Source: a virus (lineage: Duplodnaviria; Caudoviricetes). Taken from it: a stretch of DNA of 64,000 bases. The notes below the pieces were generated by a model that saw only the letters and a list, made by a program, of their open reading frames with translations, did not search any database and had not been told where the DNA came from. The position numbers and the translations under genes were made by a program. Positions within the stretch are counted from its first letter, which is position 1, and the number at the start of each line of letters is the position of its first letter. The stretch covers positions 1,306 to 65,305 of IMG/VR virus record IMGVR_UViG_3300050821_003357; one strand, given 5' to 3'. Of the stretch, positions 1 through 64,000 are shown one piece after another.

Positions 1-1
1 C

Positions 2-232
2 ATGTCTCAGAAAGTCAAGCAAGTAATACTTGATGAGTGGTTCGAACTCATCATTGCTGATCAACGTATTGCGTCCTCGGTCGAGTTGTTCCCAGAGCGA
101 CTTTGGGAATTAGTCGAGGCTTTGGCACGGGTTGCCTTCGAGTGTGGCGCGTTGGTTGGCGCAAGAGCCAATCCCGGAGAGTTGGAGTGGGTTGATCCGC
201 GAGTAGAGCTTTACCGAAAAGGAATACGATGA
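2..232 (+). CDS. hypothetical protein
   Basis: 76-aa ORF, stop overlaps helicase start (ATGA). Confidence 0.55.
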   Translation: MSQKVKQVILDEWFELIIADQRIASSVELFPERLWELVEALARVAFECGALVGARANPGELEWVDPRVELYRKGIR

Positions 233-1728
233 GCGCGCTTCCAATAGCGATTACTGAGCCACGCGAACTGCGAGATTATCAACTGGAGGCGATTGATCTG
301 CTGAGGGGAAGCTTACGATCCGGCCACCGAAGGCCAGTGCTGCAGGCGCCTACGGCTTTCGGCAAGACGGTATTGGCGTCGCATGTCGTGCGAATGGCAA
401 TGGAGAAGGGCAACCGCATCGTATTTACGGTGCCGGCGATTAGTCTTATCGATCAGACGCTAGAGAGTTTCTGGCGCGATGGGGTGGCGGATGTCGGGGT
501 AATCCAGTCCGACCATCCGGAGACGGACTGGAGTCGTCCGGTGCAGGTCGCCAGTGTGCAGACCCTGGCAAGGCGAGGGTATCCAAAGGCCAATCTGGTT
601 ATCGTGGATGAGTGCCATAGGCAATTCGAGACGATCAACAAATGGCTCCATCATTCTGACTGGCAGCGAGTGCCCTTTATTGGCCTGAGCGCGACTCCTT
701 GGAGTCAGGGGCTGGGCAACCACTATGACGATCTTATTATTTCGCAGACGACACAACAGCTCATCGACGCGGGGTATCTCTCTCGCTACCGGGTGTTTGC
801 ACCATCTCACCCGGACCTGTCGGGCGTGCAGATCCAGCGGGGCGACTACGTCGAATCGCAACTGTCGGACGTGATGTCCAAGGCTGGTTTGGTGGCTGAC
901 GTGGTGGAAACGTGGATTCGCAATGGGGAGAACAGGCCGACGCTGTGCTTTGCGGTCGACTGCGCCCACGCCAAACACTTACAGCAGCGATTCGCGCAGT
1001 CAGGGATCGACTGCGGGTATCAGGATGCTTTCACGGAGGCAAAGGAGCGGGCCGAGATCAAGCGTGATTTCCACAGCGGTCGGTTGAAGGTCGTATGCAA
1101 CGTGGGCACGCTGACCACGGGAGTCGATTGGGACGTGCGGTGCATCATCTTGGCCCGGCCGACACGATCGGAGATCCTTTATGTGCAGATCATTGGCAGG
1201 GGCTTACGAACGGCTGATGGCAAAGCTGATTGCCTGATCCTCGATCACTCTGATTCCACGCAACGGCTGGGATTTGTCACGGACATTTGCCACGATCATC
1301 TCCCGATGGGAAAGGAACGGCCACCGGAAAAGCGCATCGAGGCGCTTCCGAAGGAATGTCCAAGCTGTACGTATTTGATGCCGCCTCGGGTTATGCAGTG
1401 TCCAGCATGCGGCCATACGAGAAAGCCGCCGGTATCTCAGGTGGCGACGAAGCCCGGTGAACTGGTTGAGGTCCGGGGGTTCCAGAAGCAGCGCCAGAAG
1501 GACAAGACGATAGAGCTGAGAGGTCGGTCGATCCCGCTGGCGCAGTTCGCTGGTGAGCTGATGAGCTATGCCAGATTACATGGCTATAAGGCCGGGTGGG
1601 CGGCTCACAAGTACCGGGAGGCGGTAGGCGATTGGCCAAGCAGAGGTGTGCCTGAGATACCGGCGAGCATGGAGGTGATATCGTGGATCAAGAGCCGGGC
1701 TATCGCGTGGGCCAAGGCCAGGCACTAG
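229..1728 (+). CDS. superfamily 2 (DEAD/DEAH-like) DNA helicase with C-terminal Zn ribbon
   Basis: Motifs APTAFGKT, DECH, GLSATP, QIIGRGLR; CPSC..CPAC. Confidence 0.93.
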   Translation: MSALPIAITEPRELRDYQLEAIDLLRGSLRSGHRRPVLQAPTAFGKTVLASHVVRMAMEKGNRIVFTVPAISLIDQTLESFWRDGVADVGVIQSDHPETDWSRPVQVASVQTLARRGYPKANLVIVDECHRQFETINKWLHHSDWQRVPFIGLSATPWSQGLGNHYDDLIISQTTQQLIDAGYLSRYRVFAPSHPDLSGVQIQRGDYVESQLSDVMSKAGLVADVVETWIRNGENRPTLCFAVDCAHAKHLQQRFAQSGIDCGYQDAFTEAKERAEIKRDFHSGRLKVVCNVGTLTTGVDWDVRCIILARPTRSEILYVQIIGRGLRTADGKADCLILDHSDSTQRLGFVTDICHDHLPMGKERPPEKRIEALPKECPSCTYLMPPRVMQCPACGHTRKPPVSQVATKPGELVEVRGFQKQRQKDKTIELRGRSIPLAQFAGELMSYARLHGYKAGWAAHKYREAVGDWPSRGVPEIPASMEVISWIKSRAIAWAKARH

Positions 1729-1747
1729 TCTGTGCGCACATTACCAA

Positions 1748-2067
1748 GTGAGACTCAGTAGACGGTGTGAAGGGGCCAACCTTTTGGCTGCTTACGGTCG
1801 ACTCGGGCAGGCGGGGATCGAACCCGCGCCCCTCCATCTGATGTGCCTCAGCGATAGTACTGAGGCAGCAACTCGACATACTCTGCCACGCGCTTTTCTG
1901 CGGCCTCTCGCGTCGGATAGGTATCGCTTATCCGCTCCGCATACCCGTTGATCAGGCAGTATCCGATCACGGGGTAATCCGGGTATGACCCATGCACTTC
2001 GGTAACGGTCGGGCGATTGATTAGTAACTCGTTCATTTGGCTTCTCCTATGTGTGAGACTCAGTAGA
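1748..2067. repeat. 15-bp direct repeat GTGAGACTCAGTAGA (1748-1762, 2053-2067)
   Basis: Exact copies flanking ORF 1848-2036; contains palindrome TGAG-A-CTCA. Confidence 0.85.
1848..2036 (-). CDS. small hypothetical protein
   Basis: AGGAGA RBS before ATG; last gene of leftward operon. Confidence 0.7.
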   Translation of the reverse strand: MNELLINRPTVTEVHGSYPDYPVIGYCLINGYAERISDTYPTREAAEKRVAEYVELLPQYYR

Positions 2068-2078
2068 GGGTGACGGAC

Positions 2079-2291
2079 TCAGCGACCGCCACCCAACAGG
2101 CGAGTCCAAGTGTTGCTGGTACGCCTTGCCTGCGCCGCTATCAGTTTCCGCTCTTGCGCTGGTGACGGCGGAGAGGCGGTCCAATCGGCTAGAGCCTTAC
2201 GACACAGTGGGAGATCTCCATAGTAGACCGTTTCGCCAGCATCGTTGCGGATCGTGCCGCGATTTCCATAAATATCGAGATGATAGGTCAT
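2079..2291 (-). CDS. small hypothetical protein (start MTYHLDIYG)
   Basis: GGAGGA RBS upstream of ATG 2291. Confidence 0.7.
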   Translation of the reverse strand: MTYHLDIYGNRGTIRNDAGETVYYGDLPLCRKALADWTASPPSPAQERKLIAAQARRTSNTWTRLLGGGR

Positions 2292-2320
2292 TGGTTCCTC
2301 CGTCTCTGATGAAAGTGGGT

Positions 2321-2503
2321 TTAGCGGGATGCGGTCTTTTTCAGATACAGCGTCCACTGGCGAGCAAGCCGCGTAGCAATCGCCCGCGTCCTCGCCACGC
2401 CTGTTTTAAGGTTCTCGGTCGGCTCGCCATACGCGAACGAATAGACGCGCCAGCCGTAGCCTTCTGCCGTCTTCTGCGTATTCCAGCTAATCACTCGGGT
2501 CAT
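2321..2503 (-). CDS. small hypothetical protein
   Basis: AGGAG RBS; 60 aa. Confidence 0.7.
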   Translation of the reverse strand: MTRVISWNTQKTAEGYGWRVYSFAYGEPTENLKTGVARTRAIATRLARQWTLYLKKTASR

Positions 2504-2518
2504 GGGTTTCGCTCCTGC

Positions 2519-2710
2519 TCATCCGTTCGTCAGAAACGCGCGATCCTTGCGGACGCGCCCCTCACTCTCGATCCAGCGACCGCAAATTTCTTCCATGTAG
2601 CTGTACACGTAAGACCCCTTTGTTTCTCTCACCAAAGTGCCGAGCCTTTGGCCGTCCGCCACTGCTGGGGTTGCTCCGTCTGCTAGCGCCTTCCATACGA
2701 TTTCGGTCAT
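2519..2710 (-). CDS. small hypothetical protein (start MTEIVWK)
   Basis: AGGA RBS and ATG lie inside the hammerhead ribozyme. Confidence 0.65.
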   Translation of the reverse strand: MTEIVWKALADGATPAVADGQRLGTLVRETKGSYVYSYMEEICGRWIESEGRVRKDRAFLTNG

Positions 2711-2763
2711 GGGTTTCGTCCTTTTGGAACTCATCGGCGGCAGCACACACTGCCGGACCCTTG
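2708..2763 (-). ncRNA. type III hammerhead ribozyme (U4C core variant)
   Basis: CAAGGGUC^CGGCAG-UGUGUG-CUGCCG-CCGAUGA-GUUC-CAAAA-GGAC-GAAACCCAUG: stems I-III pair, GUC triplet, GAAA core. Confidence 0.85.
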
Positions 2764-2800
2764 CCTGCAGTCCGTATTTCTCGGATCTCGCTCCCGGCCT

Positions 2801-3151
2801 TTACAGGTGCTTCCGGAGATACGCTTGCCAAATCTCTACCTGGGGGCTTTCAAGGTAGCTGATTGCGATATTGCAGCGGTCGCAGAGGAGTTCTCGCACT
2901 TTCATGCTGTTGTGATCGTGATCAACGCATAAGCCACCCTTTTTGTTTGGTGGGCCTCCACAACACGCACATAAGCCGTTTTGGGCGGCTACCATTTGGT
3001 CATAGTCCTCTGCGGTGATGCCGTAGAGTCGCGGCAGATTGTGCTTGCGCTGATTGCCGCGCCGAGCATGTCGAGCGCGCTCTCGTTCGGGGTGGCGCTC
3101 CCGGTCTGCCTTATCCCATGCGTGTTTGGTGTCTAGATCCTTGAAAGCCAT
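2801..3151 (-). CDS. endonuclease VII-like HNH nuclease
   Basis: YGIT..Y..M...Q.G.CACC, LCVDHDH, VRELLCDRCN. Confidence 0.88.
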   Translation of the reverse strand: MAFKDLDTKHAWDKADRERHPERERARHARRGNQRKHNLPRLYGITAEDYDQMVAAQNGLCACCGGPPNKKGGLCVDHDHNSMKVRELLCDRCNIAISYLESPQVEIWQAYLRKHL

Positions 3152-3236
3152 ATCTTGCCTCTTTGCTGGCGTACCGTCTCTCTCGGTCCTCGGTCCGGGC
3201 CTTTAACCGGGCTGGCGTCGTTCTCTTGTGATGAGG

Positions 3237-3265
3237 AATATAGTGGTTCGGTTAAATCGCGTCAA
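3237..3265 (-). promoter_or_regulatory. sigma70-type promoter for leftward operon
   Basis: TTGACG-N17-TATATT on minus strand. Confidence 0.75.
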
Positions 3266-3270
3266 CCCTC

Positions 3271-3301
3271 TTGATAAAATATTTTGTCTCTTCTATATAA
3301 T
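3271..3301 (+). promoter_or_regulatory. divergent sigma70-type promoter
   Basis: TTGATA-N17-TATATA(AT) a few nt before ATG 3307. Confidence 0.55.
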
Positions 3302-3306
3302 TTCGT

Positions 3307-3549
3307 ATGTCGAGGATCACAGACGCTCTCAGAATGGCGCGTTTAGAGGCGCGCATCCCCCAACGCGAGCTTGCCACGATGCTAGGCATATCATCGGCCT
3401 TTTTGAGTAGCATCGAGCAAGCGCGAAACGGCGCACGTTTGCCGCCATACCTTTACGAGAAACTACCCACGGTAATCCGAAATGCGGTCATAGACGCAGC
3501 GATTGTCGAACTGAGGGTCGAAATCGACAAGCTGGAGGCTATGCGATGA
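3307..3549 (+). CDS. XRE-family helix-turn-helix regulator
   Basis: LRMARLEARIPQRELATMLGISSAFLSSIE. Confidence 0.88.
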   Translation: MSRITDALRMARLEARIPQRELATMLGISSAFLSSIEQARNGARLPPYLYEKLPTVIRNAVIDAAIVELRVEIDKLEAMR

Positions 3550-3779
3550 GCGACAGAGTGCTGACCGATCGCGAAGGAGGGGCTACCCCGACGACAATAG
3601 GACTAATCTTTGGCTGCGGGTGGTTCTTGTCGATTGTGGCTCTTGTGCCGGCGATTCAAGAGAATACTCCCGATGCCCGAGCAGGTTGCCTGATACTTGC
3701 CGCGATGGGGGCAGTTGTTATGGGAATCGCTGTCGGCTTGGCGATGAAGAAGCTGGAGGTACTAGCGATCAAGCCGTAA
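3546..3779 (+). CDS. small 2-TM membrane protein
   Basis: Two hydrophobic segments; ATGA overlap. Confidence 0.65.
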   Translation: MSDRVLTDREGGATPTTIGLIFGCGWFLSIVALVPAIQENTPDARAGCLILAAMGAVVMGIAVGLAMKKLEVLAIKP

Positions 3780-3799
3780 ATGCAGTAATACCTAACCGC

Positions 3800-3931
3800 A
3801 TGACAGAACAGACAGACCTCATCTCCCCAAAACCATGCCGTTGGTGGCGGCGTTGGTTCTGCAAAGCAGAGCAAGAGCCTATCTATCATTCCTGGCGTTG
3901 TCTCGTATGCCGGAGAATGTTTTATGACTGA
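3800..3931 (+). CDS. small Cys-rich hypothetical protein
   Basis: 43 aa, begins MTEQTDLISP like the next gene. Confidence 0.45.
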   Translation: MTEQTDLISPKPCRWWRRWFCKAEQEPIYHSWRCLVCRRMFYD

Positions 3932-4451
3932 AGTGCCCGACCTCATCTCCCCAACACCGGAGCGTATGCGCCGTGGTTCAGTAGCGTTGTTGGAAAGGCA
4001 GATCGAGCGCCGCGACGAAACAGAATTCGGGATCCCGCACATTGCGATCGATCTGTTAGTGAGGATGGAAGGCAACAACAGAATCAACCGCGATGAGCGG
4101 GTCGCCGGCGAGCGATTTCGCGATTGGTTCCGACTGGCGCAGCTCGACAGTCTGAAAGCGGCTGATATGGCTCGGCCATATGTCGACGGCGGTGGAGCAA
4201 TTCCAGAACTGGAACCGCATAACGAACGCGCCCGCAACGAAATAACGAGAGCGATTCGCTGGGTGGGCGGAATAGGCTCTTCCGCCGGCTCATGCTTATG
4301 GCACGTTATTGGCTTGGATGAATCCCTGCGCAAATGGGCTATTCTGCAAAGCAGAAGCCTTGATCACAAGGGCGCCGCGGTCATCCTAGCGATTGCTCTC
4401 GAAAGACTGGCGCGCATGCCTTGGCGAGGACCGCACGAAAACACGCCTTGA
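3924..4451 (+). CDS. putative late transcription regulator (DUF6456-like)
   Basis: AGERFRDWF, LWHVIGLDESL, LAIALERLA; directly upstream of terS. Confidence 0.6.
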   Translation: MTEVPDLISPTPERMRRGSVALLERQIERRDETEFGIPHIAIDLLVRMEGNNRINRDERVAGERFRDWFRLAQLDSLKAADMARPYVDGGGAIPELEPHNERARNEITRAIRWVGGIGSSAGSCLWHVIGLDESLRKWAILQSRSLDHKGAAVILAIALERLARMPWRGPHENTP

Positions 4452-4624
4452 CATACGAATTTAAAATGCCCGATCCCCTGCCGTGGGCAGACTGTGCGGG
4501 AGAGGGATTGCCCGGACTTCCCCTGATATATCGCACGATCTGCGGTCACATCCGCATCATCGTCTATGAGAGCACCCCAGACGTAGCAGTGAGAATGGCG
4601 GACTACATCGAAAACACCCCTTGA
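4448..4624 (+). CDS. small hypothetical protein
   Basis: ORF between two copies of a 19-bp repeat; ends ENTP like upstream gene. Confidence 0.45.
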   Translation: MTYEFKMPDPLPWADCAGEGLPGLPLIYRTICGHIRIIVYESTPDVAVRMADYIENTP

Positions 4625-4651
4625 CATTGGCCCCAAAACATGCGCTACACA
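4621..4651 (+). promoter_or_regulatory. candidate late promoter
   Basis: TTGACA followed by GCTACAC (alphaproteobacterial -10-like) upstream of terS. Confidence 0.4.
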
Positions 4652-4723
4652 CGCATCCTGTAGAATTATCTGCGACCCTTAAACATGCGCGAGCTATCTG
4701 CACAAAGAATGCGTTGATTTGCG

Positions 4724-5044
4724 ATGGCCGGCATAGGCGGTAAAACTCGCACATCTGGTCAAGGCAGGCCTAAGGGCACGCCTAACAAAGTCACCCGCGA
4801 CATCCGCGAGATGCTTCGGGCCTCGCTCGACAAGGTCGGCGGGGTGGCATATCTGGTGCGCCAAGCTGAGGCTAACCCGGCGTCATACATGGCACTAATC
4901 GGTAAGATTGTTCCTGCCCAGGTCGAGGCTACTATCCGCCGCGAACTCCCGGAAATGACCCGCGATGAACTACTCGTCCTCCTCAATAGCACAAGAGCTG
5001 CTGCTGAGAATGGACGGGGAGGCGAGTCTCGTAAGGTTCATTGA
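4724..5044 (+). CDS. terS: terminase small subunit
   Basis: GRPKGTPNKVT N-terminus; precedes and overlaps terL. Confidence 0.75.
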   Translation: MAGIGGKTRTSGQGRPKGTPNKVTRDIREMLRASLDKVGGVAYLVRQAEANPASYMALIGKIVPAQVEATIRRELPEMTRDELLVLLNSTRAAAENGRGGESRKVH

Positions 5045-6449
5045 GTTAGTTTCACCCGACACCAAGCCGGCGCGTCACCATCGGCTGCTGCTCTCCCGCC
5101 TCGAGGCTTTGGAGCGGGGCGAGATCACGCGGCTGATGATCTTCATGCCGCCAGGCTCAGCGAAGAGCACCTATGCATCTATCCTATTCCCTCCGTGGTT
5201 TCTTGGCAGAAACGCTCAGCGATCTGTTATCGGTGCAAGTCACTCAGGGGAACTTGCCGAACGATTTGGCCGCCGCGTGCGAAACCTTGTCGGCTCAACA
5301 GACTTCCGCCGAGTTTTCGGCTTCGGTCTATCGGGGGATAATGCAGCTGCTGGCCGTTGGGAAACGGAGCGAGGTGGAGAATATTATGCGGTGGGCGTTG
5401 ACGCTTCCGTTACCGGAAGGCGAGCTGACCTCGGGATTATCGACGATCCCGTAAAGGGCCGCGCCGAGGCCGACAGCCAGACGATCCGCGATCGTATCTG
5501 GGACTGGTATCGGTCGGACTTCTGGCCGCGTCTCAAGCCGGGCGGGCGGATCGTGCTGATCATGACCCGGTGGCATGAAGACGATCTAGCTGGGCGCTTA
5601 ATCGCAGAGCAGGACGGTGGCGGCGAGCGCTGGGAGGTGCTTTCGCTTCCGGCCGAGGCTAGGCCAGGGGATGCGCTAGGGCGCGCCGTAGGAGAGCCGC
5701 TATGGCCTGAGTGGTTCGGGACGGCGATCTTTGCGGAGGCGAAGCGTGATCCGCGGAACTGGTCTGCGCTGTACCAGCAGGAGCCGACCCCAGAGAGCGG
5801 GGAGTATTTCAAGAATGAGTGGATCAGATGGTATGACCATGCCCCGCCCCGAGACCATATGCAGATCTACGGAGCCAGTGATTACGCTGTCACGGCAGCT
5901 GGTGGTGATTACACGGTTCACGGTGTCGTCGGAATCGACCCTCATGATGATCTCTACATCCTCGACCTGTGGCGAGATCAGTCCGCGTCTGACGTATGGG
6001 TCGAAGCCTTCCTCGACCTGATCGAGCGTTGGGGTCCGATCATGTGGGCGGAGGAGCAAGGGCAGATCATCCGCTCGCTAGGTCCGTACATCGTTAAGCG
6101 CCAGCTAGAGCGCCGGCTGTTCAAGACGTATCGCAAGCAATACTCCTCGGCACATGACAAACCGACGCGGGCGCAGTCCATCCGAGGTCGGATGGCGATG
6201 GGCAAGGTCTACTTTCCACGCAGAGCGCCATGGGCGGCTGATTTGGTATCGGAGCTGCTACGGTTCCCGGCTGGTAAGAATGACGATCAAGTGGACATGC
6301 TGAGCCTTGTGGGGCGCATGCTGGATCGTCAGGTGGCGGGTGAGGTTCCGAAGGCGTCAGAGCCGATGCGCGGGCTCAACGAGATGACGATGGACGAGGT
6401 GTGGGATCGGGCTCGTCCGGTGATGGCGCATCATGAGCGGGCTTGGTAG
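4965..6449 (+). CDS. terL: terminase large subunit
   Basis: MPPGSAKST, GRRADLGIIDDPVKG, MTRWHEDDLAG, FPAGKNDDQVD. Confidence 0.96.
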   Translation: MNYSSSSIAQELLLRMDGEASLVRFIELVSPDTKPARHHRLLLSRLEALERGEITRLMIFMPPGSAKSTYASILFPPWFLGRNAQRSVIGASHSGELAERFGRRVRNLVGSTDFRRVFGFGLSGDNAAAGRWETERGGEYYAVGVDASVTGRRADLGIIDDPVKGRAEADSQTIRDRIWDWYRSDFWPRLKPGGRIVLIMTRWHEDDLAGRLIAEQDGGGERWEVLSLPAEARPGDALGRAVGEPLWPEWFGTAIFAEAKRDPRNWSALYQQEPTPESGEYFKNEWIRWYDHAPPRDHMQIYGASDYAVTAAGGDYTVHGVVGIDPHDDLYILDLWRDQSASDVWVEAFLDLIERWGPIMWAEEQGQIIRSLGPYIVKRQLERRLFKTYRKQYSSAHDKPTRAQSIRGRMAMGKVYFPRRAPWAADLVSELLRFPAGKNDDQVDMLSLVGRMLDRQVAGEVPKASEPMRGLNEMTMDEVWDRARPVMAHHERAW

Positions 6450-6572
6450 CTTCCTCGATCCGAAGCTGCGGAAAACCGGCCCATCTGCGTATTAGGTTTC
6501 CGAGGGGCCAGGATGCCACTACTATCGCGACTCCCGCATACATCCCCCAAAGAAAGCCAGCGTCCCACGCGC

Positions 6573-6743
6573 TCATCGTTGATCGGAAAGCTTGTAGGGG
6601 ACGCAGACGGAGACGGAGCCATTTATGATCACGTATCCCGGCCCGCAAATCTTCTCCGACCGCTCCAGCCAGCTTTTGTCGGATGACTGATCGCAGCTTG
6701 CGAGCGCGACCAAGACGAGTGCCGCGGCGATGGTTCTGATCAA
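6573..6743 (-). CDS. small putative lipoprotein
   Basis: IRTIAAALVLVALASC lipobox-like; TTG start. Confidence 0.5.
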   Translation of the reverse strand: MIRTIAAALVLVALASCDQSSDKSWLERSEKICGPGYVIINGSVSVCVPYKLSDQR

Positions 6744-7021
6744 GATCCCTGTTCCTTCCTCTCCCGCCACCGTTTTACCCGCGCCGCGTCCTGTGCCCGA
6801 CGACGATCACAATACTCACACTGCCCAGGAGGGGCCAATGTCCCGCCTTCCGGGGTCGCTACAGGCTTGACGGCGAAAGTTTGGGGGGCGGCCACTTCGA
6901 TGATCGGGGGAGCTGGAGGTCGCGTGTCGATAAGCGGGTGTCGCGCAATGACCTCGACCGAGGTGCGGCATACGTGGTTCCACTCGGCTTTCCAGCAGAC
7001 GCGGCAGATCGGTGGCTTCAT
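6740..7021 (-). CDS. small Cys-containing basic protein
   Basis: CRVC..H.C and CEYC, basic tail RVKRWRERK. Confidence 0.6.
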   Translation of the reverse strand: MKPPICRVCWKAEWNHVCRTSVEVIARHPLIDTRPPAPPIIEVAAPQTFAVKPVATPEGGTLAPPGQCEYCDRRRAQDAARVKRWRERKEQGS

Positions 7022-7065
7022 ACCCGTAACGTGACATTCAGGGCGTAACGTTTCAATGGCCCAGC

Positions 7066-7263
7066 TTAATCACCCACGTCAATCAGACCCTTCCTGACAC
7101 AATGAAAGGTCTCGCCCCCCTCTGGGGTGACGCGCGACGTATGCTCCATCCGGTAAATACCCACCCCGACACAGTCGCCTTCGGTCTGGTATATCTCAAT
7201 CGGGTGATCGGTGCCGCTCAAGATCCAATGCGCGACAAGCACCCAAACAATCACAGGATTCAT
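7066..7263 (-). CDS. small hypothetical (exported?) protein
   Basis: Hydrophobic N-terminus, AGGA RBS. Confidence 0.5.
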   Translation of the reverse strand: MNPVIVWVLVAHWILSGTDHPIEIYQTEGDCVGVGIYRMEHTSRVTPEGGETFHCVRKGLIDVGD

Positions 7264-7658
7264 GGTTGATCCTTCTGTGCTGCGCGTCTGCGGCGCATAT
7301 ACTCACGCTGGTAGGTTTTGCGGTCGAATTTGGGTCGAGGCTCTGGTTCTAGCGAGGATTGAGATGGCGCGGTGTCAGGCTTGCCGGGGTTCGAGGAAAA
7401 TGCGGGTTCCGAATGCCTTAACTCAGTTGCCTTATTGGGTAGAGGTTCCGTGTCTGGCGTGCGGTGGCTCGGGCTGGGAGCATTGCTGCGAGGGGGATCG
7501 GGCACAGCCCTCGGATAGCGCTCCGGAAGTCCAAGTTCATTCTCGATCGGCCATCGCGGCTCGCTCTCGAACATTAACTTGATGATGGGATCAGAGAATG
7601 TGTGCGGCTCATAGCGATTGTGCCGATTGCCGCAGAGCTTGCACATCGGGGCTAGCAT
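7260..7658 (-). CDS. small protein with CxxC-H-H and basic tail
   Basis: CKLCGNRH...PH; FDRKTYQREYMRRRR. Confidence 0.6.
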   Translation of the reverse strand: MLAPMCKLCGNRHNRYEPHTFSDPIIKLMFESEPRWPIENELGLPERYPRAVPDPPRSNAPSPSHRTPDTEPLPNKATELRHSEPAFSSNPGKPDTAPSQSSLEPEPRPKFDRKTYQREYMRRRRAAQKDQP

Positions 7659-7708
7659 GATCCTGATTAGCACAATCGAGGTTTATCAGCAAAGAGGAGT
7701 GTTATGCG

Positions 7709-7873
7709 ATGCAGTCTGACCACAAAGCGATCAAGAGCCTAGAGGAGCGGGTCGAGGAGCTTGAGACGCGGCTAGAGGCTCTGGAGAATCATCCGGGGAT
7801 CAAGGCGATTGCCTCGAAGCCGGCGAGCCATTGGGGTGTTGAGGAGGCAGTGACCGAGCCCGAGCTGGCTTAG
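7709..7873 (+). CDS. small coiled-coil protein
   Basis: GAGGAG RBS; MQSDHKAIKSLEERVEELETRLEALE (below ORF-track cutoff). Confidence 0.55.
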   Translation: MQSDHKAIKSLEERVEELETRLEALENHPGIKAIASKPASHWGVEEAVTEPELA

Positions 7874-7882
7874 TAGAGCCAT

Positions 7883-8059
7883 ATGAAGTGGCTGCGCGCG
7901 CGTCTAGCTGAGCCGTCGACCTATGGCGGGCTGGCGGGGCTGTGCATGATGGTCGGGATGTGGTCCTTCACGTTCTGGCCGCACTGGCGGCTGATGATCT
8001 ACGCGGCGGGAGTGTTGTTCATCGTCCAGGCGATCAAGGCTGAGCGCGGCGGCAAATGA
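7883..8059 (+). CDS. small 2-TM holin-like protein
   Basis: MKWLRARLAEPSTYGGLAGL..., 58 aa, ATGA overlap with next gene. Confidence 0.55.
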   Translation: MKWLRARLAEPSTYGGLAGLCMMVGMWSFTFWPHWRLMIYAAGVLFIVQAIKAERGGK

Positions 8060-9684
8060 TCCGTCGCATCCTCCTCGCCGCATGCCTGATCCTGGCTGCG
8101 GCGGGAGGGACATATTGGGCATTCCTTTGGGAAACGCATAGCCAGAGTTCGACTGGCTGCCCGATGCCGCATCTTCTGCAGAACGGTACGCTTGCCGATG
8201 CGGGTCAGGTGATGGACAATTTCAACACACTCAGCGGCTGCATCGCAAATATCGCCAGCTATGATGCGCGATCCTTCGGGGCGAAATGTGACGGGGTGTC
8301 GGATGATTCCGCCGTCATCAATACGGCGCTGATAAATACCAAAGTAGTATATATTCCTCCGGTTAGCACGGGTTGTGCCTACGGATCGACTATAAACGTA
8401 CCGGCTGACGCAAACATCGTTGGTTGGGGGCACAATCTATCGGTGCTGAAGGCTCTTTCGACTAATTTGACGGGGGTATCATTTACCGGCAGTTATAGCG
8501 GCATGTATGGAGTTACCGTCAACTGCGGTGCTCCTGGGACTAATTCTAGTGGCAATTGCGTTAATGTGGCGCCCGGTCTGCGCGAGATCAGAATCACGAA
8601 CAATGGCGTGCTCGGTCCATTTGTCGGGATCGGCACGACGACATCGGTTCTTGTGACGATAGAGGACAACTATATTTACAACCCTACGATTACAACTGGT
8701 GGGTGTATCCTTGTAAACGGTGGGAACAATCAGGTTCTCAGCAATAATTTCTGTCAGGGGATTGATTCAACGCACCAGCCGCGCGATGGGATCGAGATTC
8801 TGGATACGCAGGGCATCTGGCTCTCGAACAACCAGAGCCTTAATGCTGGGGCCGGCGAGTTGATTGATCCGGGAACGGGGCAGATAGTCACTTGGGTTTT
8901 TGAGGAGCGGGGTTCTTACGACAGTGGCTCGATGAACGGGCTATCGATCGCGCCCACGGGCACGGGCAGCGTGCGAGGCTATTTCTGCCATCAATGCTGG
9001 ACCTCGACCAACACGCTGAGCGGGGTTGCCATACTAGGCGGGGGTTCGACGGTAATCGATGACATCCATTTCGAGGGGCATCGATCTTACAATAACCAGC
9101 AGCACGGCGTTTCCGTAGGCGCTGGCGCAACGAACGTCTATCTTACGGCGGGTTCCTCGATCTGCGCCAATTCGCAGGCCGGCGCGGGTTCCTATAACGG
9201 TGTCGATATCGGCGTCGCAACCCACGTCACCATAAGCGGTGATCGTATCGGGAACTGCGCCGGGTTTGGTGGACCGGGTGGAAACCAGCTACACGCGATC
9301 AATGCTGGGCTCGGGTCGAATCAGCTCACGTTCACCGGGAACGACCTGACGGGGAACAACAACACTCCCCTCAATATCCTCTTCAGCAACGGCACGATCG
9401 CGACGATTGGGCAAAATCTCGGGGTCGATGATCAGATTCCAAACGTGGCATCCGCGACAACTGTTACTCTGCCGCCGAACCCGATCATCGCCCTGACCGG
9501 GAACACCTCGATCCAGAACATGCTTGGCGGCTGGCAGGGCGTCCAGAAAACATTCATTCAGGGGACGAATCAGACATTCGTCACGGGGGGTACATCGGGA
9601 CAGGACATCGCGACGGCCCTGACGACGACCTCGCCCATTCCGAACACGGCATATCTTGCGGGGCCGCATTGGTACATCAAGTAG
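8056..9684 (+). CDS. tailspike-like parallel beta-helix protein with N-terminal signal peptide
   Basis: FGAKCDGVSDDSAVINTAL pectate-lyase-3-like start, Asn/Gly beta-helix repeats; MIRRILLAACLILAAAG leader. Confidence 0.8.
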   Translation: MIRRILLAACLILAAAGGTYWAFLWETHSQSSTGCPMPHLLQNGTLADAGQVMDNFNTLSGCIANIASYDARSFGAKCDGVSDDSAVINTALINTKVVYIPPVSTGCAYGSTINVPADANIVGWGHNLSVLKALSTNLTGVSFTGSYSGMYGVTVNCGAPGTNSSGNCVNVAPGLREIRITNNGVLGPFVGIGTTTSVLVTIEDNYIYNPTITTGGCILVNGGNNQVLSNNFCQGIDSTHQPRDGIEILDTQGIWLSNNQSLNAGAGELIDPGTGQIVTWVFEERGSYDSGSMNGLSIAPTGTGSVRGYFCHQCWTSTNTLSGVAILGGGSTVIDDIHFEGHRSYNNQQHGVSVGAGATNVYLTAGSSICANSQAGAGSYNGVDIGVATHVTISGDRIGNCAGFGGPGGNQLHAINAGLGSNQLTFTGNDLTGNNNTPLNILFSNGTIATIGQNLGVDDQIPNVASATTVTLPPNPIIALTGNTSIQNMLGGWQGVQKTFIQGTNQTFVTGGTSGQDIATALTTTSPIPNTAYLAGPHWYIK

Positions 9685-11232
9685 ATGGCTGAGCAGACCT
9701 ATGGCGACTCCTTTGGGTCGATCGAAGAACGCAAGGATATTGGGACTGACCCCGGCAGTACCGTGCGGTTCTGGCTGCAGCAGCTGCGTCTTGCCGAGCG
9801 CGAGAACAGGCTGTGGATCAAGCAGGGTCGCCGTGTCGTCAAGCGCTATCGTGACGAGCGACAGCTCACGGGGAAGCAGGGGGCGCGGTTCAATATCCTG
9901 TGGGCTAATGTCGAGACCTTGAAGCCCATTTTGTACGGTCGGACTCCGAAGCCGGATGTCGAGCGTCGGCACAAGAACAATGACGATACGGCTCGGGTAG
10001 GGGCGGAGATACTTGAGCGCGCCCTGTCCTATGAGGATGACCTTGACGAATTTTCCGAGGTCATGGAAGCGGTCGTAGAAGATCGGCTGTTGCCGGGCCG
10101 GGGCGTGGCTCGGGTGTATTACGAAGCCAAGTTCGGTGATCCCGAGGAAGATCCGGAGGCCGAGCCGGACGAAGAGACCGGCGACCGGCCGACTTTTAGA
10201 CCTGTGGCGAGTGAACGCGCTCCGGTGCGCTACATCTTCTGGGAAGACTACCGGGAGAGCCCGGCGCGGAACCACAAAGAGGTATGGTGGAAGGCGTATC
10301 GGACCTATATGACGCGCGACGAGCTGAAGGAGCGGTTCGGAGCCAAGCTAGGCGCGAAAGTGACGCTGGATTACTCGCCCAAGGGCATTGGCGAGGACGG
10401 TGTTGACGGGCCGCAGGCCGACGCCTTCAAAAAAGCTCAGGTATGGGAGATTTGGGATGGCAAGAAGCACGAGGTCGTATGGCTTGCTACGTCGTACAAG
10501 GATGCCCCTCTCGACACGAAGGACGACCCGCTACGGTTGCCGGGCTTTTTTCCCTCGCCGCGCCCGTTATCGGCTACGACTACAAATGAGACCCTTACGC
10601 CAGTGGCTGATTTTGCCGAATACCGGGACCAAGCCGTCGAACTCGACATCCTGACGGCGCGGATCGACAAATTACAGAGCGCGCTGAAGGTCGCCGGGCT
10701 CTATCCGGGCTCGGAAAAGTCGACGATCACGCAATTGGTCGACGAAAATTCGGAAAATAAGCTGATTCCGGTCGAGAATTATGCTGCTTTTATGGACAAG
10801 GGCGGCTTGCAGAACATCATTCACTGGCTGCCGATCAAGCAGATAGCTGATGTGTTGATCGGGCTGTACGAGGCACGCGACAAGGTCTTGCAGACGCTCT
10901 ACCAGATTACCGGCATGGCCGACATTCTGCGTGGCGAGACTAATCCGAACGAGACATTGGGCGCGCAGCAGCTGAAATCGCAGTTTGCGACGCGGCGCAT
11001 CTCGAAAGCGCAGAAACAGGTGGCTCGGTTTGCGCGAGATCTGATGAGACTACGGGGTTTCGTCATCGCAACCCATTTCTCGGCCGAGACGTTGATGGAG
11101 ATGACGGGATTGCCGGAACCGCTGCCGGAGTTGCCGCCCGCGCCGCCGATGATGATCCCGGCTCCGCCTCCGCAGCCGCAGATGGGTGGCAACATCGTGC
11201 CACATCCGGCAATGCAGGGGCAAGCGGCGTGA
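9685..11232 (+). CDS. portal protein, N-terminal part (split gene)
   Basis: FNILWANVETLKPILY, DRLLPGRGVARV, QITGMADILRG, ETLGAQQLKSQF; ends in Pro-rich tail. Confidence 0.88.
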   Translation: MAEQTYGDSFGSIEERKDIGTDPGSTVRFWLQQLRLAERENRLWIKQGRRVVKRYRDERQLTGKQGARFNILWANVETLKPILYGRTPKPDVERRHKNNDDTARVGAEILERALSYEDDLDEFSEVMEAVVEDRLLPGRGVARVYYEAKFGDPEEDPEAEPDEETGDRPTFRPVASERAPVRYIFWEDYRESPARNHKEVWWKAYRTYMTRDELKERFGAKLGAKVTLDYSPKGIGEDGVDGPQADAFKKAQVWEIWDGKKHEVVWLATSYKDAPLDTKDDPLRLPGFFPSPRPLSATTTNETLTPVADFAEYRDQAVELDILTARIDKLQSALKVAGLYPGSEKSTITQLVDENSENKLIPVENYAAFMDKGGLQNIIHWLPIKQIADVLIGLYEARDKVLQTLYQITGMADILRGETNPNETLGAQQLKSQFATRRISKAQKQVARFARDLMRLRGFVIATHFSAETLMEMTGLPEPLPELPPAPPMMIPAPPPQPQMGGNIVPHPAMQGQAA

Positions 11233-11429
11233 TAGATAAAGTGGCGCTGACACGGATTTTTGAGGATATCGGTCTATTTGAAGAGTTTTCCTGCGACTAT
11301 TGCGAGAAGCGCGGCAATTTTGTTAGCGGTCCGCATTCCCATGTTTGCTCGCGTTGCGGTGACCGCGCGACTCATGGCTGGTACACGACTCCATTATGTA
11401 ATCGCTGCTTTGGTGCACAATGCCTGTGA
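11229..11429 (+). CDS. small Cys-rich hypothetical protein
   Basis: Three CxxC motifs; GTGA overlap. Confidence 0.5.
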   Translation: MIDKVALTRIFEDIGLFEEFSCDYCEKRGNFVSGPHSHVCSRCGDRATHGWYTTPLCNRCFGAQCL

Positions 11430-11800
11430 GGGACAAGAACCTCTCCGCCGTCCTGATGGGCATCAAAGACGCGCTTACCTCGGCGTTCGCACCGCACCTG
11501 TCCAAGATTCCGCCCACAGCGGACGGCTGGACGATGCAGCAGCACATCGACGCGCTGGCGCGTCATTTCGTGCCGATGGCCGAGCGGTTCTTCAATGCCC
11601 CGGCCGATCCGCACGCTGAAAATAGCCGAGCCATTGCAGAACTAAGGTCGGAGATAGCTTTTTTGAGAGATCGGCTGGGTCCGGTGGGCTCGGTAGGCTC
11701 CGCTATGGTGCCGCCTGAGCCGGCACCGGAGGACCAACCGCCCCCCACGTCTTCGTCAAAGATACTGTCCTTGTTGGGTCGCAAGCGGAAAGCGCAATAA
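11420..11800 (+). CDS. hypothetical protein
   Basis: 126-aa ORF in tight operon. Confidence 0.6.
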   Translation: MPVRDKNLSAVLMGIKDALTSAFAPHLSKIPPTADGWTMQQHIDALARHFVPMAERFFNAPADPHAENSRAIAELRSEIAFLRDRLGPVGSVGSAMVPPEPAPEDQPPPTSSSKILSLLGRKRKAQ

Positions 11801-12088
11801 ATGTCGAGGCCGGTACAAGACACCTTTACTGCCTCCAACATATCGGCAAATACAGCGCAGTTCGAATTGCAGGGCGGCAAGTACGGCATCGATTGCATAG
11901 CAACCGGAGCGGGTTCGGTTACGCTACAGAAGTTGGCTGGCGACGGCGCGACTTACGTTACCGCGGCTACGGCATTTTCCACAACTGCCGGATACGCTAC
12001 GGCCGATCTGCCGTGCGGTCTCTATAGGCTGGCAGTCGTTACGTTCACTGCGGTTTATGTGACCATTACGCGGATTCAGGGCGAATAA
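11801..12088 (+). CDS. small beta-rich virion-like protein
   Basis: Thr/Ala/Gly-rich; GSVTLQKLAGDGATYV. Confidence 0.65.
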   Translation: MSRPVQDTFTASNISANTAQFELQGGKYGIDCIATGAGSVTLQKLAGDGATYVTAATAFSTTAGYATADLPCGLYRLAVVTFTAVYVTITRIQGE

Positions 12089-12357
12089 TGAATATAAATC
12101 GCATTAGGATTGCCTATCTCGATGCGTTTAGGGCCGCGAACCCGTCATGCCAGGAAATCCCGCGTTTAATCTATGATAATGGGGGATTTATATTTCAGTA
12201 TGACGATGATCTTTGTGAGAGGTTAGGTTTAAAGCCAACCCCGGTGAGTCCCACACAATTAGTGGAGATGACCAAAAAACTCCTTTGGCGCGCTAAGTGC
12301 GGCTATCTCACCTTGGGTCAATATGAGATGATGAATCGCCCAGAGGGGAGCGCCTGA
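12088..12357 (+). CDS. hypothetical protein
   Basis: AT-richer 89-aa ORF; TAATG/TGATG overlaps. Confidence 0.55.
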   Translation: MNINRIRIAYLDAFRAANPSCQEIPRLIYDNGGFIFQYDDDLCERLGLKPTPVSPTQLVEMTKKLLWRAKCGYLTLGQYEMMNRPEGSA

Positions 12358-13127
12358 TGCTTGGTATGCAGCCGGGCGCCTCGCTGCCGCCCCAGCAACC
12401 GCAGATGATGCCGAACCCGGCCTTCCAGCAATGGATGCAATTGAAGCAGATGCGCGATCAGGAGATGGCGCGGCGACAAAAGCAGTTCATGGCGGCGTGC
12501 TCGCTGATCAAAGAGGACGCGGCCAAATCGTACAAGATCGATATCGAGGCAGATTCCACGGTAGCGGCGGACGAGCAGGCGGAAAAGCAATCCCGCACCG
12601 AATTCCTCCAGGCGATGACGCCATTTTTGGAGGGGATGATCCCGCTCGCGCAGGGCAGTCCGGCACTACTGCCGCTGATTTCCGAATTGATTATGTTCGG
12701 GGTACGGGCGTTCCCGACCTCACGCACCTTGGAGGACGCTTTCGAGACGGCATTGCAGAAAATGCAGCAGATGCCGCCGGCACCGCCGCCGGGCAAGCAG
12801 GGCAACACGAAATCGCCGATGGAGATTCAAGCCCAGGCGCAGACCGAGCAAGGCAAGATAGCGGCCGACGTGCATGATACTCAGGTCAAGGCGCAGACCG
12901 AGCAACAGTCAGATGCGGTCAAGGCGCAGATGGAACAGCAGGCGAATGCCGTCAAACTGCAGCAGATCGCATCACAGGAGCAGATCGCGCGCGAAAAGCT
13001 CCAGGCTGAGCAGGGCAATAAGGCGGCGGAATTGTCGATGCGCGGGCGCGAGATGCAGGGCAAAGAGCAGCTGGAGGACGCGAAGATTCAGCACATGCAG
13101 AGCCGCGAGACGCAAGGATTGGTCTGA
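12357..13127 (+). CDS. portal protein, C-terminal part (split gene)
   Basis: YKIDIEADSTVAADEQAEKQSRTEFLQ...FGVRAF..R.LE then Q-rich coiled coil, recalled as the C-terminus of this portal family; own RBS GAGGGGAG. Confidence 0.8.
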   Translation: MLGMQPGASLPPQQPQMMPNPAFQQWMQLKQMRDQEMARRQKQFMAACSLIKEDAAKSYKIDIEADSTVAADEQAEKQSRTEFLQAMTPFLEGMIPLAQGSPALLPLISELIMFGVRAFPTSRTLEDAFETALQKMQQMPPAPPPGKQGNTKSPMEIQAQAQTEQGKIAADVHDTQVKAQTEQQSDAVKAQMEQQANAVKLQQIASQEQIAREKLQAEQGNKAAELSMRGREMQGKEQLEDAKIQHMQSRETQGLV

Positions 13128-13360
13128 TGCCGACTTGGAATGAAATTACAGAGGCGGCTTTCAAGCACCGCGCGCCTCTCATGGCCGCGAAGCTCATGGA
13201 GCCGAACATGCTCGCTCAAGCGATCGAATGGGGGGCATGGCAAAATCGCGGATCGGTTAAGCGGACTTGGGACTGGCTTCTGCGCCGCCAGCCGCCTCCT
13301 AAGGTTATAATTGGCCCCGTCAAGTTTATGGACGGCGGCGTGCCGATAACGGGCGCATAA
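13127..13360 (+). CDS. small protein resembling major capsid N-terminus
   Basis: WNEIT......R....A......N.L aligns ungapped to MCP. Confidence 0.5.
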   Translation: MPTWNEITEAAFKHRAPLMAAKLMEPNMLAQAIEWGAWQNRGSVKRTWDWLLRRQPPPKVIIGPVKFMDGGVPITGA

Positions 13361-13692
13361 TGGCGCATCGCCGCTGGGTAATCCGCAACGGTGAGTTGGT
13401 CGAGGTGGACCTGAATGCCCCGCTGCCGCCGCGCCGCGCGCCCTACGTGATGTCGGATCTATCGGAATACCGTTCGGTCGTGACGGGCGAGATGATTGGT
13501 TCGCGATCGGAGCACCGCGCGCATTTACGGGCGCATGGCTGTATTGAGGTCGGAAATGAAATGCCCCGCCCGTCACGCGAAGCATTGCCGCCAGTGCGCG
13601 AGGACGTGGCGATGGCGTTGCAAGCGTCGCCGGAAGCTCATGCGGAAGCACGTTCGGCTTCAGAACGCGCAGGAAAGGCTGAATTGCCATGA
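13360..13692 (+). CDS. conserved phage head-region protein
   Basis: YRSVVTGEMIGSRSEHRAHLRAHGCIEVGNE. Confidence 0.7.
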   Translation: MAHRRWVIRNGELVEVDLNAPLPPRRAPYVMSDLSEYRSVVTGEMIGSRSEHRAHLRAHGCIEVGNEMPRPSREALPPVREDVAMALQASPEAHAEARSASERAGKAELP

Positions 13693-14135
13693 AGATCGTG
13701 GACATGGGCCGCGCCAAGCCGAAAGGCAAAGGCAAGGATGGGGCATCCGTAGTGGGGTGGAGCGGCGAGGAAGAAGGTCCGCGCGTCCATCTTGATCATG
13801 ACCGGATGAAAAAGATTGGCATGGCAAAGCCGCCGGCCACGGGTGACGAGTATCATATTCAGGGTCACGCCCGCGTCGTAGGATCCCGAGAGGAGCCGGC
13901 GAGAGACGGCGGCTCTGGGCCTGTGCATTCGATCGAAATCATCCTTCACCATCTGGGCGCGGAGCCGAAAGCTGCGGGAGACGGCAGGCAATCGATCCGC
14001 GATGATGTTGACGCCGCCACCCGCGCGGTCGAGAGCCGCGACAAGGCGTCAACCCGCGAAACCAGCGTCCAAGGCAAGGCGCAGCGCGAAAAATCGCAAC
14101 GTAGCGAAGCGCCCGCTGAACAGAAGGTATGGTGA
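13689..14135 (+). CDS. hypothetical head-region protein
   Basis: 148 aa, coupled by ATGA overlap. Confidence 0.6.
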   Translation: MKIVDMGRAKPKGKGKDGASVVGWSGEEEGPRVHLDHDRMKKIGMAKPPATGDEYHIQGHARVVGSREEPARDGGSGPVHSIEIILHHLGAEPKAAGDGRQSIRDDVDAATRAVESRDKASTRETSVQGKAQREKSQRSEAPAEQKVW

Positions 14136-14365
14136 TGGCCGATAGCGCATTGGCCGAAGTGGCGCGACTAATTATAGAGAAGCCAAGGGAATTCTTTGGT
14201 GATTTCTCTACTATTCCCCCGCTTGGTGTACCGCCATCATTGTATGGCAGGTTTAGTGAAGAGCGTAGTCTGAGACCGGAGCCGATTCTTAGTCGTGCGA
14301 TGGCGCCAATGCCGAACATAATTTTTCGCGGCGTCGCTGTTTATCCAGAGGTAAACGATGGCTGA
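14129..14365 (+). CDS. small hypothetical protein
   Basis: Fills gap before scaffold. Confidence 0.45.
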   Translation: MVMADSALAEVARLIIEKPREFFGDFSTIPPLGVPPSLYGRFSEERSLRPEPILSRAMAPMPNIIFRGVAVYPEVNDG

Positions 14366-15545
14366 ATCCGAACTGCGCGCCCTGCTGGCCGAAGCGGCGG
14401 ACGCCGCAGAAACCCCTCCGGAGTCCGTCGAGCGCGAAAAGCCGGTAGCGGCTACTGAGGCACAGGAAAAACCGGAAGCCCCGTCAGGAGATCGCCCGCG
14501 TGGTCCGGACGGCAAATTTCTTCCGAAGGAAGCGGCCCAATCAGAAGAGACCGGGGAAGAGCCGGTAGAGACCGAGACAGAAGAGACCGAGACCGAGGAG
14601 CCCGCTGAGAAGCCGGAGGTCAAAGAGCCTGCGGTCGAGGTTCCGCCGCATTGGTCGCAAGCCGACAAGGATCTGATCGCGAAGCTGCCCGCTGAGCACC
14701 GCAAGCCGGTTGTTGATACCTACAAGCGAATGGAAGCGGCGTGGACCCCGAAACTGATGCGCGCTGCCGAACTGGAGAAGCAGTTTGGTGGAGCTGAGGA
14801 GCTATTCAAACCTTATGCCGAGACGTTACGGCAGCGTAATCAGACGCCATCCGATGTCGTGCGCGCATGGGCCTCAGTAGAGCGCGGTTTCATTGAGGGG
14901 ATGCAGGACGCGCAGCAAGGCCGACCCAATCAGAAGGGCGCGCAGCTCATCGCAAATCTGATCCGCAATTATCAGGTAGACCCCGGAGCTATTGCGGCGA
15001 TCCTGCAGGGCCAGCTGGCGCAACCCGCCAATGGCGCGGATCGCGCCGCCGCTGCCCATACGGTAACGATTCCACCGGAACTCGCTAGGCGTCTCGATGA
15101 ACTGGAGGCGCGGGAGACCCAGCGCGCCCAGGAAATACAGACCAATCGTGAGGCGGAAGCACAGCGGCAAATCGATCATTTTGCTGCGGAGAAGGATGAG
15201 CAGGGCAACCTGAAACATCCGTATTTCGCTGAACTGGAACCCGAAATCATGCGGCTCGCTCGGCTCGACGTAGCTGAGCGCAAGCCTATTGACCTGGCCG
15301 ACCTTTACGACAAGGCGGCCTACGCTAACCGCGAGACCCGCGCCAAGCTCCTCTCCGCGCAATCGGACGAGCAAAAGCGAAAGGCGGCAGCCGAGCGGAA
15401 AGCGAAAGCAGTAGCGGCCCAACGCGCGGCATCGAGCGTCACCGGTTCCTCACCCGCCGGTCAGACATCGACGGAACAGCGCCGCGGAATCCGATCTCTG
15501 CGTGAAGACTTGGAAGAGGCTGCGGCAGAGTCTGACGCCGCCTAA
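14358..15545 (+). CDS. capsid scaffolding protein
   Basis: Acidic N-terminus, RGPDGKF, PPHWS, coiled coil, HPYF, LYDKA; precedes MCP. Confidence 0.85.
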   Translation: MAESELRALLAEAADAAETPPESVEREKPVAATEAQEKPEAPSGDRPRGPDGKFLPKEAAQSEETGEEPVETETEETETEEPAEKPEVKEPAVEVPPHWSQADKDLIAKLPAEHRKPVVDTYKRMEAAWTPKLMRAAELEKQFGGAEELFKPYAETLRQRNQTPSDVVRAWASVERGFIEGMQDAQQGRPNQKGAQLIANLIRNYQVDPGAIAAILQGQLAQPANGADRAAAAHTVTIPPELARRLDELEARETQRAQEIQTNREAEAQRQIDHFAAEKDEQGNLKHPYFAELEPEIMRLARLDVAERKPIDLADLYDKAAYANRETRAKLLSAQSDEQKRKAAAERKAKAVAAQRAASSVTGSSPAGQTSTEQRRGIRSLREDLEEAAAESDAA

Positions 15546-15563
15546 TCTTCCGTTCCGCAATCC

Positions 15564-15620
15564 GGGAGCGTCGTGATGACGCCCCCTATCCCAGCGCGGT
15601 CCGCATCATTGGCGGGCCGC
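15564..15620 (+). promoter_or_regulatory. two hairpins in MCP leader
   Basis: GCGTC-GTGAT-GACGC and GCGGTCCGC-N7-GCGGGCCGC. Confidence 0.5.
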
Positions 15621-15636
15621 CTGATGGAGCAGGAAA

Positions 15637-16671
15637 ATGGCAAGCCCGAATACCAATTGGGGTGAAATCACGACTACCACCCTGTTCAATCGTAGTCGTA
15701 AACTCGCGGACAACGTCACCAAAAACAACGCACTGTTAGCAAGGCTATCGGAGAAAGGAAAGATCAAAACCTTCGATGGCGGTCAAGCAATCGTGCAAGA
15801 GCTGGAATACTCGGAAAACGGCACTTACAAGAGATATGCGGGCTACGACATCCTGAACATCTCGCCGTCCGATGTGTTCACGGCAGCGCAATTTCCGATT
15901 GCGCAGGCGGCGGTCGCCGTTTCTATCTCCGGCCTGGAAATGCTGCAGAACTCCGGCCGGGAGAAGATGATCGACCTGCTCGAAAGCCGTATCGGCAATG
16001 CCGAGCGCACCTTCGAGAACAATCTATCATCGGATTGCTATTCCAACGGCACTGCGGACAGCGGAAAGCAGATCGGCGGCCTGCAGTTGCTGGTGGCGGA
16101 TGTGCCGACCAGCGGTACAGTGGGCGGCATCAACCGCGCCACCTGGGCATTCTGGCAGAACAGCGTGCAATCGTTCGCGACTGCCGGCCTGACGCCAGGT
16201 GCCGCGACGATGCAGACGATGATGAACCGCGCATGGTTGGCTCAGGCTCGCCAGGCCGACCGACCCGACCTGTTCCTCGCCGACAACGTCTATTTCCGGT
16301 ATTACTGGGAATCGCTGCAGGCAATCCAGCGCATCACATCCGATCGCACGGCAATGGCGGGCTTTGCCAGCCTGAAATTCATGGACGCCGACGTGGTCTA
16401 CGACGGCGGTTTCCAAGGCGTAACGGCAGGTCAGGGAACCACGATCGACGGCGCGGGCCACACCTGGACCTCGGGTCAAGGCGCTCCGGCCTCACATATG
16501 TACTTGCTCAACACCGAGTACATCTTCCTACGCCCGCATAAAGACCGTGACATGGTTCCGCTCGATCCCGACCGCTTTTCGGTCAATCAGGATGCGATGG
16601 TCAAGCTGGTAGGCTGGGCCGGCAACGTCACGATGTCCAATGCCTTCCTTCAAGGCGTTATTACGGCATAG
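15637..16671 (+). CDS. major capsid protein
   Basis: TTTLFNRSRKLADNVTKNNALL, SISGLEMLQNSG, GFASLKFMDADVVYDGG; size and position. Confidence 0.92.
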   Translation: MASPNTNWGEITTTTLFNRSRKLADNVTKNNALLARLSEKGKIKTFDGGQAIVQELEYSENGTYKRYAGYDILNISPSDVFTAAQFPIAQAAVAVSISGLEMLQNSGREKMIDLLESRIGNAERTFENNLSSDCYSNGTADSGKQIGGLQLLVADVPTSGTVGGINRATWAFWQNSVQSFATAGLTPGAATMQTMMNRAWLAQARQADRPDLFLADNVYFRYYWESLQAIQRITSDRTAMAGFASLKFMDADVVYDGGFQGVTAGQGTTIDGAGHTWTSGQGAPASHMYLLNTEYIFLRPHKDRDMVPLDPDRFSVNQDAMVKLVGWAGNVTMSNAFLQGVITA

Positions 16672-16691
16672 CGCCGGGAAAGGAGCAGGAA

Positions 16692-17234
16692 ATGGCTTTC
16701 ACGCCAGTTGAATCACGCTTCGGTGTCCAGCCGATTGCGTTCACCAATGCCCCGAATACCTTGTTGCAGGCGGGACAATCTCCGTTCGCCAACCAGGAAC
16801 ATCCGCTCGGGACCATCATCCGGGCTTATGATCCGACCTTCGGGGAGGGTGAGTTCATCTATCTCCTCGGCGTTGCCAATACGGTGACTGGTCTGCTGGT
16901 GACGTGGGATATCACCACATTCCAGACCACGGTATTGCCGAGCACTGCTCAGCTCAACGCTCCGGTTGCGGTAGCGATGTCGGCCAATGTCGCGACCAAC
17001 TGGGGTTGGTATCAGATCAGCGGCATGGCGACGATTTTGAAAACTAACGTGCAAGTCACGCCAACCTCTGTGCCGGTCTTTATCAGCGCCACAGCTGGCC
17101 GGATCTTTCTTACCTCGACAGCCGGTAAGGAGATCATGGGTGCAAGGACGGCGAACGTCGCGACGGTCACCTCGACAACTAGTACGGTTGTAGTACACAT
17201 CTCGCGGCCGTTTACCCAAGGTCATATAACCTAG
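16692..17234 (+). CDS. capsid decoration/cement protein
   Basis: GEGEFIYLLGVA, VAVAMSA, WGWYQISG; follows MCP with strong RBS. Confidence 0.72.
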   Translation: MAFTPVESRFGVQPIAFTNAPNTLLQAGQSPFANQEHPLGTIIRAYDPTFGEGEFIYLLGVANTVTGLLVTWDITTFQTTVLPSTAQLNAPVAVAMSANVATNWGWYQISGMATILKTNVQVTPTSVPVFISATAGRIFLTSTAGKEIMGARTANVATVTSTTSTVVVHISRPFTQGHIT

Positions 17235-17236
17235 CC

Positions 17237-19195
17237 ATGCTGAATATAGTCTGCGTCAAACACGGTTCGTTGTATGGCGCAGACTATGTCAATCGGCTGT
17301 ATGCGATGGTCGCCCGCAACCTGACGGCAGGGCACGAAGGCCGGTTCATCTGCTTTACCGACGATGACGCGGGCATCAGGCAGGAAATCCACTGTCGGCC
17401 ATTGCCGAAAGGGATCTTAGGCTGGTGGAACAAACTCGCTCTGTTCGCGCCGGGCGAGTTCGAACGGCACGACCGCATCCTGTATTTCGACCTTGATACG
17501 GTGATGGTCGGAGATCTCGACGAAATCGCGCGATATGACGGTGAATTCGCCATTCTGCGGGACTTTTACAGAGAGGATGGATGGCAATCATCGGTAATGG
17601 CATGGAAGTCCGGATTTGGTGCCGAGATCTGGCAGCGCTGGAACCGCGAGGGCCGCCCGGAAGCCGATGGCGGCGATCAGGAATGGATTGAGCATGTTTT
17701 CAAAAACAAATGGCCAGTAATCCAGCCCGAAATCCTGCAAGATCTCTACCCTGGGAAGTTTGTCTCCTATAAGCGCGACTGCATCCCGTATCCACCTGAA
17801 GGCGCGAGTGTGGTGGTCTTCCACGGTGAGCCCAAGCCGCACGATTGCGGGCGCTCCTGGGTCGAGGCGATGTGGACCGAGAGCGATACCGGGCATTTCC
17901 AGCTGGCGATGATCCCGAATATCCCGCTTGAGCAGATCAGAAAGCAGGCCAAGCATTCCGCTACGCTGGGGCTGCCGCGCCTTAAATCACAGCCGGCCAA
18001 TCAAGGAACCGCTTCGCCATTTATCGGCAAAGTCGCCATTATTGGCGGCGGTCCGTCCATTGGCGATCCGGTCATTCAGGCTGAGTTGTCGCTACTGCGC
18101 TCCAAAGGGTTCGCGATCTGGGCGCTCAACGGCAGTTATGATTGGCTGCTCGATCGCGGCCTCGTAGCTGACGCGCACGTGCTGCTCGACGCGAGATATG
18201 ACAACCTGAGATTTCTTCGTAATTCCGAGCCGGAAACGACTTATTACCTCGCTTCGATATGCAGCGGCTTTGTTTATGACGAGCTAATCACACAGGGCCG
18301 GAAAATCGTCCGCTTCGATCTGGATGTGATGGGCGATTGCGGAACTACGGTAGGCACGCATGCCATTGCCGTGGCATTTACCGAGGGTTTCCGGGAAATC
18401 CACCTATACGGGTACGACAGCTCATACCGAGGGGACGCCGGGCATGCCTATGAACAGGCGCTGAACGGCGAGGAGCGGATTGTCGATGCGCATGTCGGGG
18501 ATCGGACCTTCCGAGCGGCACCGTGGATGGTGCGGCAAGCGCAGGATTTCGACGGCTTGGCGGCTGCGATCGTTAGCGCCGGAGGAACGATCGTCGTTCA
18601 TGGCGACGGGCTGCTTCCGTATGTCGCGCAGCAGATGGCGGCACCGCGATGGGCAGAGGTCCGCGCGGCAGAAGTGCTGAAGCGTCTTCCTGCCGGCCCT
18701 GTACGTGGCGCTGAGATTGGCGTGTTCTGTGGCGGGATGTCTGCCGCACTACTGCAGCGACCCGATCTCGATCTGTTGATGGTCGATAGCTGGGAAGGCG
18801 ATGGGAAAGCATATTTGTCCGAAAGCGGCGATTGGCATGCGAAGCTGAGCCGTGATGAGCAGAATAGCTTTATGAAGATTGCGAGTCGCGCCGTCGACTT
18901 TGCTGGCTGCCGAGCAACAATCCGACGCGTCAGATCTCGAACACAGGCACGATCGATAGGTATAGAACGGCTAGACTTTGTCTTCATTGATGCGGATCAC
19001 TCATACCAGGGGTGTAAGGCTGACATCGTGGCATGGGCACCAAGGATAAAGCCCGGCGGCCTATTGTGCGGGCACGATTACGACAATCCGGATTTCCCCG
19101 AATTCGGGGTGAAGCGCGCAGTCGATGAGTACGCCGCCACGACTGGCCGTCAAGTGGAACTCGGCGCCAACCTGACGTGGTTCATCCGACTCTGA
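17237..19195 (+). CDS. glycosyltransferase + DUF115/Maf-like + class I SAM methyltransferase fusion
   Basis: YFDLD, GDQ, VFHGEPKPH; IIGGGPS..LN..GFREIHLYGYDS; EIGVFCG, FIDADHSY, KPGGLLCGHDY. Confidence 0.85.
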   Translation: MLNIVCVKHGSLYGADYVNRLYAMVARNLTAGHEGRFICFTDDDAGIRQEIHCRPLPKGILGWWNKLALFAPGEFERHDRILYFDLDTVMVGDLDEIARYDGEFAILRDFYREDGWQSSVMAWKSGFGAEIWQRWNREGRPEADGGDQEWIEHVFKNKWPVIQPEILQDLYPGKFVSYKRDCIPYPPEGASVVVFHGEPKPHDCGRSWVEAMWTESDTGHFQLAMIPNIPLEQIRKQAKHSATLGLPRLKSQPANQGTASPFIGKVAIIGGGPSIGDPVIQAELSLLRSKGFAIWALNGSYDWLLDRGLVADAHVLLDARYDNLRFLRNSEPETTYYLASICSGFVYDELITQGRKIVRFDLDVMGDCGTTVGTHAIAVAFTEGFREIHLYGYDSSYRGDAGHAYEQALNGEERIVDAHVGDRTFRAAPWMVRQAQDFDGLAAAIVSAGGTIVVHGDGLLPYVAQQMAAPRWAEVRAAEVLKRLPAGPVRGAEIGVFCGGMSAALLQRPDLDLLMVDSWEGDGKAYLSESGDWHAKLSRDEQNSFMKIASRAVDFAGCRATIRRVRSRTQARSIGIERLDFVFIDADHSYQGCKADIVAWAPRIKPGGLLCGHDYDNPDFPEFGVKRAVDEYAATTGRQVELGANLTWFIRL

Positions 19196-19207
19196 AAGGA
19201 CGAGACG

Positions 19208-19804
19208 ATGCCTCAACTTGAAGAAATCATGGCCTCTGGCGTTCCGTGGCTTGCCGCGCTGAATATTGCCAAGATCCCAGCTGGTGCCGGTGTAGGTACC
19301 ATGAATGACCAGGGCAACATATTCGCTGCGAACATGGCATTGACCAGTCCGGCGGGCCTGAGTGCCGATACTGTCATGGCCTCATTCACTATCCCCCCTC
19401 TGACATTCGATATTGCAAACCGCGGCATGGTATTCGAAGCCTATGGAGGCTCTACAAGCAGCGCAAATGCCAAGGTCGTCAAGATCATCGTTGGCTGTAC
19501 GGCGGCTGTAGTCGGAAGCGCGGTTTCCGGCGGCACCACCATCGCCACTATACCATCTTTCACTACCATAACGGGAGGATGGTTTATTGGAGCGCAGGTA
19601 TTCAAATATGGCATCACTGGATCAAATACGCAGATAGCGACGCATTTCGCGGGGCAGGTTGGTGGAACGGCGCAAGCATTGACGGCGCCGACAGCTCTCA
19701 CGCTGACTGAGAACGCCGGCATCCTCTGTGCGGTAACGCTCAATGTTGCGGTAACTGCGTCAGATTTGCAGTTCTGTACCTTCATTTGCAACATGATGAA
19801 CTGA
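19208..19804 (+). CDS. putative virion protein
   Basis: Ala/Thr/Gly beta-rich, in structural operon. Confidence 0.6.
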   Translation: MPQLEEIMASGVPWLAALNIAKIPAGAGVGTMNDQGNIFAANMALTSPAGLSADTVMASFTIPPLTFDIANRGMVFEAYGGSTSSANAKVVKIIVGCTAAVVGSAVSGGTTIATIPSFTTITGGWFIGAQVFKYGITGSNTQIATHFAGQVGGTAQALTAPTALTLTENAGILCAVTLNVAVTASDLQFCTFICNMMN

Positions 19805-19811
19805 GGAGATC

Positions 19812-20558
19812 ATGCCAGCTCCGCAATACACCCGCTCATGGGCCGGCGGCGAGGCGCTGCCAAACAGCACGCGCCCGCGCTTCTTCATGCAGGCCGTCAA
19901 GGACGAACTGGCTACTGCGAAAGAGGGGCGCCCGATCTATTTCGAGATCGAGATGATCGAGCGCTTCATGCCTAGCGTCGCGCAGTGGACGGTTCCCGTC
20001 AACAAGGTGACTGACGCCGATCGGGCCGAATTCCCGCGCCAATACGAGGCGTTCAAGCAAGGGCTGGAAATTGCCACGGAAGGAACGCCGATCGAGTCGT
20101 GGTCGCGGCTTGACCGGGCCATGGTTGAGGAACTAAAGGCGATCGGGCTGCGCACCGTAGAGGAGATCGCTTGCCTTGACGATCGCGGCGTGCAGCGTGT
20201 CATGGGATTGCCGAAACTTCGGTTGATGGCTCGAGCATACCTAGACGAAGCGGCAGCGTCGGCGCTCTCCGAAGCGCTCATAAAAGAGAATGATGAGCTG
20301 AAAGTCGATATTGCGCGACTGAATAATCAAGTCGAGGAATTGGGCGAGATCACACGTCGCATGCACGGCGAGCTATTAGGGTTGAAGAATCAGCCCAATA
20401 CGATTGCCGGCGTCGCGCCGATGCATCTTGATCCCGCAGAGGCCATGCGGATGCAGCAAGCCGCCGTTCCCGAACAGAGAGCCGCCACATCTTCGCTCGC
20501 GGCCTTTGCGGAGGAAGAAGCACATCGGCGCAGCAAGCGGAACGAAGCCAATGGCTAA
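19812..20558 (+). CDS. conserved phage protein (HhH-like plus coiled coil)
   Basis: FPRQYEAFK, GTPIESW, GLRTVEEIA. Confidence 0.65.
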   Translation: MPAPQYTRSWAGGEALPNSTRPRFFMQAVKDELATAKEGRPIYFEIEMIERFMPSVAQWTVPVNKVTDADRAEFPRQYEAFKQGLEIATEGTPIESWSRLDRAMVEELKAIGLRTVEEIACLDDRGVQRVMGLPKLRLMARAYLDEAAASALSEALIKENDELKVDIARLNNQVEELGEITRRMHGELLGLKNQPNTIAGVAPMHLDPAEAMRMQQAAVPEQRAATSSLAAFAEEEAHRRSKRNEANG

Positions 20559-20763
20559 GTTGACGGCCAAGGCACGCAAGGGGCTCCCGAAGGGAGACTT
20601 TGCGGGTCCGGATCGTTCGTTTCCAGTTGAGGACAAGAAGCACGCTCGACTTGCCAAATCAGGCGCTAGTCGGGCTGAGCACGTTGGCAATATCTCGAAA
20701 GCAGTTGAGCGGCGCATCGATCAAAGAGCTGATCGGGTGCTTGGAAAGAAGAAGGGAAAGTAA
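20551..20763 (+). CDS. small basic protein
   Basis: MAKLTAKARKGLPKGDFAGPDRSFPVEDKKHAR. Confidence 0.7.
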   Translation: MAKLTAKARKGLPKGDFAGPDRSFPVEDKKHARLAKSGASRAEHVGNISKAVERRIDQRADRVLGKKKGK

Positions 20764-20764
20764 G

Positions 20765-20914
20765 ATGCCGCTGAACAAAGGAAAGAGTCGCGCAGCGGTT
20801 TCCCAAAACATCAAGACTGAGATCGCTGCCGGAAAGCCACAAAAACAAGCCGTAGCGATCGCGTTGAATACCGCGCGCAAGGCTGGCGCAAAGATCCCGC
20901 GCAAGCGCAAATGA
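20765..20914 (+). CDS. small basic protein
   Basis: MPLNKGKS...NIKTEIAAGKPQKQAVAIAL. Confidence 0.7.
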   Translation: MPLNKGKSRAAVSQNIKTEIAAGKPQKQAVAIALNTARKAGAKIPRKRK

Positions 20915-21915
20915 GCCTTCTGTCGATCTGCACGAACGCTGCAAACAATGCCGGGGTCAATGTCCCGGCTGCGATCGTTGGTAATGCCGATCCGGCAGCG
21001 GCGAGACTGTTGCAACTCGCTCGCGACGTGGCGTGGGATCTATCCGAGCGTGTCAACTGGACAGCGCTCACGGTCGAGAACGTGTTTATCGCAAACGGCA
21101 CGTCTGATTACACATTGCCGGCGGATTTCCGGTCGATGGTCAATGATACGCTGTGGGATCGCTCGCGCTTCTGGCGGATGCGCGGCGCGATGTCGCCGCA
21201 ACAGTGGCAGCTGTACAAATCATCGGTTATCGGACGCGCCACGATCGAGCGGCGCTGGCGGATTCGTCTGCCATCGGGCGACCCTGCGGGCGCTGCGGTC
21301 CAGTTTGAGATAGATCCGCCCATAACGGGCGATACCGCCTCTACTTTCGTCTACGAATACGTTTCGAGGAACTGGTGTGCATCGACGACGAAGCAGCAAG
21401 CCGTCTCGGCTGTGATTGCAGTAGGCGGATCGGGATATGTCATAGGCAACACCTGGACGCCCAACTTGGCGGGCGCGGGAGCGGTCAATATCAATCCCGT
21501 CCTCACCGTGACCTCGGTTTTGACCGGGGGTGTCATCGCAACAGCAGAGATCACCACGCCCGGCAACGTCACTCCACCACTGCCCGCTAATCCCATCGCG
21601 CAACTCTCGACCAGCGGCATCGGCACTGGCGCAACCTTCACGATGGGTTGGGGCAACGCCACCCAGGCAGATTGGATAGCGGACACAGACATCGCGCTCC
21701 TCGATGAGCGGACGATTGAGATCGGCGTGCTATCGCGTTTATTGCATCGGCTGGGGCTCGACTATAGCGACGAGGAGGACAGATTTGAACGCCGCGTCGA
21801 CGTGCTGATCGCACGTGACGGCGGCACCGCGACGCTTGATCTGGCGCCGTATGACCGCCTGACGCTGGTCGGGCCGTACAATGTGCCGGAGACCGGCTTT
21901 GGACCGCAGAGCTGA
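20911..21915 (+). CDS. head-tail adaptor (tail tubular A-like) with inserted domain
   Basis: MSLLSIC, YTLPADF, TLWDRS, FVYEYVS, GLDYS, N.PETGFG. Confidence 0.78.
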   Translation: MSLLSICTNAANNAGVNVPAAIVGNADPAAARLLQLARDVAWDLSERVNWTALTVENVFIANGTSDYTLPADFRSMVNDTLWDRSRFWRMRGAMSPQQWQLYKSSVIGRATIERRWRIRLPSGDPAGAAVQFEIDPPITGDTASTFVYEYVSRNWCASTTKQQAVSAVIAVGGSGYVIGNTWTPNLAGAGAVNINPVLTVTSVLTGGVIATAEITTPGNVTPPLPANPIAQLSTSGIGTGATFTMGWGNATQADWIADTDIALLDERTIEIGVLSRLLHRLGLDYSDEEDRFERRVDVLIARDGGTATLDLAPYDRLTLVGPYNVPETGFGPQS

Positions 21916-22196
21916 TGGAAACCCTCGCCTCCATCCTCGCCGGTCAAGGTTCCAATCCCTATCAGCAAGCGGGTCAGGGGATAGCGCCGCTGCTGAGTCA
22001 GATGCTGCTCAATCAGCAGCTGGCTCCGAGTCAGATTGGTCAGCAGGCTCCCCAGGCGGCGCCACAGGCGCAGCCGGCCATGCCGCAGGGAGCGCCGATC
22101 GGCTTAGGGATGATGCCGCAGGGTGGCGGAATGGCAAATCCGCAGACCGCAGCACTCTTGCAAGCGCTGCAAGGCGGTCAAACCCAAGGGAGCTGA
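21915..22196 (+). CDS. small Gln/Pro-rich protein, possible internal virion protein
   Basis: N-terminus LASILAG similar to ejection protein 33152. Confidence 0.55.
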   Translation: METLASILAGQGSNPYQQAGQGIAPLLSQMLLNQQLAPSQIGQQAPQAAPQAQPAMPQGAPIGLGMMPQGGGMANPQTAALLQALQGGQTQGS

Positions 22197-22244
22197 TACC
22201 GGCGCGCCGTCGTGAGACGCCGCAATCCTCTAACGGAGCAATAA

Positions 22245-23042
22245 ATGGTGCGTGTTTTCTTGATGGCGGCTGCATTTGTTGCCGTGTTCGGCATATCCAA
22301 TGCTCAAACCATCACCATCGGCGAGACCAATAGACTTGGAATTGACGACTCCGCCAATGCGGGATATCTGCTTGCCGAAGGGCCGTTCAATCTGTCTCAG
22401 CAAGCGACAATAAATAGCCTGTCCTTCTATGTCGGCAGTGTATCCGGCAATCTGCGGCTTGGCATTTATACCGCCGGGACCAATAATGATTGTCACGGTG
22501 GGACGCTTGAAGCGCAGACTAATTCGGTGTCCACGTCAGGACATGCCAATAGCTGGATCACTGCAAACGTAGTAACGCCCGTGCAATTGCCTGTGGGTAA
22601 TTACTGTTTGGCTTACGAGCAAAGCAGCAATAGTCTTCACTCCGTCAAAGGCATGACGCAAGGTGTTGGAGATTATTGGTACACTCATAGTTACGGTACT
22701 TTCCCATCAACGTTCTCGTCGTCGCTCGGCGGACCTGACGGTTATCATTGGTCGATCTATGGGACACTTACTCCGGTGCAGCAGCAGCCTACGCTGTCAC
22801 TTTCGTTCAGTCCCGCCAGTCCAAGCATTCCGTACACTTCATCCTTGGGCACCGCCGTCGCGCAGATTGTGCCTGCATGGAGTGACGGGAGCCAGTTCAC
22901 CGGCACAGTCGCATTTGCCTATCCATATTTCAGCGACGGCGGCTGTTTTTCGATAGACGGCAGCTTGAACCTAATTACCGCGTGCTCTCTGTCCAGCGAC
23001 GGCAATACCGTCCAGAACGTAACTGTCACAGCCAACCAATAA
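22245..23042 (+). CDS. exported beta-sandwich protein with C-terminal cadherin/Ig-like domain
   Basis: Signal peptide ..GISNA/QTITIG; C-terminal domain shared with 42212-44959. Confidence 0.75.
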   Translation: MVRVFLMAAAFVAVFGISNAQTITIGETNRLGIDDSANAGYLLAEGPFNLSQQATINSLSFYVGSVSGNLRLGIYTAGTNNDCHGGTLEAQTNSVSTSGHANSWITANVVTPVQLPVGNYCLAYEQSSNSLHSVKGMTQGVGDYWYTHSYGTFPSTFSSSLGGPDGYHWSIYGTLTPVQQQPTLSLSFSPASPSIPYTSSLGTAVAQIVPAWSDGSQFTGTVAFAYPYFSDGGCFSIDGSLNLITACSLSSDGNTVQNVTVTANQ

Positions 23043-23053
23043 AGATGAGACAA

Positions 23054-25060
23054 ATGAAACGGATTGCTTTAGTCAGCATACTGCTGGCATTCCCCGGACT
23101 CTTGTGGGCGGCGACGGCAACCAAAAATCTTGCGATCAACATTACCGGAGCCGGCATCCCGACTTACACCTACAATTTCACGACCGGCGCGTGTACGCCA
23201 AGCAATGGCGCTTCCGCTACGAACTGCATTGCCGGCAGCATGACGGCCGGCGTCTGCAATGGCACGACGGCGCAAAACGACGCGGCACTGAACAGTTTCA
23301 ATGACGAAGCGCAAAAGCATACGCGCCCAGCCCAGACGGGATACAGCGGTGGTGGGACGCAGCACAACAACCAGAATGGCGACGGCAATGCTTATGCCGA
23401 CGCCAATATCACCAATCAGATCGTGCTCAACTTTCCGGCGTGCAATAAATTCGCCTATACCTATCCGCTGTTTCCGACCGGGATTAGAAATGTAAGCATC
23501 GTGGGGGCTGGGTCGGGTTCGACTGTATTCCAGAACCTGAATACGGCCGGACACCCTTACACATCGAATGCGATCATTTCCGCTTGGGACTTTTTCGGGG
23601 ATACTTTCTATGGGCAGCCGGCCTACGGGACGATCATCAATTCGCCTTACGGTTCCGACGAATATGGCCACCTAATCAATACAGCCAACGCTGGCGCCAC
23701 GACCGTTACGCTGACCGAATCCACGTTTGCTTCGGAATATTTTGTCGGGCGGTGGGTCATGATCATGTCCTACGTCCAGGACAGCTCCGGGTCCTACCCG
23801 CCGAACATGCGATATTACGATTTCGGAGTGGTCACGGCCGTCAATCTCTCAACCGGCGTCATCACCCTTGATCCGACCACGATGTATCAGGGCACCGGAC
23901 TGCGGTTTACCCATCTCGGCTGTGCGGCAGTCGCGGGATGCACCGCCCGGCCATACAACCTGAACACATTGAGCGATGCGGCGGTGACGGCCAGTGCGAT
24001 CGGAGCGGGCCAAGTCGGGCCGGCGCGGATTGTTCCGATCGATACCCCGCAGAAGCCGATGGCGGTAACTTACAATCTGCAGGGGATACACTTCCTGCAC
24101 AACCCGACACTATCGCCGCCGACAAACCCGGTGGCTCCGTGCAATGCGTCGGGCATCTATCCGGCATGCTGCGCGGCTACTGATGGACCGGTTTTCCAGG
24201 GCACCGTCAATGGAACCGGCAGTGACCTGATCATGGAATGCACGATGGAAAGTGCTAACCTGATCAATCTTACGCTGTCCAACAGCTCGTTCTTCTATGA
24301 GGAGGCCGATAAGAACATCGGCTCTGCGACTTACAACAACGTCACCGCCCTATTCTCATTGTTACATAGTGGCGATCTGCTATTTCACGCCGCGGGCGGG
24401 AATCTAGGTGGCAACGGCTCCGCGAACGGTGGCGAGGTAACTTGCGCCGCGTTCGTCTGTCAGTTTGACGGTGGTGTGATTTTGAGCGCTGCGGTTGCCG
24501 GAAACAATCCTGATATTCAGCTCGATCGCCCAAACTTTACCGACCAGATCATCGTGAACGGCGCGGCCTTTCACGGCAGCAATTCGCTCGGCAACACGAT
24601 GGTCAACTCCTCGGATGACACTCCCTACTCGGTGACGATCGGATCTGGCGGCGTTAGCTTTTCCGGGAATCGATTGACGGTCTCGAAGTGCAACAATGCC
24701 CCTAGTGGTGGCGAGACCTGCTGGGACATGGAAGATTGCAGCCAACCGGCGTGCAAGGTGATCGATTACTGGGGGGATGGTGGCGCGTTGATCACGAATG
24801 GCACGATGAACACAGGCGTCACGGTCTCGTCCATGACCGGAGATGCCACGCATATTTATGTCGATTTCAGCGGGACGCCGGCCTTCGCGAATGGGCAGGT
24901 GGTGGCGGTGGGGCGGGTGCGCTCGGTGAGCGTGACGAATTCTACGGCGAGCAGCATCGGCAACAGCTGTGTGCCGGCCTCCGGCCCGAATAATTGCCTG
25001 CGCTATCCGACGCACGTGAACATCCCCAGCGTTACTTGGTCCGGAAATACAGGTGGTTGA
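23054..25060 (+). CDS. large exported Cys-rich beta-helix/adhesin-like protein
   Basis: MKRIALVSILLAFPGLLWA signal; IVGAGSGST; many Cys; start could be 23045. Confidence 0.75.
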   Translation: MKRIALVSILLAFPGLLWAATATKNLAINITGAGIPTYTYNFTTGACTPSNGASATNCIAGSMTAGVCNGTTAQNDAALNSFNDEAQKHTRPAQTGYSGGGTQHNNQNGDGNAYADANITNQIVLNFPACNKFAYTYPLFPTGIRNVSIVGAGSGSTVFQNLNTAGHPYTSNAIISAWDFFGDTFYGQPAYGTIINSPYGSDEYGHLINTANAGATTVTLTESTFASEYFVGRWVMIMSYVQDSSGSYPPNMRYYDFGVVTAVNLSTGVITLDPTTMYQGTGLRFTHLGCAAVAGCTARPYNLNTLSDAAVTASAIGAGQVGPARIVPIDTPQKPMAVTYNLQGIHFLHNPTLSPPTNPVAPCNASGIYPACCAATDGPVFQGTVNGTGSDLIMECTMESANLINLTLSNSSFFYEEADKNIGSATYNNVTALFSLLHSGDLLFHAAGGNLGGNGSANGGEVTCAAFVCQFDGGVILSAAVAGNNPDIQLDRPNFTDQIIVNGAAFHGSNSLGNTMVNSSDDTPYSVTIGSGGVSFSGNRLTVSKCNNAPSGGETCWDMEDCSQPACKVIDYWGDGGALITNGTMNTGVTVSSMTGDATHIYVDFSGTPAFANGQVVAVGRVRSVSVTNSTASSIGNSCVPASGPNNCLRYPTHVNIPSVTWSGNTGG

Positions 25061-25062
25061 AA

Positions 25063-25410
25063 ATGGCAGCTACATTTGTGCAGTTATTCCTTGGCAGCGA
25101 CGGGTCCGAGCTGGATCTGAACTATGATGACGTGACTCTGCTGGGAACTAGCTTCACGTTCATCGTGCCGCAATCATTGGGTGCACCGCTGACGGTGAAC
25201 GCAACGATACGCGACTACAATGGCGGAGCGCCCATCACGTTTCAGGCGCCGCCTAGCTCCCAAAACGGCCAGTTCACGTTTCCGACTCCGCTTGCCGGCG
25301 CGGCGACGGCGCGGGGCATCAACTGGGGGATCTCGCAAATCCAGTTCGGCACAGTCGGCACGTTTCCGGTTCAGGGGAACACCGTCGTCCACGTCACGCC
25401 AAACGGCTAA
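25063..25410 (+). CDS. putative virion protein
   Basis: Beta-rich; start MAATFVQLF. Confidence 0.6.
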   Translation: MAATFVQLFLGSDGSELDLNYDDVTLLGTSFTFIVPQSLGAPLTVNATIRDYNGGAPITFQAPPSSQNGQFTFPTPLAGAATARGINWGISQIQFGTVGTFPVQGNTVVHVTPNG

Positions 25411-25416
25411 TCTATT

Positions 25417-26136
25417 GTGGCCATTGCCCACGTAACCGGCGGGGGCGGTCATATAGGAAATATTGCCAGCGCAGCCACGCTCGCGCTCACTGTGCAGGCG
25501 GTCGGTACTGGCAATCTCGTATGCGGCGTTGTTACTTACGGCAGTGCCGGCACGCTCTCGAATGTAAAGGACAATGCCGGGACACCAAATACATACACGC
25601 TGGGAAATACAGTAACCGACGCGACTGACTCTTATAAAGCGACGGCGTTTTATTTATCCGGCATAACCGGCAACCCAACGATAATCACTGCGACGTTTGC
25701 TGCTGGTGTAACCTTTCGGGGTATAGCGTGCGACGAATATTCTGGGGTAGCGACTAGCTCTCCTCTCGATATAGCCACGCAGCAAGACCAGACCGGTATC
25801 ACGGGAACCGCCAACGCCATCACATCAGGGCTCGCGTCCACATTAAGCGACGGGGATTTGATTTACGGAGCGACAGTCACTGGCGGCGTCACAACGGCCG
25901 TTACGGCGGGAACTAGTCCCAATGCCTTCACGCTTCGGCAGACCGACCGCACGGCCAGTAATGAGTTTATGTACACCGAAGATTTCATCGTCCAGACGAC
26001 GCACGGCAGCATAGCGGCGACGTTTACCGGCTCGACGACGGGTGACGATTACGCGACATTCATCCTGGCGTTCAAGGCCGCCGCGGCGGCGGCCGGCATT
26101 CCTCTGCCCGCTATGAATCTGTCTGTGATGCCATGA
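25417..26136 (+). CDS. putative virion/fibre beta-sandwich protein
   Basis: Thr-rich; EYSGVATSSPLD; similar in type to 40582-41301. Confidence 0.65.
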   Translation: MAIAHVTGGGGHIGNIASAATLALTVQAVGTGNLVCGVVTYGSAGTLSNVKDNAGTPNTYTLGNTVTDATDSYKATAFYLSGITGNPTIITATFAAGVTFRGIACDEYSGVATSSPLDIATQQDQTGITGTANAITSGLASTLSDGDLIYGATVTGGVTTAVTAGTSPNAFTLRQTDRTASNEFMYTEDFIVQTTHGSIAATFTGSTTGDDYATFILAFKAAAAAAGIPLPAMNLSVMP

Positions 26137-26363
26137 CGACAGGCGCTATCGCTGAGGAAGATGAAACCCTTATCGAGCGCGCCAAGGCGAAGTGCGAGCG
26201 CGGCGAGATCGATGCGGAGTTGCGGGACATGATCGCCCGCATGAAAGAGATCGGCATGAGCCCTGCGCTGTGCGACGGCTGCGGTAATGCGATCAGGCCA
26301 GGTATGCCTCGGCAGCCCGGCTTTACGCTGCGGGTCGGCACCTTGACGATGAGAAACCCCTAA
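26133..26363 (+). CDS. small hypothetical protein (CxxC)
   Basis: Coupled ORF. Confidence 0.5.
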   Translation: MTTGAIAEEDETLIERAKAKCERGEIDAELRDMIARMKEIGMSPALCDGCGNAIRPGMPRQPGFTLRVGTLTMRNP

Positions 26364-26656
26364 TGAAGCATCGCCGATATCTCGATGGCGCGGGGTATTT
26401 CATCAACGATGATCGCTGCTCTGGTGGTCATCTTTCCGAGGATGACGTGCTCGGCTGCGCGCATTGTCAGAAGGCGCTGAAACGGAAGATCTGGATCGAC
26501 AACGGCGGCTATTGCAGCCAATGCGATTGGGAACTCTGCGTCGAGTGCGCGACAAAGGCTTTGACGGAAGGCTGCGCCAATTTCAAGAGGATGTTTGAAC
26601 GGGAAATTGAGGCCGCTTATGTTCGCGAACAGAATGCGAGGATTTTGGGCATATGA
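26363..26656 (+). CDS. Cys-rich Zn-finger-like protein
   Basis: CAHC, CSQC, CVEC. Confidence 0.65.
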   Translation: MKHRRYLDGAGYFINDDRCSGGHLSEDDVLGCAHCQKALKRKIWIDNGGYCSQCDWELCVECATKALTEGCANFKRMFEREIEAAYVREQNARILGI

Positions 26657-27291
26657 CAAAGGTCGCGATCGGCGTCCTCGGGGGAACGCATGGTCATTTA
26701 GAGGCTGTGATTGATTACCTGATTCCTTTGCTGAGGACTTCCGATTGCCAGTGGGACACGTGGCGAGGAAGAGGCTATTCAGCAGCTAACGCGATGGTCT
26801 TGACGGCGATCGAAACGAAAGATCCGCCGGACTATCTATGGCTACTCGATGCTGACATGGCCTACCCGAAGGACTCGCTCAATCGCCTGCTGAAATGGCG
26901 CGTCGATATCGTTGGGCCGACCTATCGAAGAAGATATCCTGAGTTGGGCTTTGCGTTGGTCGAATATCCGCTGTCATCTCTGGTGACACCGAGTATTCAT
27001 TCAGGCGCGCATAGCATACACGAGTGGGATGCGATCCCTGCCGGCATGATGTTGATTAAGATGGAAGTGCTTCGGGCGCTTAAATATCCGTGGTTCTTCG
27101 ATGACCCTGGGGCACGCCTTGAAGATTTCGTTACTCAGGATATGAACTTTTGCAGATCTGCACGCAAAGCTGGCTTCAAGGTATGGTGCGATTATACCCT
27201 CAGCCGCCAAGTCGTACATTTGGCTGACGGGATACCCATCCCGTTCGATGTAGGACAACCCGATAGCAGAAGGAGAGACTCCCATTCCTGA
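26653..27291 (+). CDS. GT-A (family 2-like) glycosyltransferase
   Basis: YLWLLDADM, DIVG..Y.RR, GMMLIK, PWF, QDMNFC..ARKAGFKVWCD. Confidence 0.82.
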   Translation: MTKVAIGVLGGTHGHLEAVIDYLIPLLRTSDCQWDTWRGRGYSAANAMVLTAIETKDPPDYLWLLDADMAYPKDSLNRLLKWRVDIVGPTYRRRYPELGFALVEYPLSSLVTPSIHSGAHSIHEWDAIPAGMMLIKMEVLRALKYPWFFDDPGARLEDFVTQDMNFCRSARKAGFKVWCDYTLSRQVVHLADGIPIPFDVGQPDSRRRDSHS

Positions 27292-27745
27292 ATTCTATGG
27301 TGGCGTTGTGTCGATCACGCCAGCAACAGCGAACGACAATTGGACCCTCGGCCCTGGTGCTGCGGGCATTTTTGGCAAGGTATTCGAGATTTTCTGGGGC
27401 GGTCAGCTCACCACGTCGCAAGGCTATGCCACGCGCTGGGTGCGTCCGACCACGGTCGGCACCACCGCCGTTGCGATCACGCTTGGCTATGGCCAGCCAA
27501 ACTATGTAGCGGCTGGCCTCGCGCTGGCGAGCGGCTGGACCACGCAGCCGGTTATCCCAGCGACGGGCGTCGGCAACCTCTTTGCTCAGTCCTGGAATGC
27601 GCAGGGCGGGCAGGGCTCAATCGTCATGCCGCTCGACAAGGAATGGTGGGTATCTGCCACGATCCTTACCGGGCAGATCAGTTGCCGAAATGTCTCCGGT
27701 ACTGATGCGTCGGGGTCGTCATATTTCGTCGGGTGGAAAGAGTAA
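27284..27745 (+). CDS. putative virion protein (possible ATT start)
   Basis: AGGAGA 7 nt before in-frame ATT; ORF track starts at GTG 27308. Confidence 0.6.
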   Translation: MPEFYGGVVSITPATANDNWTLGPGAAGIFGKVFEIFWGGQLTTSQGYATRWVRPTTVGTTAVAITLGYGQPNYVAAGLALASGWTTQPVIPATGVGNLFAQSWNAQGGQGSIVMPLDKEWWVSATILTGQISCRNVSGTDASGSSYFVGWKE

Positions 27746-27748
27746 GTC

Positions 27749-27997
27749 GTGAATGACGCCGATGACGTTTTGCTGCCTCGGGAGATTATCGCGAGCCGGG
27801 ACGGCACAAGAGGCCGTCTATTTCAGGCTGACGGTATCAAGGCAGCGGGGATTTATGTCAAATGCACAACGAAGTTGGGGGGAACAGTCAGTAATGATCC
27901 CTGGCCGTTTTTGCTTGTGCCCGGTTCTGTAGTTGTCTGTAAAATAGACGAGAACGGGCAGTTCACGGCAACACGGATGGAGGGGCCGGGAACATGA
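27749..27997 (+). CDS. hypothetical protein
   Basis: 82-aa ORF in operon. Confidence 0.45.
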   Translation: MNDADDVLLPREIIASRDGTRGRLFQADGIKAAGIYVKCTTKLGGTVSNDPWPFLLVPGSVVVCKIDENGQFTATRMEGPGT

Positions 27998-28032
27998 TCC
28001 TCGCGCAGACGGCACTCGCCGCTATGTAATGA

Positions 28033-29694
28033 ATGACGCAACAATCCGGTTCGCACCGCGAATTTTACGAGCGGGAATTCCGGGGATACGTCAAGCTATC
28101 GGGACCGGCCGGGTTCGGGGCGGTCCAGGCGGTTACGCCGAAGCAATCGACGCGACAGGCGACGGTCCAGGAATGGCCGTTCGATCGCGGTGGGTATGCG
28201 GGGTTCCTGAAGCCGCCGATCGCGTATGGGGCGGCTCAGGCGGTTACACCGCTGCAAGCGGCGCGAGCGAATGTAGCGCAGGAGCAGCCCTGGCATCCGC
28301 CGGCCACGACTGCGGGGCCGCTGATCCCGGCAAGCGCCGCTCGCCCGCTACAGGCTACCAAAACAGCGGTTCCCCAGGAGTGGCCATGGCATCCGCCACC
28401 AACGCTAACAGCGCCCTTCCCGGTCAGCGCCGTTACGCCGCTGCAATCCGCCACAGCTCAGACTACGCAGGAGCTACCGTGGCATCCTCTGCCATCGACA
28501 TGGCCGCCCTTTCCAGTCAGCGCAGTTCGCCCGCTACAAGGGAGCGCTACGAGGATACCGCAAGAGCAGCCTTGGCATCCGCTGCCTTGGGCGTCCGCGC
28601 CCTTCCCGGTCAGCGCGACTCTACCACTACAATCCGTCAAGGCGCAGACCACCCAGGAATGGCCTGGCTATCATCCGACGCCGTGGGTAACGCCTGCGTT
28701 TATCCCAACAACCGCGCCCATCTCCTTTGTCGGGCAACGCCAGGCGCAGATTGCGCAGGAATGGCCGTGGCATCCTACACCCACGACCGCGAGCCCGTTC
28801 CCGGTCAGCGCGGCTCTGCCGTTGCAAGCCGCGAGCCTGCGTGTCACCCAGGAGTGGCCGTGGCATCCAGCGCCGTGGGCAACATGGCCGCTCATCACCG
28901 AGCCGTCCGGCAGCTTCGTTCCGCAGCCGCAGGCGCGGACGCAGCAGGAATGGCCGGGCTATCACCCAACGGCGAATCTGCCGACGCCGCTCATCCCCGG
29001 CAATGTGGGGCCGCCGCTACAGGGTCTCAGCGCTCGCACGACGCAAGAGTGGCCAGGTTATCATCCCGCCCCCACCACGTCGTGGGGATCGTTCGCCGCG
29101 CCATTCACATTCCCGCTTATTGGCTATTCGATCGTCAGGCAAGAATGGCCAGCTCACCATCCAGCGCCGACAACGCGCGGCCCGTTCCTTCCGAAAATCA
29201 CCTTCCCGCCGTTCCCTCTTCCCGGCGTGGCGAGAACGACTCTCGAATGGCCGGGGCATCATCCGTCGCCATTCCTGCAGGGTTCCTACAACTACACCCC
29301 CGGCACGGCTGTCATCTTCTCAGGTGGGCCGGTATGGGCAATCACCAATCGGAGCGGCGCTGGCGGCACAGCTTCAATATCCATCGGAACGGGGCCAAAC
29401 ATGACCTATCAGACCCGGCTCCGGTCGATGTACCTGGTGGTCTCGGGAGGTTCGGCGGGCGCGGCCACAGCGGTTGTGCGCGACGGCCTGGCCAGTAGCG
29501 GGCCTATTATCTTCCAGGCCGATCTTTCTACCGCAGCCAATAGCTGGGACTTCCTGGATTTCAACGAGATCGACCTGCGCGCAACGGCTGGTCATATTTT
29601 AACGGTTGAGTTCCAAGCCGGCACGCCCGGCGACTTCCAGGAGGTCAACGCTGAAGGAGACTTTGTGGCTCCTGGAACCCTGTACGGAGTATGA
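28033..29694 (+). CDS. Pro/Thr-rich repeat protein (12 QEWPxHP-type repeats) with C-terminal beta domain
   Basis: About 31-aa period; C-terminal ~120 aa paralogous to next gene. Confidence 0.8.
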   Translation: MTQQSGSHREFYEREFRGYVKLSGPAGFGAVQAVTPKQSTRQATVQEWPFDRGGYAGFLKPPIAYGAAQAVTPLQAARANVAQEQPWHPPATTAGPLIPASAARPLQATKTAVPQEWPWHPPPTLTAPFPVSAVTPLQSATAQTTQELPWHPLPSTWPPFPVSAVRPLQGSATRIPQEQPWHPLPWASAPFPVSATLPLQSVKAQTTQEWPGYHPTPWVTPAFIPTTAPISFVGQRQAQIAQEWPWHPTPTTASPFPVSAALPLQAASLRVTQEWPWHPAPWATWPLITEPSGSFVPQPQARTQQEWPGYHPTANLPTPLIPGNVGPPLQGLSARTTQEWPGYHPAPTTSWGSFAAPFTFPLIGYSIVRQEWPAHHPAPTTRGPFLPKITFPPFPLPGVARTTLEWPGHHPSPFLQGSYNYTPGTAVIFSGGPVWAITNRSGAGGTASISIGTGPNMTYQTRLRSMYLVVSGGSAGAATAVVRDGLASSGPIIFQADLSTAANSWDFLDFNEIDLRATAGHILTVEFQAGTPGDFQEVNAEGDFVAPGTLYGV

Positions 29695-30071
29695 CGTGGC
29701 AAATGACGACCCGCGGGGTAGCGGGCGCGGCAGCCTCGATCGCCGTGGCGACGGGACCAAACAGCACCTATCAGACGCGGCTGCGGGCGATGTATTGCAC
29801 GCTCTCAGGAACCAACGCCGGTAGCGGGACGCTGGTCGTGCGGGACGGCGCGACGGGCGTAGGCGCGATCATCTTTGAAGCGACCCTCAGCATACCTGTG
29901 AACAGCCGTGACCTGATCAACCGAACGGACCTTGACCTGCGCGCAACGGTGGGGAATCTGCTGACGATCGAGTTCCTTGCCGGCACGACAGCGGATTTTC
30001 AGTCAATCAACGCTCAGGGAGATTATGTGCCGCCAGGGACACCCTATGGTGCGACGGCGCTCGGCGAATGA
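29691..30071 (+). CDS. stand-alone paralogue of repeat protein C-terminal domain
   Basis: Shared TGPN.TYQTRLR.MY, VVRDG, DLRAT.G..LT.EF.AGT..DFQ..NA.GD. Confidence 0.8.
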   Translation: MTWQMTTRGVAGAAASIAVATGPNSTYQTRLRAMYCTLSGTNAGSGTLVVRDGATGVGAIIFEATLSIPVNSRDLINRTDLDLRATVGNLLTIEFLAGTTADFQSINAQGDYVPPGTPYGATALGE

Positions 30072-31597
30072 CGCCTCAACAGCGCGCTCGCGCTGCGCGC
30101 CGCACCAGTGAGCCGGAGGAATCCCCCGCTCCCCTCGGCGGATGGAACACGCGCGATCCATTCGAGGCGATGGACCCGAAAGACGCCATCATATTGGATA
30201 ACTGGTTTCCAGACTTCGCAGGGCTGACGAGCAGGAACGGCTCGGTCACGTTCGCGACCGGACTCGATGCGACAGCGCCCGTTCAGACACTTGCGATATT
30301 GCGGGCCAGTTCGATCAACCAGTTCCTCGGAGCGGCCGGGGGAAAGATCTTCAACATCTCGGCTGGAGGCGCTGTCGGAGCGTCCCTGGGCAGCGGTTTT
30401 ACTAGCGACATATGGCAGACCGTTCATTTCAACAGTCATTTGTTCTGGGTCAACGGCTCCGATCCGGCACAGGTCTATGACGGGACGACTTTGGCGGCGA
30501 CCGGCTTTACCGGCGCTAACATGAGCACGATGAGCGGCGTCGGGGCGTTCAATAACCGGCTCTACTTTTGGACCGGTACGGATCCGAGCTTCTGGTACGG
30601 CCCGGTGTTAGGAATCGCTGGAGCGCTATCGAACTTTCCGCTCAGTATGGTGACGCGAGAGGGTGGGAACCTGATCGCCGTAGAGGTTCTGTCCTATGAC
30701 GGCGGTACTGGGATTGACGATTATACCTGCTTTTTCATGACCTCCGGTGAGGTCTTGATGTATCAGGGAACCGACCCCTCCAACCCGAACAATTGGGCTT
30801 TGGTCGGACGCTACATGATCCCGACGCCGGTCGCGCAGCGCGCCATTACCCGGTACGGCGGGGATGTCTATATCATCACGGCGAACGATCACCAGCAATT
30901 AAGTAAGTTGTTCATTTCGCTGAAGCTCGGTGAGACAGCGCCGCGCACCAAGATCGCCGGGGCAGCGAAAGCGGCCTATGCGGCGGGAAAGAATTTGCCG
31001 GGCTGGCAGGCGCTCTATTACGGCGCCGGAACGCGGATGATCTACAACATTCCGAACCCGGACGGCACGTTCAGTCAGCACGTTTATAACACATCGACGC
31101 AGGCATGGTGCCGGTTTCGGGGGATGCCGGCATATTGCTGGGGGGTCTACAACGACCAGCTCTACTTTGGCGCGGCTAAAGGGGTCGTCGTGCAGGCCGA
31201 CATTGGGTCAAACGACCGTGGAACGCCCATTCTGACGCAAGGGCAGCAAGCATGGCAGACCTTCGGAACGCCGCTTATCAAGCGGGTCACCGCAGTACGC
31301 CCGGTCGTGCAGAGCAACGGCATCGCCATGTTCAATATGGGGCTGGGATTTGATTATCAGCTCTCCGGGATGCAGTTCCCCGAGGCTACGGTTGGATTCA
31401 ACAATGCGCTGATCTGGGGAGCGGGGAATTGGGGTCCGCCTCGAGTATGGGGCGGGGGCGCTGGCGTCACTGACCCGCGCTGGCACATCGGCGGCGGACA
31501 GGGCGCGGCTATCGGCCTGAGCGTCGCGGCGAATGCCTCCGTGGCCACAACGTGGATACGCACTGACCTACTGTTAGAGCCGGGCAACGCGCTCTGA
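30068..31597 (+). CDS. tail nozzle / DNA stabilization protein (P22 gp10-like)
   Basis: PAPLGGWNTRD, LDNWFP, YQGTDPS, beta-propeller-like. Confidence 0.8.
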   Translation: MTPQQRARAARRTSEPEESPAPLGGWNTRDPFEAMDPKDAIILDNWFPDFAGLTSRNGSVTFATGLDATAPVQTLAILRASSINQFLGAAGGKIFNISAGGAVGASLGSGFTSDIWQTVHFNSHLFWVNGSDPAQVYDGTTLAATGFTGANMSTMSGVGAFNNRLYFWTGTDPSFWYGPVLGIAGALSNFPLSMVTREGGNLIAVEVLSYDGGTGIDDYTCFFMTSGEVLMYQGTDPSNPNNWALVGRYMIPTPVAQRAITRYGGDVYIITANDHQQLSKLFISLKLGETAPRTKIAGAAKAAYAAGKNLPGWQALYYGAGTRMIYNIPNPDGTFSQHVYNTSTQAWCRFRGMPAYCWGVYNDQLYFGAAKGVVVQADIGSNDRGTPILTQGQQAWQTFGTPLIKRVTAVRPVVQSNGIAMFNMGLGFDYQLSGMQFPEATVGFNNALIWGAGNWGPPRVWGGGAGVTDPRWHIGGGQGAAIGLSVAANASVATTWIRTDLLLEPGNAL

Positions 31598-32022
31598 TTT
31601 CTCTGGTGGTCGGCCGCGATAAGGCGGTAGCAGCGTGGGTGGCTATAAAACTCGCAATCGAGGACTTTGGACCATATACGGCGATCGGCGTCATTGATGG
31701 CGAGTGGCTGATCGCTGGCGTCGTCTACAACAACTACCGCGAAGCCAATATCGAGATGACCATAGCTTCGATATCGCCGCGCTGGTGCGCGAGCCGGATC
31801 TTGCGAGGCTTGTTCTGGTATCCCTTCGGCCAGATCGGTTGCCATCGGGTGACAGCCGTTACCGAACACACGAATCAGCCCGTGCGGGAATTTATACGTA
31901 GGCTGGGTTTTATCGAGGAAGGCGTGATGCGCCGCTCATACCTCAATGGAAACGATGCTGTCATTCACGGCATGCTCCGCGAGGAGTGCAGATGGATAGG
32001 AGATAAGGAGCACTGTGGCTAA
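31594..32022 (+). CDS. GNAT-fold acetyltransferase-like protein
   Basis: AGVVYNNY, YPFGQIGC.RVTA, LGFIEEGVMR; possible CTG start overlapping the upstream stop (GTG 31606 alternative). Confidence 0.82.
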   Translation: MISLVVGRDKAVAAWVAIKLAIEDFGPYTAIGVIDGEWLIAGVVYNNYREANIEMTIASISPRWCASRILRGLFWYPFGQIGCHRVTAVTEHTNQPVREFIRRLGFIEEGVMRRSYLNGNDAVIHGMLREECRWIGDKEHCG

Positions 32023-33151
32023 GGGCGGCGCGTCTGCACCACCGGCTGTTGATCCGACTGCACTTGCGAATGCGCAAACCGGATCGAATCTGGCGACGGC
32101 AAACCAGCAATCCGTCCTCAACAACGTCAACACCTTTTCGCCGTTCGGCTCCTCGACCTTCAGCCAACTGCCGAGCGGACAATGGAACCTCAATCAGCAG
32201 CTCAATCCACAACTGCAGGGGGCATTCAGCAATCAGGCAAATCTTGCCAGTCTGCTTGCTGGCCAAGGCACGCAAAATGTAGCCGCTCTTGCGCAATCGC
32301 CGGCCTTAGCCGGAGCCAACATAGTCAATAGCGCCTACAACAATCTGGGCGGACAGATCCCGACAGGCCCGGCGAATTACTCCGGATTGGCACAACTACC
32401 TACGAGCGCGACCGATTTCTCGAATGAGGTAGGGCAGGCACAAAAGGCCGCCTATGACACACAAGCGGGGTATCTCAATCCGCAGTTCCAACAGAAGCAA
32501 TCCGATCTTACGCAACAGCTTGCCGATCAGGGCATTACGGCGGGATCGAGCGCCTATGACCGCGCGCAAGGCGATTTGGGTCGCCAGGAGACCTTGGCCT
32601 ATCAGCAGGCGCAGGACGCCGCGGTTCAAGCGGGAAACCAGGAACAGCAGGCGCTCTTTGGAGAAAATCTCCAATCCCGGCAACAAGGCGTCAACGAGGC
32701 CAATACGCAATGGGCGCAACCGCTACAGGCGTTGTCGCAAGCGGCGAGTACGGGCGAAGGCATCCTCTCCGGAATCGCGGGTCAGCTTCCAGAACTTGGT
32801 TCCCTCGCAGGGTTTGCCGGAACTGGCACTGTTCCGACGATGGGCGGGAGCCCGACTTCGGTCTATCCCTCGAATGTCGTGGGCGCGCAAGGCGCGGCGA
32901 ATACGGCAGCTGCCAATCGGTTCACCGCCGGCAACACGCTGAACAACCAGCTCTTCAGCGATATCGGCGGTCTCGGGAGCGCGCTGGGTGGAAGCAATTT
33001 GTTGTTCGGCTCACAAGGCCTGGGCGGCGCATTGGGGCTCAGCCCGACGACGGGGTTATTCGGTGGGCTGTTTGGGGCTGGGGATGCGTTAGGCGGCGGT
33101 GCGACAGCAGCGTCTGGTCTGCCTCTTGGTCTCGCGGCGTTGGGACTATAA
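32015..33151 (+). CDS. DNA ejection / internal virion protein
   Basis: Gln/Ala/Gly-rich, NVNTFSPFGS, LADQGI..GS.AY, hydrophobic Gly-Leu tail. Confidence 0.72.
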   Translation: MAKGGASAPPAVDPTALANAQTGSNLATANQQSVLNNVNTFSPFGSSTFSQLPSGQWNLNQQLNPQLQGAFSNQANLASLLAGQGTQNVAALAQSPALAGANIVNSAYNNLGGQIPTGPANYSGLAQLPTSATDFSNEVGQAQKAAYDTQAGYLNPQFQQKQSDLTQQLADQGITAGSSAYDRAQGDLGRQETLAYQQAQDAAVQAGNQEQQALFGENLQSRQQGVNEANTQWAQPLQALSQAASTGEGILSGIAGQLPELGSLAGFAGTGTVPTMGGSPTSVYPSNVVGAQGAANTAAANRFTAGNTLNNQLFSDIGGLGSALGGSNLLFGSQGLGGALGLSPTTGLFGGLFGAGDALGGGATAASGLPLGLAALGL

Positions 33152-35518
33152 ATGGCCGATCCCAACATCCTCGCGCAGATCCTAGCCGGGAATGATCCTC
33201 TTTCGCCGCAAATTGCACAAGGGCTGCAGGGCGCGCAGCTGTCTTCGGACACGATTAACAGCCCTCCTGCGCACGGTCCTTTTGGGGTCCTGGCGAAATA
33301 CCTCGGCGCGTCGCAGGGGCACGACATGCTGAACAACGCCGTGCAGCAGACGACGCAGGCGCGGCTTGGGGCGCAGCCTGATATGGCGAGGTTGATGGCA
33401 TCTCCTAATGCCTATCAGGATCTTGCCACTAAGCCGCAAGATTTCAATCCGATCGCCCGATCAGCATTCCTTAGTGGAGGACCGGAGCAGGCCCAGAAGT
33501 ACCAGCTGGGGCAGCAATTGACGACTGAGGCAGCACTCAAAAATGCCGCCGGAATCGCCGCTTTGCGCGCACAAGCCGCCGCTCTGGGCTTCCCGATGCC
33601 GACGACTCAGGATGTGCGATCTGGGAATTATCAAGGGCCGGACTACACAAGGATGTTCAGCGGCACGCCGGGTGGCCAGGGATCTGGAGCACCTGCAGCG
33701 GGTGGCGGTCCCATATCCGATCCGCGCGGATTGGTCCCGTACATTAGGCTGAGCGCAGTGCAGAATAATATCGACCCGGATGTTGCCGTAAGGGTCGCTT
33801 CCTCCGAAGGATTGGCCGCTCCGGCCGGAGCCAGCGGTGACGGGGGCACATCAGGCAACGCCTTTCAGCTCCATGTCACGCCAGGGGGCAAAGGTAGCGC
33901 GGTAGGCGATCTATTTAGGGAGCAGACCGGACTCGATCCGCTTGACCCGGCCAATGAAAAGGCCACGATTGATTTCGCATTGCACCACGCGGCAAAAAAT
34001 GGCTGGGGCGCATGGACCGGGGCCGCAAAGGCCGGCATCGCTCCATTCCAAGGCATCACTCCAGCCGGTCGGCCCATGCAAGTGGCTCAGGCCGGCGGCG
34101 GGACCGCTACGGATGCATCTGTAGGTGGGCCGTCCCTGGCGGGTGGCGCCCCGCCCAGCGCGGCAATGTCGCCCGCCGAGGCGTTTAGGATGCGTGCGCA
34201 ATTGCAAGCCCTAGGCATGCCGATTCCGCAGGCTGCCAATGATTATCTAGCGGCTCAAATGATGCCGCCGGGTCCGGCTCGCGATCTTGCCTTGGCACAG
34301 GCAATGAAGAGCGGCGGGCTGGACGCGATTCAGAATATCCGGGCGAACGGTACTCTCTTGGGTCTTGATCCGAACCATCCCCTCGGTCCTCCAAAGGTAC
34401 TCTATCATGCGCCGAGTTTGGCGGGGGGGCAGACAGTCAGTCAGCCTGTGCCGGGTGGCCCATTGTCGGCAGTAGATGTGCCTGGCGCAATGCAAGGTTT
34501 TGAGACTGAGGAGGCTTCGAAAGCGCGGGGTGGCGGCCAATACAAACCGGAAACCTATTACGACAAGTTTGGCAACCCGGTGCAGGGCACCGCTGCGCAA
34601 GCCCCGCAGTTTGCGAATCCGGCCCCTAGCGGGGCTCCTCCGCAAGCTGCGCCAGCCGGGCCACCCGGAACGTTATCCGTTGGCGGGGCGATACCCAGTG
34701 GCATGCCCGCGCCACCTCCACTCGCGCCAAAGCAAAGCCCATATGGCGCTGCCCCGACCTTTCTGGCGAATACGCCAACTGGGCAAAAGGATATTTCGCA
34801 GGTTCATGTCAACGATATGTTTCCGGGGGGTGCCGGTATACCCCAACCGGGCGGCCCGGCTGGACCGCCGACCGAATTGCAGAAAGAGATTCAGAAAACC
34901 GATGCAGATCGGCTGTCGGGATATAACAAAGAACAGGGCGCAAATCAGCAGATCAATCAGGATTTGTTGAGGCTGCATGGCGTTCTAGAGCGCGGCTTTT
35001 CGACAAGCAATGTCGCGCGCATCGGAGCGGATCTAGCGAATACTGCGCACGGCTTGGGGGCCGATTGGGCATATCCTGCCGGATGGGCGCCTGCAAGCGC
35101 TGCGGAATTCGATAAAGCCTCGACAGATCTGGTGTTTGCTGCGCTCAAGACCTTGCCGGGCCAGCCTCGTGTTACCGAGATAACGGGTTTGCAAAAGGCT
35201 AACCCAAATATTGTGATCCCGCGTGAGACCAACTATCAGATGATGAATGATATTCTGGCTAGATCTAAGTGGCAGGATGAGAGAGCGAGACTAGCAACAG
35301 AATTTACGGTCGAGCACAAAGGCGTTCCGCTATCGCTATTTGATAGCGCTTACAATCGCATGGCACCATTGCCTGACGTGGCGAATGAATACATGGGCGT
35401 GCTACGTCAGCATGGAGCGGTGTTTCCGGAGGATGTGAAGGCCGGAGGAGGCCCGGCTGCGCCTCCGGCACGGCGCTCGCGGTTCAATCCGGCGACGGGC
35501 AAGATCGAGCCGATGTAA
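33152..35518 (+). CDS. DNA ejection protein with lysozyme-like domain
   Basis: IDPDVAVRVASSEG, GDGGTSGNAFQL, NGWGAW. Confidence 0.72.
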   Translation: MADPNILAQILAGNDPLSPQIAQGLQGAQLSSDTINSPPAHGPFGVLAKYLGASQGHDMLNNAVQQTTQARLGAQPDMARLMASPNAYQDLATKPQDFNPIARSAFLSGGPEQAQKYQLGQQLTTEAALKNAAGIAALRAQAAALGFPMPTTQDVRSGNYQGPDYTRMFSGTPGGQGSGAPAAGGGPISDPRGLVPYIRLSAVQNNIDPDVAVRVASSEGLAAPAGASGDGGTSGNAFQLHVTPGGKGSAVGDLFREQTGLDPLDPANEKATIDFALHHAAKNGWGAWTGAAKAGIAPFQGITPAGRPMQVAQAGGGTATDASVGGPSLAGGAPPSAAMSPAEAFRMRAQLQALGMPIPQAANDYLAAQMMPPGPARDLALAQAMKSGGLDAIQNIRANGTLLGLDPNHPLGPPKVLYHAPSLAGGQTVSQPVPGGPLSAVDVPGAMQGFETEEASKARGGGQYKPETYYDKFGNPVQGTAAQAPQFANPAPSGAPPQAAPAGPPGTLSVGGAIPSGMPAPPPLAPKQSPYGAAPTFLANTPTGQKDISQVHVNDMFPGGAGIPQPGGPAGPPTELQKEIQKTDADRLSGYNKEQGANQQINQDLLRLHGVLERGFSTSNVARIGADLANTAHGLGADWAYPAGWAPASAAEFDKASTDLVFAALKTLPGQPRVTEITGLQKANPNIVIPRETNYQMMNDILARSKWQDERARLATEFTVEHKGVPLSLFDSAYNRMAPLPDVANEYMGVLRQHGAVFPEDVKAGGGPAAPPARRSRFNPATGKIEPM

Positions 35519-37074
35519 TGACGCATACGGTAACGTTGCCAAGCGGCGAGTCTGTCGATTTCCCTGACGAAATGGGCGACGATGCTGTAGCGCAGGCCCT
35601 TAAAGGTTATGCAGGAGCCCCAGCACAACAGCCATATACTGGAGCGATTCTGCCGTTTTCGACTGATGCGCAGGGCAATGCCAGCTTTGATCCGAACGCG
35701 GGTGTCCTTGGCGGAATACAGCGTCTAGCGCAGGCAGCCATGGCTCCCGGCGATGTGTATTCCGGCAAGCTCCCGACGCCTTATTCTGGATCCGGCTCTA
35801 GCCAAGCTAGTCCGGAGGTTACCAATCGGGCACTTGATTTTGCGACGGCGTTTAGCCCGACGAGCGTGGCGTCAAGGGCAGGGGAACTCATACCGGGAAT
35901 GGCGTCGCAGACCGTAGTGCCATCGGCGCAGCAATTAAAGGATACTGCGGCCAAGGGATACGCTGCCGCTCGTGCATCGCCAGTCTCGGTTCCCGGTGAT
36001 GCAGTTGCAAATATGGCTCAGGGAGTGCAGCAAACCCTCCTAAATGATCACGGCATTATTCAAGAGACTGCCCCCAAGACCTATGCAATTTTAGACAAGT
36101 TGGCAAATCCACCGAAAGTCGCTTCCTCTGCGGGAGCAGCAGAAATTCATCCAAACCCCCCTGGGTTTGATGTTCATACAAATGGTCCCGCTGGAGTGCT
36201 GTATGCCGATACCATAGAACAAGCCCAAGCTATGGCCAATAAGTACGGCCTGGGAGCAAACGATAATACTGTGGTCGGCACCTATCCGGGCCTTGAAGCG
36301 GCGCGGCGCGGCCTTTCCGCGATAACCACAGAAGGTGGCACGGAGGGTTTTGCCGCACAAAAAGCTATTCCGGAACTGGACAAGTTCATTGATACAATCT
36401 CACCGGAAGCAGCTACCGCTCGGGCTAACTATGCCGCCGCAATGCGCTCTAATGCTCTCACCGGGGATTTGGATCGGGCCAATACCGGATTTTTAGACCA
36501 AGCAAATGCTAAAGCGGCAGCGAGCCATTCAGGCACCAACATCGACAATTCGATAAGGCAGCGCGCCGCATCTTTCCTGCGAAACCCAGAAAACCTCAGC
36601 GGTTATTCGCAGGCGGAGATCGATTCGTTAAATAATCTTGTCCAGGGTGGGGCTGTTCGAAACGCGGCCCGTCGTGTTGGTAATACTTTTGGCGGCGGCG
36701 GTGGGCTTGGGAGCCTATTTGCTGCTGGGCTGGGGGCGACTGCGGGAGGACATTTGGGGCTAGGTATCGAGGGTACCGCTCTTGGGGCCGCCCTACCGAC
36801 CGCGCTTGGTGTCTCTGCAAAGGGGCTGGAAAACAGTCTTGCGCGCCGTGCGCTAGGTGGGGTTGACGAGATGGTTCGCTCTCGCTCGCCGCTTGCGGAA
36901 TTGCTTCAGTCTTCTCCCACCCCTGCCTTGGGAAGCAGCAATGCATATCTGCGGGTTCCCGCGTTTGTGCCGGCGCCGCAGCCCATGCCGCGCGCGCCGG
37001 TGCCTGCCGGGTCGCCCGCGTCGGTGCCCATGACGCCATCGCTCGCCCAATTCCTAGCTCGTGGCGGCGCATAA
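35518..37074 (+). CDS. DNA ejection / internal virion protein
   Basis: VTLPSGESVDFPDEM start; Ala/Gly-rich; TM-like C-terminus. Confidence 0.7.
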   Translation: MTHTVTLPSGESVDFPDEMGDDAVAQALKGYAGAPAQQPYTGAILPFSTDAQGNASFDPNAGVLGGIQRLAQAAMAPGDVYSGKLPTPYSGSGSSQASPEVTNRALDFATAFSPTSVASRAGELIPGMASQTVVPSAQQLKDTAAKGYAAARASPVSVPGDAVANMAQGVQQTLLNDHGIIQETAPKTYAILDKLANPPKVASSAGAAEIHPNPPGFDVHTNGPAGVLYADTIEQAQAMANKYGLGANDNTVVGTYPGLEAARRGLSAITTEGGTEGFAAQKAIPELDKFIDTISPEAATARANYAAAMRSNALTGDLDRANTGFLDQANAKAAASHSGTNIDNSIRQRAASFLRNPENLSGYSQAEIDSLNNLVQGGAVRNAARRVGNTFGGGGGLGSLFAAGLGATAGGHLGLGIEGTALGAALPTALGVSAKGLENSLARRALGGVDEMVRSRSPLAELLQSSPTPALGSSNAYLRVPAFVPAPQPMPRAPVPAGSPASVPMTPSLAQFLARGGA

Positions 37075-37271
37075 CGCCTCCGTGCCGTAGGGCCGCCACA
37101 TACCCAATCGATGAGCCGTAGCACGATCCAGGGGATGCCGAATAAGACGAACAGCGCATTTGGATCGGACAGCATACCTGCAATTGCCTCGCGACCATTC
37201 AGGCAGAAGAAGAATAGAGAAAGAAGAGCCGCCCAGAAAATGGCGATGCGGTCGGCCCAAATAAGTTTCAT
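36906..37271 (-). CDS. 2-TM membrane protein (moron)
   Basis: Antisense to late operon; two hydrophobic helices; 3' end overlaps ejection gene. Confidence 0.55.
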   Translation of the reverse strand: MKLIWADRIAIFWAALLSLFFFCLNGREAIAGMLSDPNALFVLFGIPWIVLRLIDWVCGGPTARRRYAPPRARNWASDGVMGTDAGDPAGTGARGMGCGAGTNAGTRRYALLLPKAGVGED

Positions 37272-37531
37272 TGGCAATAGATATAGTTGCCGAACGGCTG
37301 ACACGTCACGGTCCTACCGTTGGGAATATAGCTTTGCGGATACTGGCCGCTGTAGGAAGGCTGATAGGTCTGGGCCGGATAGCCATGCTGCATGTTGTAG
37401 CGCTGCGCCTGGCCGTTCTGGTAGCCCTGAGAAAACGCGCCGAGTCCAGTGAGTGCCGTTATCCATCCTTGGGCATGGGCGGCTGATGTGACGAGGCAAA
37501 GACCAAATACGGCGGCGGCTGTGTACTTCAT
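37268..37531 (-). CDS. small exported protein (moron)
   Basis: Signal ..SAAHA/Q; ends TCQPFGNYIYCQ; upstream TTGACG promoter-like site near 37558-37584. Confidence 0.65.
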   Translation of the reverse strand: MKYTAAAVFGLCLVTSAAHAQGWITALTGLGAFSQGYQNGQAQRYNMQHGYPAQTYQPSYSGQYPQSYIPNGRTVTCQPFGNYIYCQ

Positions 37532-37611
37532 GAGAAGGTTTCCTACGGTTCACCCGTAAGTAGCACGGCGAATCGGTTCGTCAATCCGTCCAAATCAGGA
37601 ACAGAGATGAA

Positions 37612-37980
37612 ATGATGTTGCGCGCGCTGCTCGCGGCCTGCGTCCTGCTGATGTCGCCCGTCGCCGATGCGGCGCAACTCTACGGTCCCGCATCTAATTG
37701 TTCGGGCGCCATCGGGGTAACGCCGGCAAATATCACTTTCCCGACATCGGGAACGGGAGCGACCGCGCCGGCCGATTATCTGCTCATTCAGAACAATTCG
37801 ATCAACGGCCAGGTCATCTGGATCAATGATTTGGGCAGCGTAGCGACGACGGCCCCGCCGTCCATTCAGTTGGTTCCGACCGCCAGCGTGACCTATTCAT
37901 CGGCATATTATCCGATGCCGCCATCGATCTCGATAGTCGCCTCTGCCGCAGGCGCTGTTTATACCTGTCATTACAAATGA
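37612..37980 (+). CDS. exported virion-like beta protein
   Basis: Signal ..PVADA/A; YLLIQNNS. Confidence 0.75.
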   Translation: MMLRALLAACVLLMSPVADAAQLYGPASNCSGAIGVTPANITFPTSGTGATAPADYLLIQNNSINGQVIWINDLGSVATTAPPSIQLVPTASVTYSSAYYPMPPSISIVASAAGAVYTCHYK

Positions 37981-38906
37981 AGGTTTGGGTTCTGGTGGTC
38001 GCCCTGCTGTTGATAGGGACGCCCGCCAAGGCTCAGCTCAATTCGCAGATTTCCGGAAGCGGCTCAATAAACGGCTTAGTATCGGGAACAGGATTAGCGC
38101 CCGGTGCTGCGGCTTTCAATCTGGGGCCAGTTACAGGCGATCTCGCCGGGACATGGCCTAACCTCGGTCTAGCCGTTGGCTCGGCCTCCCGCAGCGTCGG
38201 CAATCTCGGTGTCTGTCTCGGGGGCACATTACCCAATCCGACCTCGCTGGCGGCATCGTGCGTGCTCGGTGCTCTCGGGACGCCAGCGGGAGACCTTGGG
38301 GGCGCTACTTATTCGGCACCGCTCGTCACTGGCTTGCAGGGCTTTCCGATAGCGTCAGGGATACCCCCTACGCTCAATAGCGCTCTGACGTGGAACGGAT
38401 CCAACTATGTGCCGGTCGTACAGGCGCCGGGCATCAACCAGCTCACTGGCGCAATCTCTGCGGGGCCTGGCACGGGAGCGCAAGCCTCGTCTCTCAATGC
38501 TGGGGTGGTGACTAACCAGAACCTCGCCCAGGCCCCGGCAACAACGTTCAAATGTAATGCGGGAGCCGGACCGGCGACACCGACCGATTGCCCAGTAACA
38601 GGCGGCATCGCCTTTATGGGTGGCGCCCTTCAGCTCGCTTCCAACTTGGGCACCTCGCAACAAACAACCGTGGGATCGAGCTGCTGGACGATCCAAAACG
38701 GCATCGTCTCATCGATCGTCTCGGGGAGCTGTTCGTCCGGCGTCGTACTGACGGCCGACGATGGCGTTACGCCTCTGACTGCGGATGACGCCGCCACTCA
38801 GCTTACCGCTGACGGCGGCACTCCCGGAAGCGCGTGCGGTGCATTGCAGGCCAAATTCACCGTCCCATGCAATGCGGCAATAGTGATGAATTTTCGAGGA
38901 CTCTAA
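37977..38906 (+). CDS. exported tail-fibre-like protein
   Basis: Signal ..TPAKA/Q; GDL.GT.PNP fibre repeats; LTADD x3. Confidence 0.75.
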   Translation: MKVWVLVVALLLIGTPAKAQLNSQISGSGSINGLVSGTGLAPGAAAFNLGPVTGDLAGTWPNLGLAVGSASRSVGNLGVCLGGTLPNPTSLAASCVLGALGTPAGDLGGATYSAPLVTGLQGFPIASGIPPTLNSALTWNGSNYVPVVQAPGINQLTGAISAGPGTGAQASSLNAGVVTNQNLAQAPATTFKCNAGAGPATPTDCPVTGGIAFMGGALQLASNLGTSQQTTVGSSCWTIQNGIVSSIVSGSCSSGVVLTADDGVTPLTADDAATQLTADGGTPGSACGALQAKFTVPCNAAIVMNFRGL

Positions 38907-39823
38907 TGATGAGAACGCTTTTCCGCTCTTTGGTTGCGAGCTTGATGTTGCTAGCGCCAAGCGCAGCTATAGCGGGAACCTGCAATCCATTTCCGATGCT
39001 CGATGCAAGCGGTGTCGGCAACGTCAATTTCAAGACCGCTACTGACGGCAGTTCCAACTGTTTCGGCTTCACAGGCTTAGTCGACAGCACGGGCGCAAAC
39101 GCCATTCCTGCGGTCGCGGCGCTGGCGGACGCCACAGCTAATCCGACCGATGCGCTCTTCGGTAGCCTGAATTTCGGCTACAACGGCACGACTTGGGATC
39201 GCTTACGGACAGTCGGCACCGGCGTCCTCAAAACCGATATGTCCTCGATTGCCGCCACAGCGACGGCGACCGGGCACGGTGTATCCGGAGCTGGCGTGCA
39301 GCGCGTGGAACTGCCGACCGATGGAACCGGCGTGGTCGGCCTCAATGCCGGCGCGAATACTATCGGCAATGTGGGGCTCGTAGCTGGCTCCGCACTCGTC
39401 GGTAAGGTCGGCATTGATCAGACGACGCCCGGCACGACCAATGCCGTTCAAGCCATCGCAGGTTCGACTGGTGGAACGAGCGTCTTTTCCAAGATTGTCG
39501 CCAACAACACCACGTCATTCGCCGTCGACGCCTCAGCAGGCACGCTCTACGCCATCTCGGCCTTCTCAATCAGCAACACCACTCCCGCTTTCGTGAAAAC
39601 GTTCAATACCGCACAGGGATCTGTGACGTGCGGGACCACTACGCCAGTCGATCGCATGGTCATCCCGGCAAACCAGACGCAAGGCGCCGGCTTTATCTGG
39701 AGTGTGCCGGTCGGCGTGGCCTATGGCACTGCCATTACAGCGTGCGTGACCGGGGGCATTGCGGATGCCGACACAACTGCTCCAGCGGCCAGTACGTTCC
39801 TAGTCTCCTTCTACTACAAATAG
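38906..39823 (+). CDS. exported fibre-like protein
   Basis: Signal ..SAAIA/G; YNGTTWDRLR, IGKVGIDQTTPGTTN-type motif. Confidence 0.75.
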   Translation: MMRTLFRSLVASLMLLAPSAAIAGTCNPFPMLDASGVGNVNFKTATDGSSNCFGFTGLVDSTGANAIPAVAALADATANPTDALFGSLNFGYNGTTWDRLRTVGTGVLKTDMSSIAATATATGHGVSGAGVQRVELPTDGTGVVGLNAGANTIGNVGLVAGSALVGKVGIDQTTPGTTNAVQAIAGSTGGTSVFSKIVANNTTSFAVDASAGTLYAISAFSISNTTPAFVKTFNTAQGSVTCGTTTPVDRMVIPANQTQGAGFIWSVPVGVAYGTAITACVTGGIADADTTAPAASTFLVSFYYK

Positions 39824-39833
39824 CGAGGAAGAA

Positions 39834-40109
39834 ATGAAACCTCTCCTGACAGTTGCGGCGGCGCTATTGTTTTGCGCTGCTGCGCATGCCGGACCCGTCA
39901 GCAAGCCGTGCAATCCCTGCGGCGACGATGTCGTGGCGGGGATGATTGAGGATCTTCAGCAATTCGGGTGGTGGCAGATGGTCCCAAACGGTGACGACCC
40001 AAACGATGAAACATACAGGAAATTCATCATTGGTGCCTTGTTCAGTCTGCGGTCGCGCGTGCCGCCCGGCAAATTCGAATACGTCATCAAGCAGTTGGAT
40101 GGTGAATAA
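39834..40109 (+). CDS. small exported protein
   Basis: Signal ..AAAHA/G. Confidence 0.6.
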   Translation: MKPLLTVAAALLFCAAAHAGPVSKPCNPCGDDVVAGMIEDLQQFGWWQMVPNGDDPNDETYRKFIIGALFSLRSRVPPGKFEYVIKQLDGE

Positions 40110-40582
40110 TGAAGACTTTAGCGGCCATTCTGGCTTTCTGCGTCGCCCTCTCCGCTGGAGCGCATGCTCAGCAGGTCACGACACAAGTTCTGAATCTCGG
40201 CCCAGTCGCCCTTACGACAGGCTCCACGGTAACAGTTCCGCCAACCGGCGGGGCTTCAGCAAACGGGTACACCGCGATCCAGCTAACGTTGCAGCTTCCG
40301 CTTGCTGACAAGCTGGCTGTGGGAAACACCCTCTCTCTGGAGGCGGACGTTTCCACGGATGGTGGTGCTACCTTCAATTATGTGGCCTCGACGAGTTGGA
40401 CTTCCTATGGCCCGGCCGGCGTTACGCTTCACTTACCGGGCGGCCGAACCATAGTCAATCCAGATCCGTTTTTGGGAATTGGCGTTGGTGTGAACGGGAT
40501 AACCACCTCGCTTTATCGGATTAAGTATCAAACGAATAATCTGACTACGGCTACGCCAATCGTGACGGGGTTCAAAGACTGA
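40109..40582 (+). CDS. exported beta-rich protein
   Basis: Signal ..AGAHA/Q; STDGGATF Asp-box-like motif. Confidence 0.72.
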   Translation: MKTLAAILAFCVALSAGAHAQQVTTQVLNLGPVALTTGSTVTVPPTGGASANGYTAIQLTLQLPLADKLAVGNTLSLEADVSTDGGATFNYVASTSWTSYGPAGVTLHLPGGRTIVNPDPFLGIGVGVNGITTSLYRIKYQTNNLTTATPIVTGFKD

Positions 40583-41301
40583 TGTTTCGCCGAGTATTTA
40601 TTGGCCTCTTACTAGCGGGACTCTGTAGTGGGGCGCATGCTGCGAACATTGTCTTTTCCGGCGCGGCGGATTTGGGAAATGCAGGTGGTCCGATCTCTAC
40701 ATCTTATACCGTTGGAACTGGCCAAAACAGAATATTGGTGCTTTGCGCGCTAGACGATACCGCTCACGGCCACACCGCTACGTATGGCGGCGTAGCCCTG
40801 ACTGGTCCGGTCGCTGTAGATGCTAACCAAGCTCAGGAGCTGTATTATCTGCTAAATCCGGCTTCGGGGTCCAATACATTGACTTTTACGGACAATGTAT
40901 CAGGAATCAGTTTCAATCAAGTAATTGTAGCTGACTACTATAACGTTAAGCAAACAGGACAGCCTGACGGAACGGGCTTTGCAGACGACACAGGGACCAA
41001 CGACACGTTTTCGGGCGGCTTCACGACAACGCAGGCCGGGGCGTCGGTGGTCGCATGCGCAAGCAACTCCGGCAATGGCACGGCACCTACAGTCAGCGGG
41101 GTAAATTTCACGCTGCGAACCTACGCCGCACAATTCGGCGACACACTGATAGCTGATCACGGTTCAAAAGCCCCAGCCGGGGGGGTGACACTAACAGCGA
41201 CAATCCACAACGGCGGCTTTAAGCAAGGCCAGTCGTTTCTTTCTCTTATCCCCGTTCCCAGTGGCGGCTCGCTCATGATGACCGGAGTAGGCAATCAATG
41301 A
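40582..41301 (+). CDS. exported beta-sandwich virion-like protein
   Basis: Signal ..SGAHA/A; TYGGVALT, YYLLNPASGSNT; tail LMMTGVG. Confidence 0.72.
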   Translation: MFRRVFIGLLLAGLCSGAHAANIVFSGAADLGNAGGPISTSYTVGTGQNRILVLCALDDTAHGHTATYGGVALTGPVAVDANQAQELYYLLNPASGSNTLTFTDNVSGISFNQVIVADYYNVKQTGQPDGTGFADDTGTNDTFSGGFTTTQAGASVVACASNSGNGTAPTVSGVNFTLRTYAAQFGDTLIADHGSKAPAGGVTLTATIHNGGFKQGQSFLSLIPVPSGGSLMMTGVGNQ

Positions 41302-42215
41302 ACATGCGTGGACTCTTCATAGCGACGGCGGTTGCTACGGTCGGTGTGGGTATCCCGCTGGTGGAGGCTACCGAGGATTTCAAGACATTCTTCGGTGGAT
41401 TGACTAGCGCATCTACGCCGCTCGGGTCCGGAGATGGGGTTATCGTCCTGCAAGGCGGGGCCGACAAAAAGATCCCAGGCAACTCCCTAGTCACTCTTTC
41501 AGATTCTCAAACCCTTACGAACAAAACAATTCCGTCCAGCAATAACATTACGGTCAACGCGGCGACCCAGCTTATTAACCAAGTGCAGCCCGGCAATGGC
41601 GGGCTGGGCATAGCCTCTGGCCCAGTGGGTGGGGGTGCCGTATTATGTAATACCGCGACAACCACCTACGCCTTCTCCTCAGTCCTAACTGCCAACCTTC
41701 CGGTGATCGGCGGCGGCGCGGGGGCGTGTCCCGGCCTCGGATCGGTAACAGGCAACACATCCAAGTTCGTCACCAATACCGGTGCGAACACGACGGGGCA
41801 GGGCGGCAGTTGGGATGCCAATGGAAATTGGGTCAACAACGCAAATGCGGTCTTTACCAATGTCGCGCAGTCCTTTACCGCGCAGCAAACCTTTGCCTCG
41901 ACGATCGGCACGCAAAACAATCAGTCAGGTACGACTTACACGCTGGCGTCGACCGACTGCGGCAAGACGGTATACTTCACGTCGTCTAGTCCGATAACGG
42001 TTACGTTACCAGCCACCCCGCCCGTTCCATGCACAGCGCAACTCGAACAGGGCGGCGCGGGGCAGATAACTACTATTCCGGCGGTGGGCGCGACTGGGCC
42101 GAGCAATCCGCATGGATTCACCAAAACCTTTGGGCAATACGCCGTCATCACTGTGTTTGTCGATACCAACTCAGGCACCAATGGGCACTGGATTCTGACG
42201 GGTGACGGCGCATGA
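41298..42215 (+). CDS. tail-fibre-like protein with hydrophobic leader
   Basis: QTLTNKTI, QSGTTYTLASTDCGK, W.LTGD terminus. Confidence 0.78.
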   Translation: MNMRGLFIATAVATVGVGIPLVEATEDFKTFFGGLTSASTPLGSGDGVIVLQGGADKKIPGNSLVTLSDSQTLTNKTIPSSNNITVNAATQLINQVQPGNGGLGIASGPVGGGAVLCNTATTTYAFSSVLTANLPVIGGGAGACPGLGSVTGNTSKFVTNTGANTTGQGGSWDANGNWVNNANAVFTNVAQSFTAQQTFASTIGTQNNQSGTTYTLASTDCGKTVYFTSSSPITVTLPATPPVPCTAQLEQGGAGQITTIPAVGATGPSNPHGFTKTFGQYAVITVFVDTNSGTNGHWILTGDGA

Positions 42216-44959
42216 GATGGCGACTGGCACTATGCCTGATCGCTTGCACATTTCCTGCCTCGGCTCAGCTTTTCAACATCGCCAGTTTCGATGCGAGGCC
42301 GGGCGAGACGACCTTCGGCAATGGCGGCCAGCCTTGGCCTATCGGCACCATCAATGCCGAGAATTACGATACGGCCGTTAAGCCGGGGATCGCCTTCAAC
42401 GTACCGAACAGCAATACCCTTCCCGCCTGTCAGGCAACCACGTATCGATCTGATGCCGCCAATCTTCAAACGTCGAGTGATGGACCGGCCTTCCAAATCG
42501 GCTGCGCTGTTACCGGGACTTGGTATCAGTATATCATCAACATTCCGACGCCATCTCCGTGCCCTTGCAAGGTGACTCCACGCCTCGGCAGCCCATCAGC
42601 GGGAGGCTCATGGGCGTTTTATATCGATGACACGCTGATTGGTGCGGTCGCTACACCGAATACCGGCAGTTATACGACCATGCAGGGCGTCGATTCCGCT
42701 CCTTTCAATCTTGCGTCAGGCAATCATACGGTGCGGTGGCAGTGGGCGAGCGGCGACGCCAACGGTTATGCCGGCTCGATGAGTTCGTTTCAATTCCCTG
42801 GCATCGGCGGTGGCCTGTTGCCGGCTGATCGTGATGCAATCGCTAATTGGAAAATGGCCGGATTGCTTTCGATTGGCGGCATTCCGAGTCGTTCATCGGT
42901 ATGTGCCACGCTAAGCCCTAGCGGCGGAGACGACGCGGCACCCATTCAGAGCGCCATCAATAGCTGCGCAGCCAATGGCGTCGTGATGCTCAACGCCGGT
43001 ACTTTCAATCTCAATAGCGCATGCGTCAATGTGAACAAGAACATCGTACTTCGAGGCGCTGGCGCAGGGCAAACGATACTGGCGGTGACCAACGGCTCGA
43101 TCCTGGGTGACTTTCACAGCAATGGTCACAATGGTTGTGTGGTCGCGGTTGGCGGCGGCGGCACAATTTCCAACACGACGAATCTCACGGGTGACGGTGT
43201 GCAAGGTGCCTTTTCGGTCAATGTTGCAAGCACCTCCGGAATCTCGATCGGTAGCCTAGTCCTCGTGGACGAACTCGGCATTGGGCAGGCGATGCCAGAT
43301 GTCGCCATGAACGGCGGCACAGGTCAAGTATGGGCCTCCCCTGATTATCGGGTGGAGTGGAACGCTCACAGTCCTGGCACCGCAGTTGATAGCTCATGCG
43401 TCTATGGAACGAACAATTTTTCGTGCGGCACGAACGGCGATGAGTGCGCCTACAGCATCCGTTGCGGCGGGGTAAATGAAGAGCTTCATTTGGTTTCCGC
43501 GATCAACGGCAATACCATTACCTTCGACTCACCACTGACGCTGTCCTATCGCACTGCCAATACGGCGCAGGTTCATGTCTACTCGCCATCGACCATTGTG
43601 CAGCAGGCCGGAATTGAGAATCTCACGATGTGGGGCGGCGACCAGGGCAATCTCACCTTTGGTGCTTGCGTTTACTGCTGGAACAAAAACATCGAGAGCT
43701 ATCAGTGGCTCAACCAAGGCGGCATCTATTTCGGCCGCGCCGCATTCCGCGATCAGGCGGACACATGCTGGGTCCACAATGCCGCGTGGCCGGTCAATGG
43801 CGGCGGCGGGTACGCGATCAACCTGACCTTTGGTGCGTCCGAGGAGTACATCACCAACTGCGTTTCGATGCTCGCCAACAAGGTTATCGTCATGCGGGCC
43901 TCGGGCGCCGGCAGCGTCGTCGCCTACAATTATATGGACGATGGATATATCAACGGGAATTCCGGCTGGGTCGAAACGGGCCTGAACTGCAGCCACTTGG
44001 TGGGCAGTCATCATGCGCTATTCGAAGGCAACCAGTCGTTCAACATCGACTCCGATTTTACACATGGGGCCAGCCCCTACTGCACCTATTTCCGTAACTA
44101 CATCACCGGAATCAGAGAGACGTTCACTGGGCTCGATGGCGTGGTACGCAACGACAGTGCCGGGTGCTGCGGCCCACAGCGGGCGCTGGCGTCGCATCCT
44201 TATACCTATTGGACCTCATTTATTGGAAACATCGCTGGAACGCCTGGAGTGACGACCGCTGGTCATGGCTGGGTTTATAGCGACAACGGCACCGGCAACG
44301 GCAATTCCGGCGCTTCGTCGATCTTGAAACTGGGATGGAACGATTTCAATCTCAATACCTCACAAGGAGGCCCTAGCCAGCCCGATAATGTGGCCAATAC
44401 AATATATCCGGCTACGCCATCTGGCGTGACCGCGTCTGGATGCTTGGCTGATGCCGATCCTTGCACGACCATCGTCGATGGGAATTACGATTACCAGACG
44501 AATTCTATCCATTGGGCCTCGAATGATATTGCGCACACCCTGCCAAATTCGTTCTATCTGACTGGGACACCGTCATTCTTTGGCTCCTCTACATGGCCGC
44601 CTGTCGATCCGATTAACGCTACCGTCTACAACATCCCGGCACATGCCCGTTGGGAGGAGTGCCAGCCGAGTCCAACGGCGGCGTGTGTATTAGCGCCAGG
44701 TTTCATGACATTGACTGTAACTCCGGCGAGTCCGTCCATTTCGTCTGGGGCGGCGCTAGGCAGCACGGTTGCCACGCTTAGCGTCACATGGTCAGACGGC
44801 CATCCCTTCTCCGGCACATTTGGATTTGCCGCGCCCAATTTCGACGATGGAGGAACCTTCGCGATCTCGGGAAGCAATGTAATCGTCAAGCCGGGCGGCA
44901 CTGGCGTCGCTAGGGATGGCGGCACAATTCAAAACATCACCGTTACGGCTACTGAATGA
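42212..44959 (+). CDS. exported multidomain protein: CBM6-like + beta-helix + cadherin/Ig-like
   Basis: Signal ..PASA/Q; INAENYD, PNTGSY, LASGNHTV; DDAAPIQSAINSC, VLRGAGAGQT; about 24 Cys. Confidence 0.8.
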   Translation: MRWRLALCLIACTFPASAQLFNIASFDARPGETTFGNGGQPWPIGTINAENYDTAVKPGIAFNVPNSNTLPACQATTYRSDAANLQTSSDGPAFQIGCAVTGTWYQYIINIPTPSPCPCKVTPRLGSPSAGGSWAFYIDDTLIGAVATPNTGSYTTMQGVDSAPFNLASGNHTVRWQWASGDANGYAGSMSSFQFPGIGGGLLPADRDAIANWKMAGLLSIGGIPSRSSVCATLSPSGGDDAAPIQSAINSCAANGVVMLNAGTFNLNSACVNVNKNIVLRGAGAGQTILAVTNGSILGDFHSNGHNGCVVAVGGGGTISNTTNLTGDGVQGAFSVNVASTSGISIGSLVLVDELGIGQAMPDVAMNGGTGQVWASPDYRVEWNAHSPGTAVDSSCVYGTNNFSCGTNGDECAYSIRCGGVNEELHLVSAINGNTITFDSPLTLSYRTANTAQVHVYSPSTIVQQAGIENLTMWGGDQGNLTFGACVYCWNKNIESYQWLNQGGIYFGRAAFRDQADTCWVHNAAWPVNGGGGYAINLTFGASEEYITNCVSMLANKVIVMRASGAGSVVAYNYMDDGYINGNSGWVETGLNCSHLVGSHHALFEGNQSFNIDSDFTHGASPYCTYFRNYITGIRETFTGLDGVVRNDSAGCCGPQRALASHPYTYWTSFIGNIAGTPGVTTAGHGWVYSDNGTGNGNSGASSILKLGWNDFNLNTSQGGPSQPDNVANTIYPATPSGVTASGCLADADPCTTIVDGNYDYQTNSIHWASNDIAHTLPNSFYLTGTPSFFGSSTWPPVDPINATVYNIPAHARWEECQPSPTAACVLAPGFMTLTVTPASPSISSGAALGSTVATLSVTWSDGHPFSGTFGFAAPNFDDGGTFAISGSNVIVKPGGTGVARDGGTIQNITVTATE

Positions 44960-46461
44960 GGGCGTTCCTTGCTCTTGTGGCGGCGGTTCTATTGTCGGGC
45001 GGCCTTCTCGTAGCGGTCGGCGTGCATGGCCAACTGCTCAATCTCACCCATTCGAGCAAGACAGCCGAGCAGAGCTTTGGAAACGGCTCCCCCAGCCAGC
45101 CATGGCCGAGCACATCGACAATTAACGCCATCAACTACGACATTGGCGGCTCAGGCATTGGCTACATCAGCCCCGTCACAGGCTGCCTCAATTCCAGCTC
45201 ATATCGACCTGACACGGTAAACTTCAAAACCTCTACCGCTGGAGCGCCATATGTGCTGGGCTGCAGCACTCCGGGTATCGCATATAAATACACGATCAAC
45301 ATTACCGGAACCGGCCCATTCACGATAACGGCGAATCTTGCCGATACGTCGGCGGGAGGATCGTGGGGCGTATCAATGGACGGAACCTCTATAGGTTCGA
45401 TAGCTACGCCCAACACCGCAAGTTTCACCACATTCCAAGGCGGTACGTTATCGGCTCCGTTCAATGCGACGGCGGGGAACCACACGCTGCAATTTACCTC
45501 GCTGGGCGGGGATGCATTGTTCAATGGCTCAGGTGACTTCCTGTCATTCCAAGTATCGCAGGCTACCGGTGGCGGCGGCATCGCCTGCAATATCGGCCCA
45601 AACTATACCGGAACCATTCCGGCGGGAGCTGTGGCTGCCGGGTTTACCCATTGCGCCGCGAATTTCGATTTCGGGCAAGCGCAGTTTAGCAATCCTGCGA
45701 ATTGGCTGGACTGCGCGGGCGCTTCGACACCGATATTTTTCTTTAATAACCAAAGCGGGTCTGCCCCATGTGGTAGCGCCGTGTCTGTAGTGACAGATAG
45801 CAGCGGCGGCGGCCAAAAGGCTCTTGATATGCACTGGGATCCATCGTGGCAACCATTTAGTGAGATAGACCCGGAGCAGTTGTTTCCAGAGGGGGTGTAT
45901 ATCGACTGGATTATGAGATATTCTTCATCGTATTTAACTGCGAATAGCCTTGAGACGCTAATCGGCAGCATCTACTCGGAAAGTGGCAACTGTTGCACAG
46001 TTAATGCGTATGAGTGGGATCTTGACGAGCAGGCCATCAAACCAAGCCAACCGAGTCTTACATTTGGGTACACAGCAACCCACCCGGTCCAATGGCCGCT
46101 GTTGATAGTCCCAAACGGAGTGCCCGTAGCATTCAACACAATCAGCAATTTTAATCCCACGATCTATCAAAATTACGGCGTCAGGATCACGACCGATGGG
46201 AATATCGCATGGTCAATGTGTAATTATTGGAACGGTCAATTTGAGAGCTGCGACAATTGGAATGCGCCTTGGCAAATCGCGGCAGCAGATCAGCTCAATC
46301 GATGGAAGATCCAGGTTGGCCCCCTTTCGTCTACGTTAAACAACGGGACTGCGTATGACGCGTTTTGGCAAAGAGTGACCTTCTGGACCTGCCCCGCATG
46401 GAGCCCTTCGAGCCAGCTTACCCAGTGTAATAACAATCCTACCAAGTCGGGGGCGCCGTGA
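44956..46461 (+). CDS. exported CBM6-like + beta-jellyroll (GH16-like) protein
   Basis: Leader ..GVHG/Q; INAINYDIGGSG, AGNHTLQF; EWDLDE resembles the GH16 ExDxxE motif. Confidence 0.7.
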   Translation: MRAFLALVAAVLLSGGLLVAVGVHGQLLNLTHSSKTAEQSFGNGSPSQPWPSTSTINAINYDIGGSGIGYISPVTGCLNSSSYRPDTVNFKTSTAGAPYVLGCSTPGIAYKYTINITGTGPFTITANLADTSAGGSWGVSMDGTSIGSIATPNTASFTTFQGGTLSAPFNATAGNHTLQFTSLGGDALFNGSGDFLSFQVSQATGGGGIACNIGPNYTGTIPAGAVAAGFTHCAANFDFGQAQFSNPANWLDCAGASTPIFFFNNQSGSAPCGSAVSVVTDSSGGGQKALDMHWDPSWQPFSEIDPEQLFPEGVYIDWIMRYSSSYLTANSLETLIGSIYSESGNCCTVNAYEWDLDEQAIKPSQPSLTFGYTATHPVQWPLLIVPNGVPVAFNTISNFNPTIYQNYGVRITTDGNIAWSMCNYWNGQFESCDNWNAPWQIAAADQLNRWKIQVGPLSSTLNNGTAYDAFWQRVTFWTCPAWSPSSQLTQCNNNPTKSGAP

Positions 46462-47081
46462 CTTGGCAGCAAGCGGGATTTGGGCTGTTTGCCGTCGCGA
46501 TCATCTGTGAGCAAGCGCATGTCGCCTCCCCTATCGTTCTAGCGTGGTCGCATCCGAAACTTCGGCAGGTAGCCTTGTCGCAGCCGATTGAGAGCCTACT
46601 GTTGCCAGCGCTTGCGATCGTCGGGGCATTGCTCAGCCCGTTCTGGCTGATCTTTTGGGTTTACTACGTTTGGAATATCTATCACTTCGGCGCGCAGCAC
46701 TACGGCGTCGCCTGCCTCATCGGCTGGCGTGTTCCGCGCTGGGTATGTGTTGGCGGCACAGCCGTGCTCATGGCCGGCGTACCGATGCTAACCGATGCCA
46801 CATGGTGGCGCTGGCTTGCGCTGGTGGCGCTCGACTTCAACCATTGGCTCGTCGATCTCAGTCTGTCGAGCCGTGTGTCGCGATGCTGGTGGCTCTTTCT
46901 TGCGGCTGTTCTGGGGCTCGGCTGCATCGGATTTGCATGGAAGATCCCGCGCGCGGATCACATCGCGACCCTTGCCTTACCGATCGTGATCAAGGCGCGC
47001 TGGGGCGTCGGAATTGCTCACTTTCTCTATAGCCGCTGGGTCTGGAAGCGCGATGCTGCGTTCGGATGGATCGCACGATGA
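46458..47081 (+). CDS. multi-TM His-motif membrane protein
   Basis: QAH, WNIYHFGAQHYGV, FNHW, AHFLY..WVWK. Confidence 0.7.
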   Translation: MTWQQAGFGLFAVAIICEQAHVASPIVLAWSHPKLRQVALSQPIESLLLPALAIVGALLSPFWLIFWVYYVWNIYHFGAQHYGVACLIGWRVPRWVCVGGTAVLMAGVPMLTDATWWRWLALVALDFNHWLVDLSLSSRVSRCWWLFLAAVLGLGCIGFAWKIPRADHIATLALPIVIKARWGVGIAHFLYSRWVWKRDAAFGWIAR

Positions 47082-47542
47082 CTAGCGGCTTGGATAGCGC
47101 GCTTGGCGTGCTGGTCGTAGCGGCGGTGGTGGCCATTGTGGGTGCCGTCCAGTCGATCATCAACAATCGCGCGGCCAGGAAACGACAACAGGATGATTGG
47201 GACCGGGCGGATGTTATTGACAAGCGGAAGGAAAAAGCAGCCGAAGAGGTCGCCACGCGAGCGGACGAGCGCGCCGCCGATGTCGCCGCTACCGCTAAAA
47301 TCGCCTCGAATACAGCGCAGAAAACCCTTGAGATAGCGACGACAACTCACAGTCTCGTCAATAGCAAGATGACAGAGGTCAAAGAGGGCACGCTCATAGC
47401 CCTGGAATTGGCGCTCGATGTGATAGGCGGAAACATCCCACCTCCAGAAAAGGTCCGAGCGTTGCGACAGCAAATCGCCGATTTGCGGGCAGAGTTGGTC
47501 GGGCGAGCCGCAATACAGGAAGACATCAACAGAGGAATCTGA
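47078..47542 (+). CDS. N-terminal TM plus coiled-coil protein (lysis region)
   Basis: One TM; HSLVNSKM. Confidence 0.6.
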   Translation: MTSGLDSALGVLVVAAVVAIVGAVQSIINNRAARKRQQDDWDRADVIDKRKEKAAEEVATRADERAADVAATAKIASNTAQKTLEIATTTHSLVNSKMTEVKEGTLIALELALDVIGGNIPPPEKVRALRQQIADLRAELVGRAAIQEDINRGI

Positions 47543-47545
47543 GTC

Positions 47546-47800
47546 ATGTGTTTCGGTCTGGCGTGGTTTGAGCAGCTCCTGATCTGGCTCGTCGTTATCT
47601 GTGTGGTCGTCGCGTTGCTGAGGCTATTGGTATCGTTCGTGCTGCCCAAGCTCGGGCTCGCTGGCGAGGTCTTCGCCTTCATCGTTGCCGCAGTGCGAAT
47701 AGTCATCTGGGGAATGGTCTGCATCTTCGCGATCATCGTCATCTTTGAATTGATTTCCTGCCTGTTGAGCGGCGGGGTCGGCATTCCTCGGATGCATTGA
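47546..47800 (+). CDS. small 2-TM membrane protein
   Basis: Almost wholly hydrophobic. Confidence 0.7.
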   Translation: MCFGLAWFEQLLIWLVVICVVVALLRLLVSFVLPKLGLAGEVFAFIVAAVRIVIWGMVCIFAIIVIFELISCLLSGGVGIPRMH

Positions 47801-47856
47801 AAAATGAGTGAAATTCGGACGATTTCACGCCGATTTCACGCCGAGAGCGGGAACTT

Positions 47857-48147
47857 TTGCCATATATATGCCACAGCGAAGCGACGCCATATCTCTCGGT
47901 TGCCGAAGTGGAGACGACTTGGTTCCACGACCTCTATACCTCGGGCGGATCGGCGCTGGCTGCGTTGTTAGGACTCTACACATATTGGCGCACCAGCAAG
48001 GCCGCCGAGCGTAGAGACATGATAGAGACAATCAAGCGCCAGGAAGAGGAAATCAAGGCGCTGAAGGACGAAAACCGGCTGCTTGGTAGAGAGAATGTCC
48101 GGTTGTTACGAGAGATTGCCAAGATCGACCACAACTGGCGACATTGA
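47857..48147 (+). CDS. TM plus coiled-coil protein
   Basis: GGSALAALLGLYTYW then heptads; start uncertain. Confidence 0.55.
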   Translation: MPYICHSEATPYLSVAEVETTWFHDLYTSGGSALAALLGLYTYWRTSKAAERRDMIETIKRQEEEIKALKDENRLLGRENVRLLREIAKIDHNWRH

Positions 48148-48383
48148 TTATGACCACGGCAACCATGATGGCCTGGGGCGCCATTGTCACATCGATACTG
48201 TCTGCGCTTGGCTTTCTGGCTGCTTTCGTGATTGCGTATCTGAGCCACGACACGACCAGTCAAAGCCTATTGGTCGGCGCGATCATCACCAATTTCTCAA
48301 CCGCCGTCTCGTTCTGGCTCGGCAGCTCGTCGGGGAGCCAAAAAAAGGATGATCAGATCGCCAAGCTATCGGAGAAGCCATGA
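48144..48383 (+). CDS. putative holin
   Basis: Two TMs ending FWLGSSSGSQKKD. Confidence 0.7.
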   Translation: MIMTTATMMAWGAIVTSILSALGFLAAFVIAYLSHDTTSQSLLVGAIITNFSTAVSFWLGSSSGSQKKDDQIAKLSEKP

Positions 48384-48483
48384 ACAGGCTCGTTGTCGCG
48401 TTCGCTGCCGGGGCCGTCGCATCCCTGATCGTCTGCGAGGCACTAGGCTTCTCTCACGTTATGGGGTGGATGTGATGAATCAT

Positions 48484-48618
48484 GCTGCGGCAGAGCTGAA
48501 AGTAGGCTCTCGGCTGGGGTGGCCCCCGTGTATCCCGTCCACGACATCGGTTAGGGTCTGGGTTAGCGAAAGCGCCCTAACGGGACACAAGCAGGGTAGT
48601 GCCCTGCCCGCAGCGCCA
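48484..48618 (+). ncRNA. tRNA-like RNA with enlarged centre and encoded CCA
   Basis: Acceptor GCTGCGG/CCGCAGC + G + CCA; D stem GAGC/GCTC; T stem GCAGG/CCTGC with non-canonical 7-nt loop. Confidence 0.7.
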
Positions 48619-48632
48619 ACGGACAAAACCAT

Positions 48633-49448
48633 ATGAACAGGCTCATTGCGTGCCTATTGCCTGCGGCTCTTGCTGCGTGCGCGGGACAACAGGCCGGGCC
48701 ACCTGGGATTCCATCCTTTGCTGACATAGGCACCGCGCAGGCAGCACTCCAAAATTGGTCCGCTCCCGGCGCCCCAACCGCCATGCTGAACATCGGTACG
48801 GTGCTCGACGATCAGGGCTGCTACGGATGGTTTGATCAACAGGTGCTCGCGGGTCAGAAGGGCACCTTCTTACAAAGCCTCCTAGGCCTCGGCGGTGGCG
48901 GCGCCGCTATCGCGGGCGGACCGGCTGGCTTAGCGGCAGCCGGCGCCATGGGGCTCGCCAGCGGGGCTCTGGGAGCTGCCCAAGCCAATTCCCCAACTGG
49001 GACCAACCCAGTTGCAGCATACGCGCTTACCAAGCGGCAACGCGATGTATGGCGATCCGCCGTCGCTGTCGATCCACCGCAGACGCCGGACGTGGCCTGG
49101 GTAGACCTCAACTCCTATCATCAATACTGCACGCTCAGCGGCATCCAGCTCGCGGTTGCGCAAGCGGCCATGACAAGCCCGGTGACGGTGGTTCCGACGC
49201 CGATGGCGCCTCTCCCGGTGTCTGTGCCGTCGCCGCCGCCTCCAGCGCTGCCGCCGCCATCACTTCCGCCGAAGCCAGTCCAACCTTTGCCGGTTCCGCC
49301 ACCGCCGCCGAGCGTTTCGCAACCGGGCGGTCCGATCGTCACTCCAAACTTCCGCACTTTTGAGCAGGCACCGCCGAAGACGCCTGGGGGGGCGACCCAG
49401 TACGGGACGGTCGCGGTTCCTCCGCAGACCTGTGTGGGGTGCCGATAA
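48633..49448 (+). CDS. Pro-rich lipoprotein (possible spanin component)
   Basis: LAAC lipobox; poly-Pro C-terminus; between holin and endolysin. Confidence 0.65.
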   Translation: MNRLIACLLPAALAACAGQQAGPPGIPSFADIGTAQAALQNWSAPGAPTAMLNIGTVLDDQGCYGWFDQQVLAGQKGTFLQSLLGLGGGGAAIAGGPAGLAAAGAMGLASGALGAAQANSPTGTNPVAAYALTKRQRDVWRSAVAVDPPQTPDVAWVDLNSYHQYCTLSGIQLAVAQAAMTSPVTVVPTPMAPLPVSVPSPPPPALPPPSLPPKPVQPLPVPPPPPSVSQPGGPIVTPNFRTFEQAPPKTPGGATQYGTVAVPPQTCVGCR

Positions 49449-49979
49449 GTGGCGGTCGGCCTCTCGTCCGCTCAGCGGACGTATCTCGGTATGGTGCGGC
49501 AGACCCTCGCTGCACATCCAAAATGGCAGTATCTCGACCCCGCTTGGATCATGACCATTATGGACATCGAGAGCGGAAATAACCCTAATGCCGGACCGAA
49601 CGGCGCTGGCCGCTATGACGGCCTCATGCAAGTCATCCCTCCGACCGCTGCGGCGATGGCTACGCTTTACGGCATCCAGGCCGGGCCTCAAACCAATCCA
49701 ATGGTCTCGATCCAATCCGGGATCGGGTATCTCGACGACAGCGCGCGGAGCATCGCCAAATTCCGTAATGTGCCGTCAATCCCGCTGTGGGATCTCGCGC
49801 AAGCCTACAACGAAGGCTTCGGGGCCGTGGAGGCATGGAAGGTGGACGCGGCCTATCTCGCAAAATTCCAGGGCGAGCTGCCGATCATCGAGGCGCAGAT
49901 GGAGGCTACGGCGATGCTTACGAATAAGCCGAGCTTTGTGCCGCGAGGGATGAGGAGCGTTATGCCCATCAGTGCGTAA
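49449..49979 (+). CDS. SLT-domain lytic transglycosylase (endolysin)
   Basis: IESGNNPNA, GLMQV.P.TA, AYNEG. Confidence 0.88.
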   Translation: MAVGLSSAQRTYLGMVRQTLAAHPKWQYLDPAWIMTIMDIESGNNPNAGPNGAGRYDGLMQVIPPTAAAMATLYGIQAGPQTNPMVSIQSGIGYLDDSARSIAKFRNVPSIPLWDLAQAYNEGFGAVEAWKVDAAYLAKFQGELPIIEAQMEATAMLTNKPSFVPRGMRSVMPISA

Positions 49980-50016
49980 GAGAGGCAGGGAGGCTTCTAA
50001 CGGAAGGATACGGAAA

Positions 50017-50220
50017 ATGAAGCTCGAAACGTGGACCAGCGCTGAGGAAAAGCATCGCTGGATGATTGTCCGCCTCGATGATTTTACCGAAGTGGCGGGA
50101 GAGATTATTACCGCCGACGACGAGACTGGCGAATGCTGTGTTCAAGTCGATGCCAATAGCGAGCACAAGACGCTATCATTCGGTCCCGGTGGGATCAGGA
50201 TCGTCGGTAGGCGCAGGTAA
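50017..50220 (+). CDS. hypothetical protein
   Basis: AAGGA RBS; last rightward late ORF. Confidence 0.6.
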   Translation: MKLETWTSAEEKHRWMIVRLDDFTEVAGEIITADDETGECCVQVDANSEHKTLSFGPGGIRIVGRRR

Positions 50221-51964
50221 TTCCTCGCCTAGTACGGCGAGTAGATAAATTTCCATAGGGGTATGAGGCGGCCCTAGCCCACGCGAAAACCAATTTACAG
50301 CCCTATGTATCGCCGCCCGCAGCCGCTCGATCTCCACGTGTAGCCGCGCGATCTCCTCTCGCTGCTCGGCGATCATCCGCTCATAGCCGTTCATTCTTCG
50401 GTCCATTCGATATGGACAGTGTAAGGGCCGGGAAGTGGATCAAGGCTCCGATAAAACGGTATTAGATCATTGGGCATGAAGGTGGCCCTATAGAGGACCG
50501 TGCTGTCACTCTTCATGTACCAGATCCGCGCCGACTTATTGCGCGATGCTGTCTCAGGTAAGAAATCCATTTCAATACATCCGCTCGTAGCCGTTCATTT
50601 TCTGCTCCTCTCCTGCCCCGGCTCAAGGCTGGGCTGCCATTAGTGTTTTTGCCCATTCACTTTATCCGCGAACATCATTAGCACCATAGGCACATAGGCT
50701 CGCCAGAAGCGTTCTGAATCATCGTGATCAGCCCATGCGTTGTGTAATTCGCGAGCCGTCCGCTCAGCTAGAGCGGACGAATTCGCAGTACTAATCTGCT
50801 GCTCAAACTCCCGCCTGAAATTTCGAGGAAAGTTGTCGTAGTAGCAAAGTGTCTTCCACCATCCCCACATTCGGCCGTTCATTTTCTGCCCCGCTCGGGG
50901 GCGAGCCGTTTATAGCAGTCCTCGCAGACGATGGCGCATTCGGTTTTATCGAAACCAGGAAAGACATCGGCCAACTCGGCCGTAGCCTCTTCGTCTGTCC
51001 AGCCCATGTCGAACACGCCGGTACATGCGGCGCAGCGATATTGGTTCGGCCCTACCGTCGTATCAGGTTCGGTCATTTCCTGCCCTTCTCCTCACTCATC
51101 CCAAATCGGATCGCGACGACGATTTCCCGCACGACGCGATTTTTTGTGTTTGTCGGGACTCCCTGTATCCATGCCCGCGCAATCTCGGCGCACCGCTCGC
51201 GCTCCTCCTCACGGGCAGCGGCTACCATCTCTGGCAGATCCGCGGGTTTCGGTAGCTTATGATCGGGCGGGGGATGTTCAATCCAGCGCTTCAGTGTGGC
51301 GGGGTCTGCCTGTATCCAGGATGCGACCACGTCGTGCGCTCTCATCCATGCCAATGCATTGGCCTGCGTTTCCGCGTGGCCGACGCGCTCCTCCTCGCGG
51401 GCCTCGGCGATAGTGGAGATCAAGGCGGCAATGTCGGGCTCTTCGCCAGTCGGAGGAGCCAAGTCGCCATACCACTGATCAGCCCACGCCATCGCCATCT
51501 TTCGGTCGCGCTCAGTCGGCTCGGTCATTTCCTGCTCCTCGGCTACCAAAGTAAACCAACAATGGCGCCGACTAAGAGGCCAACAAACGCGCCGATCCGA
51601 AATCCGCGATAATACGCAAGCTTTGATTGCTCACGCCATTGATGTCGTTCGGCCAAGAGTTGTTGTACTAAGCCGGAGATGTCAGCCTCACTTGCCGGAT
51701 ATCCTAGAGCATTAGTCATTTCCGTCTCCTCTCCTCGCTCGCATCATGGGCCGCAATTAGGGCGCGACAGACATCATCTACGGTGACGTACATTAGCGCG
51801 TCAGGATAGGCGATACGCCCAGCCGGCACCTTCGGCCGAAGCTCCTCAAAAAATCTGACGCGCTGACCAAACAGCAGGTCGCGTTGTATCCGTCGCACGC
51901 GGCGCATGTTCGCGGCCCAGCGCCGATCATTCAGCCACCACCCGAATTTGCCTCTTGTGCTCAT
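50176..51964 (-). other. array of 7 small leftward hypothetical genes (50176-50394, 50391-50570, 50640-50882, 50879-51076, 51073-51528, 51543-51719, 51716-51964)
   Basis: ATGA-coupled ORFs with similar starts (MNG.., MTEP..). Confidence 0.65.
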
Positions 51965-52011
51965 TGGTGTCTCCTTGGTGTCGGCCTATTCGGGATGTCG
52001 CTTCTCCAAAA

Positions 52012-52239
52012 GAATGGTATAGCGTATGGGAAAACTCCAGCGCCGGGCTCTATCTTATTATAATAATTACAACAACATAGCAAAATCGGCGGACACCCCA
52101 TCCGCTGCCACGGCAGGCATATCGCAAGATATTGCAATATGATAGCGCCCACGTCAGGGGCTTACGGGCTACCAAAAGGCGACATCAAACGACATCAAAC
52201 GACATCAAACGACGGCGCGAGTATGGGGCGGAGTATGGG
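52012..52239. promoter_or_regulatory. attP-like site
   Basis: Core GCGGA-CACCCCA-TCCGC (52089-52105), CGACATCAAA x3 (52180-52209), GTATGGG arm-like repeats on both sides. Confidence 0.65.
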
Positions 52240-52417
52240 ACACCTCGCCGAGCTTCCGGCGAAAAGCGTCCGCCGGGATGCGCCGGGTACCGGCGATCTT
52301 GACCGACTTCACGACGCGATCCCTGATCCACCGCTGCACGGTGCGCTCGCTGACGCCGTTCAGCTCAGCGAACTCGCGCGTGGAATAGGTCAGCCGCTCC
52401 ATCGTTCGGTCGGTCAT
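52205..52417 (-). CDS. xis: excisionase-like HTH protein
   Basis: YSTREFAELNGVSERTVQRWI...VKIAGTRRIP. Confidence 0.8.
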   Translation of the reverse strand: MTDRTMERLTYSTREFAELNGVSERTVQRWIRDRVVKSVKIAGTRRIPADAFRRKLGEVSHTPPHTRAVV

Positions 52418-52459
52418 TTCGAGATGCGCTCGGCTACGTCGCGGACGGTGAGGGTGCGC

Positions 52460-53078
52460 TCAATCATCTTCACAGCTTGCGCAATAGGTGATCCGACCGG
52501 CATGTGTTAGCTGATAACCCGACACCGTCACAGGGAACCTGCCGCTGAACTTCCTCTGCATCGGCTCCAACAATCCGTCGTCGCATAAATCTTGAAAGAC
52601 CTTTGCCTTCGACTGAAACGGCAAGCATCCTGCGATCTCAGCGGCGAATACCCTTTCGAGGGCTTTCAAAGTCTTTTGGCTCATTTTCCACCAGCGAGCC
52701 TTCGCCGCCACCCGTCGATTGCTGGCGTCGGCCTCCCTAAGAGCACGTTCCCGATCTCCCGATAAGTCAATTGCTGCTCTTTAGAGGTCATCCCTCCATC
52801 GAGGCTCAGTCGCTCAAAAGCCCATTGGAGGGCGTCCCGATAGCGTATCTCATCCGTCATTCTGCCCAGTCTCCGTCAATCTCATCATCTTGCGAACGCC
52901 GCTTCGGCAGGGCGAGAATCCTTCCCATGCAGTCGATATAGGCCAGAAGTTTTGGCACTTCGGATACGTATTCGATCGTCGCGCGGAGCACGAACCGCAT
53001 GCGCTCCCCAGAGGTTTCCAGGTAAGAATTAAAGCCGGGATACTGAGCTATTGCGCTAGCTCGACGCCACTCGCTCAT
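52460..53078 (-). other. three small hypothetical genes (52460-52684, 52681-52860, 52857-53078)
   Basis: ATGA-coupled ORFs. Confidence 0.55.
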
Positions 53079-53461
53079 TTGTGCAATCCAATCGCTTGTC
53101 GTGCCCTGAAAACGATCCTCTCCCCAGCCTCTTGATCGCCTGAGATCGTCCATAGGCGGAAAGCAACGTTGAGCGGATCGATCCTAAGTTCGGCCCAAAA
53201 TGAAAGTTCGCCTTTGTGCTGACGGGCATGACAGACGACGCAGAGCGGTACGGTATAGCGATCGCTAGGCTTCATCCCCGCGCCACCGTCTGTCCCGATA
53301 CGGACATGCGCCGCTTGGTTACGGATCGGCATCATCACCTGTCTACCACACGCTACACACGGCAGATCCCGCACAAAGTCGAGATGCTGCTCCTTCCGGC
53401 GCAGGTTAGGCGGGCGAGTGCCCTTCGGCACGTCGCGCGCTATGCGGGGTGGGTGCGTCAC
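53075..53461 (-). CDS. DUF968-like HNH nuclease
   Basis: HLDFVRDLPCVACG, AAHVR, KPSDRYTVPLCVVCH..QH. Confidence 0.85.
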   Translation of the reverse strand: MTHPPRIARDVPKGTRPPNLRRKEQHLDFVRDLPCVACGRQVMMPIRNQAAHVRIGTDGGAGMKPSDRYTVPLCVVCHARQHKGELSFWAELRIDPLNVAFRLWTISGDQEAGERIVFRARQAIGLHK

Positions 53462-54207
53462 GGTACGGCTTCCAGACTGGCGTGCAGCCTGTCCTTGAGC
53501 GCGGCTGGCGGTGGAAGTGATGCCAGCGCCTTTTGTTTCTGCTCCATCCAGTCTGGACACAGACGCTTGCTCGCCTCGTCCAAATAGTGGTTGAAGCCTC
53601 GGAGCCCGCTGGCAAGAGCGCTGATGTAATCTTCGTCGCGATCAACCCTGATGCAGACCTTGAGATCCACCAGTTTCGGATGGTATGACACGATATCGAC
53701 CCATCGGCGCTCGCTGACATAAAGTTGGCCCTGCAATTGGACCCAATACCGTTGATCGAGTGAGCCGGGGTTGAGGAAATAGCCCATATGGGTTCCGCCC
53801 TTTGGCGATTTGAACTCAACCAATCCATCATCGCCCGCGAACCGATCAGGCGAGCAGCCGAGTTTCCAATCGTCCGTGGTAATAAAGCCGATGTCTCTAG
53901 TATCCACATCATTGGCGAGTTCGTACCACTGGACTGCATCCGGCTCGCGCTCTTCGCCCTGTACCATCCAGGGTCCGCGATATTCTTCTACTTCTTTTTC
54001 TCCAGCCTTGCGCTCGAATAGCAGTTTATGGGCGTAGGTTTCCCATTGGTCAGACTCGTGGCCAAACGGATATTTGGGCGCTCTGCCGGTTGGTGTCGGT
54101 TTCTGTGGCGGCGTCCAAATCTTGTCGAACTCAGACGACGTTGCAATGCCGAGTCGCAACTTCTCCCATCGTTCCGAGCGTTGCGTCACGTTATGCAGTA
54201 TTGCCAT
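53458..54207 (-). CDS. YqaJ/lambda-type exonuclease
   Basis: QRSERWEKLRLG..TSS, GCSPD, VEFKSP, QLQGQL. Confidence 0.92.
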   Translation of the reverse strand: MAILHNVTQRSERWEKLRLGIATSSEFDKIWTPPQKPTPTGRAPKYPFGHESDQWETYAHKLLFERKAGEKEVEEYRGPWMVQGEEREPDAVQWYELANDVDTRDIGFITTDDWKLGCSPDRFAGDDGLVEFKSPKGGTHMGYFLNPGSLDQRYWVQLQGQLYVSERRWVDIVSYHPKLVDLKVCIRVDRDEDYISALASGLRGFNHYLDEASKRLCPDWMEQKQKALASLPPPAALKDRLHASLEAVP

Positions 54208-54389
54208 TAACAATAACTCGTTTCAAGCATGGTGATGATCTCGTCCAGTGCGTCAGCGTGGCCTATTGTATAAGAATACTTGCTCGCATGATTGGCGCGC
54301 CACGTTGGCGATTCCAAGTTTCCCATATCTGATCGGTGGCGCTTCACCAACTCTTTTATTGCTTCATCTATTGTCAGTTGTCTCGGCAT
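54207..54389 (-). CDS. small hypothetical protein
   Basis: 60-aa ORF between recombination genes. Confidence 0.5.
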   Translation of the reverse strand: MPRQLTIDEAIKELVKRHRSDMGNLESPTWRANHASKYSYTIGHADALDEIITMLETSYC

Positions 54390-55158
54390 CGCCTTTATCC
54401 TTTGCTGCCATTTTGATCAGTTCGTCTAGTGCGTTGAGCGCCTTGCCGAGATCGCTTTTGGGAATCGTGGCAATAATTTCTTCGACTGTAGAGGGCAGGC
54501 GCATGTATTTGAGGAATTTCCCCTTGTTGATCTTGCCCTGCTCCATCCGTTCAAGAATATCGTCAATTTCCTCATCGCTGATCGGACCGCCGTTGCCGTC
54601 GTCGTCCAAGTTTTTGAAGACGACATTGAAGATCCCGCAGTGAAGGTAACGCCGCAGATACGTGTCTGTAGAGCCAATGCCGTGCAATACGGTTTTGGTG
54701 GCCCCACCTTTCGGGCCGACGTTGTCAGGCGGCCCCTCGCGATAAAATCGCTCGGTGTGGCCGGCGACATGCGAGCACCGGCATTCTACCCGTACCCAGC
54801 CCTGAGTTAGTGGCGCAATGGTATTGTCGGAGAGCGAGAATCCGTGTTTGATATAGATCGGTCGAATGGCGCGATCGATATCCTCCAGCTTGGCGTACCA
54901 GTGGTGGTCTTCCTTGTTTTGGATGGTGCGCGCGACCGGCTCGATTTCTGCCTGCGCCCGGTTCATCGCTTCATTAAACTGGCGCTGGGCCTCTTGCGCC
55001 ATCACGCGCTCATGTAGCGCAACCATCCGCTCAAGTGTATCCGCTGTCGCTTTAGGATCCAGCGCGACTCGCTCGATCAGCGCCAGGACGCCACCACCGT
55101 TGGTGGTCGTGGCAGGCTCTTCGGCCGTGCTCGCCGCTTCACTACGCGATTCACTCAT
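54364..55158 (-). CDS. ERF-family single-strand annealing protein
   Basis: YAKLEDI, KHGFSLS, H..GH, GST.TYLRRY, DDDGN. Confidence 0.9.
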   Translation of the reverse strand: MSESRSEAASTAEEPATTTNGGGVLALIERVALDPKATADTLERMVALHERVMAQEAQRQFNEAMNRAQAEIEPVARTIQNKEDHHWYAKLEDIDRAIRPIYIKHGFSLSDNTIAPLTQGWVRVECRCSHVAGHTERFYREGPPDNVGPKGGATKTVLHGIGSTDTYLRRYLHCGIFNVVFKNLDDDGNGGPISDEEIDDILERMEQGKINKGKFLKYMRLPSTVEEIIATIPKSDLGKALNALDELIKMAAKDKGDAETTDNR

Positions 55159-55161
55159 TCG

Positions 55162-55365
55162 TCATGCTCCGGTTATCCGATAACCAAGACCGATTAGGTA
55201 TTTCGCGAGTCGCTCGCTGGTTTCATTCTCGTCCCAAAAGTCTGGGACTTGGTTGCCAGCGCCGATCTCCTGGTCGATCCAATTTCCGATATGACCACAC
55301 AACCACGCTTCGGCATCACTCCAATCAACATCGCTCGCCGCTACACTACGCGACCGTTCGCTCAT
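55162..55365 (-). CDS. small hypothetical protein
   Basis: Coupled ORF. Confidence 0.55.
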   Translation of the reverse strand: MSERSRSVAASDVDWSDAEAWLCGHIGNWIDQEIGAGNQVPDFWDENETSERLAKYLIGLGYRITGA

Positions 55366-56003
55366 TGCTCACTCCACTTCAGGCTCCGGAAGAAGCTCTG
55401 GCCATCCTCGATCGACACCGTGCCATCACGGCAGACGGCGCGGCAGATCCTTATCTCCCAGCGACGGTCCTTTTTCAGCGCTTCGGGGAGCGGTTGCGGC
55501 CACAGGTTAGCCACTGTGTCAGCCCCGCCAAGGCAGCGTGGAATCAGGTGGTCAAGTTCGTAGTTGCGATGCTGGGCGTAGGGGATGCCGTACAGCTCGA
55601 ATACATACCGCGCAGTCTCGCGATAAGCCGCTCCGCTGAGCCGCGGCGTCGAGCGATCGAAGGCGCATGCCTGCTCTTTGTTGGTGTAATACACTGCGCC
55701 GGGCGTGAATGCGGGAAAGGGCAATGACTGCGCCTGAGCGGCAGACGCCAGCGCGAGGCCGGCGCAGAAGGCAATGGGGCGGCTTGCCCTCGCTGCACGT
55801 TTGCGGAACTCATAGACCCGAGAATTTAGGTCTAACCAGTCCTCGGCATCGAGGATAGAACGCTCCACTTTCAGGACGCGCTCGACCGCATCGGCCAGAT
55901 ACCCGGCGTGCTCAATCGCGAAATCCTTAGCATCGCGGCCCAGGTGATCAGTCACATCCATCCGACCGAAGCAGCGGCGCCAGAGGGCAATGGGGCGGAT
56001 CAT
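55362..56003 (-). CDS. HNH-like nuclease with internal signal-peptide-like segment
   Basis: YELDHLIPRCLGGADTVANLWPQP; AFCAGLALASAAQA/Q. Confidence 0.72.
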   Translation of the reverse strand: MIRPIALWRRCFGRMDVTDHLGRDAKDFAIEHAGYLADAVERVLKVERSILDAEDWLDLNSRVYEFRKRAARASRPIAFCAGLALASAAQAQSLPFPAFTPGAVYYTNKEQACAFDRSTPRLSGAAYRETARYVFELYGIPYAQHRNYELDHLIPRCLGGADTVANLWPQPLPEALKKDRRWEIRICRAVCRDGTVSIEDGQSFFRSLKWSEQ

Positions 56004-57191
56004 CGGTCCGACAGCCAGTCGGCGAGCTGCTTGATTTGAGCTTCGCTGAGCCGCTCGCGCAAAAAGACGACCTTGTCGCTCCAATACGCTACCCGCGATA
56101 GCTCGCTGGGGGCGAACTCCACTTCCATCACTACGCCATTCTGGCGGTCCTCGAGGCGCACCGTGAAGCCTTCGGCGGCTATGACGAATCTTTGTTTCAT
56201 TTCATCATCCAATTTCCAAGATGGTCATCCAGCCTCGCGCTAACTCGTAACTGTCAACGACGCCGTATGGTATTCGCGTCGGCGGCGAGACTTGCCACTC
56301 ACTGTAATCGCCGCTCATCATTCCGTAATAAGTCCCAAGGCAACGCAAGTTCTCTTTCAGGCGTCCATATTCATACCGTCCATCCGAAAGTTTTTGCGCG
56401 TAAGTGCCGTATTTCATAATTCGCTCCCACTGTAACCACGACTGATGTCGCGCAGGATGGGGGTATCGTCTGCGCCCCAACTCTCCTCAAGTGCGCGGTA
56501 GCGTTTATCGAGTTCCGCGTCCACCAGCGCGAGTTCCGCCTCGTAGTACCGTTCTGCATTAGAGCCGATTGGTGTGGCGTTATAGAGTTCGTGCAGCTTC
56601 AGCTCTCGATCCAGCAATTCTTCGCGGCTCAAGGAGGATAGATCAGTCAAGGTTTTTGTCCTTCTGCATGGCCTCGATGTAGATGCGCTCAATCTCACGC
56701 GATTTTTCTTGGTTCTGAGGCTGGCGATACCACCACTGCAGCCATTTGTAATAATTACCGTCTCGATCTGGCTCTGGATCGTCGGGGCCGTCTGGAAAGA
56801 ACTCGCAGGGTCCTCGGATCATTGGATGCACCCCATTCCAGTTACCAGTGGTATGAGCCACATGCCGATTGCCCCAAGGACTAGCCCTGCTACGAAAGTT
56901 TTCAACATCATCGCACCGCTCCCCGCTTGGGTATGGCTATATGTGACGCTCGGTAATGGCAGAGGCTCGACGCACGATTTCGATGACCTGATCGAGTTTG
57001 CCCAACTCACTGGAAGTGAGGCGGCAAGTAAGACGCAAATGCCGTAATTGGCGACAAGCCTGCAGCATAGCGTCGGCAACGATCTTGGACTCGTCTGGAG
57101 TCATTCCTTCGTCGCCATCGAAGCCGCACTCAGGACATGCCTTCTCCATCGGCTCTGGCATGTTTGGGTTGAAATCATCCGGCATGGTCAT
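56000..57191 (-). other. PL-proximal array of small hypothetical genes
   Basis: About six coupled ORFs of 30-95 aa. Confidence 0.55.
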
Positions 57192-57222
57192 CGATAGGTG
57201 CTCCCCGCTTGGGTATGGGGAG

Positions 57223-57276
57223 ATGTTGGCATTACCAACACAGCTTGTCAAGCGCCGATGTTTGCATTTCCAACAT
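57223..57276 (-). promoter_or_regulatory. PL promoter with two 19-bp operators
   Basis: ATGTTGGCATTACCAACAC (57223-57241), ATGTTTGCATTTCCAACAT (57258-57276); TTGACA-N17-CAACAT. Confidence 0.8.
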
Positions 57277-57361
57277 GCGGCGGAAAGTCGCGCAGCCGTT
57301 AACCCTTCACCGTGACGGTTTGCGATACGTTAGGCGGCAATCAATTAAAGAGGGCGGGGCG

Positions 57362-57868
57362 GTGACCGCAGACGAACAAAGAGAATTGGCCGAAATGCTC
57401 GCGGAAATGGGCTACGATCGGGCTACCCGAACGTGGAATCAGCCGATCATCGAGCATCGTAAATGGTCGGTGCGAGTCGGTAAAAATATCGTGATGGGCG
57501 CGGCTTGCATCGGGGCGGCATGGCTGATCACATCGGCGCTCCCCGGACCTCCCCATCTGCCGATCGGCTTGGCCCCATTTTTCTTAGGTGTGGCGCTCGC
57601 GGCGAAGCTGGGATGCCGGAAAACCGGATGGTATGCCTTCGGGCTGGCGCTTCCGGCATTCTATATGGACGCAAGCGTCGCGTGCTTGCCGTGGATCGCG
57701 CTCGCGATCGCCACCCTAGCGGTGATAGCCTCTATTAGGAGCCGGAGGGATCGTCCGGGGCGCGATCCAAGGCGTCAATCAACAGTCCCGGCACGGTCGC
57801 CATCGTCACCTTCTTTCCGGCTTGATGGGCCTCCTTCAGCGCCGTTTGGATCGACGACAGGCGCTTAG
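57362..57868 (+). CDS. multi-TM membrane protein in immunity region
   Basis: About four hydrophobic segments; between PL and cI. Confidence 0.6.
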   Translation: MTADEQRELAEMLAEMGYDRATRTWNQPIIEHRKWSVRVGKNIVMGAACIGAAWLITSALPGPPHLPIGLAPFFLGVALAAKLGCRKTGWYAFGLALPAFYMDASVACLPWIALAIATLAVIASIRSRRDRPGRDPRRQSTVPARSPSSPSFRLDGPPSAPFGSTTGA

Positions 57869-58199
57869 AATATAGCGCCGGATCAAGACCATGATCCGAC
57901 CCTAGAAAGCGCACGGCCAGCTCAAGAAACTGCTCCGGTGTGGTTGCTGGCGTTTCGTTTGTCTGGCGCATGGCGGCCGTCAGATCATCCAAGCTAGTCT
58001 CGTAATAGGCCGCTAGGGCGATTAGCGTCTCTCTACCGGGCGGGTCTCGACCTCGCTCGATGTTGGTTAGGGTAGGCCGCGCAATCCCGATCCCTTCCGC
58101 CGCTTCGGCTTGGGTAATCCCTTTCTTTTTGCGTAAGCCCTTGACGACTTTGCCTAGCGCCACCGCTCCCGTCTGATCCATCTCCGCAAGGTAACTCAT
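57735..58199 (-). CDS. CI-like repressor (XRE HTH)
   Basis: LRKKKGITQAEAAEGIGIARPTLTNIERG; divergent from cro. Confidence 0.85.
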   Translation of the reverse strand: MSYLAEMDQTGAVALGKVVKGLRKKKGITQAEAAEGIGIARPTLTNIERGRDPPGRETLIALAAYYETSLDDLTAAMRQTNETPATTPEQFLELAVRFLGSDHGLDPALYSKRLSSIQTALKEAHQAGKKVTMATVPGLLIDALDRAPDDPSGS

Positions 58200-58212
58200 C
58201 CGCGAGAATCGC

Positions 58213-58277
58213 GGGTTGGTTGACCAAACAAAATTTTGGGGAACAGGCTTGACGCCGAATGTTTGCGGTGCCAACAT
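58213..58277 (+). promoter_or_regulatory. PR promoter with operators
   Basis: ATGTTTGCGGTGCCAACAT (58259-58277), weaker site 58213-58231; TTGACG-N17-CAACAT. Confidence 0.8.
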
Positions 58278-58285
58278 AGGGCACG

Positions 58286-58489
58286 GTGGAAATTCAAGAC
58301 ATCATCGATGTAGCTGGCGGCCTCAGACGGCTCGGCGATGCCGTAGGGGTGGATCATTCCACCGTCTCAGGATGGAAGCGGGTTGGTCGTATCCCCGTGC
58401 ATCGCGCCCGTAGAATTCATGAAGTGCTGAAGATTCCGCTGCACGAAATCAGACCGGATATTTGGCCGCCTGCAGAAGCGGCGGAGTAG
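58286..58489 (+). CDS. cro: Cro-like repressor
   Basis: GGLRRLGDAVGVDHSTVSGW..GRIP, IRPDIW. Confidence 0.85.
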   Translation: MEIQDIIDVAGGLRRLGDAVGVDHSTVSGWKRVGRIPVHRARRIHEVLKIPLHEIRPDIWPPAEAAE

Positions 58490-58532
58490 GGAGGACGTAG
58501 CCATGCCGAGTTTACCGTGGGATATCGTCGGC

Positions 58533-58757
58533 TTAGTGACGATTATGTACTTGGCGCTGGCGGCGCTTCTCTGGCTGACTGTCCTTAGACGGCAGCCTCC
58601 AGTCGTCAGCGCGGCGGTCGTTACGGCGGTTTATCGCGGCTTGCGCCAGCACCACAACCCCGCAAAACGCGATTAGTCCAGACACCGTCAGCGATATCCG
58701 GCGCAATGCATCCGCATCAATCCAATCTAGCATCGTTACCGACCTTTGAGAGAGCAA
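58533..58757 (-). CDS. small 1-TM protein
   Basis: One hydrophobic helix; antisense; start uncertain. Confidence 0.4.
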   Translation of the reverse strand: MLSQRSVTMLDWIDADALRRISLTVSGLIAFCGVVVLAQAAINRRNDRRADDWRLPSKDSQPEKRRQRQVHNRH

Positions 58758-58853
58758 TTCGGAGCCGCTGGGCGAGTGTTTGCGCGCCTGTCCAGCGGCT
58801 CCTTTTCCATTCTGTTCAGTTCATCGACCACGCCACGAAAATAGGCAGGGACG

Positions 58854-59231
58854 ATGAGCAGGCAATTCACGCAAAACGAGAAAAAATTGCTTAACGACCA
58901 AATGGTTATACGGGCGATGTGCCCGAGGGATACCGTCAAGTGGTTGGCGCAGTTGATGAGCATATCGCTACACGCCGCGCGAGTTTGGGCGGAGAGGACC
59001 GTGCCAGTCTACCGCCGCGAGGAGTTCGGTCTGAGGCTTCTCGAAGAGTACTACAGGCAAGACAAACATCGGAAAGAGACGATCCTTCCGGCGATACTCA
59101 AAATGGCGGGACTAGCGTATGAAGGGGAAAGCGTTCCTGAAGAGGACGGCGTTGCTGCCGATACTACGACTAATATCATTCGCGCTCTGCAAGCTAGAGT
59201 GGAGGCGGCAATTGATTGGCTTGAGGAATAA
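58854..59231 (+). CDS. CII-position HTH-like protein
   Basis: TVKWLAQLMSISLHAARVW; follows cro. Confidence 0.55.
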   Translation: MSRQFTQNEKKLLNDQMVIRAMCPRDTVKWLAQLMSISLHAARVWAERTVPVYRREEFGLRLLEEYYRQDKHRKETILPAILKMAGLAYEGESVPEEDGVAADTTTNIIRALQARVEAAIDWLEE

Positions 59232-59250
59232 ACGCCGCCCTTTTTGAGAT

Positions 59251-59337
59251 CCGCGCCGTTGCTCACTAGCGGCGCGGTGGCCCGAGAGCTGTGTGTCCCC
59301 CGGCACTGCGGTTCCCCCAACCGCCCGCTCTCGGGCC
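59251..59337 (+). ncRNA. structured intergenic RNA with C-rich loops
   Basis: 10-bp hairpin then 11-bp stem enclosing two C4-C5-loop hairpins. Confidence 0.5.
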
Positions 59338-59502
59338 TTCTATTACCATTGAGGAAATGCCAATGACGACCCTGTGGAACATCTGCGCGTGGACCGGCCT
59401 CATCTGGTGGTTCTGCGCGGTCATTGGAATTGTCGGGGTCGTCCTGATGACATTCGGTCGTGACGAATACGGCGAGATGTTTCCAGTCGAGGAGGATTCG
59501 GA

Positions 59503-60489
59503 ATGAGTAAGTCTACTCTGGCAATTGGCAACAAGATATGGGCCGACCGTATCAATAGCGCTTGGCAATCGTCTATCGACGGCATTTTTGAGGCCGGGAG
59601 ATTAGTTGCTAAGGCGAAAGCCGAACTCGCGCCAAGTGACTTTGATGACCTCATAGAGAAGCGACTCCGATTCTCCGCGAGTGTAGCGCGTAGGTTGATT
59701 ATCGTCGCCGCAGACGAGAGGCTGCGTGCACATGTGCACATTCTCCCCCCTCATTGGAGCACGATATACGAGCTAACAAAACTCGAAGACGATGAACTCG
59801 ATCAAGGGGTTAAGGACGGCACGATCCGCCCCGACATGGAGCGGAAAGACGTTCCGAAGCGGCGCAAGGAATCCCCGCTGGGGGATGCGGTCTCCGTGAC
59901 AGCCGACAGCGCGATTCCTCCCGTCGCTGTTGACGCCTGCCAAGCAACGCCGCACGACGACGCGAAGGCGGGCGATAGCGTCGTCACTGCTGATCGCCAT
60001 GCGGACCACTGGCGGGCGTCTCGCGCGAGGGACGCAGTTCCGCACGACGACAGCGAAGGCGGAGATAGCGTCGTCACTGCCGAGCCCGGTGGGGAACCGT
60101 TTCCTACTCCTCCCGAAGTCCCTCCGATATGTGATGCATGCGGCGGTAGACACTTCCCTGATGAGTTTCACACCACTGGACTACGTGAAGGAGCCGGCAA
60201 AGAACGGCAAGCAACAACCGCAGCTCCCTGGCCCGCCAGCGCCAAGCCGGGAATGGTCGCCTATTACGTCGAGGCGGATAACCCCGCGAGCGCGCTGGCC
60301 AACGGGCTGTCAATGGCGATGACGGCCAGTCGTGACCTCGATCCGCTGGGCGCAGCGACTCATTATCCGGAAGACATGCCGCTATTGTCAGACGACCTCC
60401 TAGATTTCGCATTGTGGTTGCGCGAGTTCCACGAGGTGTTCCGCGCACGCTACGGAAACGGCAATGACGCGGCACTAGCTGCGGAGTGA
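59503..60489 (+). CDS. DUF3102-like protein with internal PHDD..GDSVVTA repeat
   Basis: I.EAGR...AKAEL, LPPHWSTIYELTKL; about 40-bp near-duplicate near 59951 and 60041. Confidence 0.65.
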   Translation: MSKSTLAIGNKIWADRINSAWQSSIDGIFEAGRLVAKAKAELAPSDFDDLIEKRLRFSASVARRLIIVAADERLRAHVHILPPHWSTIYELTKLEDDELDQGVKDGTIRPDMERKDVPKRRKESPLGDAVSVTADSAIPPVAVDACQATPHDDAKAGDSVVTADRHADHWRASRARDAVPHDDSEGGDSVVTAEPGGEPFPTPPEVPPICDACGGRHFPDEFHTTGLREGAGKERQATTAAPWPASAKPGMVAYYVEADNPASALANGLSMAMTASRDLDPLGAATHYPEDMPLLSDDLLDFALWLREFHEVFRARYGNGNDAALAAE

Positions 60490-60501
60490 GGGAAAGTCGA
60501 A

Positions 60502-60777
60502 ATGGCTGACGACCCAGCAATCATTCAGTACGGCCGCACGCTTGTGCCAAACTATTCGTCTATAGAATACATAGAATGCCTAATCAGAGCGTTCAAAACA
60601 AACAACGCAAATTTTATAACTCTCGATAGCCATCCGATCAATCAGCGTTTCGTCTCCGCCTGCGCCGCATGGGCGATAGATGGCGGCCTGCTTTACAATG
60701 ACCGCAACGAAGATGACGGACAGTCGGTTGTTTCTTCCTTTCGCCTCACAGATAAAGGTAAAGAAGTAATCCTATGA
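60502..60777 (+). CDS. hypothetical protein
   Basis: Ends FRLTDKGKE (winged-helix-like). Confidence 0.55.
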   Translation: MADDPAIIQYGRTLVPNYSSIEYIECLIRAFKTNNANFITLDSHPINQRFVSACAAWAIDGGLLYNDRNEDDGQSVVSSFRLTDKGKEVIL

Positions 60778-60956
60778 TCGTCGGCCCATTTCCATTCCTC
60801 GGTCATCGCATACTAGCGGAGGTCGCAAAGACCGAACGTTTGCGAGATTTGGCCCAGATCAAAGGTCGCCGATTTTCAAAATTCGAAATGCGATTGCTTG
60901 AGGCGTTTACTGCACTGGAGCGCGCGAACAACCCACCGCCCGACAACGCAGCTTAA
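60774..60956 (+). CDS. small hypothetical protein
   Basis: ATGA overlap. Confidence 0.45.
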   Translation: MIVGPFPFLGHRILAEVAKTERLRDLAQIKGRRFSKFEMRLLEAFTALERANNPPPDNAA

Positions 60957-60966
60957 TGGAGTAGAA

Positions 60967-61287
60967 ATGGCACGCAATCTAAAGAGTAACGGGCCAGGGC
61001 ATAATATCGGAGCGGCGGAGAAGCCGTATTTCGACCGACTGGTTGCGATCGAAACGCACATCAGAGCGTTGCGAGAAGACCGCAAAGTAATCAAGACCGA
61101 AGCGCGCGAAGCCGATGTTAAAGTCGGGCCATTGGACTTAGCCGTTAAATTGTACTTGGAATCTGACGAGGCACGTGTTGCGCGTGAGGAAAAGGAGGCT
61201 GAGGCCGAGCGCATCCTGCGAGCGCTCGGGGAGTTCGTTCACACCCCATTGGGCGAGGCTGCAGTACAGGCTGCCGAGCACGCATGA
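60967..61287 (+). CDS. GapR/DUF2312-like DNA-binding protein
   Basis: DRLVAIE....L.ED.K.IK.EA, ALG. Confidence 0.65.
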   Translation: MARNLKSNGPGHNIGAAEKPYFDRLVAIETHIRALREDRKVIKTEAREADVKVGPLDLAVKLYLESDEARVAREEKEAEAERILRALGEFVHTPLGEAAVQAAEHA

Positions 61288-61487
61288 CCGCATCAGAACG
61301 ATTGACCGCCGCGCTTGAACAAGCCGGTGCTCCGAGCGTGATGATCGCCAATGCGCGGCGCGGGCATTACGGGGATTTCACTTCGGAGCTTCCCTTGCCG
61401 ATTACTCAGCTGGTCGCAGATGCGGGTGCTGCAGGACTGGATGACATCGTGCGCCGCGCGATGAACGGCGATTTCGACGGCGAATGA
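61284..61487 (+). CDS. small hypothetical protein
   Basis: GHYGDFTS..P.P; RAMNGDFD. Confidence 0.6.
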   Translation: MTASERLTAALEQAGAPSVMIANARRGHYGDFTSELPLPITQLVADAGAAGLDDIVRRAMNGDFDGE

Positions 61488-62074
61488 TCCTGGCGCTAGA
61501 TCCTAGCCGAGTAATGGGATGGGCGGCGGCTGAGCCCGGTGGTCCACTGGAATTCGGTCATCATGTGCTTGCCAAGCGCGGCAGTCGTCCGGGACAGGTC
61601 GGAATGGAGCTGGCGAAGTGGTTGCCGGATTTGATCGCGACAACATATCCACGCCTGATCGTCTACGAGCAACCATTTACCTCGCCCAACTTTCAGACGG
61701 ACTTTGTCTTAAAGGGCATTGGATTTACAATCGACACCATTGCAGAGACGCTGAGGATAGACTACTACTCGGTACTGGCACTGGAGGCCACGAAAGCATT
61801 GACTGGCCGCGCAAAGTTTCCCGGTAAAGACTACACTGAGCGCCGCAAAGCAAAGAAGCTGGCGACAGTGGAAGCGTGCCGCGCTAGAGGCTGGGATGCG
61901 ACCGAGGACGAAGCCGACGCCATTGCAATACTGTTGCTCGCGGAATCAAAGCGGTTCCCGGAAGCGGCACTGAGCCGGCCGCGGGTGCTGAAAGTCCCAA
62001 AGGGACCGCTGTTCGAAGAGCTGTTTGAAAAGGCTCGGGAAGTCCGTCCGAAACCACGAATGATCGTGACGTAA
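61484..62074 (+). CDS. RuvC-like Holliday junction resolvase
   Basis: MILALDPS..MGWA, IVYEQP, DEADAIAI. Confidence 0.8.
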   Translation: MILALDPSRVMGWAAAEPGGPLEFGHHVLAKRGSRPGQVGMELAKWLPDLIATTYPRLIVYEQPFTSPNFQTDFVLKGIGFTIDTIAETLRIDYYSVLALEATKALTGRAKFPGKDYTERRKAKKLATVEACRARGWDATEDEADAIAILLLAESKRFPEAALSRPRVLKVPKGPLFEELFEKAREVRPKPRMIVT

Positions 62075-62129
62075 CAAAATCGCTGCCGCCGAGTGTGCGC
62101 CCGGCGACAGCTTTTAAGGAGAAACACGG

Positions 62130-62648
62130 ATGAGCTTGAGCGTCTCTCCAAATGTTGTTTCGATCCCGGATGTCAAGGTGCAGTCCGACTTTTGGACCGA
62201 TGATCGGGTTAGAGAATTGCGCCGATACATATCGGAGGATCGTTTATTTGCGTCGCAGGCGGCTTCGTTGCTGGGCTGCACCAAAAATATGGTGATCGGC
62301 AAGTGCAACCGAATGAAGATAGCGATCCCACTGAAACGGCGAGCTATTATCACTCTGGATCAGCGCCGACAAAACACCCGCGAGCGCAATAGATTATACC
62401 GCAAGCGCATCAAAAAAGAGCGCGAGCTTAGACACATTGAGAATGTGCACACTGGGCGGTGGGCCGAATCGCCAACATTAAATCCATTTCCCGCGCTAGG
62501 TTGTTGCCTGTTCGGCTGTGGTGATCCCGGCGAACCTGGATTCCATTTCTGCGGCGAGCCGAATCTTCCAGGGAAAGCCTACTGTGCTGTGCATTGTGCT
62601 AGCGCCTACGTAAAGCCTGCCGACTCCGATCGAGTGGTGGCGCTCTAA
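62130..62648 (+). CDS. gcrA: GcrA-like cell cycle regulator
   Basis: WTDDRV..L, ASQ.A..LG.TKN.VIGK..R, GDP....FHFCG, YC..H...AY. Confidence 0.88.
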   Translation: MSLSVSPNVVSIPDVKVQSDFWTDDRVRELRRYISEDRLFASQAASLLGCTKNMVIGKCNRMKIAIPLKRRAIITLDQRRQNTRERNRLYRKRIKKERELRHIENVHTGRWAESPTLNPFPALGCCLFGCGDPGEPGFHFCGEPNLPGKAYCAVHCASAYVKPADSDRVVAL

Positions 62649-62791
62649 TGCCGCAAGACCGCGCGCGTGATGACTGGCTCGGCTGGATACAGCAATTCCT
62701 TGAGGAGCGCATTGATGATGCGCCCGATGAGACGTGCAAGACCTTCGCTAAGAACCTTTGGGATATGACGGCAGAGTTTCCTGATGACTGA
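62648..62791 (+). CDS. small hypothetical protein
   Basis: 47 aa, TAATG overlap. Confidence 0.45.
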   Translation: MPQDRARDDWLGWIQQFLEERIDDAPDETCKTFAKNLWDMTAEFPDD

Positions 62792-63143
62792 TCCCGCAAT
62801 AGAGTTGACTGCAGTGCGCCAGTCGGGTAGTAACGGGGCGCGGCGATCTGGTGCTCGCACTGGTATCGCTGTAGCATTGGTCACATTTTGTCCTCCCAAC
62901 TTGGCGGCCGGGAAAACCGAGCCGCCACATCTTTTACGAGATTCCGCGGTCGGGCGTCTGGACTCCAGACGAGGAGCTTACGAGCATTCCCGACCAACTC
63001 AGCGAGCAGAGCCGGGCGAGACTGCCCCACCGGGGGCATCCCGGCTCATCGCCGATCTCCCAGACAACTGGCGCGAACTCGATTCCTACGCCTCGTGGCT
63101 GGAAGCGTGCGCAGAGATGCGGCGTAAGGCTGGCGGCAAATGA
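62784..63143 (+). CDS. hypothetical protein overlapping RNA hairpins
   Basis: 119-aa ORF. Confidence 0.4.
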   Translation: MTDPAIELTAVRQSGSNGARRSGARTGIAVALVTFCPPNLAAGKTEPPHLLRDSAVGRLDSRRGAYEHSRPTQRAEPGETAPPGASRLIADLPDNWRELDSYASWLEACAEMRRKAGGK

Positions 63144-63261
63144 TCTGCGACTACTGTTGCAACGGGTCTGCTCTTTGCCACGGCTGGCGCAGGCTGCTCC
63201 ATAAGTGGCTCGCATGGAGATATCGACGCCGCTTTCCTCGTAATAAGCCTGATAATCAAGG

Positions 63262-64000
63262 ATGACTGTGCGGATCATCACCGGGCATGTGCTCTCGGCG
63301 CTGGCGAATTTGCCAGACGAGAGCGTGCATTGCGTGGTGACCAGTCCTCCGTATCTGGGGTTGCGCGATTACGGGATAGAGCCGCAGGTGTGGGATGGTG
63401 ATCCGGGGTGCGAGCACGATTTCCCGAACACGACACCGGATCGACAGAAGGCTGGCGCGAAACGCCCAGAATTGACTGGCGGTGGTTGCGCAACATGGTC
63501 GACAAGGGATTGCACTACCACGCCCGGCGGCGGCGCATTCTGCCACAACTGCAACGCCTGGCGCGGCTCATTGGGACTGGAGCCCACGCCTGCACTCTAC
63601 ATCGAGCACATGGTCACCGTCTTTCGCGAGGTCCGACGCGTGATGCGGCGGGATGGGACATTGTGGCTCAATATCGGGGATAGCTACGCGGGCACCAAAG
63701 GCTTTCGCCCAGAGCACGCTGCAACGTCGACATTGAGCGGCGGCAAGAACCATATCGGTCTAGGTCGCGGCTCTCCAATACCAGAGGGGGTCAAACCCAA
63801 AGACCTCCTCGGCATTCCCTGGATGCTGGCCTTCGCGCTCCGCGACGATGGCTGGTGGCTGAGGTCCGAGATCACCTGGGCAAAACGCGCGCCAATGCCG
63901 GAGAGCTGCACCGACCGCCCGACCAGCGCAACCGAGAAGGTGTTTCTGCTGACGAAGAGCGGATCGCCGACATACTGGGCGCACCGGGATCACGCCGGCA
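63262..64000 (+). CDS. N4-C/N6-A DNA methyltransferase (beta class), truncated by window end
   Basis: MTVRIITGHVL..LPDESVHCVVTSPPYLGLRDY, RVMRRDGTLWLNIGDSY, KDLLGIPW. Confidence 0.92.
   Translation, partial: MTVRIITGHVLSALANLPDESVHCVVTSPPYLGLRDYGIEPQVWDGDPGCEHDFPNTTPDRQKAGAKRPELTGGGCATWSTRDCTTTPGGGAFCHNCNAWRGSLGLEPTPALYIEHMVTVFREVRRVMRRDGTLWLNIGDSYAGTKGFRPEHAATSTLSGGKNHIGLGRGSPIPEGVKPKDLLGIPWMLAFALRDDGWWLRSEITWAKRAPMPESCTDRPTSATEKVFLLTKSGSPTYWAHRDHAG

Follow-up and report, generated by a model that had tools for sequence, protein, structure and literature searches.

The stretch of DNA examined here (the window, 64,000 nucleotides) lacks only the first 1,305 bases of a 65,305-base virus record rated complete by CheckV, and the host of the RNA element of interest, termed HH1, is a soil phage. 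Genes from position 3151 down to about 1848 all lie on the minus strand and form an early operon, in which a promoter-like site is followed by an endonuclease VII gene, HH1, a small ORF (ORF63), a decayed second hammerhead (HH2), another small ORF (ORF60), and more small ORFs (Table 1). The promoter candidate, read from 3265 to 3237, is the only such site between 1600 and 3500, and it is a consensus match alone, with shuffled sequences giving a mean of 1.0 such site. No Pfam or PHROG family match was found for ORF63, ORF60, or two further small ORFs. Among cultured phages, no DNA match to this phage was found, and its terminase is less than 60% identical to that of any record.

Table 1. Features of the HH1 locus, in window coordinates and in order of transcription of the minus strand
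Feature	Position	Strand	Details
Divergent helix-turn-helix regulator gene, 80 aa	3307..3549	+	HTH_31 and HTH_3 matches weak, under Pfam cut-offs
Sigma-70-like promoter candidate	3237..3265	-	TTGACG, 17 nt, TATATT; 10/12 consensus matches
Endonuclease VII gene, 116 aa, first gene of the operon	2801..3151	-	PF02945 7.1e-17; phrog_2914 7.5e-26
Competitor hairpin, predicted	2754..2774	-	6 pairs, -8.7 kcal/mol
HH1 type III hammerhead, whole Rfam match	2708..2763	-	Rfam 35.6 bits; own model R1 52.0 bits, E 1.2e-8
HH1 predicted cleavage site	2755..2756	-	GUC; C17 = 2756; 3' product would start at C2755
HH1 stem I hairpin	2738..2755	-	2755-2750 with 2743-2738, 6 Watson-Crick pairs; loop UGUGUG 2749-2744
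HH1 core CCGAUGA	2731..2737	-	Position 4 (2736) is C, not U (U4C)
HH1 stem II hairpin GUUC-CAAAA-GGAC	2718..2730	-	GUUC 2730-2727 with GGAC 2721-2718; loop CAAAA
HH1 GAA, A15.1 and stem III 3' strand	2711..2717	-	GAA = 2717-2715
ORF63	2519..2710	-	63 codons; AUG 2710-2708 adjoins stem III; no family match
HH2 decayed hammerhead	2504..2546	-	R1 14.5 bits, E 0.38; alignment with L081, L010, L024
ORF60	2321..2503	-	AUG directly after HH2; no family match

The ribozyme proper occupies positions 2760-2711 of the minus strand and carries every element of a type III hammerhead, being a three-way junction in which stems I and II are closed by loops and stem III is open. Stem III consists of four pairs formed by GGGU (2760-2757) with ACCC (2714-2711), and stem II likewise has only four pairs, one of which is a wobble. 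Core letters C3, G5, A6, G8, A9, G12, A13, and A14 are all present, as are the A15.1-U16.1 and G10.1-C11.1 pairs, and position 17 is C, which is non-G as required. HH1 departs from the consensus CUGANGA at core position 4, where C (2736) takes the place of U. All 14 pairs and both loops are intact, either identical to or compensated against those of canonical relatives, and the core is intact except at position 4. A sequence-only reading of this DNA had described a complete type III fold with a GUC site cut between 2756 and 2755, and these coordinates and the predicted cut site proved correct when judged by the sequence, by Rfam, and by the model R1 described below. That reading had also given the core as CCGAUGA in place of CUGAUGA, which the letters confirm.

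The translation start of ORF63 is closely joined to this structure. Its Shine-Dalgarno sequence, AAGGA (2723-2719), spans loop II and the 3' strand of stem II, a placement that had been noticed earlier, and lies 8 nt before the AUG, which directly follows stem III. The earlier description of an AUG that extends stem III also holds in substance, in that the AUG abuts this stem, and U2709 and G2708 can lengthen it by pairing with A2762 and C2763 across one A-A mismatch.

A scan with the Rfam Hammerhead_3 model (RF00008), which had been put forward as a check on the assignment, gave a divided result. All of the model (positions 1-54 of 54) aligns to 2763-2708 at 35.6 bits, so the full-length match stands, but the score lies under the gathering score of 48.5. 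The E-value is 6.7e-6 when 701 nt are searched with all families, 6.2e-4 for the whole window with all 4,227 families, and 1.4e-7 for the 65,305-nt virus record with RF00008 alone. A default Rfam scan of the window came back blank because the score is below this threshold. The same threshold is rarely reached among the relatives introduced below: in 11 loci with other well-formed hammerheads, L087 alone attains it (51.3 bits), whereas L088 (47.2 bits), L089 (39.6), L081a (38.4), and L049 (32.4) fall short, and the remaining seven hammerheads in those loci have no RF00008 match at E 0.01. Since only L087 passes, the Rfam cut-off misses most of the phage group.

A second model, R1, was built from 40 hammerheads (37 distinct viral sequences plus three from metagenomes) from which HH1 was left out. 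With filters off and the whole window searched, the score of HH1 falls inside the range of the training rows (45.2-66.9 bits), and ill-formed pattern matches score 18.6-26.4 bits (60 of the 83 loci searched). A descriptor specifying the stems, the core, GAAA, and the U-H requirement finds a single site in the window, which is HH1; 300 Markov shuffles gave no hit. Folding of 2775-2700 yields the three-way junction as its minimum-free-energy structure, with an energy that is unremarkable (z -0.21), as is usual for a motif as small as a hammerhead.

Relatives of HH1 were found mainly through the RNA itself, as pattern scans were productive and homology through the neighboring proteins was nearly unproductive. 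A first, narrow pattern had no match in viral contigs. The broader first viral scan, in which the HH1 stem III was fixed and either U or C was allowed at position 4, returned 60 loci from viral contigs, 52 of which have a stem I of at least 4 contiguous pairs and a stem II of at least 2; these represent 37 distinct sequences. A second viral scan, keyed on the HH1 stem II with stem III left free, returned six loci, four of them with full hammerheads. In genome contigs the sole pattern match, L067, is a chance match that lies inside a coding region and has no Rfam match. On the protein side, a relative of ORF63 that is 83% identical over residues 12-41 is present in one viral locus only (L002), whose contig ends inside this relative and so does not include the hammerhead region. 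No ORF63 relatives were found in metagenome contigs, and none of four loci with endonuclease VII relatives has a hammerhead at E values up to 1. Among sequencing runs, no RNA run was found to contain any of 2300-3300, and the four DNA runs consist of contigs. Over the hammerhead, those from runs X1 and X2 have the same sequence as the window and thus add no variation. A contig from run X3 keeps the ORF63 start behind a different upstream sequence, where an HH2-type junction occurs without the 5' half of a hammerhead.

By alignment, the nearest relatives of HH1 are L087 and L088. Loop I (UGUGUG) and the whole 13-nt stem-loop II of both are identical to those of HH1, their stems I and III differ from those of HH1 at nearly every position and are still fully paired, and their core is the canonical CUGAUGA. 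The fact that both loops are the same in all three RNAs while the stems differ would fit a conserved tertiary contact between loop I and loop II. In a seven-row alignment of this subfamily, 95.9% of cells are paired and eight pairs change on both sides, values reached by 0 of 500 shuffles; most of the unpaired cells come from the row for L084, which is misaligned in stem I. A 41-row alignment has 96.5% of cells paired and a covariation score of 0.642 versus 0.130. The stems of the HH1 group are thus backed by compensatory change in relatives, with rows that were picked by patterns and stem filters. Because the search patterns fixed stem III, the core, and the 10.1-11.1 pair, and because rows were filtered on stems I and II, these covariation counts are partly built in. 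The fair evidence is the high share of pattern matches that have good stems, together with the changes in stem III seen in the second scan.

Core position 4 belongs to the CUGA U-turn of the hammerhead. The effect of a change there was examined with a core-variant control, in which viral contigs were searched in the same frame as in the first viral scan for other core changes. Well-formed hammerheads made up 49 of 56 loci with the consensus U4 and three of four loci with C4 (L047, L049, and L054). None were well formed among the loci with A4 (one locus), G4 (three), A6G (four), or G5A plus A6G (three), and G5A alone gave no locus. Thus, C4 is the only non-consensus letter at positions 4-6 in well-formed phage hammerheads, at 3/4 loci versus 0/11 for the others. 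A fourth well-formed C4 copy, L077, came from a metagenome scan and has both the HH1 stem II helix and an abutting AUG. In that scan one of eight C4 matches was well formed, and the seven ill-formed matches, four of which are one repeated sequence, are chance matches. From these small numbers, C4 appears to be a natural variant that is tolerated, if probably slower, and not a sign of decay, and its recurrence, with no other variant of positions 4-6 in well-formed copies, suggests that selection keeps slowed cores.

Deep mutational scanning of a type III hammerhead found that changes to the CUGA turn, in single as well as double mutants, left low activity except when the C-G pair was swapped (PMC9901934). 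A viroid hammerhead with the U4C change is described as one in which the substitution "considerably decreases activity in vitro", yet infectivity was supported in vivo (Ambros and Flores 1998, as cited in PMC3088659). The C4 core string was not found in the supplements of the latter article, where alignment gaps or the file format could hide it.

A relaxed version of the descriptor finds one further site in the window, at a background of 0.25 hits per shuffled strand. This site, HH2, shares the strand of HH1 and terminates at the ORF60 start codon. Its 3' half is intact, with core letters GAUGA, stem II of the form GC-AGGA-GC, and GAAACCC, and it serves as the ribosome site of ORF60. From GAUGAG through the AUG, HH2 matches the second copy in L081, as well as L010 and L024, letter for letter. 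The identity with L010 and L024 in this half is mostly fixed by the search pattern, and the wider alignment with L081, L010, and L024 was relied upon instead. The remainder of the motif is damaged: stem I no longer has its 3' strand, stem III carries A in place of G and hence an A-C mismatch, the core reads CGGAUGA (G4), and the 5' part now lies within the end of ORF63. An alternative in which HH2 would be active by way of a stem I of 87 nt (2617-2504) was rejected, given that HH2, when aligned with L081b, L010, and L024, proves to have a short stem I that has decayed, that the R1 score is only 14.5 bits, and that G4 was well formed in 0/3 natural matches.

The locus L081 provides a view of what this arrangement may have looked like before decay. 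It consists of a hammerhead, a 61-codon ORF, another hammerhead, and a 41-codon ORF, in which both hammerheads are canonical and intact and carry the same two stem II types in the same order as HH1 and HH2. This layout presumably represents the ancestral state of the HH1/HH2 arrangement. The decay of HH2, with its ribosome-site half retained, indicates that catalysis is dispensable at such a site, and HH1 could follow the same path.

L081 and L077 also bear on the upstream context. In L081 an HTH_3 gene occupies the same divergent position as the regulator gene of the soil phage and is followed by a leader and a hammerhead with the HH1 stem II type; in L077 a promoter-like sequence (TTGACG, 17 nt, TAATAT) lies about 105 nt before the hammerhead. 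Both hammerheads are found in leaders, after a promoter-like or divergent-regulator region, and neither has an upstream gene on the same strand. The sequence-only reading had proposed that cleavage uncouples the small genes from the upstream endonuclease mRNA. Because L077 and L081 have no upstream gene from which to be separated, this is not the conserved role of the element, whereas trimming of a leader to a fixed 5' end would suit HH1, L077, and L081 alike. The endonuclease VII gene may be a later insertion into a hammerhead leader.

In most of the 60 viral loci, the next ORF starts 9-40 nt past the ribozyme and is preceded by its own Shine-Dalgarno sequence. Stem III is followed by an ATG at +0 or +1 in five of the 60, which constitute an unbiased viral sample (L010, L019, L022, L024, and L058). 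To relate this placement to stem II, a Shine-Dalgarno core was defined as GGAG, AGGA, or GAGG, and an abutting ORF as one of at least 40 codons that begins with ATG at +0 or +1. Among 43 distinct well-formed hammerheads, stem II contains such a core in seven of the nine with an abutting ORF versus three of the 34 others (Fisher p 1.2e-4), and in the viral-only set the counts are 4/4 versus 3/33 (p 5e-4). The two exceptions among the nine are one family, whose ORF of 45-47 codons may not be a gene. Two more cases, with ATG at +1, are L084 and L089. Overall, the start-site overlap recurs in L010, L019, L022, L024, L077, L081 (twice), L084, and L089, and the compact combination of ribozyme and start site is a coherent, recurring design. 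L087 and L088 have the AAGGA-bearing stem II without an abutting AUG, which implies that AAGGA was a feature of the ribozyme first and was co-opted later as a ribosome site. No paper on a natural hammerhead with a Shine-Dalgarno sequence in stem II was found in the open-access literature.

By nearest-neighbor folding, which models secondary structure and no tertiary contacts, the hammerhead fold is 0.1-2.3 kcal/mol above the optimum just after synthesis. The gap grows to 5.5-7.1 kcal/mol for transcripts that end at 2650 or 2600 and so include about 90 nt or more downstream of the hammerhead, and with a shorter 5' context it is already 6.0-8.0 kcal/mol when the transcript ends at 2680-2670. The predicted competitor hairpin would tie up the 5' strand of stem III and the cleavage site, together with two bases at the start of stem I. 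Thus, the hammerhead fold is predicted to be near-optimal only briefly, after which the competitor hairpin (2774-2754) and downstream pairings would overtake it.

The same kind of modeling was applied to the ribosome site. The modeled cost of opening it is 6.2-6.6 kcal/mol in precursor and product alike, and the unpaired probabilities are also the same in both (0.42-0.48 for the Shine-Dalgarno sequence and 0.13-0.15 for the AUG). The site is thus no less accessible before cleavage than after it in secondary-structure models, which leave tertiary structure aside. The suggestion made earlier that cleavage may gate translation consequently gains no support from these models; because they ignore tertiary contacts, they do not refute it either.

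What these computations show directly is the fold of HH1, its homology, the covariation of its stems, the arrangement of the genes, and the association of an abutting AUG with a Shine-Dalgarno core in stem II. Beyond them, we infer that HH1 is transcribed and cleaved in vivo, what becomes of the two products, and any influence on translation. The account that we favor, with moderate confidence, is that HH1 is a working but slowed self-cleaving element of an mRNA leader. It would be transcribed within the minus-strand early operon, fold during transcription, and self-cleave between C2756 and C2755, at a rate that U4C probably lowers relative to a canonical core. Only if HH1 is active would this established chemistry separate the endonuclease VII message from that of the small ORFs. 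The upstream message would then end in a 2',3'-cyclic phosphate, and the downstream message would start with a 5'-OH on C2755, base-paired within the stem I hairpin and located 45 nt upstream of the AUG. Stem III, with its four pairs (-6.4 kcal/mol as a duplex), would dissociate and release the AUG region, while AAGGA would stay in the weak four-pair stem II, which a ribosome could open. In this way the message of the small genes would acquire a 5' end that is defined, insulated, and independent of upstream sequence.

Several other explanations must be weighed against this account. HH1 could be a chance look-alike, in which an ordinary junction at a ribosome site happens to resemble a hammerhead, and its score under the Rfam cut-off, its commonplace folding energy, and the resemblance of its 3' half to a junction motif repeated in the operon would all fit that case. 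This explanation is nonetheless very unlikely, indeed close to negligible, when set against the empty shuffles, the E-value returned by an independent model, and the identity of the loops and stem II to those of L087 and L088 with compensated stems; on this comparative evidence, HH1 is a true homologue within a phage type III hammerhead subfamily. A more serious concern is that HH1 is a homologue that has lost all or nearly all of its activity. U4C might have disabled the ribozyme, with selection keeping a ribosome-binding cassette made of the Shine-Dalgarno sequence in the stem II hairpin, an 8-nt spacer, and the AUG, and perhaps retaining the stem I hairpin in a passive structural role. HH2, located 200 nt downstream, is precisely a relic of this kind, in which the 3' half is used as a ribosome site and the 5' half has decayed; it demonstrates that the ribosome-site half can outlive the ribozyme, which is the main argument for a silent HH1. 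The X3 contig, with its ORF63 start behind a junction that lacks the hammerhead 5' half, and the low in vitro activity of U-turn mutants (PMC9901934; PMC3088659) fit this explanation as well. Even so, every other core position, the 14 pairs, and both loops of HH1 have been kept intact or compensated relative to canonical relatives, C4 stands alone among the non-consensus letters at positions 4-6 in well-formed phage copies (3/4 versus 0/11), and the U4C viroid variant is reported to be functional in vivo (PMC3088659). An inactive HH1 is thus judged to be unlikely.

A different possibility grants activity to HH1 and assigns a larger role to it. The uncut fold might hide the GGA of the Shine-Dalgarno sequence and the AUG, such that ORF63 is switched on when cleavage causes stem III to come apart, and the slowness of the U4C core would set the timing of a kinetic gate on translation. 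Under such a scheme, which corresponds to the stronger form of the sequence-only reading, ribosome binding and ribozyme folding exclude each other. The tie between the Shine-Dalgarno core in stem II and the abutting AUG and the recurrence of this architecture in other loci speak for a gate, and by analogy alone so does the need for self-cleavage in translation initiation by some eukaryotic RNA viruses (PMC13725137). These points are countered by the modeled opening cost and unpaired probabilities, which cleavage leaves unchanged, by a stem II of four pairs including a wobble, and by HH2, which serves as a ribosome site without a ribozyme. Moreover, L081a has the same layout with a canonical fast core, and slow cutting is therefore not part of the design. 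A timing gate at HH1 seems improbable on this balance. A broader proposal can be made for the subfamily, in which a self-contained cassette combines a ribozyme with a start site (Shine-Dalgarno sequence in stem II, AUG abutting stem III), folding and 30S binding are mutually exclusive, cleavage licenses translation, variants such as U4C tune the delay, and the 3' half acts as a joint for swapping small early genes that leaves relics like HH2. This proposal is speculative and unlikely to hold as a whole.

Engineered hammerhead devices in bacteria include insulators that precede a ribosome site, as well as switches in which a stem of the ribozyme conceals the Shine-Dalgarno sequence. HH1 resembles these devices on paper, in that cleavage would create a 5' end independent of sequence context and the ribozyme helices include the ribosome site. 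It differs from them in being natural, in having no ligand-sensing domain, and in the placement of its Shine-Dalgarno sequence, which is found in stem II and not in an extended stem I or III.

[quoted passage not shown] 2011, PMC3088659). Such phage hammerheads flank small, non-conserved ORFs and are often clustered (PMC3088659; de la Pena et al. 2017, PMC6155905), and both the article and the review state their role as open. The HH1 locus is like these clusters, as described in the two sources, in being part of a phage genome, in its small same-strand ORFs without family matches, and in having a second hammerhead-derived element at the start of the next gene, which is decayed here and is one of an intact pair in L081. 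It is unlike them in that one copy of the two is intact, with a U4C core, and in that the ribosome site and AUG are located inside or against the ribozyme rather than downstream.

Another parallel is the HHphage ribozyme of haloviruses HF1 and HF2, which, like HH1, is a hammerhead with a variant core just before the first ORF of an early polycistronic transcript (PMC3088659). The mapped 5' end of that transcript is at most 3 nt from the cleavage site, according to the same article. This ribozyme differs from HH1 in its two-base core insertion, its need for very high Mg2+, its location 13 nt before the start codon, and its archaeal host. The viroid hammerhead with the same U4C substitution (Ambros and Flores 1998, via PMC3088659), whose activity is reduced in vitro and sufficient in vivo, acts in the processing of viroid RNA during rolling-circle replication and not in an mRNA leader. 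In fungal and plant RNA viruses, a self-cleaving motif is found immediately 5' of a viral ORF, as with HH1, and its cleavage has been linked to translation (Lopez-Galiano et al. 2026, PMC13725137). The ribozyme-dependent translation reported there is the closest natural analogy in print, although those viruses have RNA genomes, use eukaryotic cap-independent translation, and carry mostly type I hammerheads.

Hammerheads have been known in phages since 2011, and HH1 adds no new kind of RNA. Its arrangement, in which a ribosome site and a start codon overlap the ribozyme, is uncommon, recurring, and testable. Because the ribosome site is physically part of the ribozyme, HH1 and its relatives constitute a compact natural test case for the function of phage hammerheads. 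One operon holds an intact copy with a core predicted to be slowed beside a decayed copy, and the relative L081 holds both copies intact. Work on HH1, HH2, and L081 could show whether phage hammerheads only trim messages or also time their translation.

In three of the loci drawn from viral and metagenome contigs (L037, L064 and L066), R1, our hammerhead covariance model built from 40 other phage or metagenome hammerheads, makes an additional match a few hundred bases away from the main hammerhead of the locus, which agrees with the known clustering of these ribozymes. At locus L081, a 61-codon ORF is flanked by two canonical type III hammerheads, each with an AUG abutting stem III, and the pair sits downstream of a divergent HTH_3 gene.

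Coordinates of features at the related loci and of the window parts matched by a soil metagenome contig
Feature	Location	Strand	Detail
L037, further R1 match	77-118		39.9 bits
L064, further R1 match	767-819		28.6 bits
L066, further R1 match	84-126		21.5 bits
L077, 62-codon ORF	651-839	+	behind U4C hammerhead
L081, type III hammerheads	903-852 and 648-604	-	canonical
Run X3 (record 10), 151-nt contig	window 2506-2524 and 2685-2712		matched window parts

The short ORF of locus L077 matches the Pfam family Phage_ProQ_C_like (PF24203; 5e-7, 30.8 bits). Directly past its stop codon comes a GCGAAACCC motif, which together with a Shine-Dalgarno sequence lies ahead of the next ATG; this site may be another hammerhead relic.

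Four viral contigs (L115, L118, L131 and L137) carry a common conserved hammerhead-like sequence with the core CUGGUGA (A6G), in which stem I begins two bases late; the four may represent a family in decay or else an uncommon form of the motif. Four short metagenome contigs (L070, L071, L078 and L079) hold one family of well-formed type III hammerheads, with an ATG plus a stretch of G residues directly 3′. This ATG may not be a start codon, because the ORF that it would open has only 18-47 codons.

Within the window, positions 34029-34107 (minus strand) give a weak match to the Pseudomonas sRNA P26 (26.4 bits against a cut-off of 36, E 0.27), which is probably due to chance. Run X4 (record 13), from a fourth soil metagenome, contains a contig in which the region of the endonuclease VII gene is ~90% alike: across the 299 nt of window 2944-3242 it shows 29 differences and 4 gaps. 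This contig ends short of the hammerhead.

The 151-nt contig of soil metagenome run X3 carries a 3′ half of the type found in HH2, the decayed second hammerhead of the window, fused to the start of ORF63 with one letter between them and preceded by 97 nt that have no relation to the window. A second X3 contig has the same junction at the end of ORF63, but with a different gene downstream. Each arrangement is represented by one contig, at a depth of ~3. The hammerhead 3′ half common to both may serve as a joint for the exchange of small early genes.

What the first reader, a model, noticed from the sequence alone, without database searches (positions are those of the whole stretch)
9685..13127. 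Portal protein split into two genes with four ORFs between them
Seen: the portal ORF stops after a Pro-rich tail; 1.1 kb later an ORF with its own RBS begins with a Pro/Gln leader and continues YKIDIEADST..EKQSRTEFL, which I recall as the contiguous C-terminal (wing strand/crown/barrel) part in this family. Both halves share in-frame CCGCAGATG (11176-11184, 12399-12407); joining there gives one ORF. No intron or intein signature. Established: portals are normally single-gene dodecamers. Inference: a two-chain portal split at a flexible loop; bypassing or splicing is less likely.
Basis: partly seen in the sequence, partly recalled or inferred. Interest (0 to 1): 0.8.

Follow-up and report, generated by a model that had tools for sequence, protein, structure and literature searches.

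The report
Phage portal encoded as two genes
This soil phage and a large group of its relatives make the portal, the ring through which DNA enters and leaves the capsid, from two separately encoded proteins, and the gap between the two genes has become a slot for swappable accessory genes.

Summary
ORF 9685-11232 (515 aa) and ORF 12357-13127 (256 aa) match adjacent, non-overlapping parts of one portal family, with four tightly packed small ORFs between them.

The split is not an artefact. A second soil sample bridges both junctions. All 20 of 20 close IMG/VR relatives that show both halves are split at the same Pro-rich loop, with spacers from -4 nt (ATGA overlap) to 4471 nt. Both halves are under purifying selection. 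The record, rated 100% complete, yielded no other portal in the families searched.

More distant relatives have one chain: 26 of 26 genome loci and 5 of 5 annotated phages. A tree needs three changes of state, all at this loop.

No intron, intein or bypass signature was found. The shared 9-mer is at chance level.

Best reading (0.85): a two-chain portal translated from one late operon, whose seam serves as a cargo-gene hotspot. In relatives the seam holds ART-PolyVal proteins.

I found no paper describing this. The scan noted the same thing on another genome (e1-5920640). New variant of a known kind.

The parts
9685..11232 (+). Portal N chain gene (515 aa). By homology to the L035 model it covers the wing N part, stem, clip, tunnel-loop motif ITGMADILRGETNPNETLGAQ and the long wing helix.
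   Evidence: phrog_12082 positions 14-473 of 715, E 1e-157. 67-89% identical ORFs in 28 IMG/VR loci. dN/dS 0.04-0.14.
11113..11229 (+). Pro/Gln/Met-rich disordered tail of the N chain (residues 477-515). This is the N-side half of the cut linker.
   Evidence: Length and sequence vary among relatives: 52-111 aa after the HFS motif. It corresponds to coil 499-526 of the intact L035 model, where block pLDDT is 56-73.
11230..11235 (+). Two consecutive in-frame stops (TGA TAG) ending the N chain. The TGA overlaps the GTG start of the next ORF (GTGA).
   Evidence: Read directly from the sequence.
11229..11429 (+). Cassette ORF 1: 66 aa, Cys-rich and zinc-ribbon-like, GC 0.50 (GC3 0.49), so probably foreign.
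   Evidence: Only a sub-threshold DZR_2 match, E 0.015. No homologue in 166 fetched loci. Composition. One low-depth contig of a second sample lacks it.
11420..11800 (+). Cassette ORF 2: 126 aa, no family, native-like GC3 of 0.72.
   Evidence: 31% identity over 61 aa to an ORF in the seam of L007. No Pfam, PHROG, NCBIfam or PADLOC match.
11801..12088 (+). Cassette ORF 3: 95 aa, member of a phage-only family of about 94-aa proteins of unknown function.
   Evidence: 65% identical ORF in the seam of L007. dN 0.28 and dS 3.3 (saturated) against it. ESM Atlas clusters at 0.96, members 83-100% viral.
12088..12357 (+). Cassette ORF 4: 89 aa, no family, GC 0.47, so probably foreign. Its TGA overlaps the ATG of the C chain (TGATG).
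   Evidence: No family. No homologue in the fetched loci.
12343..12350 (+). Shine-Dalgarno-like GAGGGGAG, 6 nt upstream of the C chain start codon.
   Evidence: Read directly from the sequence.
12357..13127 (+). Portal C chain gene (256 aa). It comprises a Pro-rich head (residues 1-21), a helix, the YKIDIEADS strand, crown helices, a Pro-rich hinge and a long barrel helix.
   Evidence: phrog_12082 positions 518-710, E 4.7e-28. Aligns to L035 residues 536-729. 119 clusters of stand-alone homologues, none named as portal: 'hypothetical protein' or no name, one a mislabel. dN/dS 0.02-0.34.

Best explanation
The portal of this phage is made from two polypeptides that are translated separately from one late structural operon and assemble together into the portal ring.

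The ancestral single gene was cut inside a long, disordered Pro-rich loop of the wing domain. The N chain carries the wing N part, stem, clip, tunnel loop and long wing helix. The C chain carries a helix, one beta-strand that must return to the wing sheet, the crown and the barrel helix.

Start and stop codons overlap along the whole stretch (GTGA, TAAATG, TAATG, TGATG). This is consistent with translational coupling keeping the two chains co-expressed.

Once a seam existed, it became a safe landing place for accessory genes. Here it holds four small ORFs of mixed origin. In relatives it holds nothing, or other genes up to 4.5 kb.

Shown here: two ORFs, conservation of the split, purifying selection on both halves, no second portal found, the break lying in a coil of the homologous fold, and no splicing signals.

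Inferred: separate translation with coupling, 12+12 co-assembly, and the role of the seam as a cargo slot.
For: Family match. The two halves match adjacent parts of one portal profile.

Conservation. Of 28 IMG/VR loci, 20 of 20 that show both halves have them in separate ORFs. In 25 of 25 where the N ORF end is visible, it stops in the Pro-rich tail. Spacers run from -4 to 4471 nt with unrelated content. Window and L031 DNA homology stops at 11219 and resumes at 12385.

Selection. For four close pairs with dS 0.23-0.41, dN/dS is 0.039-0.109 for N and 0.017-0.057 for C.

Only portal. The 65,305-bp record, rated 100% complete by CheckV, holds only these two matches to the family. It has no PF04860, PF05133 or PF16510 match.

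Breadth. There are 119 clusters of stand-alone C halves.

Fold. An AlphaFold2 model of the intact 730-aa homologue L035 (pLDDT 85.7, pTM 0.80) has a coil at 499-526. The only strand after that coil is 557-561, so its sheet partner must lie in the N part. The model matches single-chain podophage portals across the break: N4 9yf5 Z 24.2, rmsd 4.0, 439 aligned; P22 8eao Z 22.5, rmsd 3.6, 338 aligned.

Complex prediction, N(1-490) with C(18-256). ipSAE is 0.56 (runs 0.55-0.57) and the best of 3 controls is 0.00. The tool's verdict is 'weak support'. That mark was reached by 58 of 80 solved complexes and 2 of 110 mismatched pairs. At 0.60 or under it was reached by only 7 of those 80 and by both mismatches that passed. 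Partner pLDDT is at least 63 and runs agree in at least 55% of contacts. My own alignments were used, and halves of one fold may pass by likeness to solved portals.

Assembly. Contigs of a second soil sample bridge both junctions with 0 differences (10940-11312 and 12244-12403).

Recurrence. On a 100-row tree the split state needs 3 changes, all forced by starred branches and all at this loop. One of them is the cultured Bradyrhizobium phage ppBjS10J-1 (GTGA overlap). Its host strain S10J releases short-tailed particles seen by TEM (PMC10127595, passages read).
Against: No protein-level data exist. Nothing shows that both chains are in virions or in what ratio.

The complex prediction gives only weak support.

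The AlphaFold2 model of the window's own N chain, made with a shallow alignment, was unusable (pLDDT 38.7). The fold mapping therefore rests on a 51%-identical homologue.

The sequencing runs are contigs only. RNA-library contigs cover just parts of the region and do not prove transcription or exclude a rare spliced form.

The ppBjS10J-1 split could be a sequencing frameshift. The paper passages I read do not mention the portal.

The PF12236 and PF06074 searches of the own genome are uninformative because their controls did not ring.
Confidence: 0.85

Rival explanations
1. Only the N chain forms the portal ring. The C chain has become a separate protein with another role, such as an internal or ejection protein or an optional crown/barrel add-on, and is not an obligate stoichiometric part of the ring.
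For: The complex prediction gives only weak support. The C half evolves faster than the N half (45-76% against 67-90% identity to the window). Some intact relatives are short: L038's open frame is about 554 aa and the window's C half aligns to it only over residues 50-142.
Against: The C chain keeps the strictly conserved strand motif (Y/F)(K/R)IDIEADS. In the intact model that is the only strand after the break, so it must pair with N-part strands. Solved portals align across both parts as one domain. C is always encoded downstream of N in the same operon. Close pairs give dN/dS of 0.02-0.06.
Confidence: 0.08
2. A single-chain portal is restored after transcription or translation. The routes would be ribosomal bypass between the matching CCGCAGATG sites, an intron, trans-splicing inteins, or a programmed frameshift in the members with adjacent genes.
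For: An identical in-frame 9-mer lies in both halves, and joining there gives one ORF. In L024/L025 and ppBjS10J-1 the halves overlap by 4 nt in the -1 frame.
Against: The 9-mer is at chance level: 35 of 100 shuffles give 2 or more. The first copy is followed by 15 sense codons, not by a stop. The gap is 1.1 kb of coding ORFs here and up to 4.5 kb in relatives. Rfam found only two chance-level matches, to a miRNA and a snoRNA family at E 0.38-0.53. No intein domain was found, and the tails are 39 and 21 aa of Pro-rich sequence. No N-C joint appears in any of the 4 runs laid.
Confidence: 0.03
3. The portal gene was broken by an insertion, and the phage or record is defective or decaying.
For: An insertion inside an essential structural gene is the usual mark of a dead prophage. 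Two of the four inserted ORFs have foreign-looking composition.
Against: The same split occurs in every close relative across deep divergence (dS above 1), with both halves intact and under purifying selection. The record is a virus contig rated 100% complete with a full structural module. Stand-alone C halves occur in 119 clusters from several sources.
Confidence: 0.03
4. Assembly artefact: the cassette was wrongly joined into the portal gene.
For: The record is a metagenome assembly. No single short contig spans the whole 3.6 kb.
Against: In the probable source run, contigs cover 10798-11495 and 11482-13200. In an independent sample, contigs cover 10940-11312 and 12244-12403. Both junctions are bridged with 0 differences. 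The same architecture appears in dozens of other assemblies.
Confidence: 0.01

Closest known systems
Single-chain podophage portals with crown and C-terminal barrel (N4, Pan3, Pa223, PaP3, SU10, P22 gp1, Sf6 gp3, T7 gp8)
   Same: Same fold. The model of the intact homologue L035 gives Foldseek probability 1.00 and Z 20-28, with alignments running across the break position. The gene sits in the packaging/head module, downstream of terL and upstream of the major head protein gene.
   Different: In all of these entries a single portal chain aligns across the break position. Here the chain is cut in a wing loop into 515-aa and 256-aa products encoded by separate genes, with other genes between them. 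Sequence identity to solved portals is only 7-15%, and no PDB chain is found by sequence.
Mx8-type portals (phrog_12082): Myxococcus phage Mx8 gp45, Ruegeria phage 45A6, Rhizobium phage RHph_I3_18, Stenotrophomonas phage BUCT555
   Same: Same sequence family: 31-38% identity to the N half, and the C half aligns further along the same CDS in four of the five.
   Different: Each is one CDS of 663-783 aa.
Genes in pieces in T4-like phages: Aeromonas phage Aeh1 nrdA split by the mobE homing endonuclease gene (PMC3045599; search listing and start of abstract seen)
   Same: An essential phage gene is cut into two separately translated parts by inserted DNA, and the parts reassemble into a working protein.
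   Different: That case is an enzyme and the insert is a homing endonuclease gene. Here a virion ring protein is cut, none of the four inserted ORFs matches any nuclease family, and the insert varies from none to 4.5 kb among relatives.
T4 gene 60 translational bypass and the 39/60 topoisomerase split (bioRxiv 10.1101/2022.08.31.505936; listing and start of abstract seen)
   Same: A phage gene is interrupted by a mobile insert, and matching codons flank the gap.
   Different: The gene 60 gap is 50 nt (abstract seen); that it is non-coding with a stop right after take-off is recalled, not seen. Here the gap is 1124 nt of ORFs, there is no stop after the first repeat copy, and the repeat is at chance level.
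Polyvalent / cargo proteins encoded beside or fused to portal or MuF domains (Iyer et al. 2017, PMC5512222; passages read)
   Same: In relatives the seam holds ART-PolyVal proteins. L014 scores E 1.4e-14, 55 bits, against a cut-off of 31.2; L021, L022 and L026 fall below the cut-off. The paper predicts such enzymes are packaged and injected, and notes effector domains fused to portal domains.
   Different: Here the cargo genes lie inside the portal gene, between its two halves, rather than next to it or fused to it. The window's own four ORFs have no such domain.

Membership tests
Portal protein family phrog_12082 (Mx8-type) | Significant match to the family profile | tested here: met
   N part E 1e-157 at positions 14-473. 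C part E 4.7e-28 at positions 518-710 of 715.
Portal protein family phrog_12082 (Mx8-type) | One polypeptide covering the whole profile | tested here: not met
   Two ORFs lie 1124 nt apart. Intact members are one ORF: 26 of 26 genome loci and 5 of 5 annotated phages.
Portal fold of tailed phages (wing, stem, clip, crown, barrel) | Three-dimensional fold | tested here: inconclusive
   Met for the 51%-identical intact homologue L035: pLDDT 85.7 and Z up to 27.9 against solved portals. The window's own N chain model was too poor to test (pLDDT 38.7).
Portal fold of tailed phages | Dodecameric ring at one capsid vertex | not testable with these tools
   Needs cryo-EM or biochemistry. The heterodimer prediction gave weak support only (0.56 against controls of 0.00).
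Portal fold of tailed phages | Gene in the packaging/head module | tested here: met
   terL at 4965-6449 and major head protein at 15637-16671. A tail-fibre-like gene lies between terL and the portal.
Pfam PF16510 P22_portal | Score above the gathering cut-off | tested here: not met
   13.2 bits against a cut-off of 26.1, E 0.031. No match in the own-genome search.
Homing-endonuclease 'genes in pieces' (Aeh1 nrdA/mobE type) | A nuclease gene in the insert | tested here: not met
   No nuclease family in any of the four ORFs against Pfam, PHROGs, NCBIfam or PADLOC. Remote homology is not excluded.
Translational bypass (T4 gene 60 type) | Matched take-off and landing codons, a stop directly after take-off, and a short non-coding gap | tested here: not met
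   The matching 9-mer is at chance level. 15 sense codons follow the first copy. The gap is 1223 nt start to start and full of ORFs.
Group I / group II intron | Match to an intron covariance model | tested here: not met
   Rfam E-value scan of 10900-12700 gave only mir-558 (E 0.53) and sR43 (E 0.38), far below their gathering scores.
Split intein | N-intein after the N extein and C-intein before the C extein | tested here: not met
   No intein domain in Pfam. The flanking pieces are 39 and 21 aa of Pro/Gln-rich sequence.

The most novel reading that the evidence does not exclude
The seam is more than a tolerated scar. It may be an evolved cargo-loading site.

In 9 of 9 relatives whose N chain ends in ...DGRHYVPDPxRPGK(F/Y)L(L/M)VA, the seam encodes a protein carrying (I/V)PV(D/E)HDPF motifs; in the large ones they lie near both ends. 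These proteins are 60-933 aa and some carry ART-PolyVal. In 12 of 12 loci without that tail there is no such protein. Two close pairs differ in both features at once: L013 against L014, and L024 against L021/23/26.

On this reading, cutting the portal frees a C-terminal peptide inside the capsid that acts as a dock for enzymes to be packaged at the portal and injected. The window's four small ORFs would then be another cargo or accessory set using the same slot.
Probability: 0.2. Interest if true: 0.85.

Novelty: new variant of a known kind. Interest (0 to 1): 0.74.

Why it matters
In every solved structure matched here, one portal chain spans the position of the break. A natural clade that builds the ring from two chains has several consequences.

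- It shows that the wing loop is a permissive cut site. The tree needs three changes of state at this loop (three gains by parsimony; a gain plus re-fusion is not excluded).
- It gives a natural system for studying the crown and barrel apart from the channel-forming core.
- It explains why 119 clusters of 'hypothetical' proteins are in fact portal parts. Annotation pipelines that see only the N half will call truncated portals.
- The seam is a gene-exchange hotspot placed inside an essential late gene. In relatives it carries ADP-ribosyltransferase-type proteins, so it is a good place to look for injected host-takeover or anti-defence proteins.
- Portal engineering, for nanopores or phage display, could use the same cut site.

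Tried and rejected
- **Relatives search.** I used the search for related loci instead.
- **PDB by sequence.** Profiles of either half found nothing meaningful (best E 0.68 and 0.88).
- **N chain model.** AlphaFold2 on a 15-row alignment of close relatives gave pLDDT 38.7 and was not used.
- **Promoters and terminators.** The scan of 9400-13600 found no more sites than shuffles (1 against 1.7, and 3 against 3.7). There is no sign of an independent transcription unit in the seam.
- **Repeats.** Apart from low-complexity Pro-coding repeats, no long direct or inverted repeats flank the cassette. I rejected site-specific excision; no recombinase is present either.
- **The four ORFs.** No family in Pfam, PHROGs, NCBIfam or PADLOC. 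The ESM Atlas gave only unnamed phage clusters for the 95-aa ORF and nothing usable for the 126-aa ORF. The 66-aa and 89-aa ORFs have no homologue in 166 fetched loci.
- **N-only representatives.** I tried to find genomic context for P0072, P0127 and P0006. No close locus came back (best 51%, 44% and 58% identity), so whether those three are true splits stays open. I did not count them in the final tree.
- **RNA-library contigs.** Runs X3 and X6 cover only 6 and 5 of 30 bins. They cannot show transcription, a start or a splice.
- **Own-genome searches.** PF12236 and PF06074 are uninformative because nothing rang in the controls.
- **Literature.** Phrase searches for a split, bipartite, two-chain or heteromeric portal found no phage paper. 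The library lacks most subscription journals, and supplements were not seen.
- **ppBjS10J name.** The search by the phage name found nothing. The mBio 2023 paper (PMC10127595) was found by other terms, and the passages read do not mention the portal.
Full report
**1. What is in the sequence**

Between 9685 and 13127 all six ORFs lie on the + strand and touch or overlap:
- 9685-11232, 515 aa
- 11229-11429, 66 aa, GTG start
- 11420-11800, 126 aa
- 11801-12088, 95 aa
- 12088-12357, 89 aa
- 12357-13127, 256 aa

Against PHROGs, the first ORF matches the portal family phrog_12082 over profile positions 14-473 of 715 (E 1e-157). The last ORF matches positions 518-710 of the same profile (E 4.7e-28).

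Pfam gives only a sub-threshold P22_portal match: 13.2 bits against a cut-off of 26.1.

The N ORF ends in a Pro/Gln-rich tail and two in-frame stops, TGA TAG at 11230-11235. The C ORF is preceded by GAGGGGAG, 6 nt before its ATG.

The shared in-frame CCGCAGATG is real but at chance level. 1.26 matches are expected per window, and 35 of 100 shuffles give two or more. It sits in repetitive Pro-coding sequence.

**2. It is not an assembly error, an intron, an intein or a hop**

Contigs of the probable source run cover 10798-11495 and 11482-13200. Contigs of a second soil sample from another study cover 10940-11312 and 12244-12403 with no differences. Both junctions are therefore bridged independently. 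No run shows an N-C joint.

An Rfam E-value scan of 10900-12700 found only two chance-level matches, to a miRNA and a snoRNA family. Pfam found no intein.

The first copy of the 9-mer is followed by 15 sense codons rather than a stop. The gap is 1.1 kb of ORFs.

Promoter-like and terminator-like sites are no more frequent than in shuffles. The overlapping stops and starts (GTGA, TAAATG, TAATG, TGATG) point to one coupled late operon.

**3. The split is conserved and the insert is not**

The N half found 28 IMG/VR loci at 67-89% identity.
- In 20 of 20 loci that show both halves, they are separate ORFs.
- In 25 of 25 loci where the N ORF end is visible, it stops in the Pro-rich tail.
- Three loci are cut inside N.

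Spacers between the N stop and the C start are -4 nt (ATGA overlap; L024, L025), 181, 202, 250, 390, 927, 1124 (the window), 1447, 1548, 1579, 2178, 2250 and 4471 nt. The content is unrelated apart from two ORFs shared with L007.

DNA homology between the window and its closest relative, L031, runs through the N gene to 11219 and resumes at 12385 in the C gene.

In 12 of 13 non-redundant loci the C start reads ATGA, so the stop of the previous ORF overlaps it.

**4. Both halves are working genes, and no other portal was found**

For four close pairs with unsaturated dS (0.23-0.41), dN/dS is 0.039-0.109 for N and 0.017-0.057 for C. For the window against L031 it is 0.058 and 0.164.

The window lies in a 65,305-bp virus record that CheckV rates 100% complete. 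The record has only these two matches to the family. It has no match to PF04860, PF05133 or PF16510. The PF12236 and PF06074 searches are uninformative because their controls were silent.

A search restricted to proteins of 140-448 aa found 119 clusters of stand-alone C halves from JGI, NCBI, ENA and Logan. Where a source names them it is 'hypothetical protein', apart from one evident mislabel; none is named as a portal.

**5. The ancestral state is one chain, and the cut recurs in one loop**

More distant members are single ORFs. This holds for 5 of 5 annotated phages, at 663-783 aa, and for 26 of 26 genome-contig loci that show both halves; 7 further loci are truncated.

A wider survey covered 162 loci, with some contigs fetched twice. 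It gave 98 intact, 31 split, 22 with only the N ORF visible and 11 truncated.

I built a FastTree of 100 distinct N-domain rows, 79 intact and 21 split. I dropped identical rows, rows under 380 aa and the window's own loci. On this tree the split state needs 3 changes, all forced by starred branches:
- an 18-row clade that holds the window (support 100)
- L086/L087, which sit among the intact L035, L036, L082 and L077
- the cultured Bradyrhizobium phage ppBjS10J-1 (L001), next to the intact Rhizobium phage RHph_I3_18

An earlier IQ-TREE 'quick' tree of 63 rows gave the same picture.

In ppBjS10J-1 the halves overlap as GTGA, and the record's annotation calls the second CDS start too far downstream. 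Strain S10J releases short-tailed particles seen by TEM (PMC10127595, passages read). A sequencing frameshift in that record cannot be excluded.

**6. Where the cut lies in the fold**

A shallow alignment gave an unusable model of the window's N chain (pLDDT 38.7).

I therefore modelled the intact 730-aa homologue L035. It is 51% identical to the N half and 33% to the C half. I used 110 full-length family representatives. The model has pLDDT 85.7 and pTM 0.80.

The model matches podophage portals. Foldseek probability is 1.00 for Pan3, Pa223, N4, VP1, SU10, PaP3 and T7. VIA Z scores are 27.9 for Pan3, 24.2 for N4 (rmsd 4.0, 439 aligned, model residues 18-630) and 22.5 for P22 (rmsd 3.6, 338 aligned).

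The window's N chain ends, and its C chain begins, inside the coil 499-526 of this model, where block pLDDT is 56-73. That coil lies between helix 491-498 and helix 527-550.

After the coil come one strand (557-561, the FRIDIEADS motif), three crown helices and a 78-residue barrel helix. This strand is the only one after the break, so its sheet partner must lie in the N part. The two chains are thus predicted to share a sheet. This is an inference; I could not inspect coordinates.

The linker is longer in split forms. In the window it is 52 + 64 aa between the HFS motif and the KIDIE strand. In L035 it is 73 aa.

The complex prediction of N(1-490) with C(18-256) scored 0.56 against 0.00 for the best control. 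The tool rates this 'weak support'. The pass may also reflect likeness to solved single-chain portals.

**7. The four ORFs and the seam as a hotspot**

None of the four ORFs matches a family in Pfam, PHROGs, NCBIfam or PADLOC.
- The 95-aa ORF has a 65%-identical copy in the seam of L007. It belongs to a phage-only family of about 94-aa proteins.
- The 126-aa ORF has a weak relative in the same seam.
- The 66-aa Cys-rich ORF and the 89-aa ORF are orphans. Their GC is low (0.50 and 0.47, against 0.58 for the window), which suggests recent acquisition.

In relatives the seam holds larger genes. One is a clear ART-PolyVal protein (L014, E 1.4e-14, above the cut-off). Three more match below the cut-off. 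The polyvalent-protein paper predicts that such enzymes are packaged and injected, and notes effector domains fused to portal domains (PMC5512222, passages read).

**8. Mechanism, comparison and verdict**

The most likely mechanism is a two-chain portal whose chains are made from one coupled late mRNA and co-fold into the usual ring (0.85).

It works like a normal podophage portal and belongs to the Mx8-type sequence family. It fails the 'one polypeptide' feature of every known member.

The nearest precedent for the genetics is the 'genes in pieces' ribonucleotide reductase of phage Aeh1. That case is an enzyme split by a homing endonuclease gene. Here no nuclease is present and the insert is freely variable.

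I found no paper describing a split portal. The library is incomplete, and supplements were closed.

The same phenomenon was noted earlier in this scan on another genome (e1-5920640). That note is not independent evidence, but my tests on this window agree with it.

Noticed in passing
L009, L014, L021, L023, L026, L106, L108, L110, L114 (seam regions; coordinates): The N chains of these relatives end in ...DGRHYVPDPxRPGK(F/Y)L(L/M)VA. In 9 of 9 such loci the seam encodes a protein with (I/V)PV(D/E)HDPF motifs (near both ends in the large ones; 60-933 aa). In 12 of 12 loci without the tail there is no such motif. Close pairs differ in both features at once: L013 against L014, and L024 against L021/23/26. 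This may be a docking peptide and its cargo.
   Followed up: partly
L014 6732-8441; L021 2627-3967; L022 6879-8096; L026 3227-5002: Seam proteins of relatives carry the ART-PolyVal ADP-ribosyltransferase domain PF18760. L014 is above the cut-off. The other three are below it, matching only the first 40 or so profile positions.
   Followed up: partly
window 11232-11414: One low-depth contig (depth 2, 22 nt on the shorter side) of a second soil sample joins 11232 to 11414 with one extra letter. It lacks the 66-aa ORF almost exactly at its gene borders. This hints at gene-by-gene polymorphism of the cassette in the population.
   Followed up: no
window 13127-13360 against L031 7503-9027: A second variable slot lies directly after the C chain gene. 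The window has one 77-aa ORF there, and L031 has about 1.5 kb of unrelated sequence before homology resumes at the next conserved gene.
   Followed up: no
window 8056-9684: A 542-aa ORF directly upstream of the portal weakly matches a tail-fibre family (phrog_33320, E 3.4e-13) and has a hydrophobic N-terminus. Only its first 100 or so residues are conserved in L031 and L007 (47% identity). That pattern fits a conserved anchor with a swapped receptor-binding part. The position between terL and portal is unusual.
   Followed up: no
window 17237-19195: A 652-aa ORF just after the head genes combines a glycosyltransferase-like N part (phrog_1962, E 1e-31) with a DNA-methyltransferase-like C part (phrog_2675, E 3e-21).
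   Followed up: no
L001 (OP596615.1) locus 4527-5237: The GenBank annotation of Bradyrhizobium phage ppBjS10J-1 starts the second portal CDS at locus 4716. Homology and the open frame extend up to a GTG at 4527 that overlaps the stop of the first CDS. Both CDS are labelled 'hypothetical protein'.
   Followed up: partly

Follow-up and report, generated by a model that had tools for sequence, protein, structure and literature searches.

Gene Content of the Locus

The window analyzed here is a 64,000-nucleotide stretch (G000:C1:1306-65305) that takes in nearly the entire 65,305-bp IMG/VR virus record IMGVR_UViG_3300050821_003357, for which CheckV gives a completeness of 100%. The source phage is a soil podovirus of the Mx8/Brucella-Tb-like kind, complete at 65 kb, whose host is an alphaproteobacterium. 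Its genes include an HK97-type capsid, a portal, a terminase, and a lysis cassette, which together imply that its particles form in the cytoplasm. Nine consecutive genes, P1 to P9 (Table 1), lie 3′ of 32015 (phrog_6121), 33152, and 35518 (ejection-like) and 5′ of the lysis genes, in a gene order that is also that of Mx8 and Brucella phage Pr. An earlier sequence-only reading of this DNA had assigned the cluster to the tail-fiber position; the placement between ejection-like and lysis genes, together with a tail-fiber-like architecture, agrees with that assignment. Further downstream are membrane proteins, a lipoprotein, and an SLT transglycosylase.

The start of most cluster genes overlaps or abuts the stop before it. 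In the 30 codons after each cluster leader there is no in-frame start preceded by a Shine-Dalgarno sequence, so no signal-less isoform is seen. The longest open reading frame of P3 begins at GTG 38834, while its leader is read from ATG 38906, which has GAGG 10 nt upstream.

Table 1. Features of the cluster and of related genes in the window; leaders are predicted, and scores are those of the signal heuristic described below.
Feature	Coordinates	Strand	Remarks
Spike-like protein, 542 aa	8056..9684	+	Signal or anchor; 12 Cys; between terminase and portal
Predicted exported protein	22245-23042	+	Score 5.3; 4 Cys; between adaptor-like and nozzle-like genes
Predicted exported protein	23054-25060	+	Score 6.5; 18 Cys; between adaptor-like and nozzle-like genes
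Signal-less proline-rich protein, 553 aa	28033..29694	+	C-terminal domain conserved in G001 and G002
Small protein, 87 aa, predicted exported	37268..37531	-	Score 5.3; 2 Cys after leader; between ejection-like genes and cluster
P1, first gene of module, jelly-roll, 102 aa	37612..37980	+	Leader; conserved Cys pair
P2, Gly/Ser/Thr-rich fiber-like, 309 aa	37977..38906	+	Score 5.2; 8 Cys (mature); start overlaps P1 stop
P3, phage-typical unnamed family, 305 aa	38906..39823	+	Score 5.7; 4 Cys
P4, 91 aa	39834..40109	+	Score 6.0; GAGG at -9; 2 Cys
P5, 157 aa	40109..40582	+	Score 6.0; no Cys
P6, 239 aa	40582..41301	+	Score 5.6; 2 Cys; twin Arg in n-region
P7, fiber with C-terminal tip domain	41298..42215	+	Leader; phrog_21978, E 1.3e-5
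P8, CBM6-like N-domain, β-helix core, C-terminal Ig-like, 915 aa	42212..44959	+	Leader; 24 Cys (mature)
P9, CBM6 and GH16-like jelly roll, 501 aa	44956..46461	+	Leader; 12 Cys (mature)
Multi-pass membrane protein, 207 aa	46458..47081	+	Translationally coupled to P9

Predicted Secretion Signals

Signals of the Sec type were called with our own heuristic (not SignalP), which looks for an n-region without net negative charge, a hydrophobic core that is free of charges and 8-20 residues long, and a cut at residues 14-36 with small side chains at -3 and -1. The sequence-only reading had described signal peptides on nine consecutive genes (37612-46461), and all nine score about 5.2 or higher by the heuristic. 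At a score of at least 5, 14 of 84 chosen window genes are positive, compared with one of 166 shadow open reading frames of at least 80 aa. The same threshold picks out none of the 14 core virion proteins of Mx8 (p44-p57), none of 12 late proteins of Brucella phage Pr, none of 13 in Rhizobium phage RHph_I3_18, and a single holin-like protein among 24 late proteins of a Bradyrhizobium phage. Two further particulars of that reading hold by the same measure: 8056, 22245, and 23054 share the leader pattern, all being positive, and the capsid, adaptor-like, nozzle-like, and ejection-like proteins are all negative. Outside the cluster, 37268 and the lipoprotein 48633 are also positive.

Cleavage sites are mostly of the AxA type, as had been proposed (8/9), with ADA, AKA, AIA, AHA, AHA, AHA, VEA, ASA, and VHG at residues -3 to -1; for P2, P4, and P5, the top cut of the heuristic falls 2 residues upstream, and the sites listed were read by eye. 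Gln occupies +1 in four of the nine cluster proteins, in two of which the site was read by eye. In the relatives G003 and G004, inspection by eye showed an RR motif in two large slot proteins. One of these matches Pfam TAT_signal at E 0.054 (13.9 bits, below the cut-off of 22.7); the other gave no match to this family, and nor did P6.

Cysteine Parity and Its Coupling to the Leader

Several cluster proteins had been called Cys-rich, which the mature forms of P8, P9, and P2 bear out (Table 1). Across the source phage and its two closest relatives (G000, G001, and G002), 33 of the 34 signal-bearing proteins with any Cys have an even number after the leader, versus 69 of 145 other open reading frames (Fisher p 1.3e-8), and Cys makes up 1.97% of residues in the signal-bearing proteins versus 1.16% in the others.

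In three families, the presence of a signal goes with that of a Cys pair. The first is P1, which comprises 33 representative clusters; Cys is present at both conserved positions, one near each end, in 25 of 28 aligned rows, and the first Cys is absent from both signal-less members. In the tip domain of P7, the motif position is occupied by 55 Cys and one Ser in signal-predicted members and by 16 Cys and 17 non-Cys residues in the rest; a copy in a cultured Variovorax phage is signal-less and has Val at the Cys position. The third is the anchor motif of 8056, which is bracketed by a Cys pair in four signal-bearing versions and lacks it in one signal-less version from G003, a protein that sits between the adaptor-like and nozzle-like genes. 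Signal-less relatives start directly at the conserved module, without a hydrophobic helix.

Predicted Leaders Are Kept While Slot Proteins Are Exchanged

G001 and G002, the two closest relatives, have the same synteny as the window. Conservation of the leaders in homologues, which the sequence-only reading had named as a check, is seen in both: their slot genes keep the signal though most of the bodies have been replaced. All five slot genes of G001 are signal-positive, as are six of seven in G002, where the seventh leader was found by eye only, at an internal Met. Homology to the window within the slot extends only to P1 (orthologues at 50-52% identity, leaders present), one β-helix core, and short stretches. 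For 22245 and 23054, too, G001 has signal-bearing counterparts.

More distant relatives share the virion backbone of the source phage (portal, capsid, adaptor-like, nozzle-like, and acetyltransferase genes), the slot, and the modular build, but their fibers have no leader. Signal-less fibers that begin with MPWNGSG or a near variant occur in G005 and in six of eight alphaproteobacterial prophage regions, and signal-less fiber candidates occur also in Brucella phage Pr (annotated "putative tail collar protein"), RHph_I3_18, and Bradyrhizobium phage ppBjS10J-1, all of the same phage clade. An N-terminus of this type was not found in G000-G004, the five signal-bearing genomes, whose slot proteins instead have leaders and paired Cys. 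As far as can be read from the sequences, the slot has been replaced, with predicted exported-type genes standing where more distant relatives have signal-less fibers.

Domains of the Cluster Proteins

The three domain types previously suggested for the cluster find support in P8 and P9. A CBM-like domain is given by PF03422 (CBM_6) in P9 residues 91-190 (42.8 bits versus a cut-off of 28.9); the N-domain of P8, which has no Pfam match of its own, shares 43% identity with its P9 counterpart across 189 aa. The core of P8 looks like a β-helix in homologue, profile, and family comparisons: it has 270 homologues at E ≤ 0.001, a few of the 120 listed among them carry a precomputed PF12708 assignment, its profile (A1) aligns with polygalacturonase 1bhe across 67 positions (E 1.1e-4), and matches to TIGR03805 and NF058554 are weak, far below their cut-offs. 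The C-domain of P8 and the end of 22245 share 45% identity; the N-domain of 22245 lies upstream of β-helix proteins in six loci. The C-terminal half of P9 is modeled as a GH16-like jelly roll, and its ExDxxE motif recurs in 21 of 22 homologues of the domain. Foldseek places the AF2 model (pLDDT 82.9) as close to alginate lyases and legume lectins as to GH16 enzymes (E of about 1e-6, with TM 0.42-0.56 for GH16), and no GH16 family is among the Pfam matches of P9.

Sequence likeness to annotated tail proteins is seen in P7, 8056, and a slot protein of G002. P7 has 131 homologues, and its tip domain, which is found also in signal-less tail fibers, matches a "minor tail protein" of Gordonia phage Madeline (E 3e-4) and Variovorax phage VBv52 (E 6e-5) by tblastn. 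For 8056, the PHROG match is phrog_33320, "tail fiber protein" (E 3.4e-13), and the N-terminal 100 aa are 47% identical in G001; its leader is long and resembles a membrane anchor more than a cleaved signal. A signal-bearing 1059-aa slot protein of G002 matches tail fiber or tail annotations in eight of nine phage records and is 67% identical to a 1283-aa protein of G001 over the first 150 aa only. The architecture predicted for these proteins is one of conserved N-terminal modules and variable distal parts, as in tail fibers. P2 to P6 gave no matches to annotated tail fiber proteins: P2 has none in Pfam, PHROG, or cultured phages, and P4, P5, and P6 have no family match in Pfam (P4 and P5 also in PHROG). 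The 30 ESM-Atlas clusters nearest to P3 by features are all unnamed, and the three shown are 87-96% viral.

Proposed Maturation Route and Alternatives

Secretion signals and paired Cys on proteins of the fiber slot suggest that host-recognition proteins probably mature outside the cytoplasm. That the cluster proteins are exported and oxidatively folded is a well-supported prediction, drawn from the signals, Cys parity, leader-Cys coupling, and relatives. The sequence-only reading had held that receptor-binding parts fold oxidatively in the periplasm and join the particles at lysis; its export, oxidative folding, and fiber slot stand by comparison with the relatives, and the joining is the part that stays tentative. 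We regard the nine genes as a host-recognition module of fibers, a β-helix spike, and glycan-binding or glycan-cutting proteins, in an exported version that is joined to particles at lysis, a reading that we put at close to an even call. By this route, a Sec-type leader would take each protein across the inner membrane, signal peptidase I would cut it, and disulfides would form in the periplasm, while head and tail would be assembled in the cytoplasm without the cluster proteins. Holin action and burst would then bring the periplasmic proteins to the particles, where they may dock via their conserved N-terminal modules. More speculatively, the β-helix and GH16-like candidate enzymes may, while in the periplasm, cut the surface glycan of the host itself; this might protect the cell against further infecting phages and stop progeny from adhering to debris. 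A broader version, to which we would give rather less than an even chance, is a two-compartment virion among temperate phages of soil Alphaproteobacteria: capsid and tail would be cytoplasmic, the receptor-binding apparatus would arrive via Sec (perhaps Tat in some relatives), the particle would become infectious only upon lysis, and fiber modules would switch form by gain or loss of a leader and Cys pair.

Several observations count against joining. Tailed virions assemble in the cytoplasm, and exported fibers could attach only after holin action. Our analysis identified no docking partner. The β-helix core and the GH16-like domain belong to families whose members are for the most part ordinary proteins secreted by bacteria, and a free enzymatic role would need no virion. 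The window also encodes signal-less structural candidates, 25417, 27308, and 28033, and the particle may be complete without the cluster. Fragments of virion genes and of cluster genes both occur in RNA-library contigs, which are uninformative on timing.

It is possible, though on balance less likely than not, that the exported proteins stay off the particle as a periplasmic and later released lectin-like and glycan-cutting set, with receptor binding left to a signal-less protein such as 28033. Such a set could act in receptor destruction or masking, superinfection exclusion, release through a thick matrix, or path clearing for progeny, and it would sidestep the problem of where particles are assembled. 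In bacterial genomes, the β-helix core is found in 125 GTDB stretches (Alphaproteobacteria, Myxococcota, Steroidobacteraceae, and Acidobacteriota), in many cases with several copies in one genome, and within 10 kb of them no other window gene occurs except the 22245 N-domain. By the heuristic, 42 of 76 β-helix core loci are signal-positive, with more seen by eye, and 18 of the 22 GH16-like homologues carry leaders, all but one of the 22 having ExDxxE. The block 25417, 27308, and 28033 adjoins a β-helix gene also in the viral locus L004. 28033 could be a cytoplasmic fiber or a docking site; G001 and G002 conserve its final 120 aa at 66-68% identity whereas the remainder differs, and it has no sequence matches in Pfam, PHROG, or PDB. 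However, the canonical signal-less fiber N-terminus was not found in the five signal-bearing genomes, and these genes fill its slot. A conserved docking partner is suggested by the conserved N-terminal modules and by the anchor motif that recurs in the signal-less G003 protein. Tail-fiber proteins, not enzymes, are what the P7 tip and the G002 fiber match, and P2-P6, five of the nine, lack any enzyme-like domain.

The sequence-only reading had offered a phage-encoded cell-surface structure as its own alternative, which is weakly supported here. As a lysogenic-conversion or cell-surface module expressed from the prophage, with P1 as a pilin-like, disulfide-linked subunit, the cluster might alter adhesion or block phages, which we consider unlikely. 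A tyrosine integrase in G001 (58 bits) and a weak match in G002 make a temperate lifestyle probable for the lineage, but no integrase match was found in G000. A divergent small gene, 37268, separates the cluster from the ejection-like genes, and Mx8 too has signal and lipoprotein genes after its virion genes. Against this, the cluster genes are translationally coupled, are in late-gene orientation, and lie immediately 5′ of the lysis genes, and a promoter scan gave 5 sites where shuffled sequence would give 7.1, which leaves no sign of a separate promoter. The pilus comparison rests on P1, whose AF2 model (pLDDT 88.6) is an eight-strand sandwich. Its top-ranking VIA match, 7a02_A, is Ena1B, a subunit of spore pili that are linked by disulfides, and P1 has a conserved Cys near each end; yet this match (Z 7.9) is poor in rmsd (9.5 Å), and cupins and virus jelly rolls score just as well in a commonly reached range of Z, the PM2 spike domain giving Z 7.3 at 2.5 Å. 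Foldseek gives E 0.007-0.008 for Ena and a weak fold match to the tip of the Bdellovibrio MAT adhesin Bd2133 (E 0.02), and in BFVD the 21 matches at E ≤ 0.001 are to uncharacterized phage proteins of ∼100 aa. At the level of these models, the resemblance to Ena pilus subunits goes no further than a widespread jelly-roll fold. The genes scanned include no usher, secretin, or other outer-membrane route.

It is very improbable that the hydrophobic N-termini are not export signals but helices for trimerization or tail attachment on ordinary cytoplasmic fibers: the N-terminus of 8056 is long and anchor-like and the signal calls are heuristic, but the even Cys counts, the coupling in three families, the AxA-type sites, the same kind of leader on bacterial homologues, and the signal-less relatives that begin at the conserved module all argue for export.

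Relation to Known Systems

In the accepted view, the parts of a tailed virion all fold and assemble in the reducing cytoplasm. The g3p protein of filamentous Ff phages is a receptor-binding protein that uses a Sec leader and forms periplasmic disulfides before it joins the virion. It resembles the cluster proteins in leader and predicted disulfides; however, Ff particles are put together at the envelope and leave through it by extrusion, with g3p export being part of assembly, whereas the particles of the source phage form in the cytoplasm. The sequence-only reading knew of no described system like this one, and our full-text literature searches likewise gave no tailed-phage precedent.

Bdellovibrio MAT fiber adhesins have a signal peptide, a conserved β-rich domain, a long phage-like fiber, and varied tips (β-sandwiches and lectin folds) (PMC10769870); these are exported relatives of phage adhesins, but they are proteins of a cellular predator and lie outside a phage fiber slot. 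Late phage proteins that use host Sec and stay in the envelope until holin action include the signal-peptide endolysin Lys44 and SAR endolysins (PMC6116005) and the T4 antiholin RI (PMC8385771); these serve in lysis, and a phage has only one or two of them, whereas the cluster consists of structural or host-recognition candidates. Pantoea WceF is an exported bacterial tailspike-like β-helix enzyme that remodels exopolysaccharide (PMC7949094). The P8 core family in bacterial genomes resembles such glycanases, but WceF is chromosomal and acts alone, whereas P8 lies in a phage fiber module and has additional N- and C-terminal modules that recur in other proteins of the source phage.

The same fiber domains occur in two forms, cytoplasmic with neither leader nor Cys pair and predicted exported with both. 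If the exported proteins do join the particle, they would define a new assembly route in which infectivity depends on host Sec and Dsb, and would offer a natural source of disulfide-stabilized receptor-binding proteins for engineering. If they stay free, the fiber slot would hold an unusually large phage periplasmic arsenal, and host binding would then need other means. In either case, automated annotation would be misled both by discarding signal-bearing proteins as non-structural and by labeling every slot protein a tail fiber; the Cys-parity and leader-Cys coupling tests could be used across viromes.

Conserved Neighbors of the Module

Both genes that flank the module have counterparts in G001. 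A homologue of 37268 lies at the same position (52% identity over 89 aa), where G002 has an unrelated small signal-bearing open reading frame. The membrane protein 46458..47081 is linked to the fiber-slot module: its G001 homologue (35% over 192 aa) directly follows the last signal-bearing gene, its ESM-Atlas cluster has 125 members with Uroviricota as the commonest phylum, and in the metagenomic protein P0005 a homologue is fused to a β-helix protein.

Predicted Signal Peptides on Nine Consecutive Genes

The nine plus-strand genes at 37612-46461 (P1-P9) fill the slot between the ejection-like genes and the lysis genes, and each of their products opens with a basic residue and a hydrophobic core that leads to a small-x-small site. 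The sequence-only reading had proposed signal peptides on every one of them. This proposal holds with a rule-based score for Sec-type signal peptides written for this analysis (the heuristic, positive at a score of ≥5), which underlies the signal calls throughout: 9/9 score above 5.2. At a score of ≥5 the heuristic selects 14 of the 84 window genes versus a single positive among 166 ORFs that are out of frame or antisense, and with a background rate of 5/75 outside the cluster the chance of nine consecutive positives is, as a rough figure, ∼1e-11. The same pattern had been claimed for 8056, 22245, and 23054 (genes are named by their start coordinate), and all three are positive as well; the remaining positives outside the cluster are the lipoprotein 48633 and 37268, a small gene on the minus strand. 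The same threshold returns none of 14 core virion proteins of Myxococcus phage Mx8, 0/12 late proteins of Brucella phage Pr, 0/13 of phage RHph_I3_18, and 1/24 of a Bradyrhizobium phage, the single positive being holin-like.

The start codons of the nine genes mostly overlap or adjoin the preceding stop. In-frame starts with a Shine-Dalgarno sequence just past the leaders, from which signal-less isoforms could arise, were sought and none were found, and a promoter/terminator scan of 36900-50300 stayed at or below shuffle expectation. In two soil RNA libraries, each from a different study, contigs of 151-270 nt that are identical or nearly so are scattered over virion and cluster genes alike; DNA carry-over is possible, and the contigs cannot rank genes.

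The Phage and Its Virion Backbone

The source record (65,305 bp), of which the window spans 1306-65305, has a CheckV completeness rating of 100%. Its portal shares 38% identity with the Mx8 portal and 32% with those of the Brucella Tb-group phages, and the gene order in the window agrees with both. The backbone genes are collected in the table together with the slot proteins of the two closest relatives; we take the phrog_5107 protein for the nozzle, judging from its gene position.

Backbone genes of the window and slot proteins of the two closest relatives
Genome	Feature	Start in window	Match or length
Window	Helicase, then large terminase	4965	
Window	Portal	9685	phrog_12082, E 1e-157
Window	Major head protein	15637	
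Window	Tail protein	20911	
Window	phrog_5107 member	30068	family annotated amidase
Window	Virion protein	32015	
Window	Two large ejection-like proteins	33152 and 35518	
G001	Slot proteins after P1 orthologue		1283, 413, 1534, 617 aa
G002	Slot proteins after P1 orthologue		1059, 221, 196, 192, 970, 2041 aa

The portal is split in two, with 9685-11232 covering positions 14-473 of phrog_12082 and 12357-13127 covering positions 518-710; the interval between the pieces (11229-12357) contains four small ORFs. A separate ORF for the C-terminal piece also follows the portal in G002 and in two more distant viral genomes, G003 and G004. Directly 3′ of the capsid genes, 17237-19195 encodes a 652-aa protein with glycosyltransferase (phrog_1962), MptE-like (PF01973), and methyltransferase (PF13578) parts, of which the relatives retain a homologue, and the tail region contains another glycosyltransferase-like gene (26653-27291). 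Both products are candidates for glycosylating the virion, a modification that could be relevant should P8 and P9 bind the particle through their CBM6 modules.

Downstream of the cluster, an SLT transglycosylase, small membrane proteins, and a lipoprotein look like a lysis cassette. The lipoprotein (48633-49448, 271 aa), encoded just before the transglycosylase, has a lipobox-like leader and four further Cys residues and is large for an outer-membrane spanin. GcrA is specific to Alphaproteobacteria, and the presence near the right end of a homologue of this cell-cycle regulator (62130-62648, 68 bits) and of an N6/N4 DNA methylase (63262-63999) suggests an alphaproteobacterial host, with whose cell cycle the two proteins could possibly interfere. 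The annotation of Brucella phage Pr also includes a GcrA-like protein. When used as a query, the cluster stretch was found in two soil metagenome DNA runs (shares 0.89 and 0.51).

Conservation of the Slot in Relatives

The nozzle-like protein retrieved two closely related IMG/VR genomes, G001 (64,910 bp, 80% identity) and G002 (65,545 bp, 76%), both rated 100% complete and syntenic with the window. In each, the ejection-like genes are followed by a small signal-bearing gene on the opposite strand, a P1 orthologue (50-52% identity), and finally a set of large proteins, most of which have no match to the window. ORFs of the relatives were picked by a greedy longest-ORF rule, so that a frame or start is sometimes wrong. 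Conservation of the leaders in homologues, a check on the proposed export, is seen on all slot proteins of G001 and G002; that of the 196-aa G002 protein was recognized by eye at an internal Met and is missed by the heuristic. The fibres of G001 and G002 share 67% identity that is confined to the first 150 residues, and in 8/9 phage records matched by the 1059-aa G002 protein the match is annotated as a tail fibre or tail protein. A homologue of the membrane protein 46458 directly follows the last slot gene in G001.

An alignment of the nozzle-like protein led to 20 further viral loci (34-59% identity). Signal-bearing proteins in or near the slot recur in G003, G004, and the locus L105. The slot proteins of G003 (L119-L121, reverse strand 17090-19930) and G004 (L124:8278-11094, minus strand) are ∼940 aa long and by eye have twin-arginine leaders, on which the Pfam TAT_signal model stays below its cut-off (E 0.054); if these leaders are real, folded proteins would be exported from the slot too. 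A further viral genome, G005, has no signal-bearing protein in the slot, and its fibres start with a conserved signal-less N-terminus. This N-terminus or a near variant is present in 6/8 prophage regions, which come from alphaproteobacterial genomes with a nozzle-like gene (18 of 401), and signal-less fibre candidates also occur in Brucella Pr, RHph_I3_18, and the Bradyrhizobium phage. A pattern search for the signal-less N-terminus found it in G005 and in none of G000 (the source genome) to G004, which argues that in the signal-bearing genomes the ordinary fibre has been replaced rather than supplemented.

In Mx8 (L006, 33297-41130), six genes downstream of the virion genes, p58, p59, p64, p66, p67, and p71, all annotated hypothetical, have N-termini of the signal or lipoprotein type, as judged by the heuristic or by eye.

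Cysteine Pairing

Across G000-G002, 33 of the 34 Cys-containing signal-predicted proteins have an even Cys count after the predicted cut versus 69 of 145 other ORFs of ≥80 aa, some of which are possibly spurious. The Fisher p value of 1.3e-8 makes the evidence look stronger than it is, because related sequences are not independent. The sole protein with an odd count has a lipoprotein-type leader.

Single families show the same association. The tip-domain motif of P7 could be located in 89 of the 120 homologues listed: signal-predicted members have Cys in 55 cases and Ser in 1, and the remaining members have Cys in 16 and another residue in 17. Several of these 16 are fragments or, by eye, have a leader further in. 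The signal-less members of the family start like ordinary fibres, and the P7-type copy of the cultured Variovorax phage VBv52, whose gene follows that of an 1100-aa protein, is signal-less with Val in place of the Cys. In the P1 family, an N-terminal Cys is present in 25/28 aligned rows, and two of the three rows without it are the only leaderless ones. Likewise, the anchor motif that follows the leader of 8056 is bracketed by a Cys pair in G000, G001, G002, and the more distant G007, and the G003 protein with this motif has neither leader nor Cys pair. From the leaders, their conservation, and the Cys pattern we infer that the slot proteins are exported and form disulfides.

Domains of the Slot Proteins and Their Bacterial Relatives

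P1 is modeled as an eight-strand jelly roll (pLDDT 88.6) similar to many uncharacterized phage proteins of ∼100 aa (21 BFVD matches, E ≤ 0.001). Against solved structures it has no match beyond the common-fold level, and its resemblance to the Ena pilin is likewise no closer than a common jelly-roll fold would give. Looking for the P1 family in G003-G007 gave nothing, although an empty result carries no weight in this search. P3 resembles only unnamed ESM-Atlas clusters, the three nearest shown being 87-96% viral. The C-terminal domain of P7 also occurs in minor tail proteins. P8 consists of a CBM6-like first domain, a beta-helix core (∼620 aa, 270 homologues), and a last domain shared with 22245; P9 pairs a CBM6 module that passes the Pfam threshold with a GH16-like jelly roll bearing ExDxxE (model pLDDT 82.9).

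P2, P4, P5, and P6 had no match in Pfam, PHROG, or NCBIfam, and the NCBIfam scan gave two far subthreshold matches, both to P8. Among cultured phages, neither tblastn of P8 and P2 nor megablast of 30000-50000 found anything; a PDB sequence search with P9, 28033, P7, and 23054 was also empty, viral-contig scans with the single proteins P8, P9, and 35518 found no relatives, and 46458 fell into no named family in the ESM-Atlas. A single ORF encodes the metagenomic protein P0005 (1282 aa), in which a 46458 homologue is combined with the beta-helix core, a fibre-like part, and a hydrophobic segment. The ORF is either a genuine fusion or the result of merged gene calls, and it provides a functional link between the membrane protein 46458 and the exported proteins.

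The P8 core has 125 matching stretches in GTDB genomes, often several per genome, in Alphaproteobacteria (Rhizomicrobium, Acetobacteraceae, Hyphomicrobiales), Myxococcota, Steroidobacteraceae, Acidobacteriota, and others; the only window gene represented within 10 kb of them is 22245, by its N-domain (6 loci). A leader is called by the heuristic at 42/76 P8-core loci, including 7 with a lipobox, while further ones resemble signals on inspection and 4 are truncated 5′; among viral loci with the core, 3/3 keep a leader on it. In the GH16-like family, 18/22 members are secreted, as judged by a leader, and 21/22 have even Cys counts. The beta-helix core occurs four to six or more times in single Myxococcota MAGs (L056-L063, L073, L079), and many of these copies have a lipoprotein-type leader and are extended N-terminally by 470-750 aa.

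Proposed Docking on the Particle or a Free Arsenal

In P22 and T4, tailspikes and fibres are classically able to join finished particles in lysates. We favour a route here in which the exported slot proteins would dock on the particle once the holin fires. Four observations argue for it: the genes occupy the position of fibre genes, no ordinary fibre is present, N-terminal modules are conserved while distal parts are exchanged, and the anchor motif is shared with the signal-less G003 protein encoded between adaptor-like and nozzle-like genes. The main rival is that the slot proteins form a free periplasmic arsenal and that the true fibre is a signal-less protein such as 28033. The two enzyme families, bacterial and secreted in nature, speak for this rival, which also avoids the problem of where assembly happens; the same four observations lead us to prefer docking. 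For mature P1 paired with the conserved 28033 C-domain, complex prediction scored 0.06, which gives no answer and counts neither for nor against an interaction.

Phage proteins that use Sec include spanins and superinfection-exclusion lipoproteins, and g3p of filamentous phages is an exported, disulfide-bonded receptor-binding protein, although its virion differs in assembling in the envelope. The sequence-only reading knew of no described system of the present kind, and the open full-text literature (without subscription journals and supplements) indeed yields no tailed phage with signal-bearing fibres. Other phage proteins that use Sec are endolysins such as Lys44 and SAR endolysins (PMC6116005) as well as T4 RI (PMC8385771). 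A cellular counterpart is found in the MAT fibres of Bdellovibrio, which consist of a signal, a conserved domain, and then a phage-like fibre (PMC10769870).

The protein 28033 itself has a long proline-rich N-terminal part and a C-terminal domain of ∼120 aa that is 66-68% identical in G001 and G002. The start of the next ORF (29691-30071) resembles this domain by eye and may be its paralogue.
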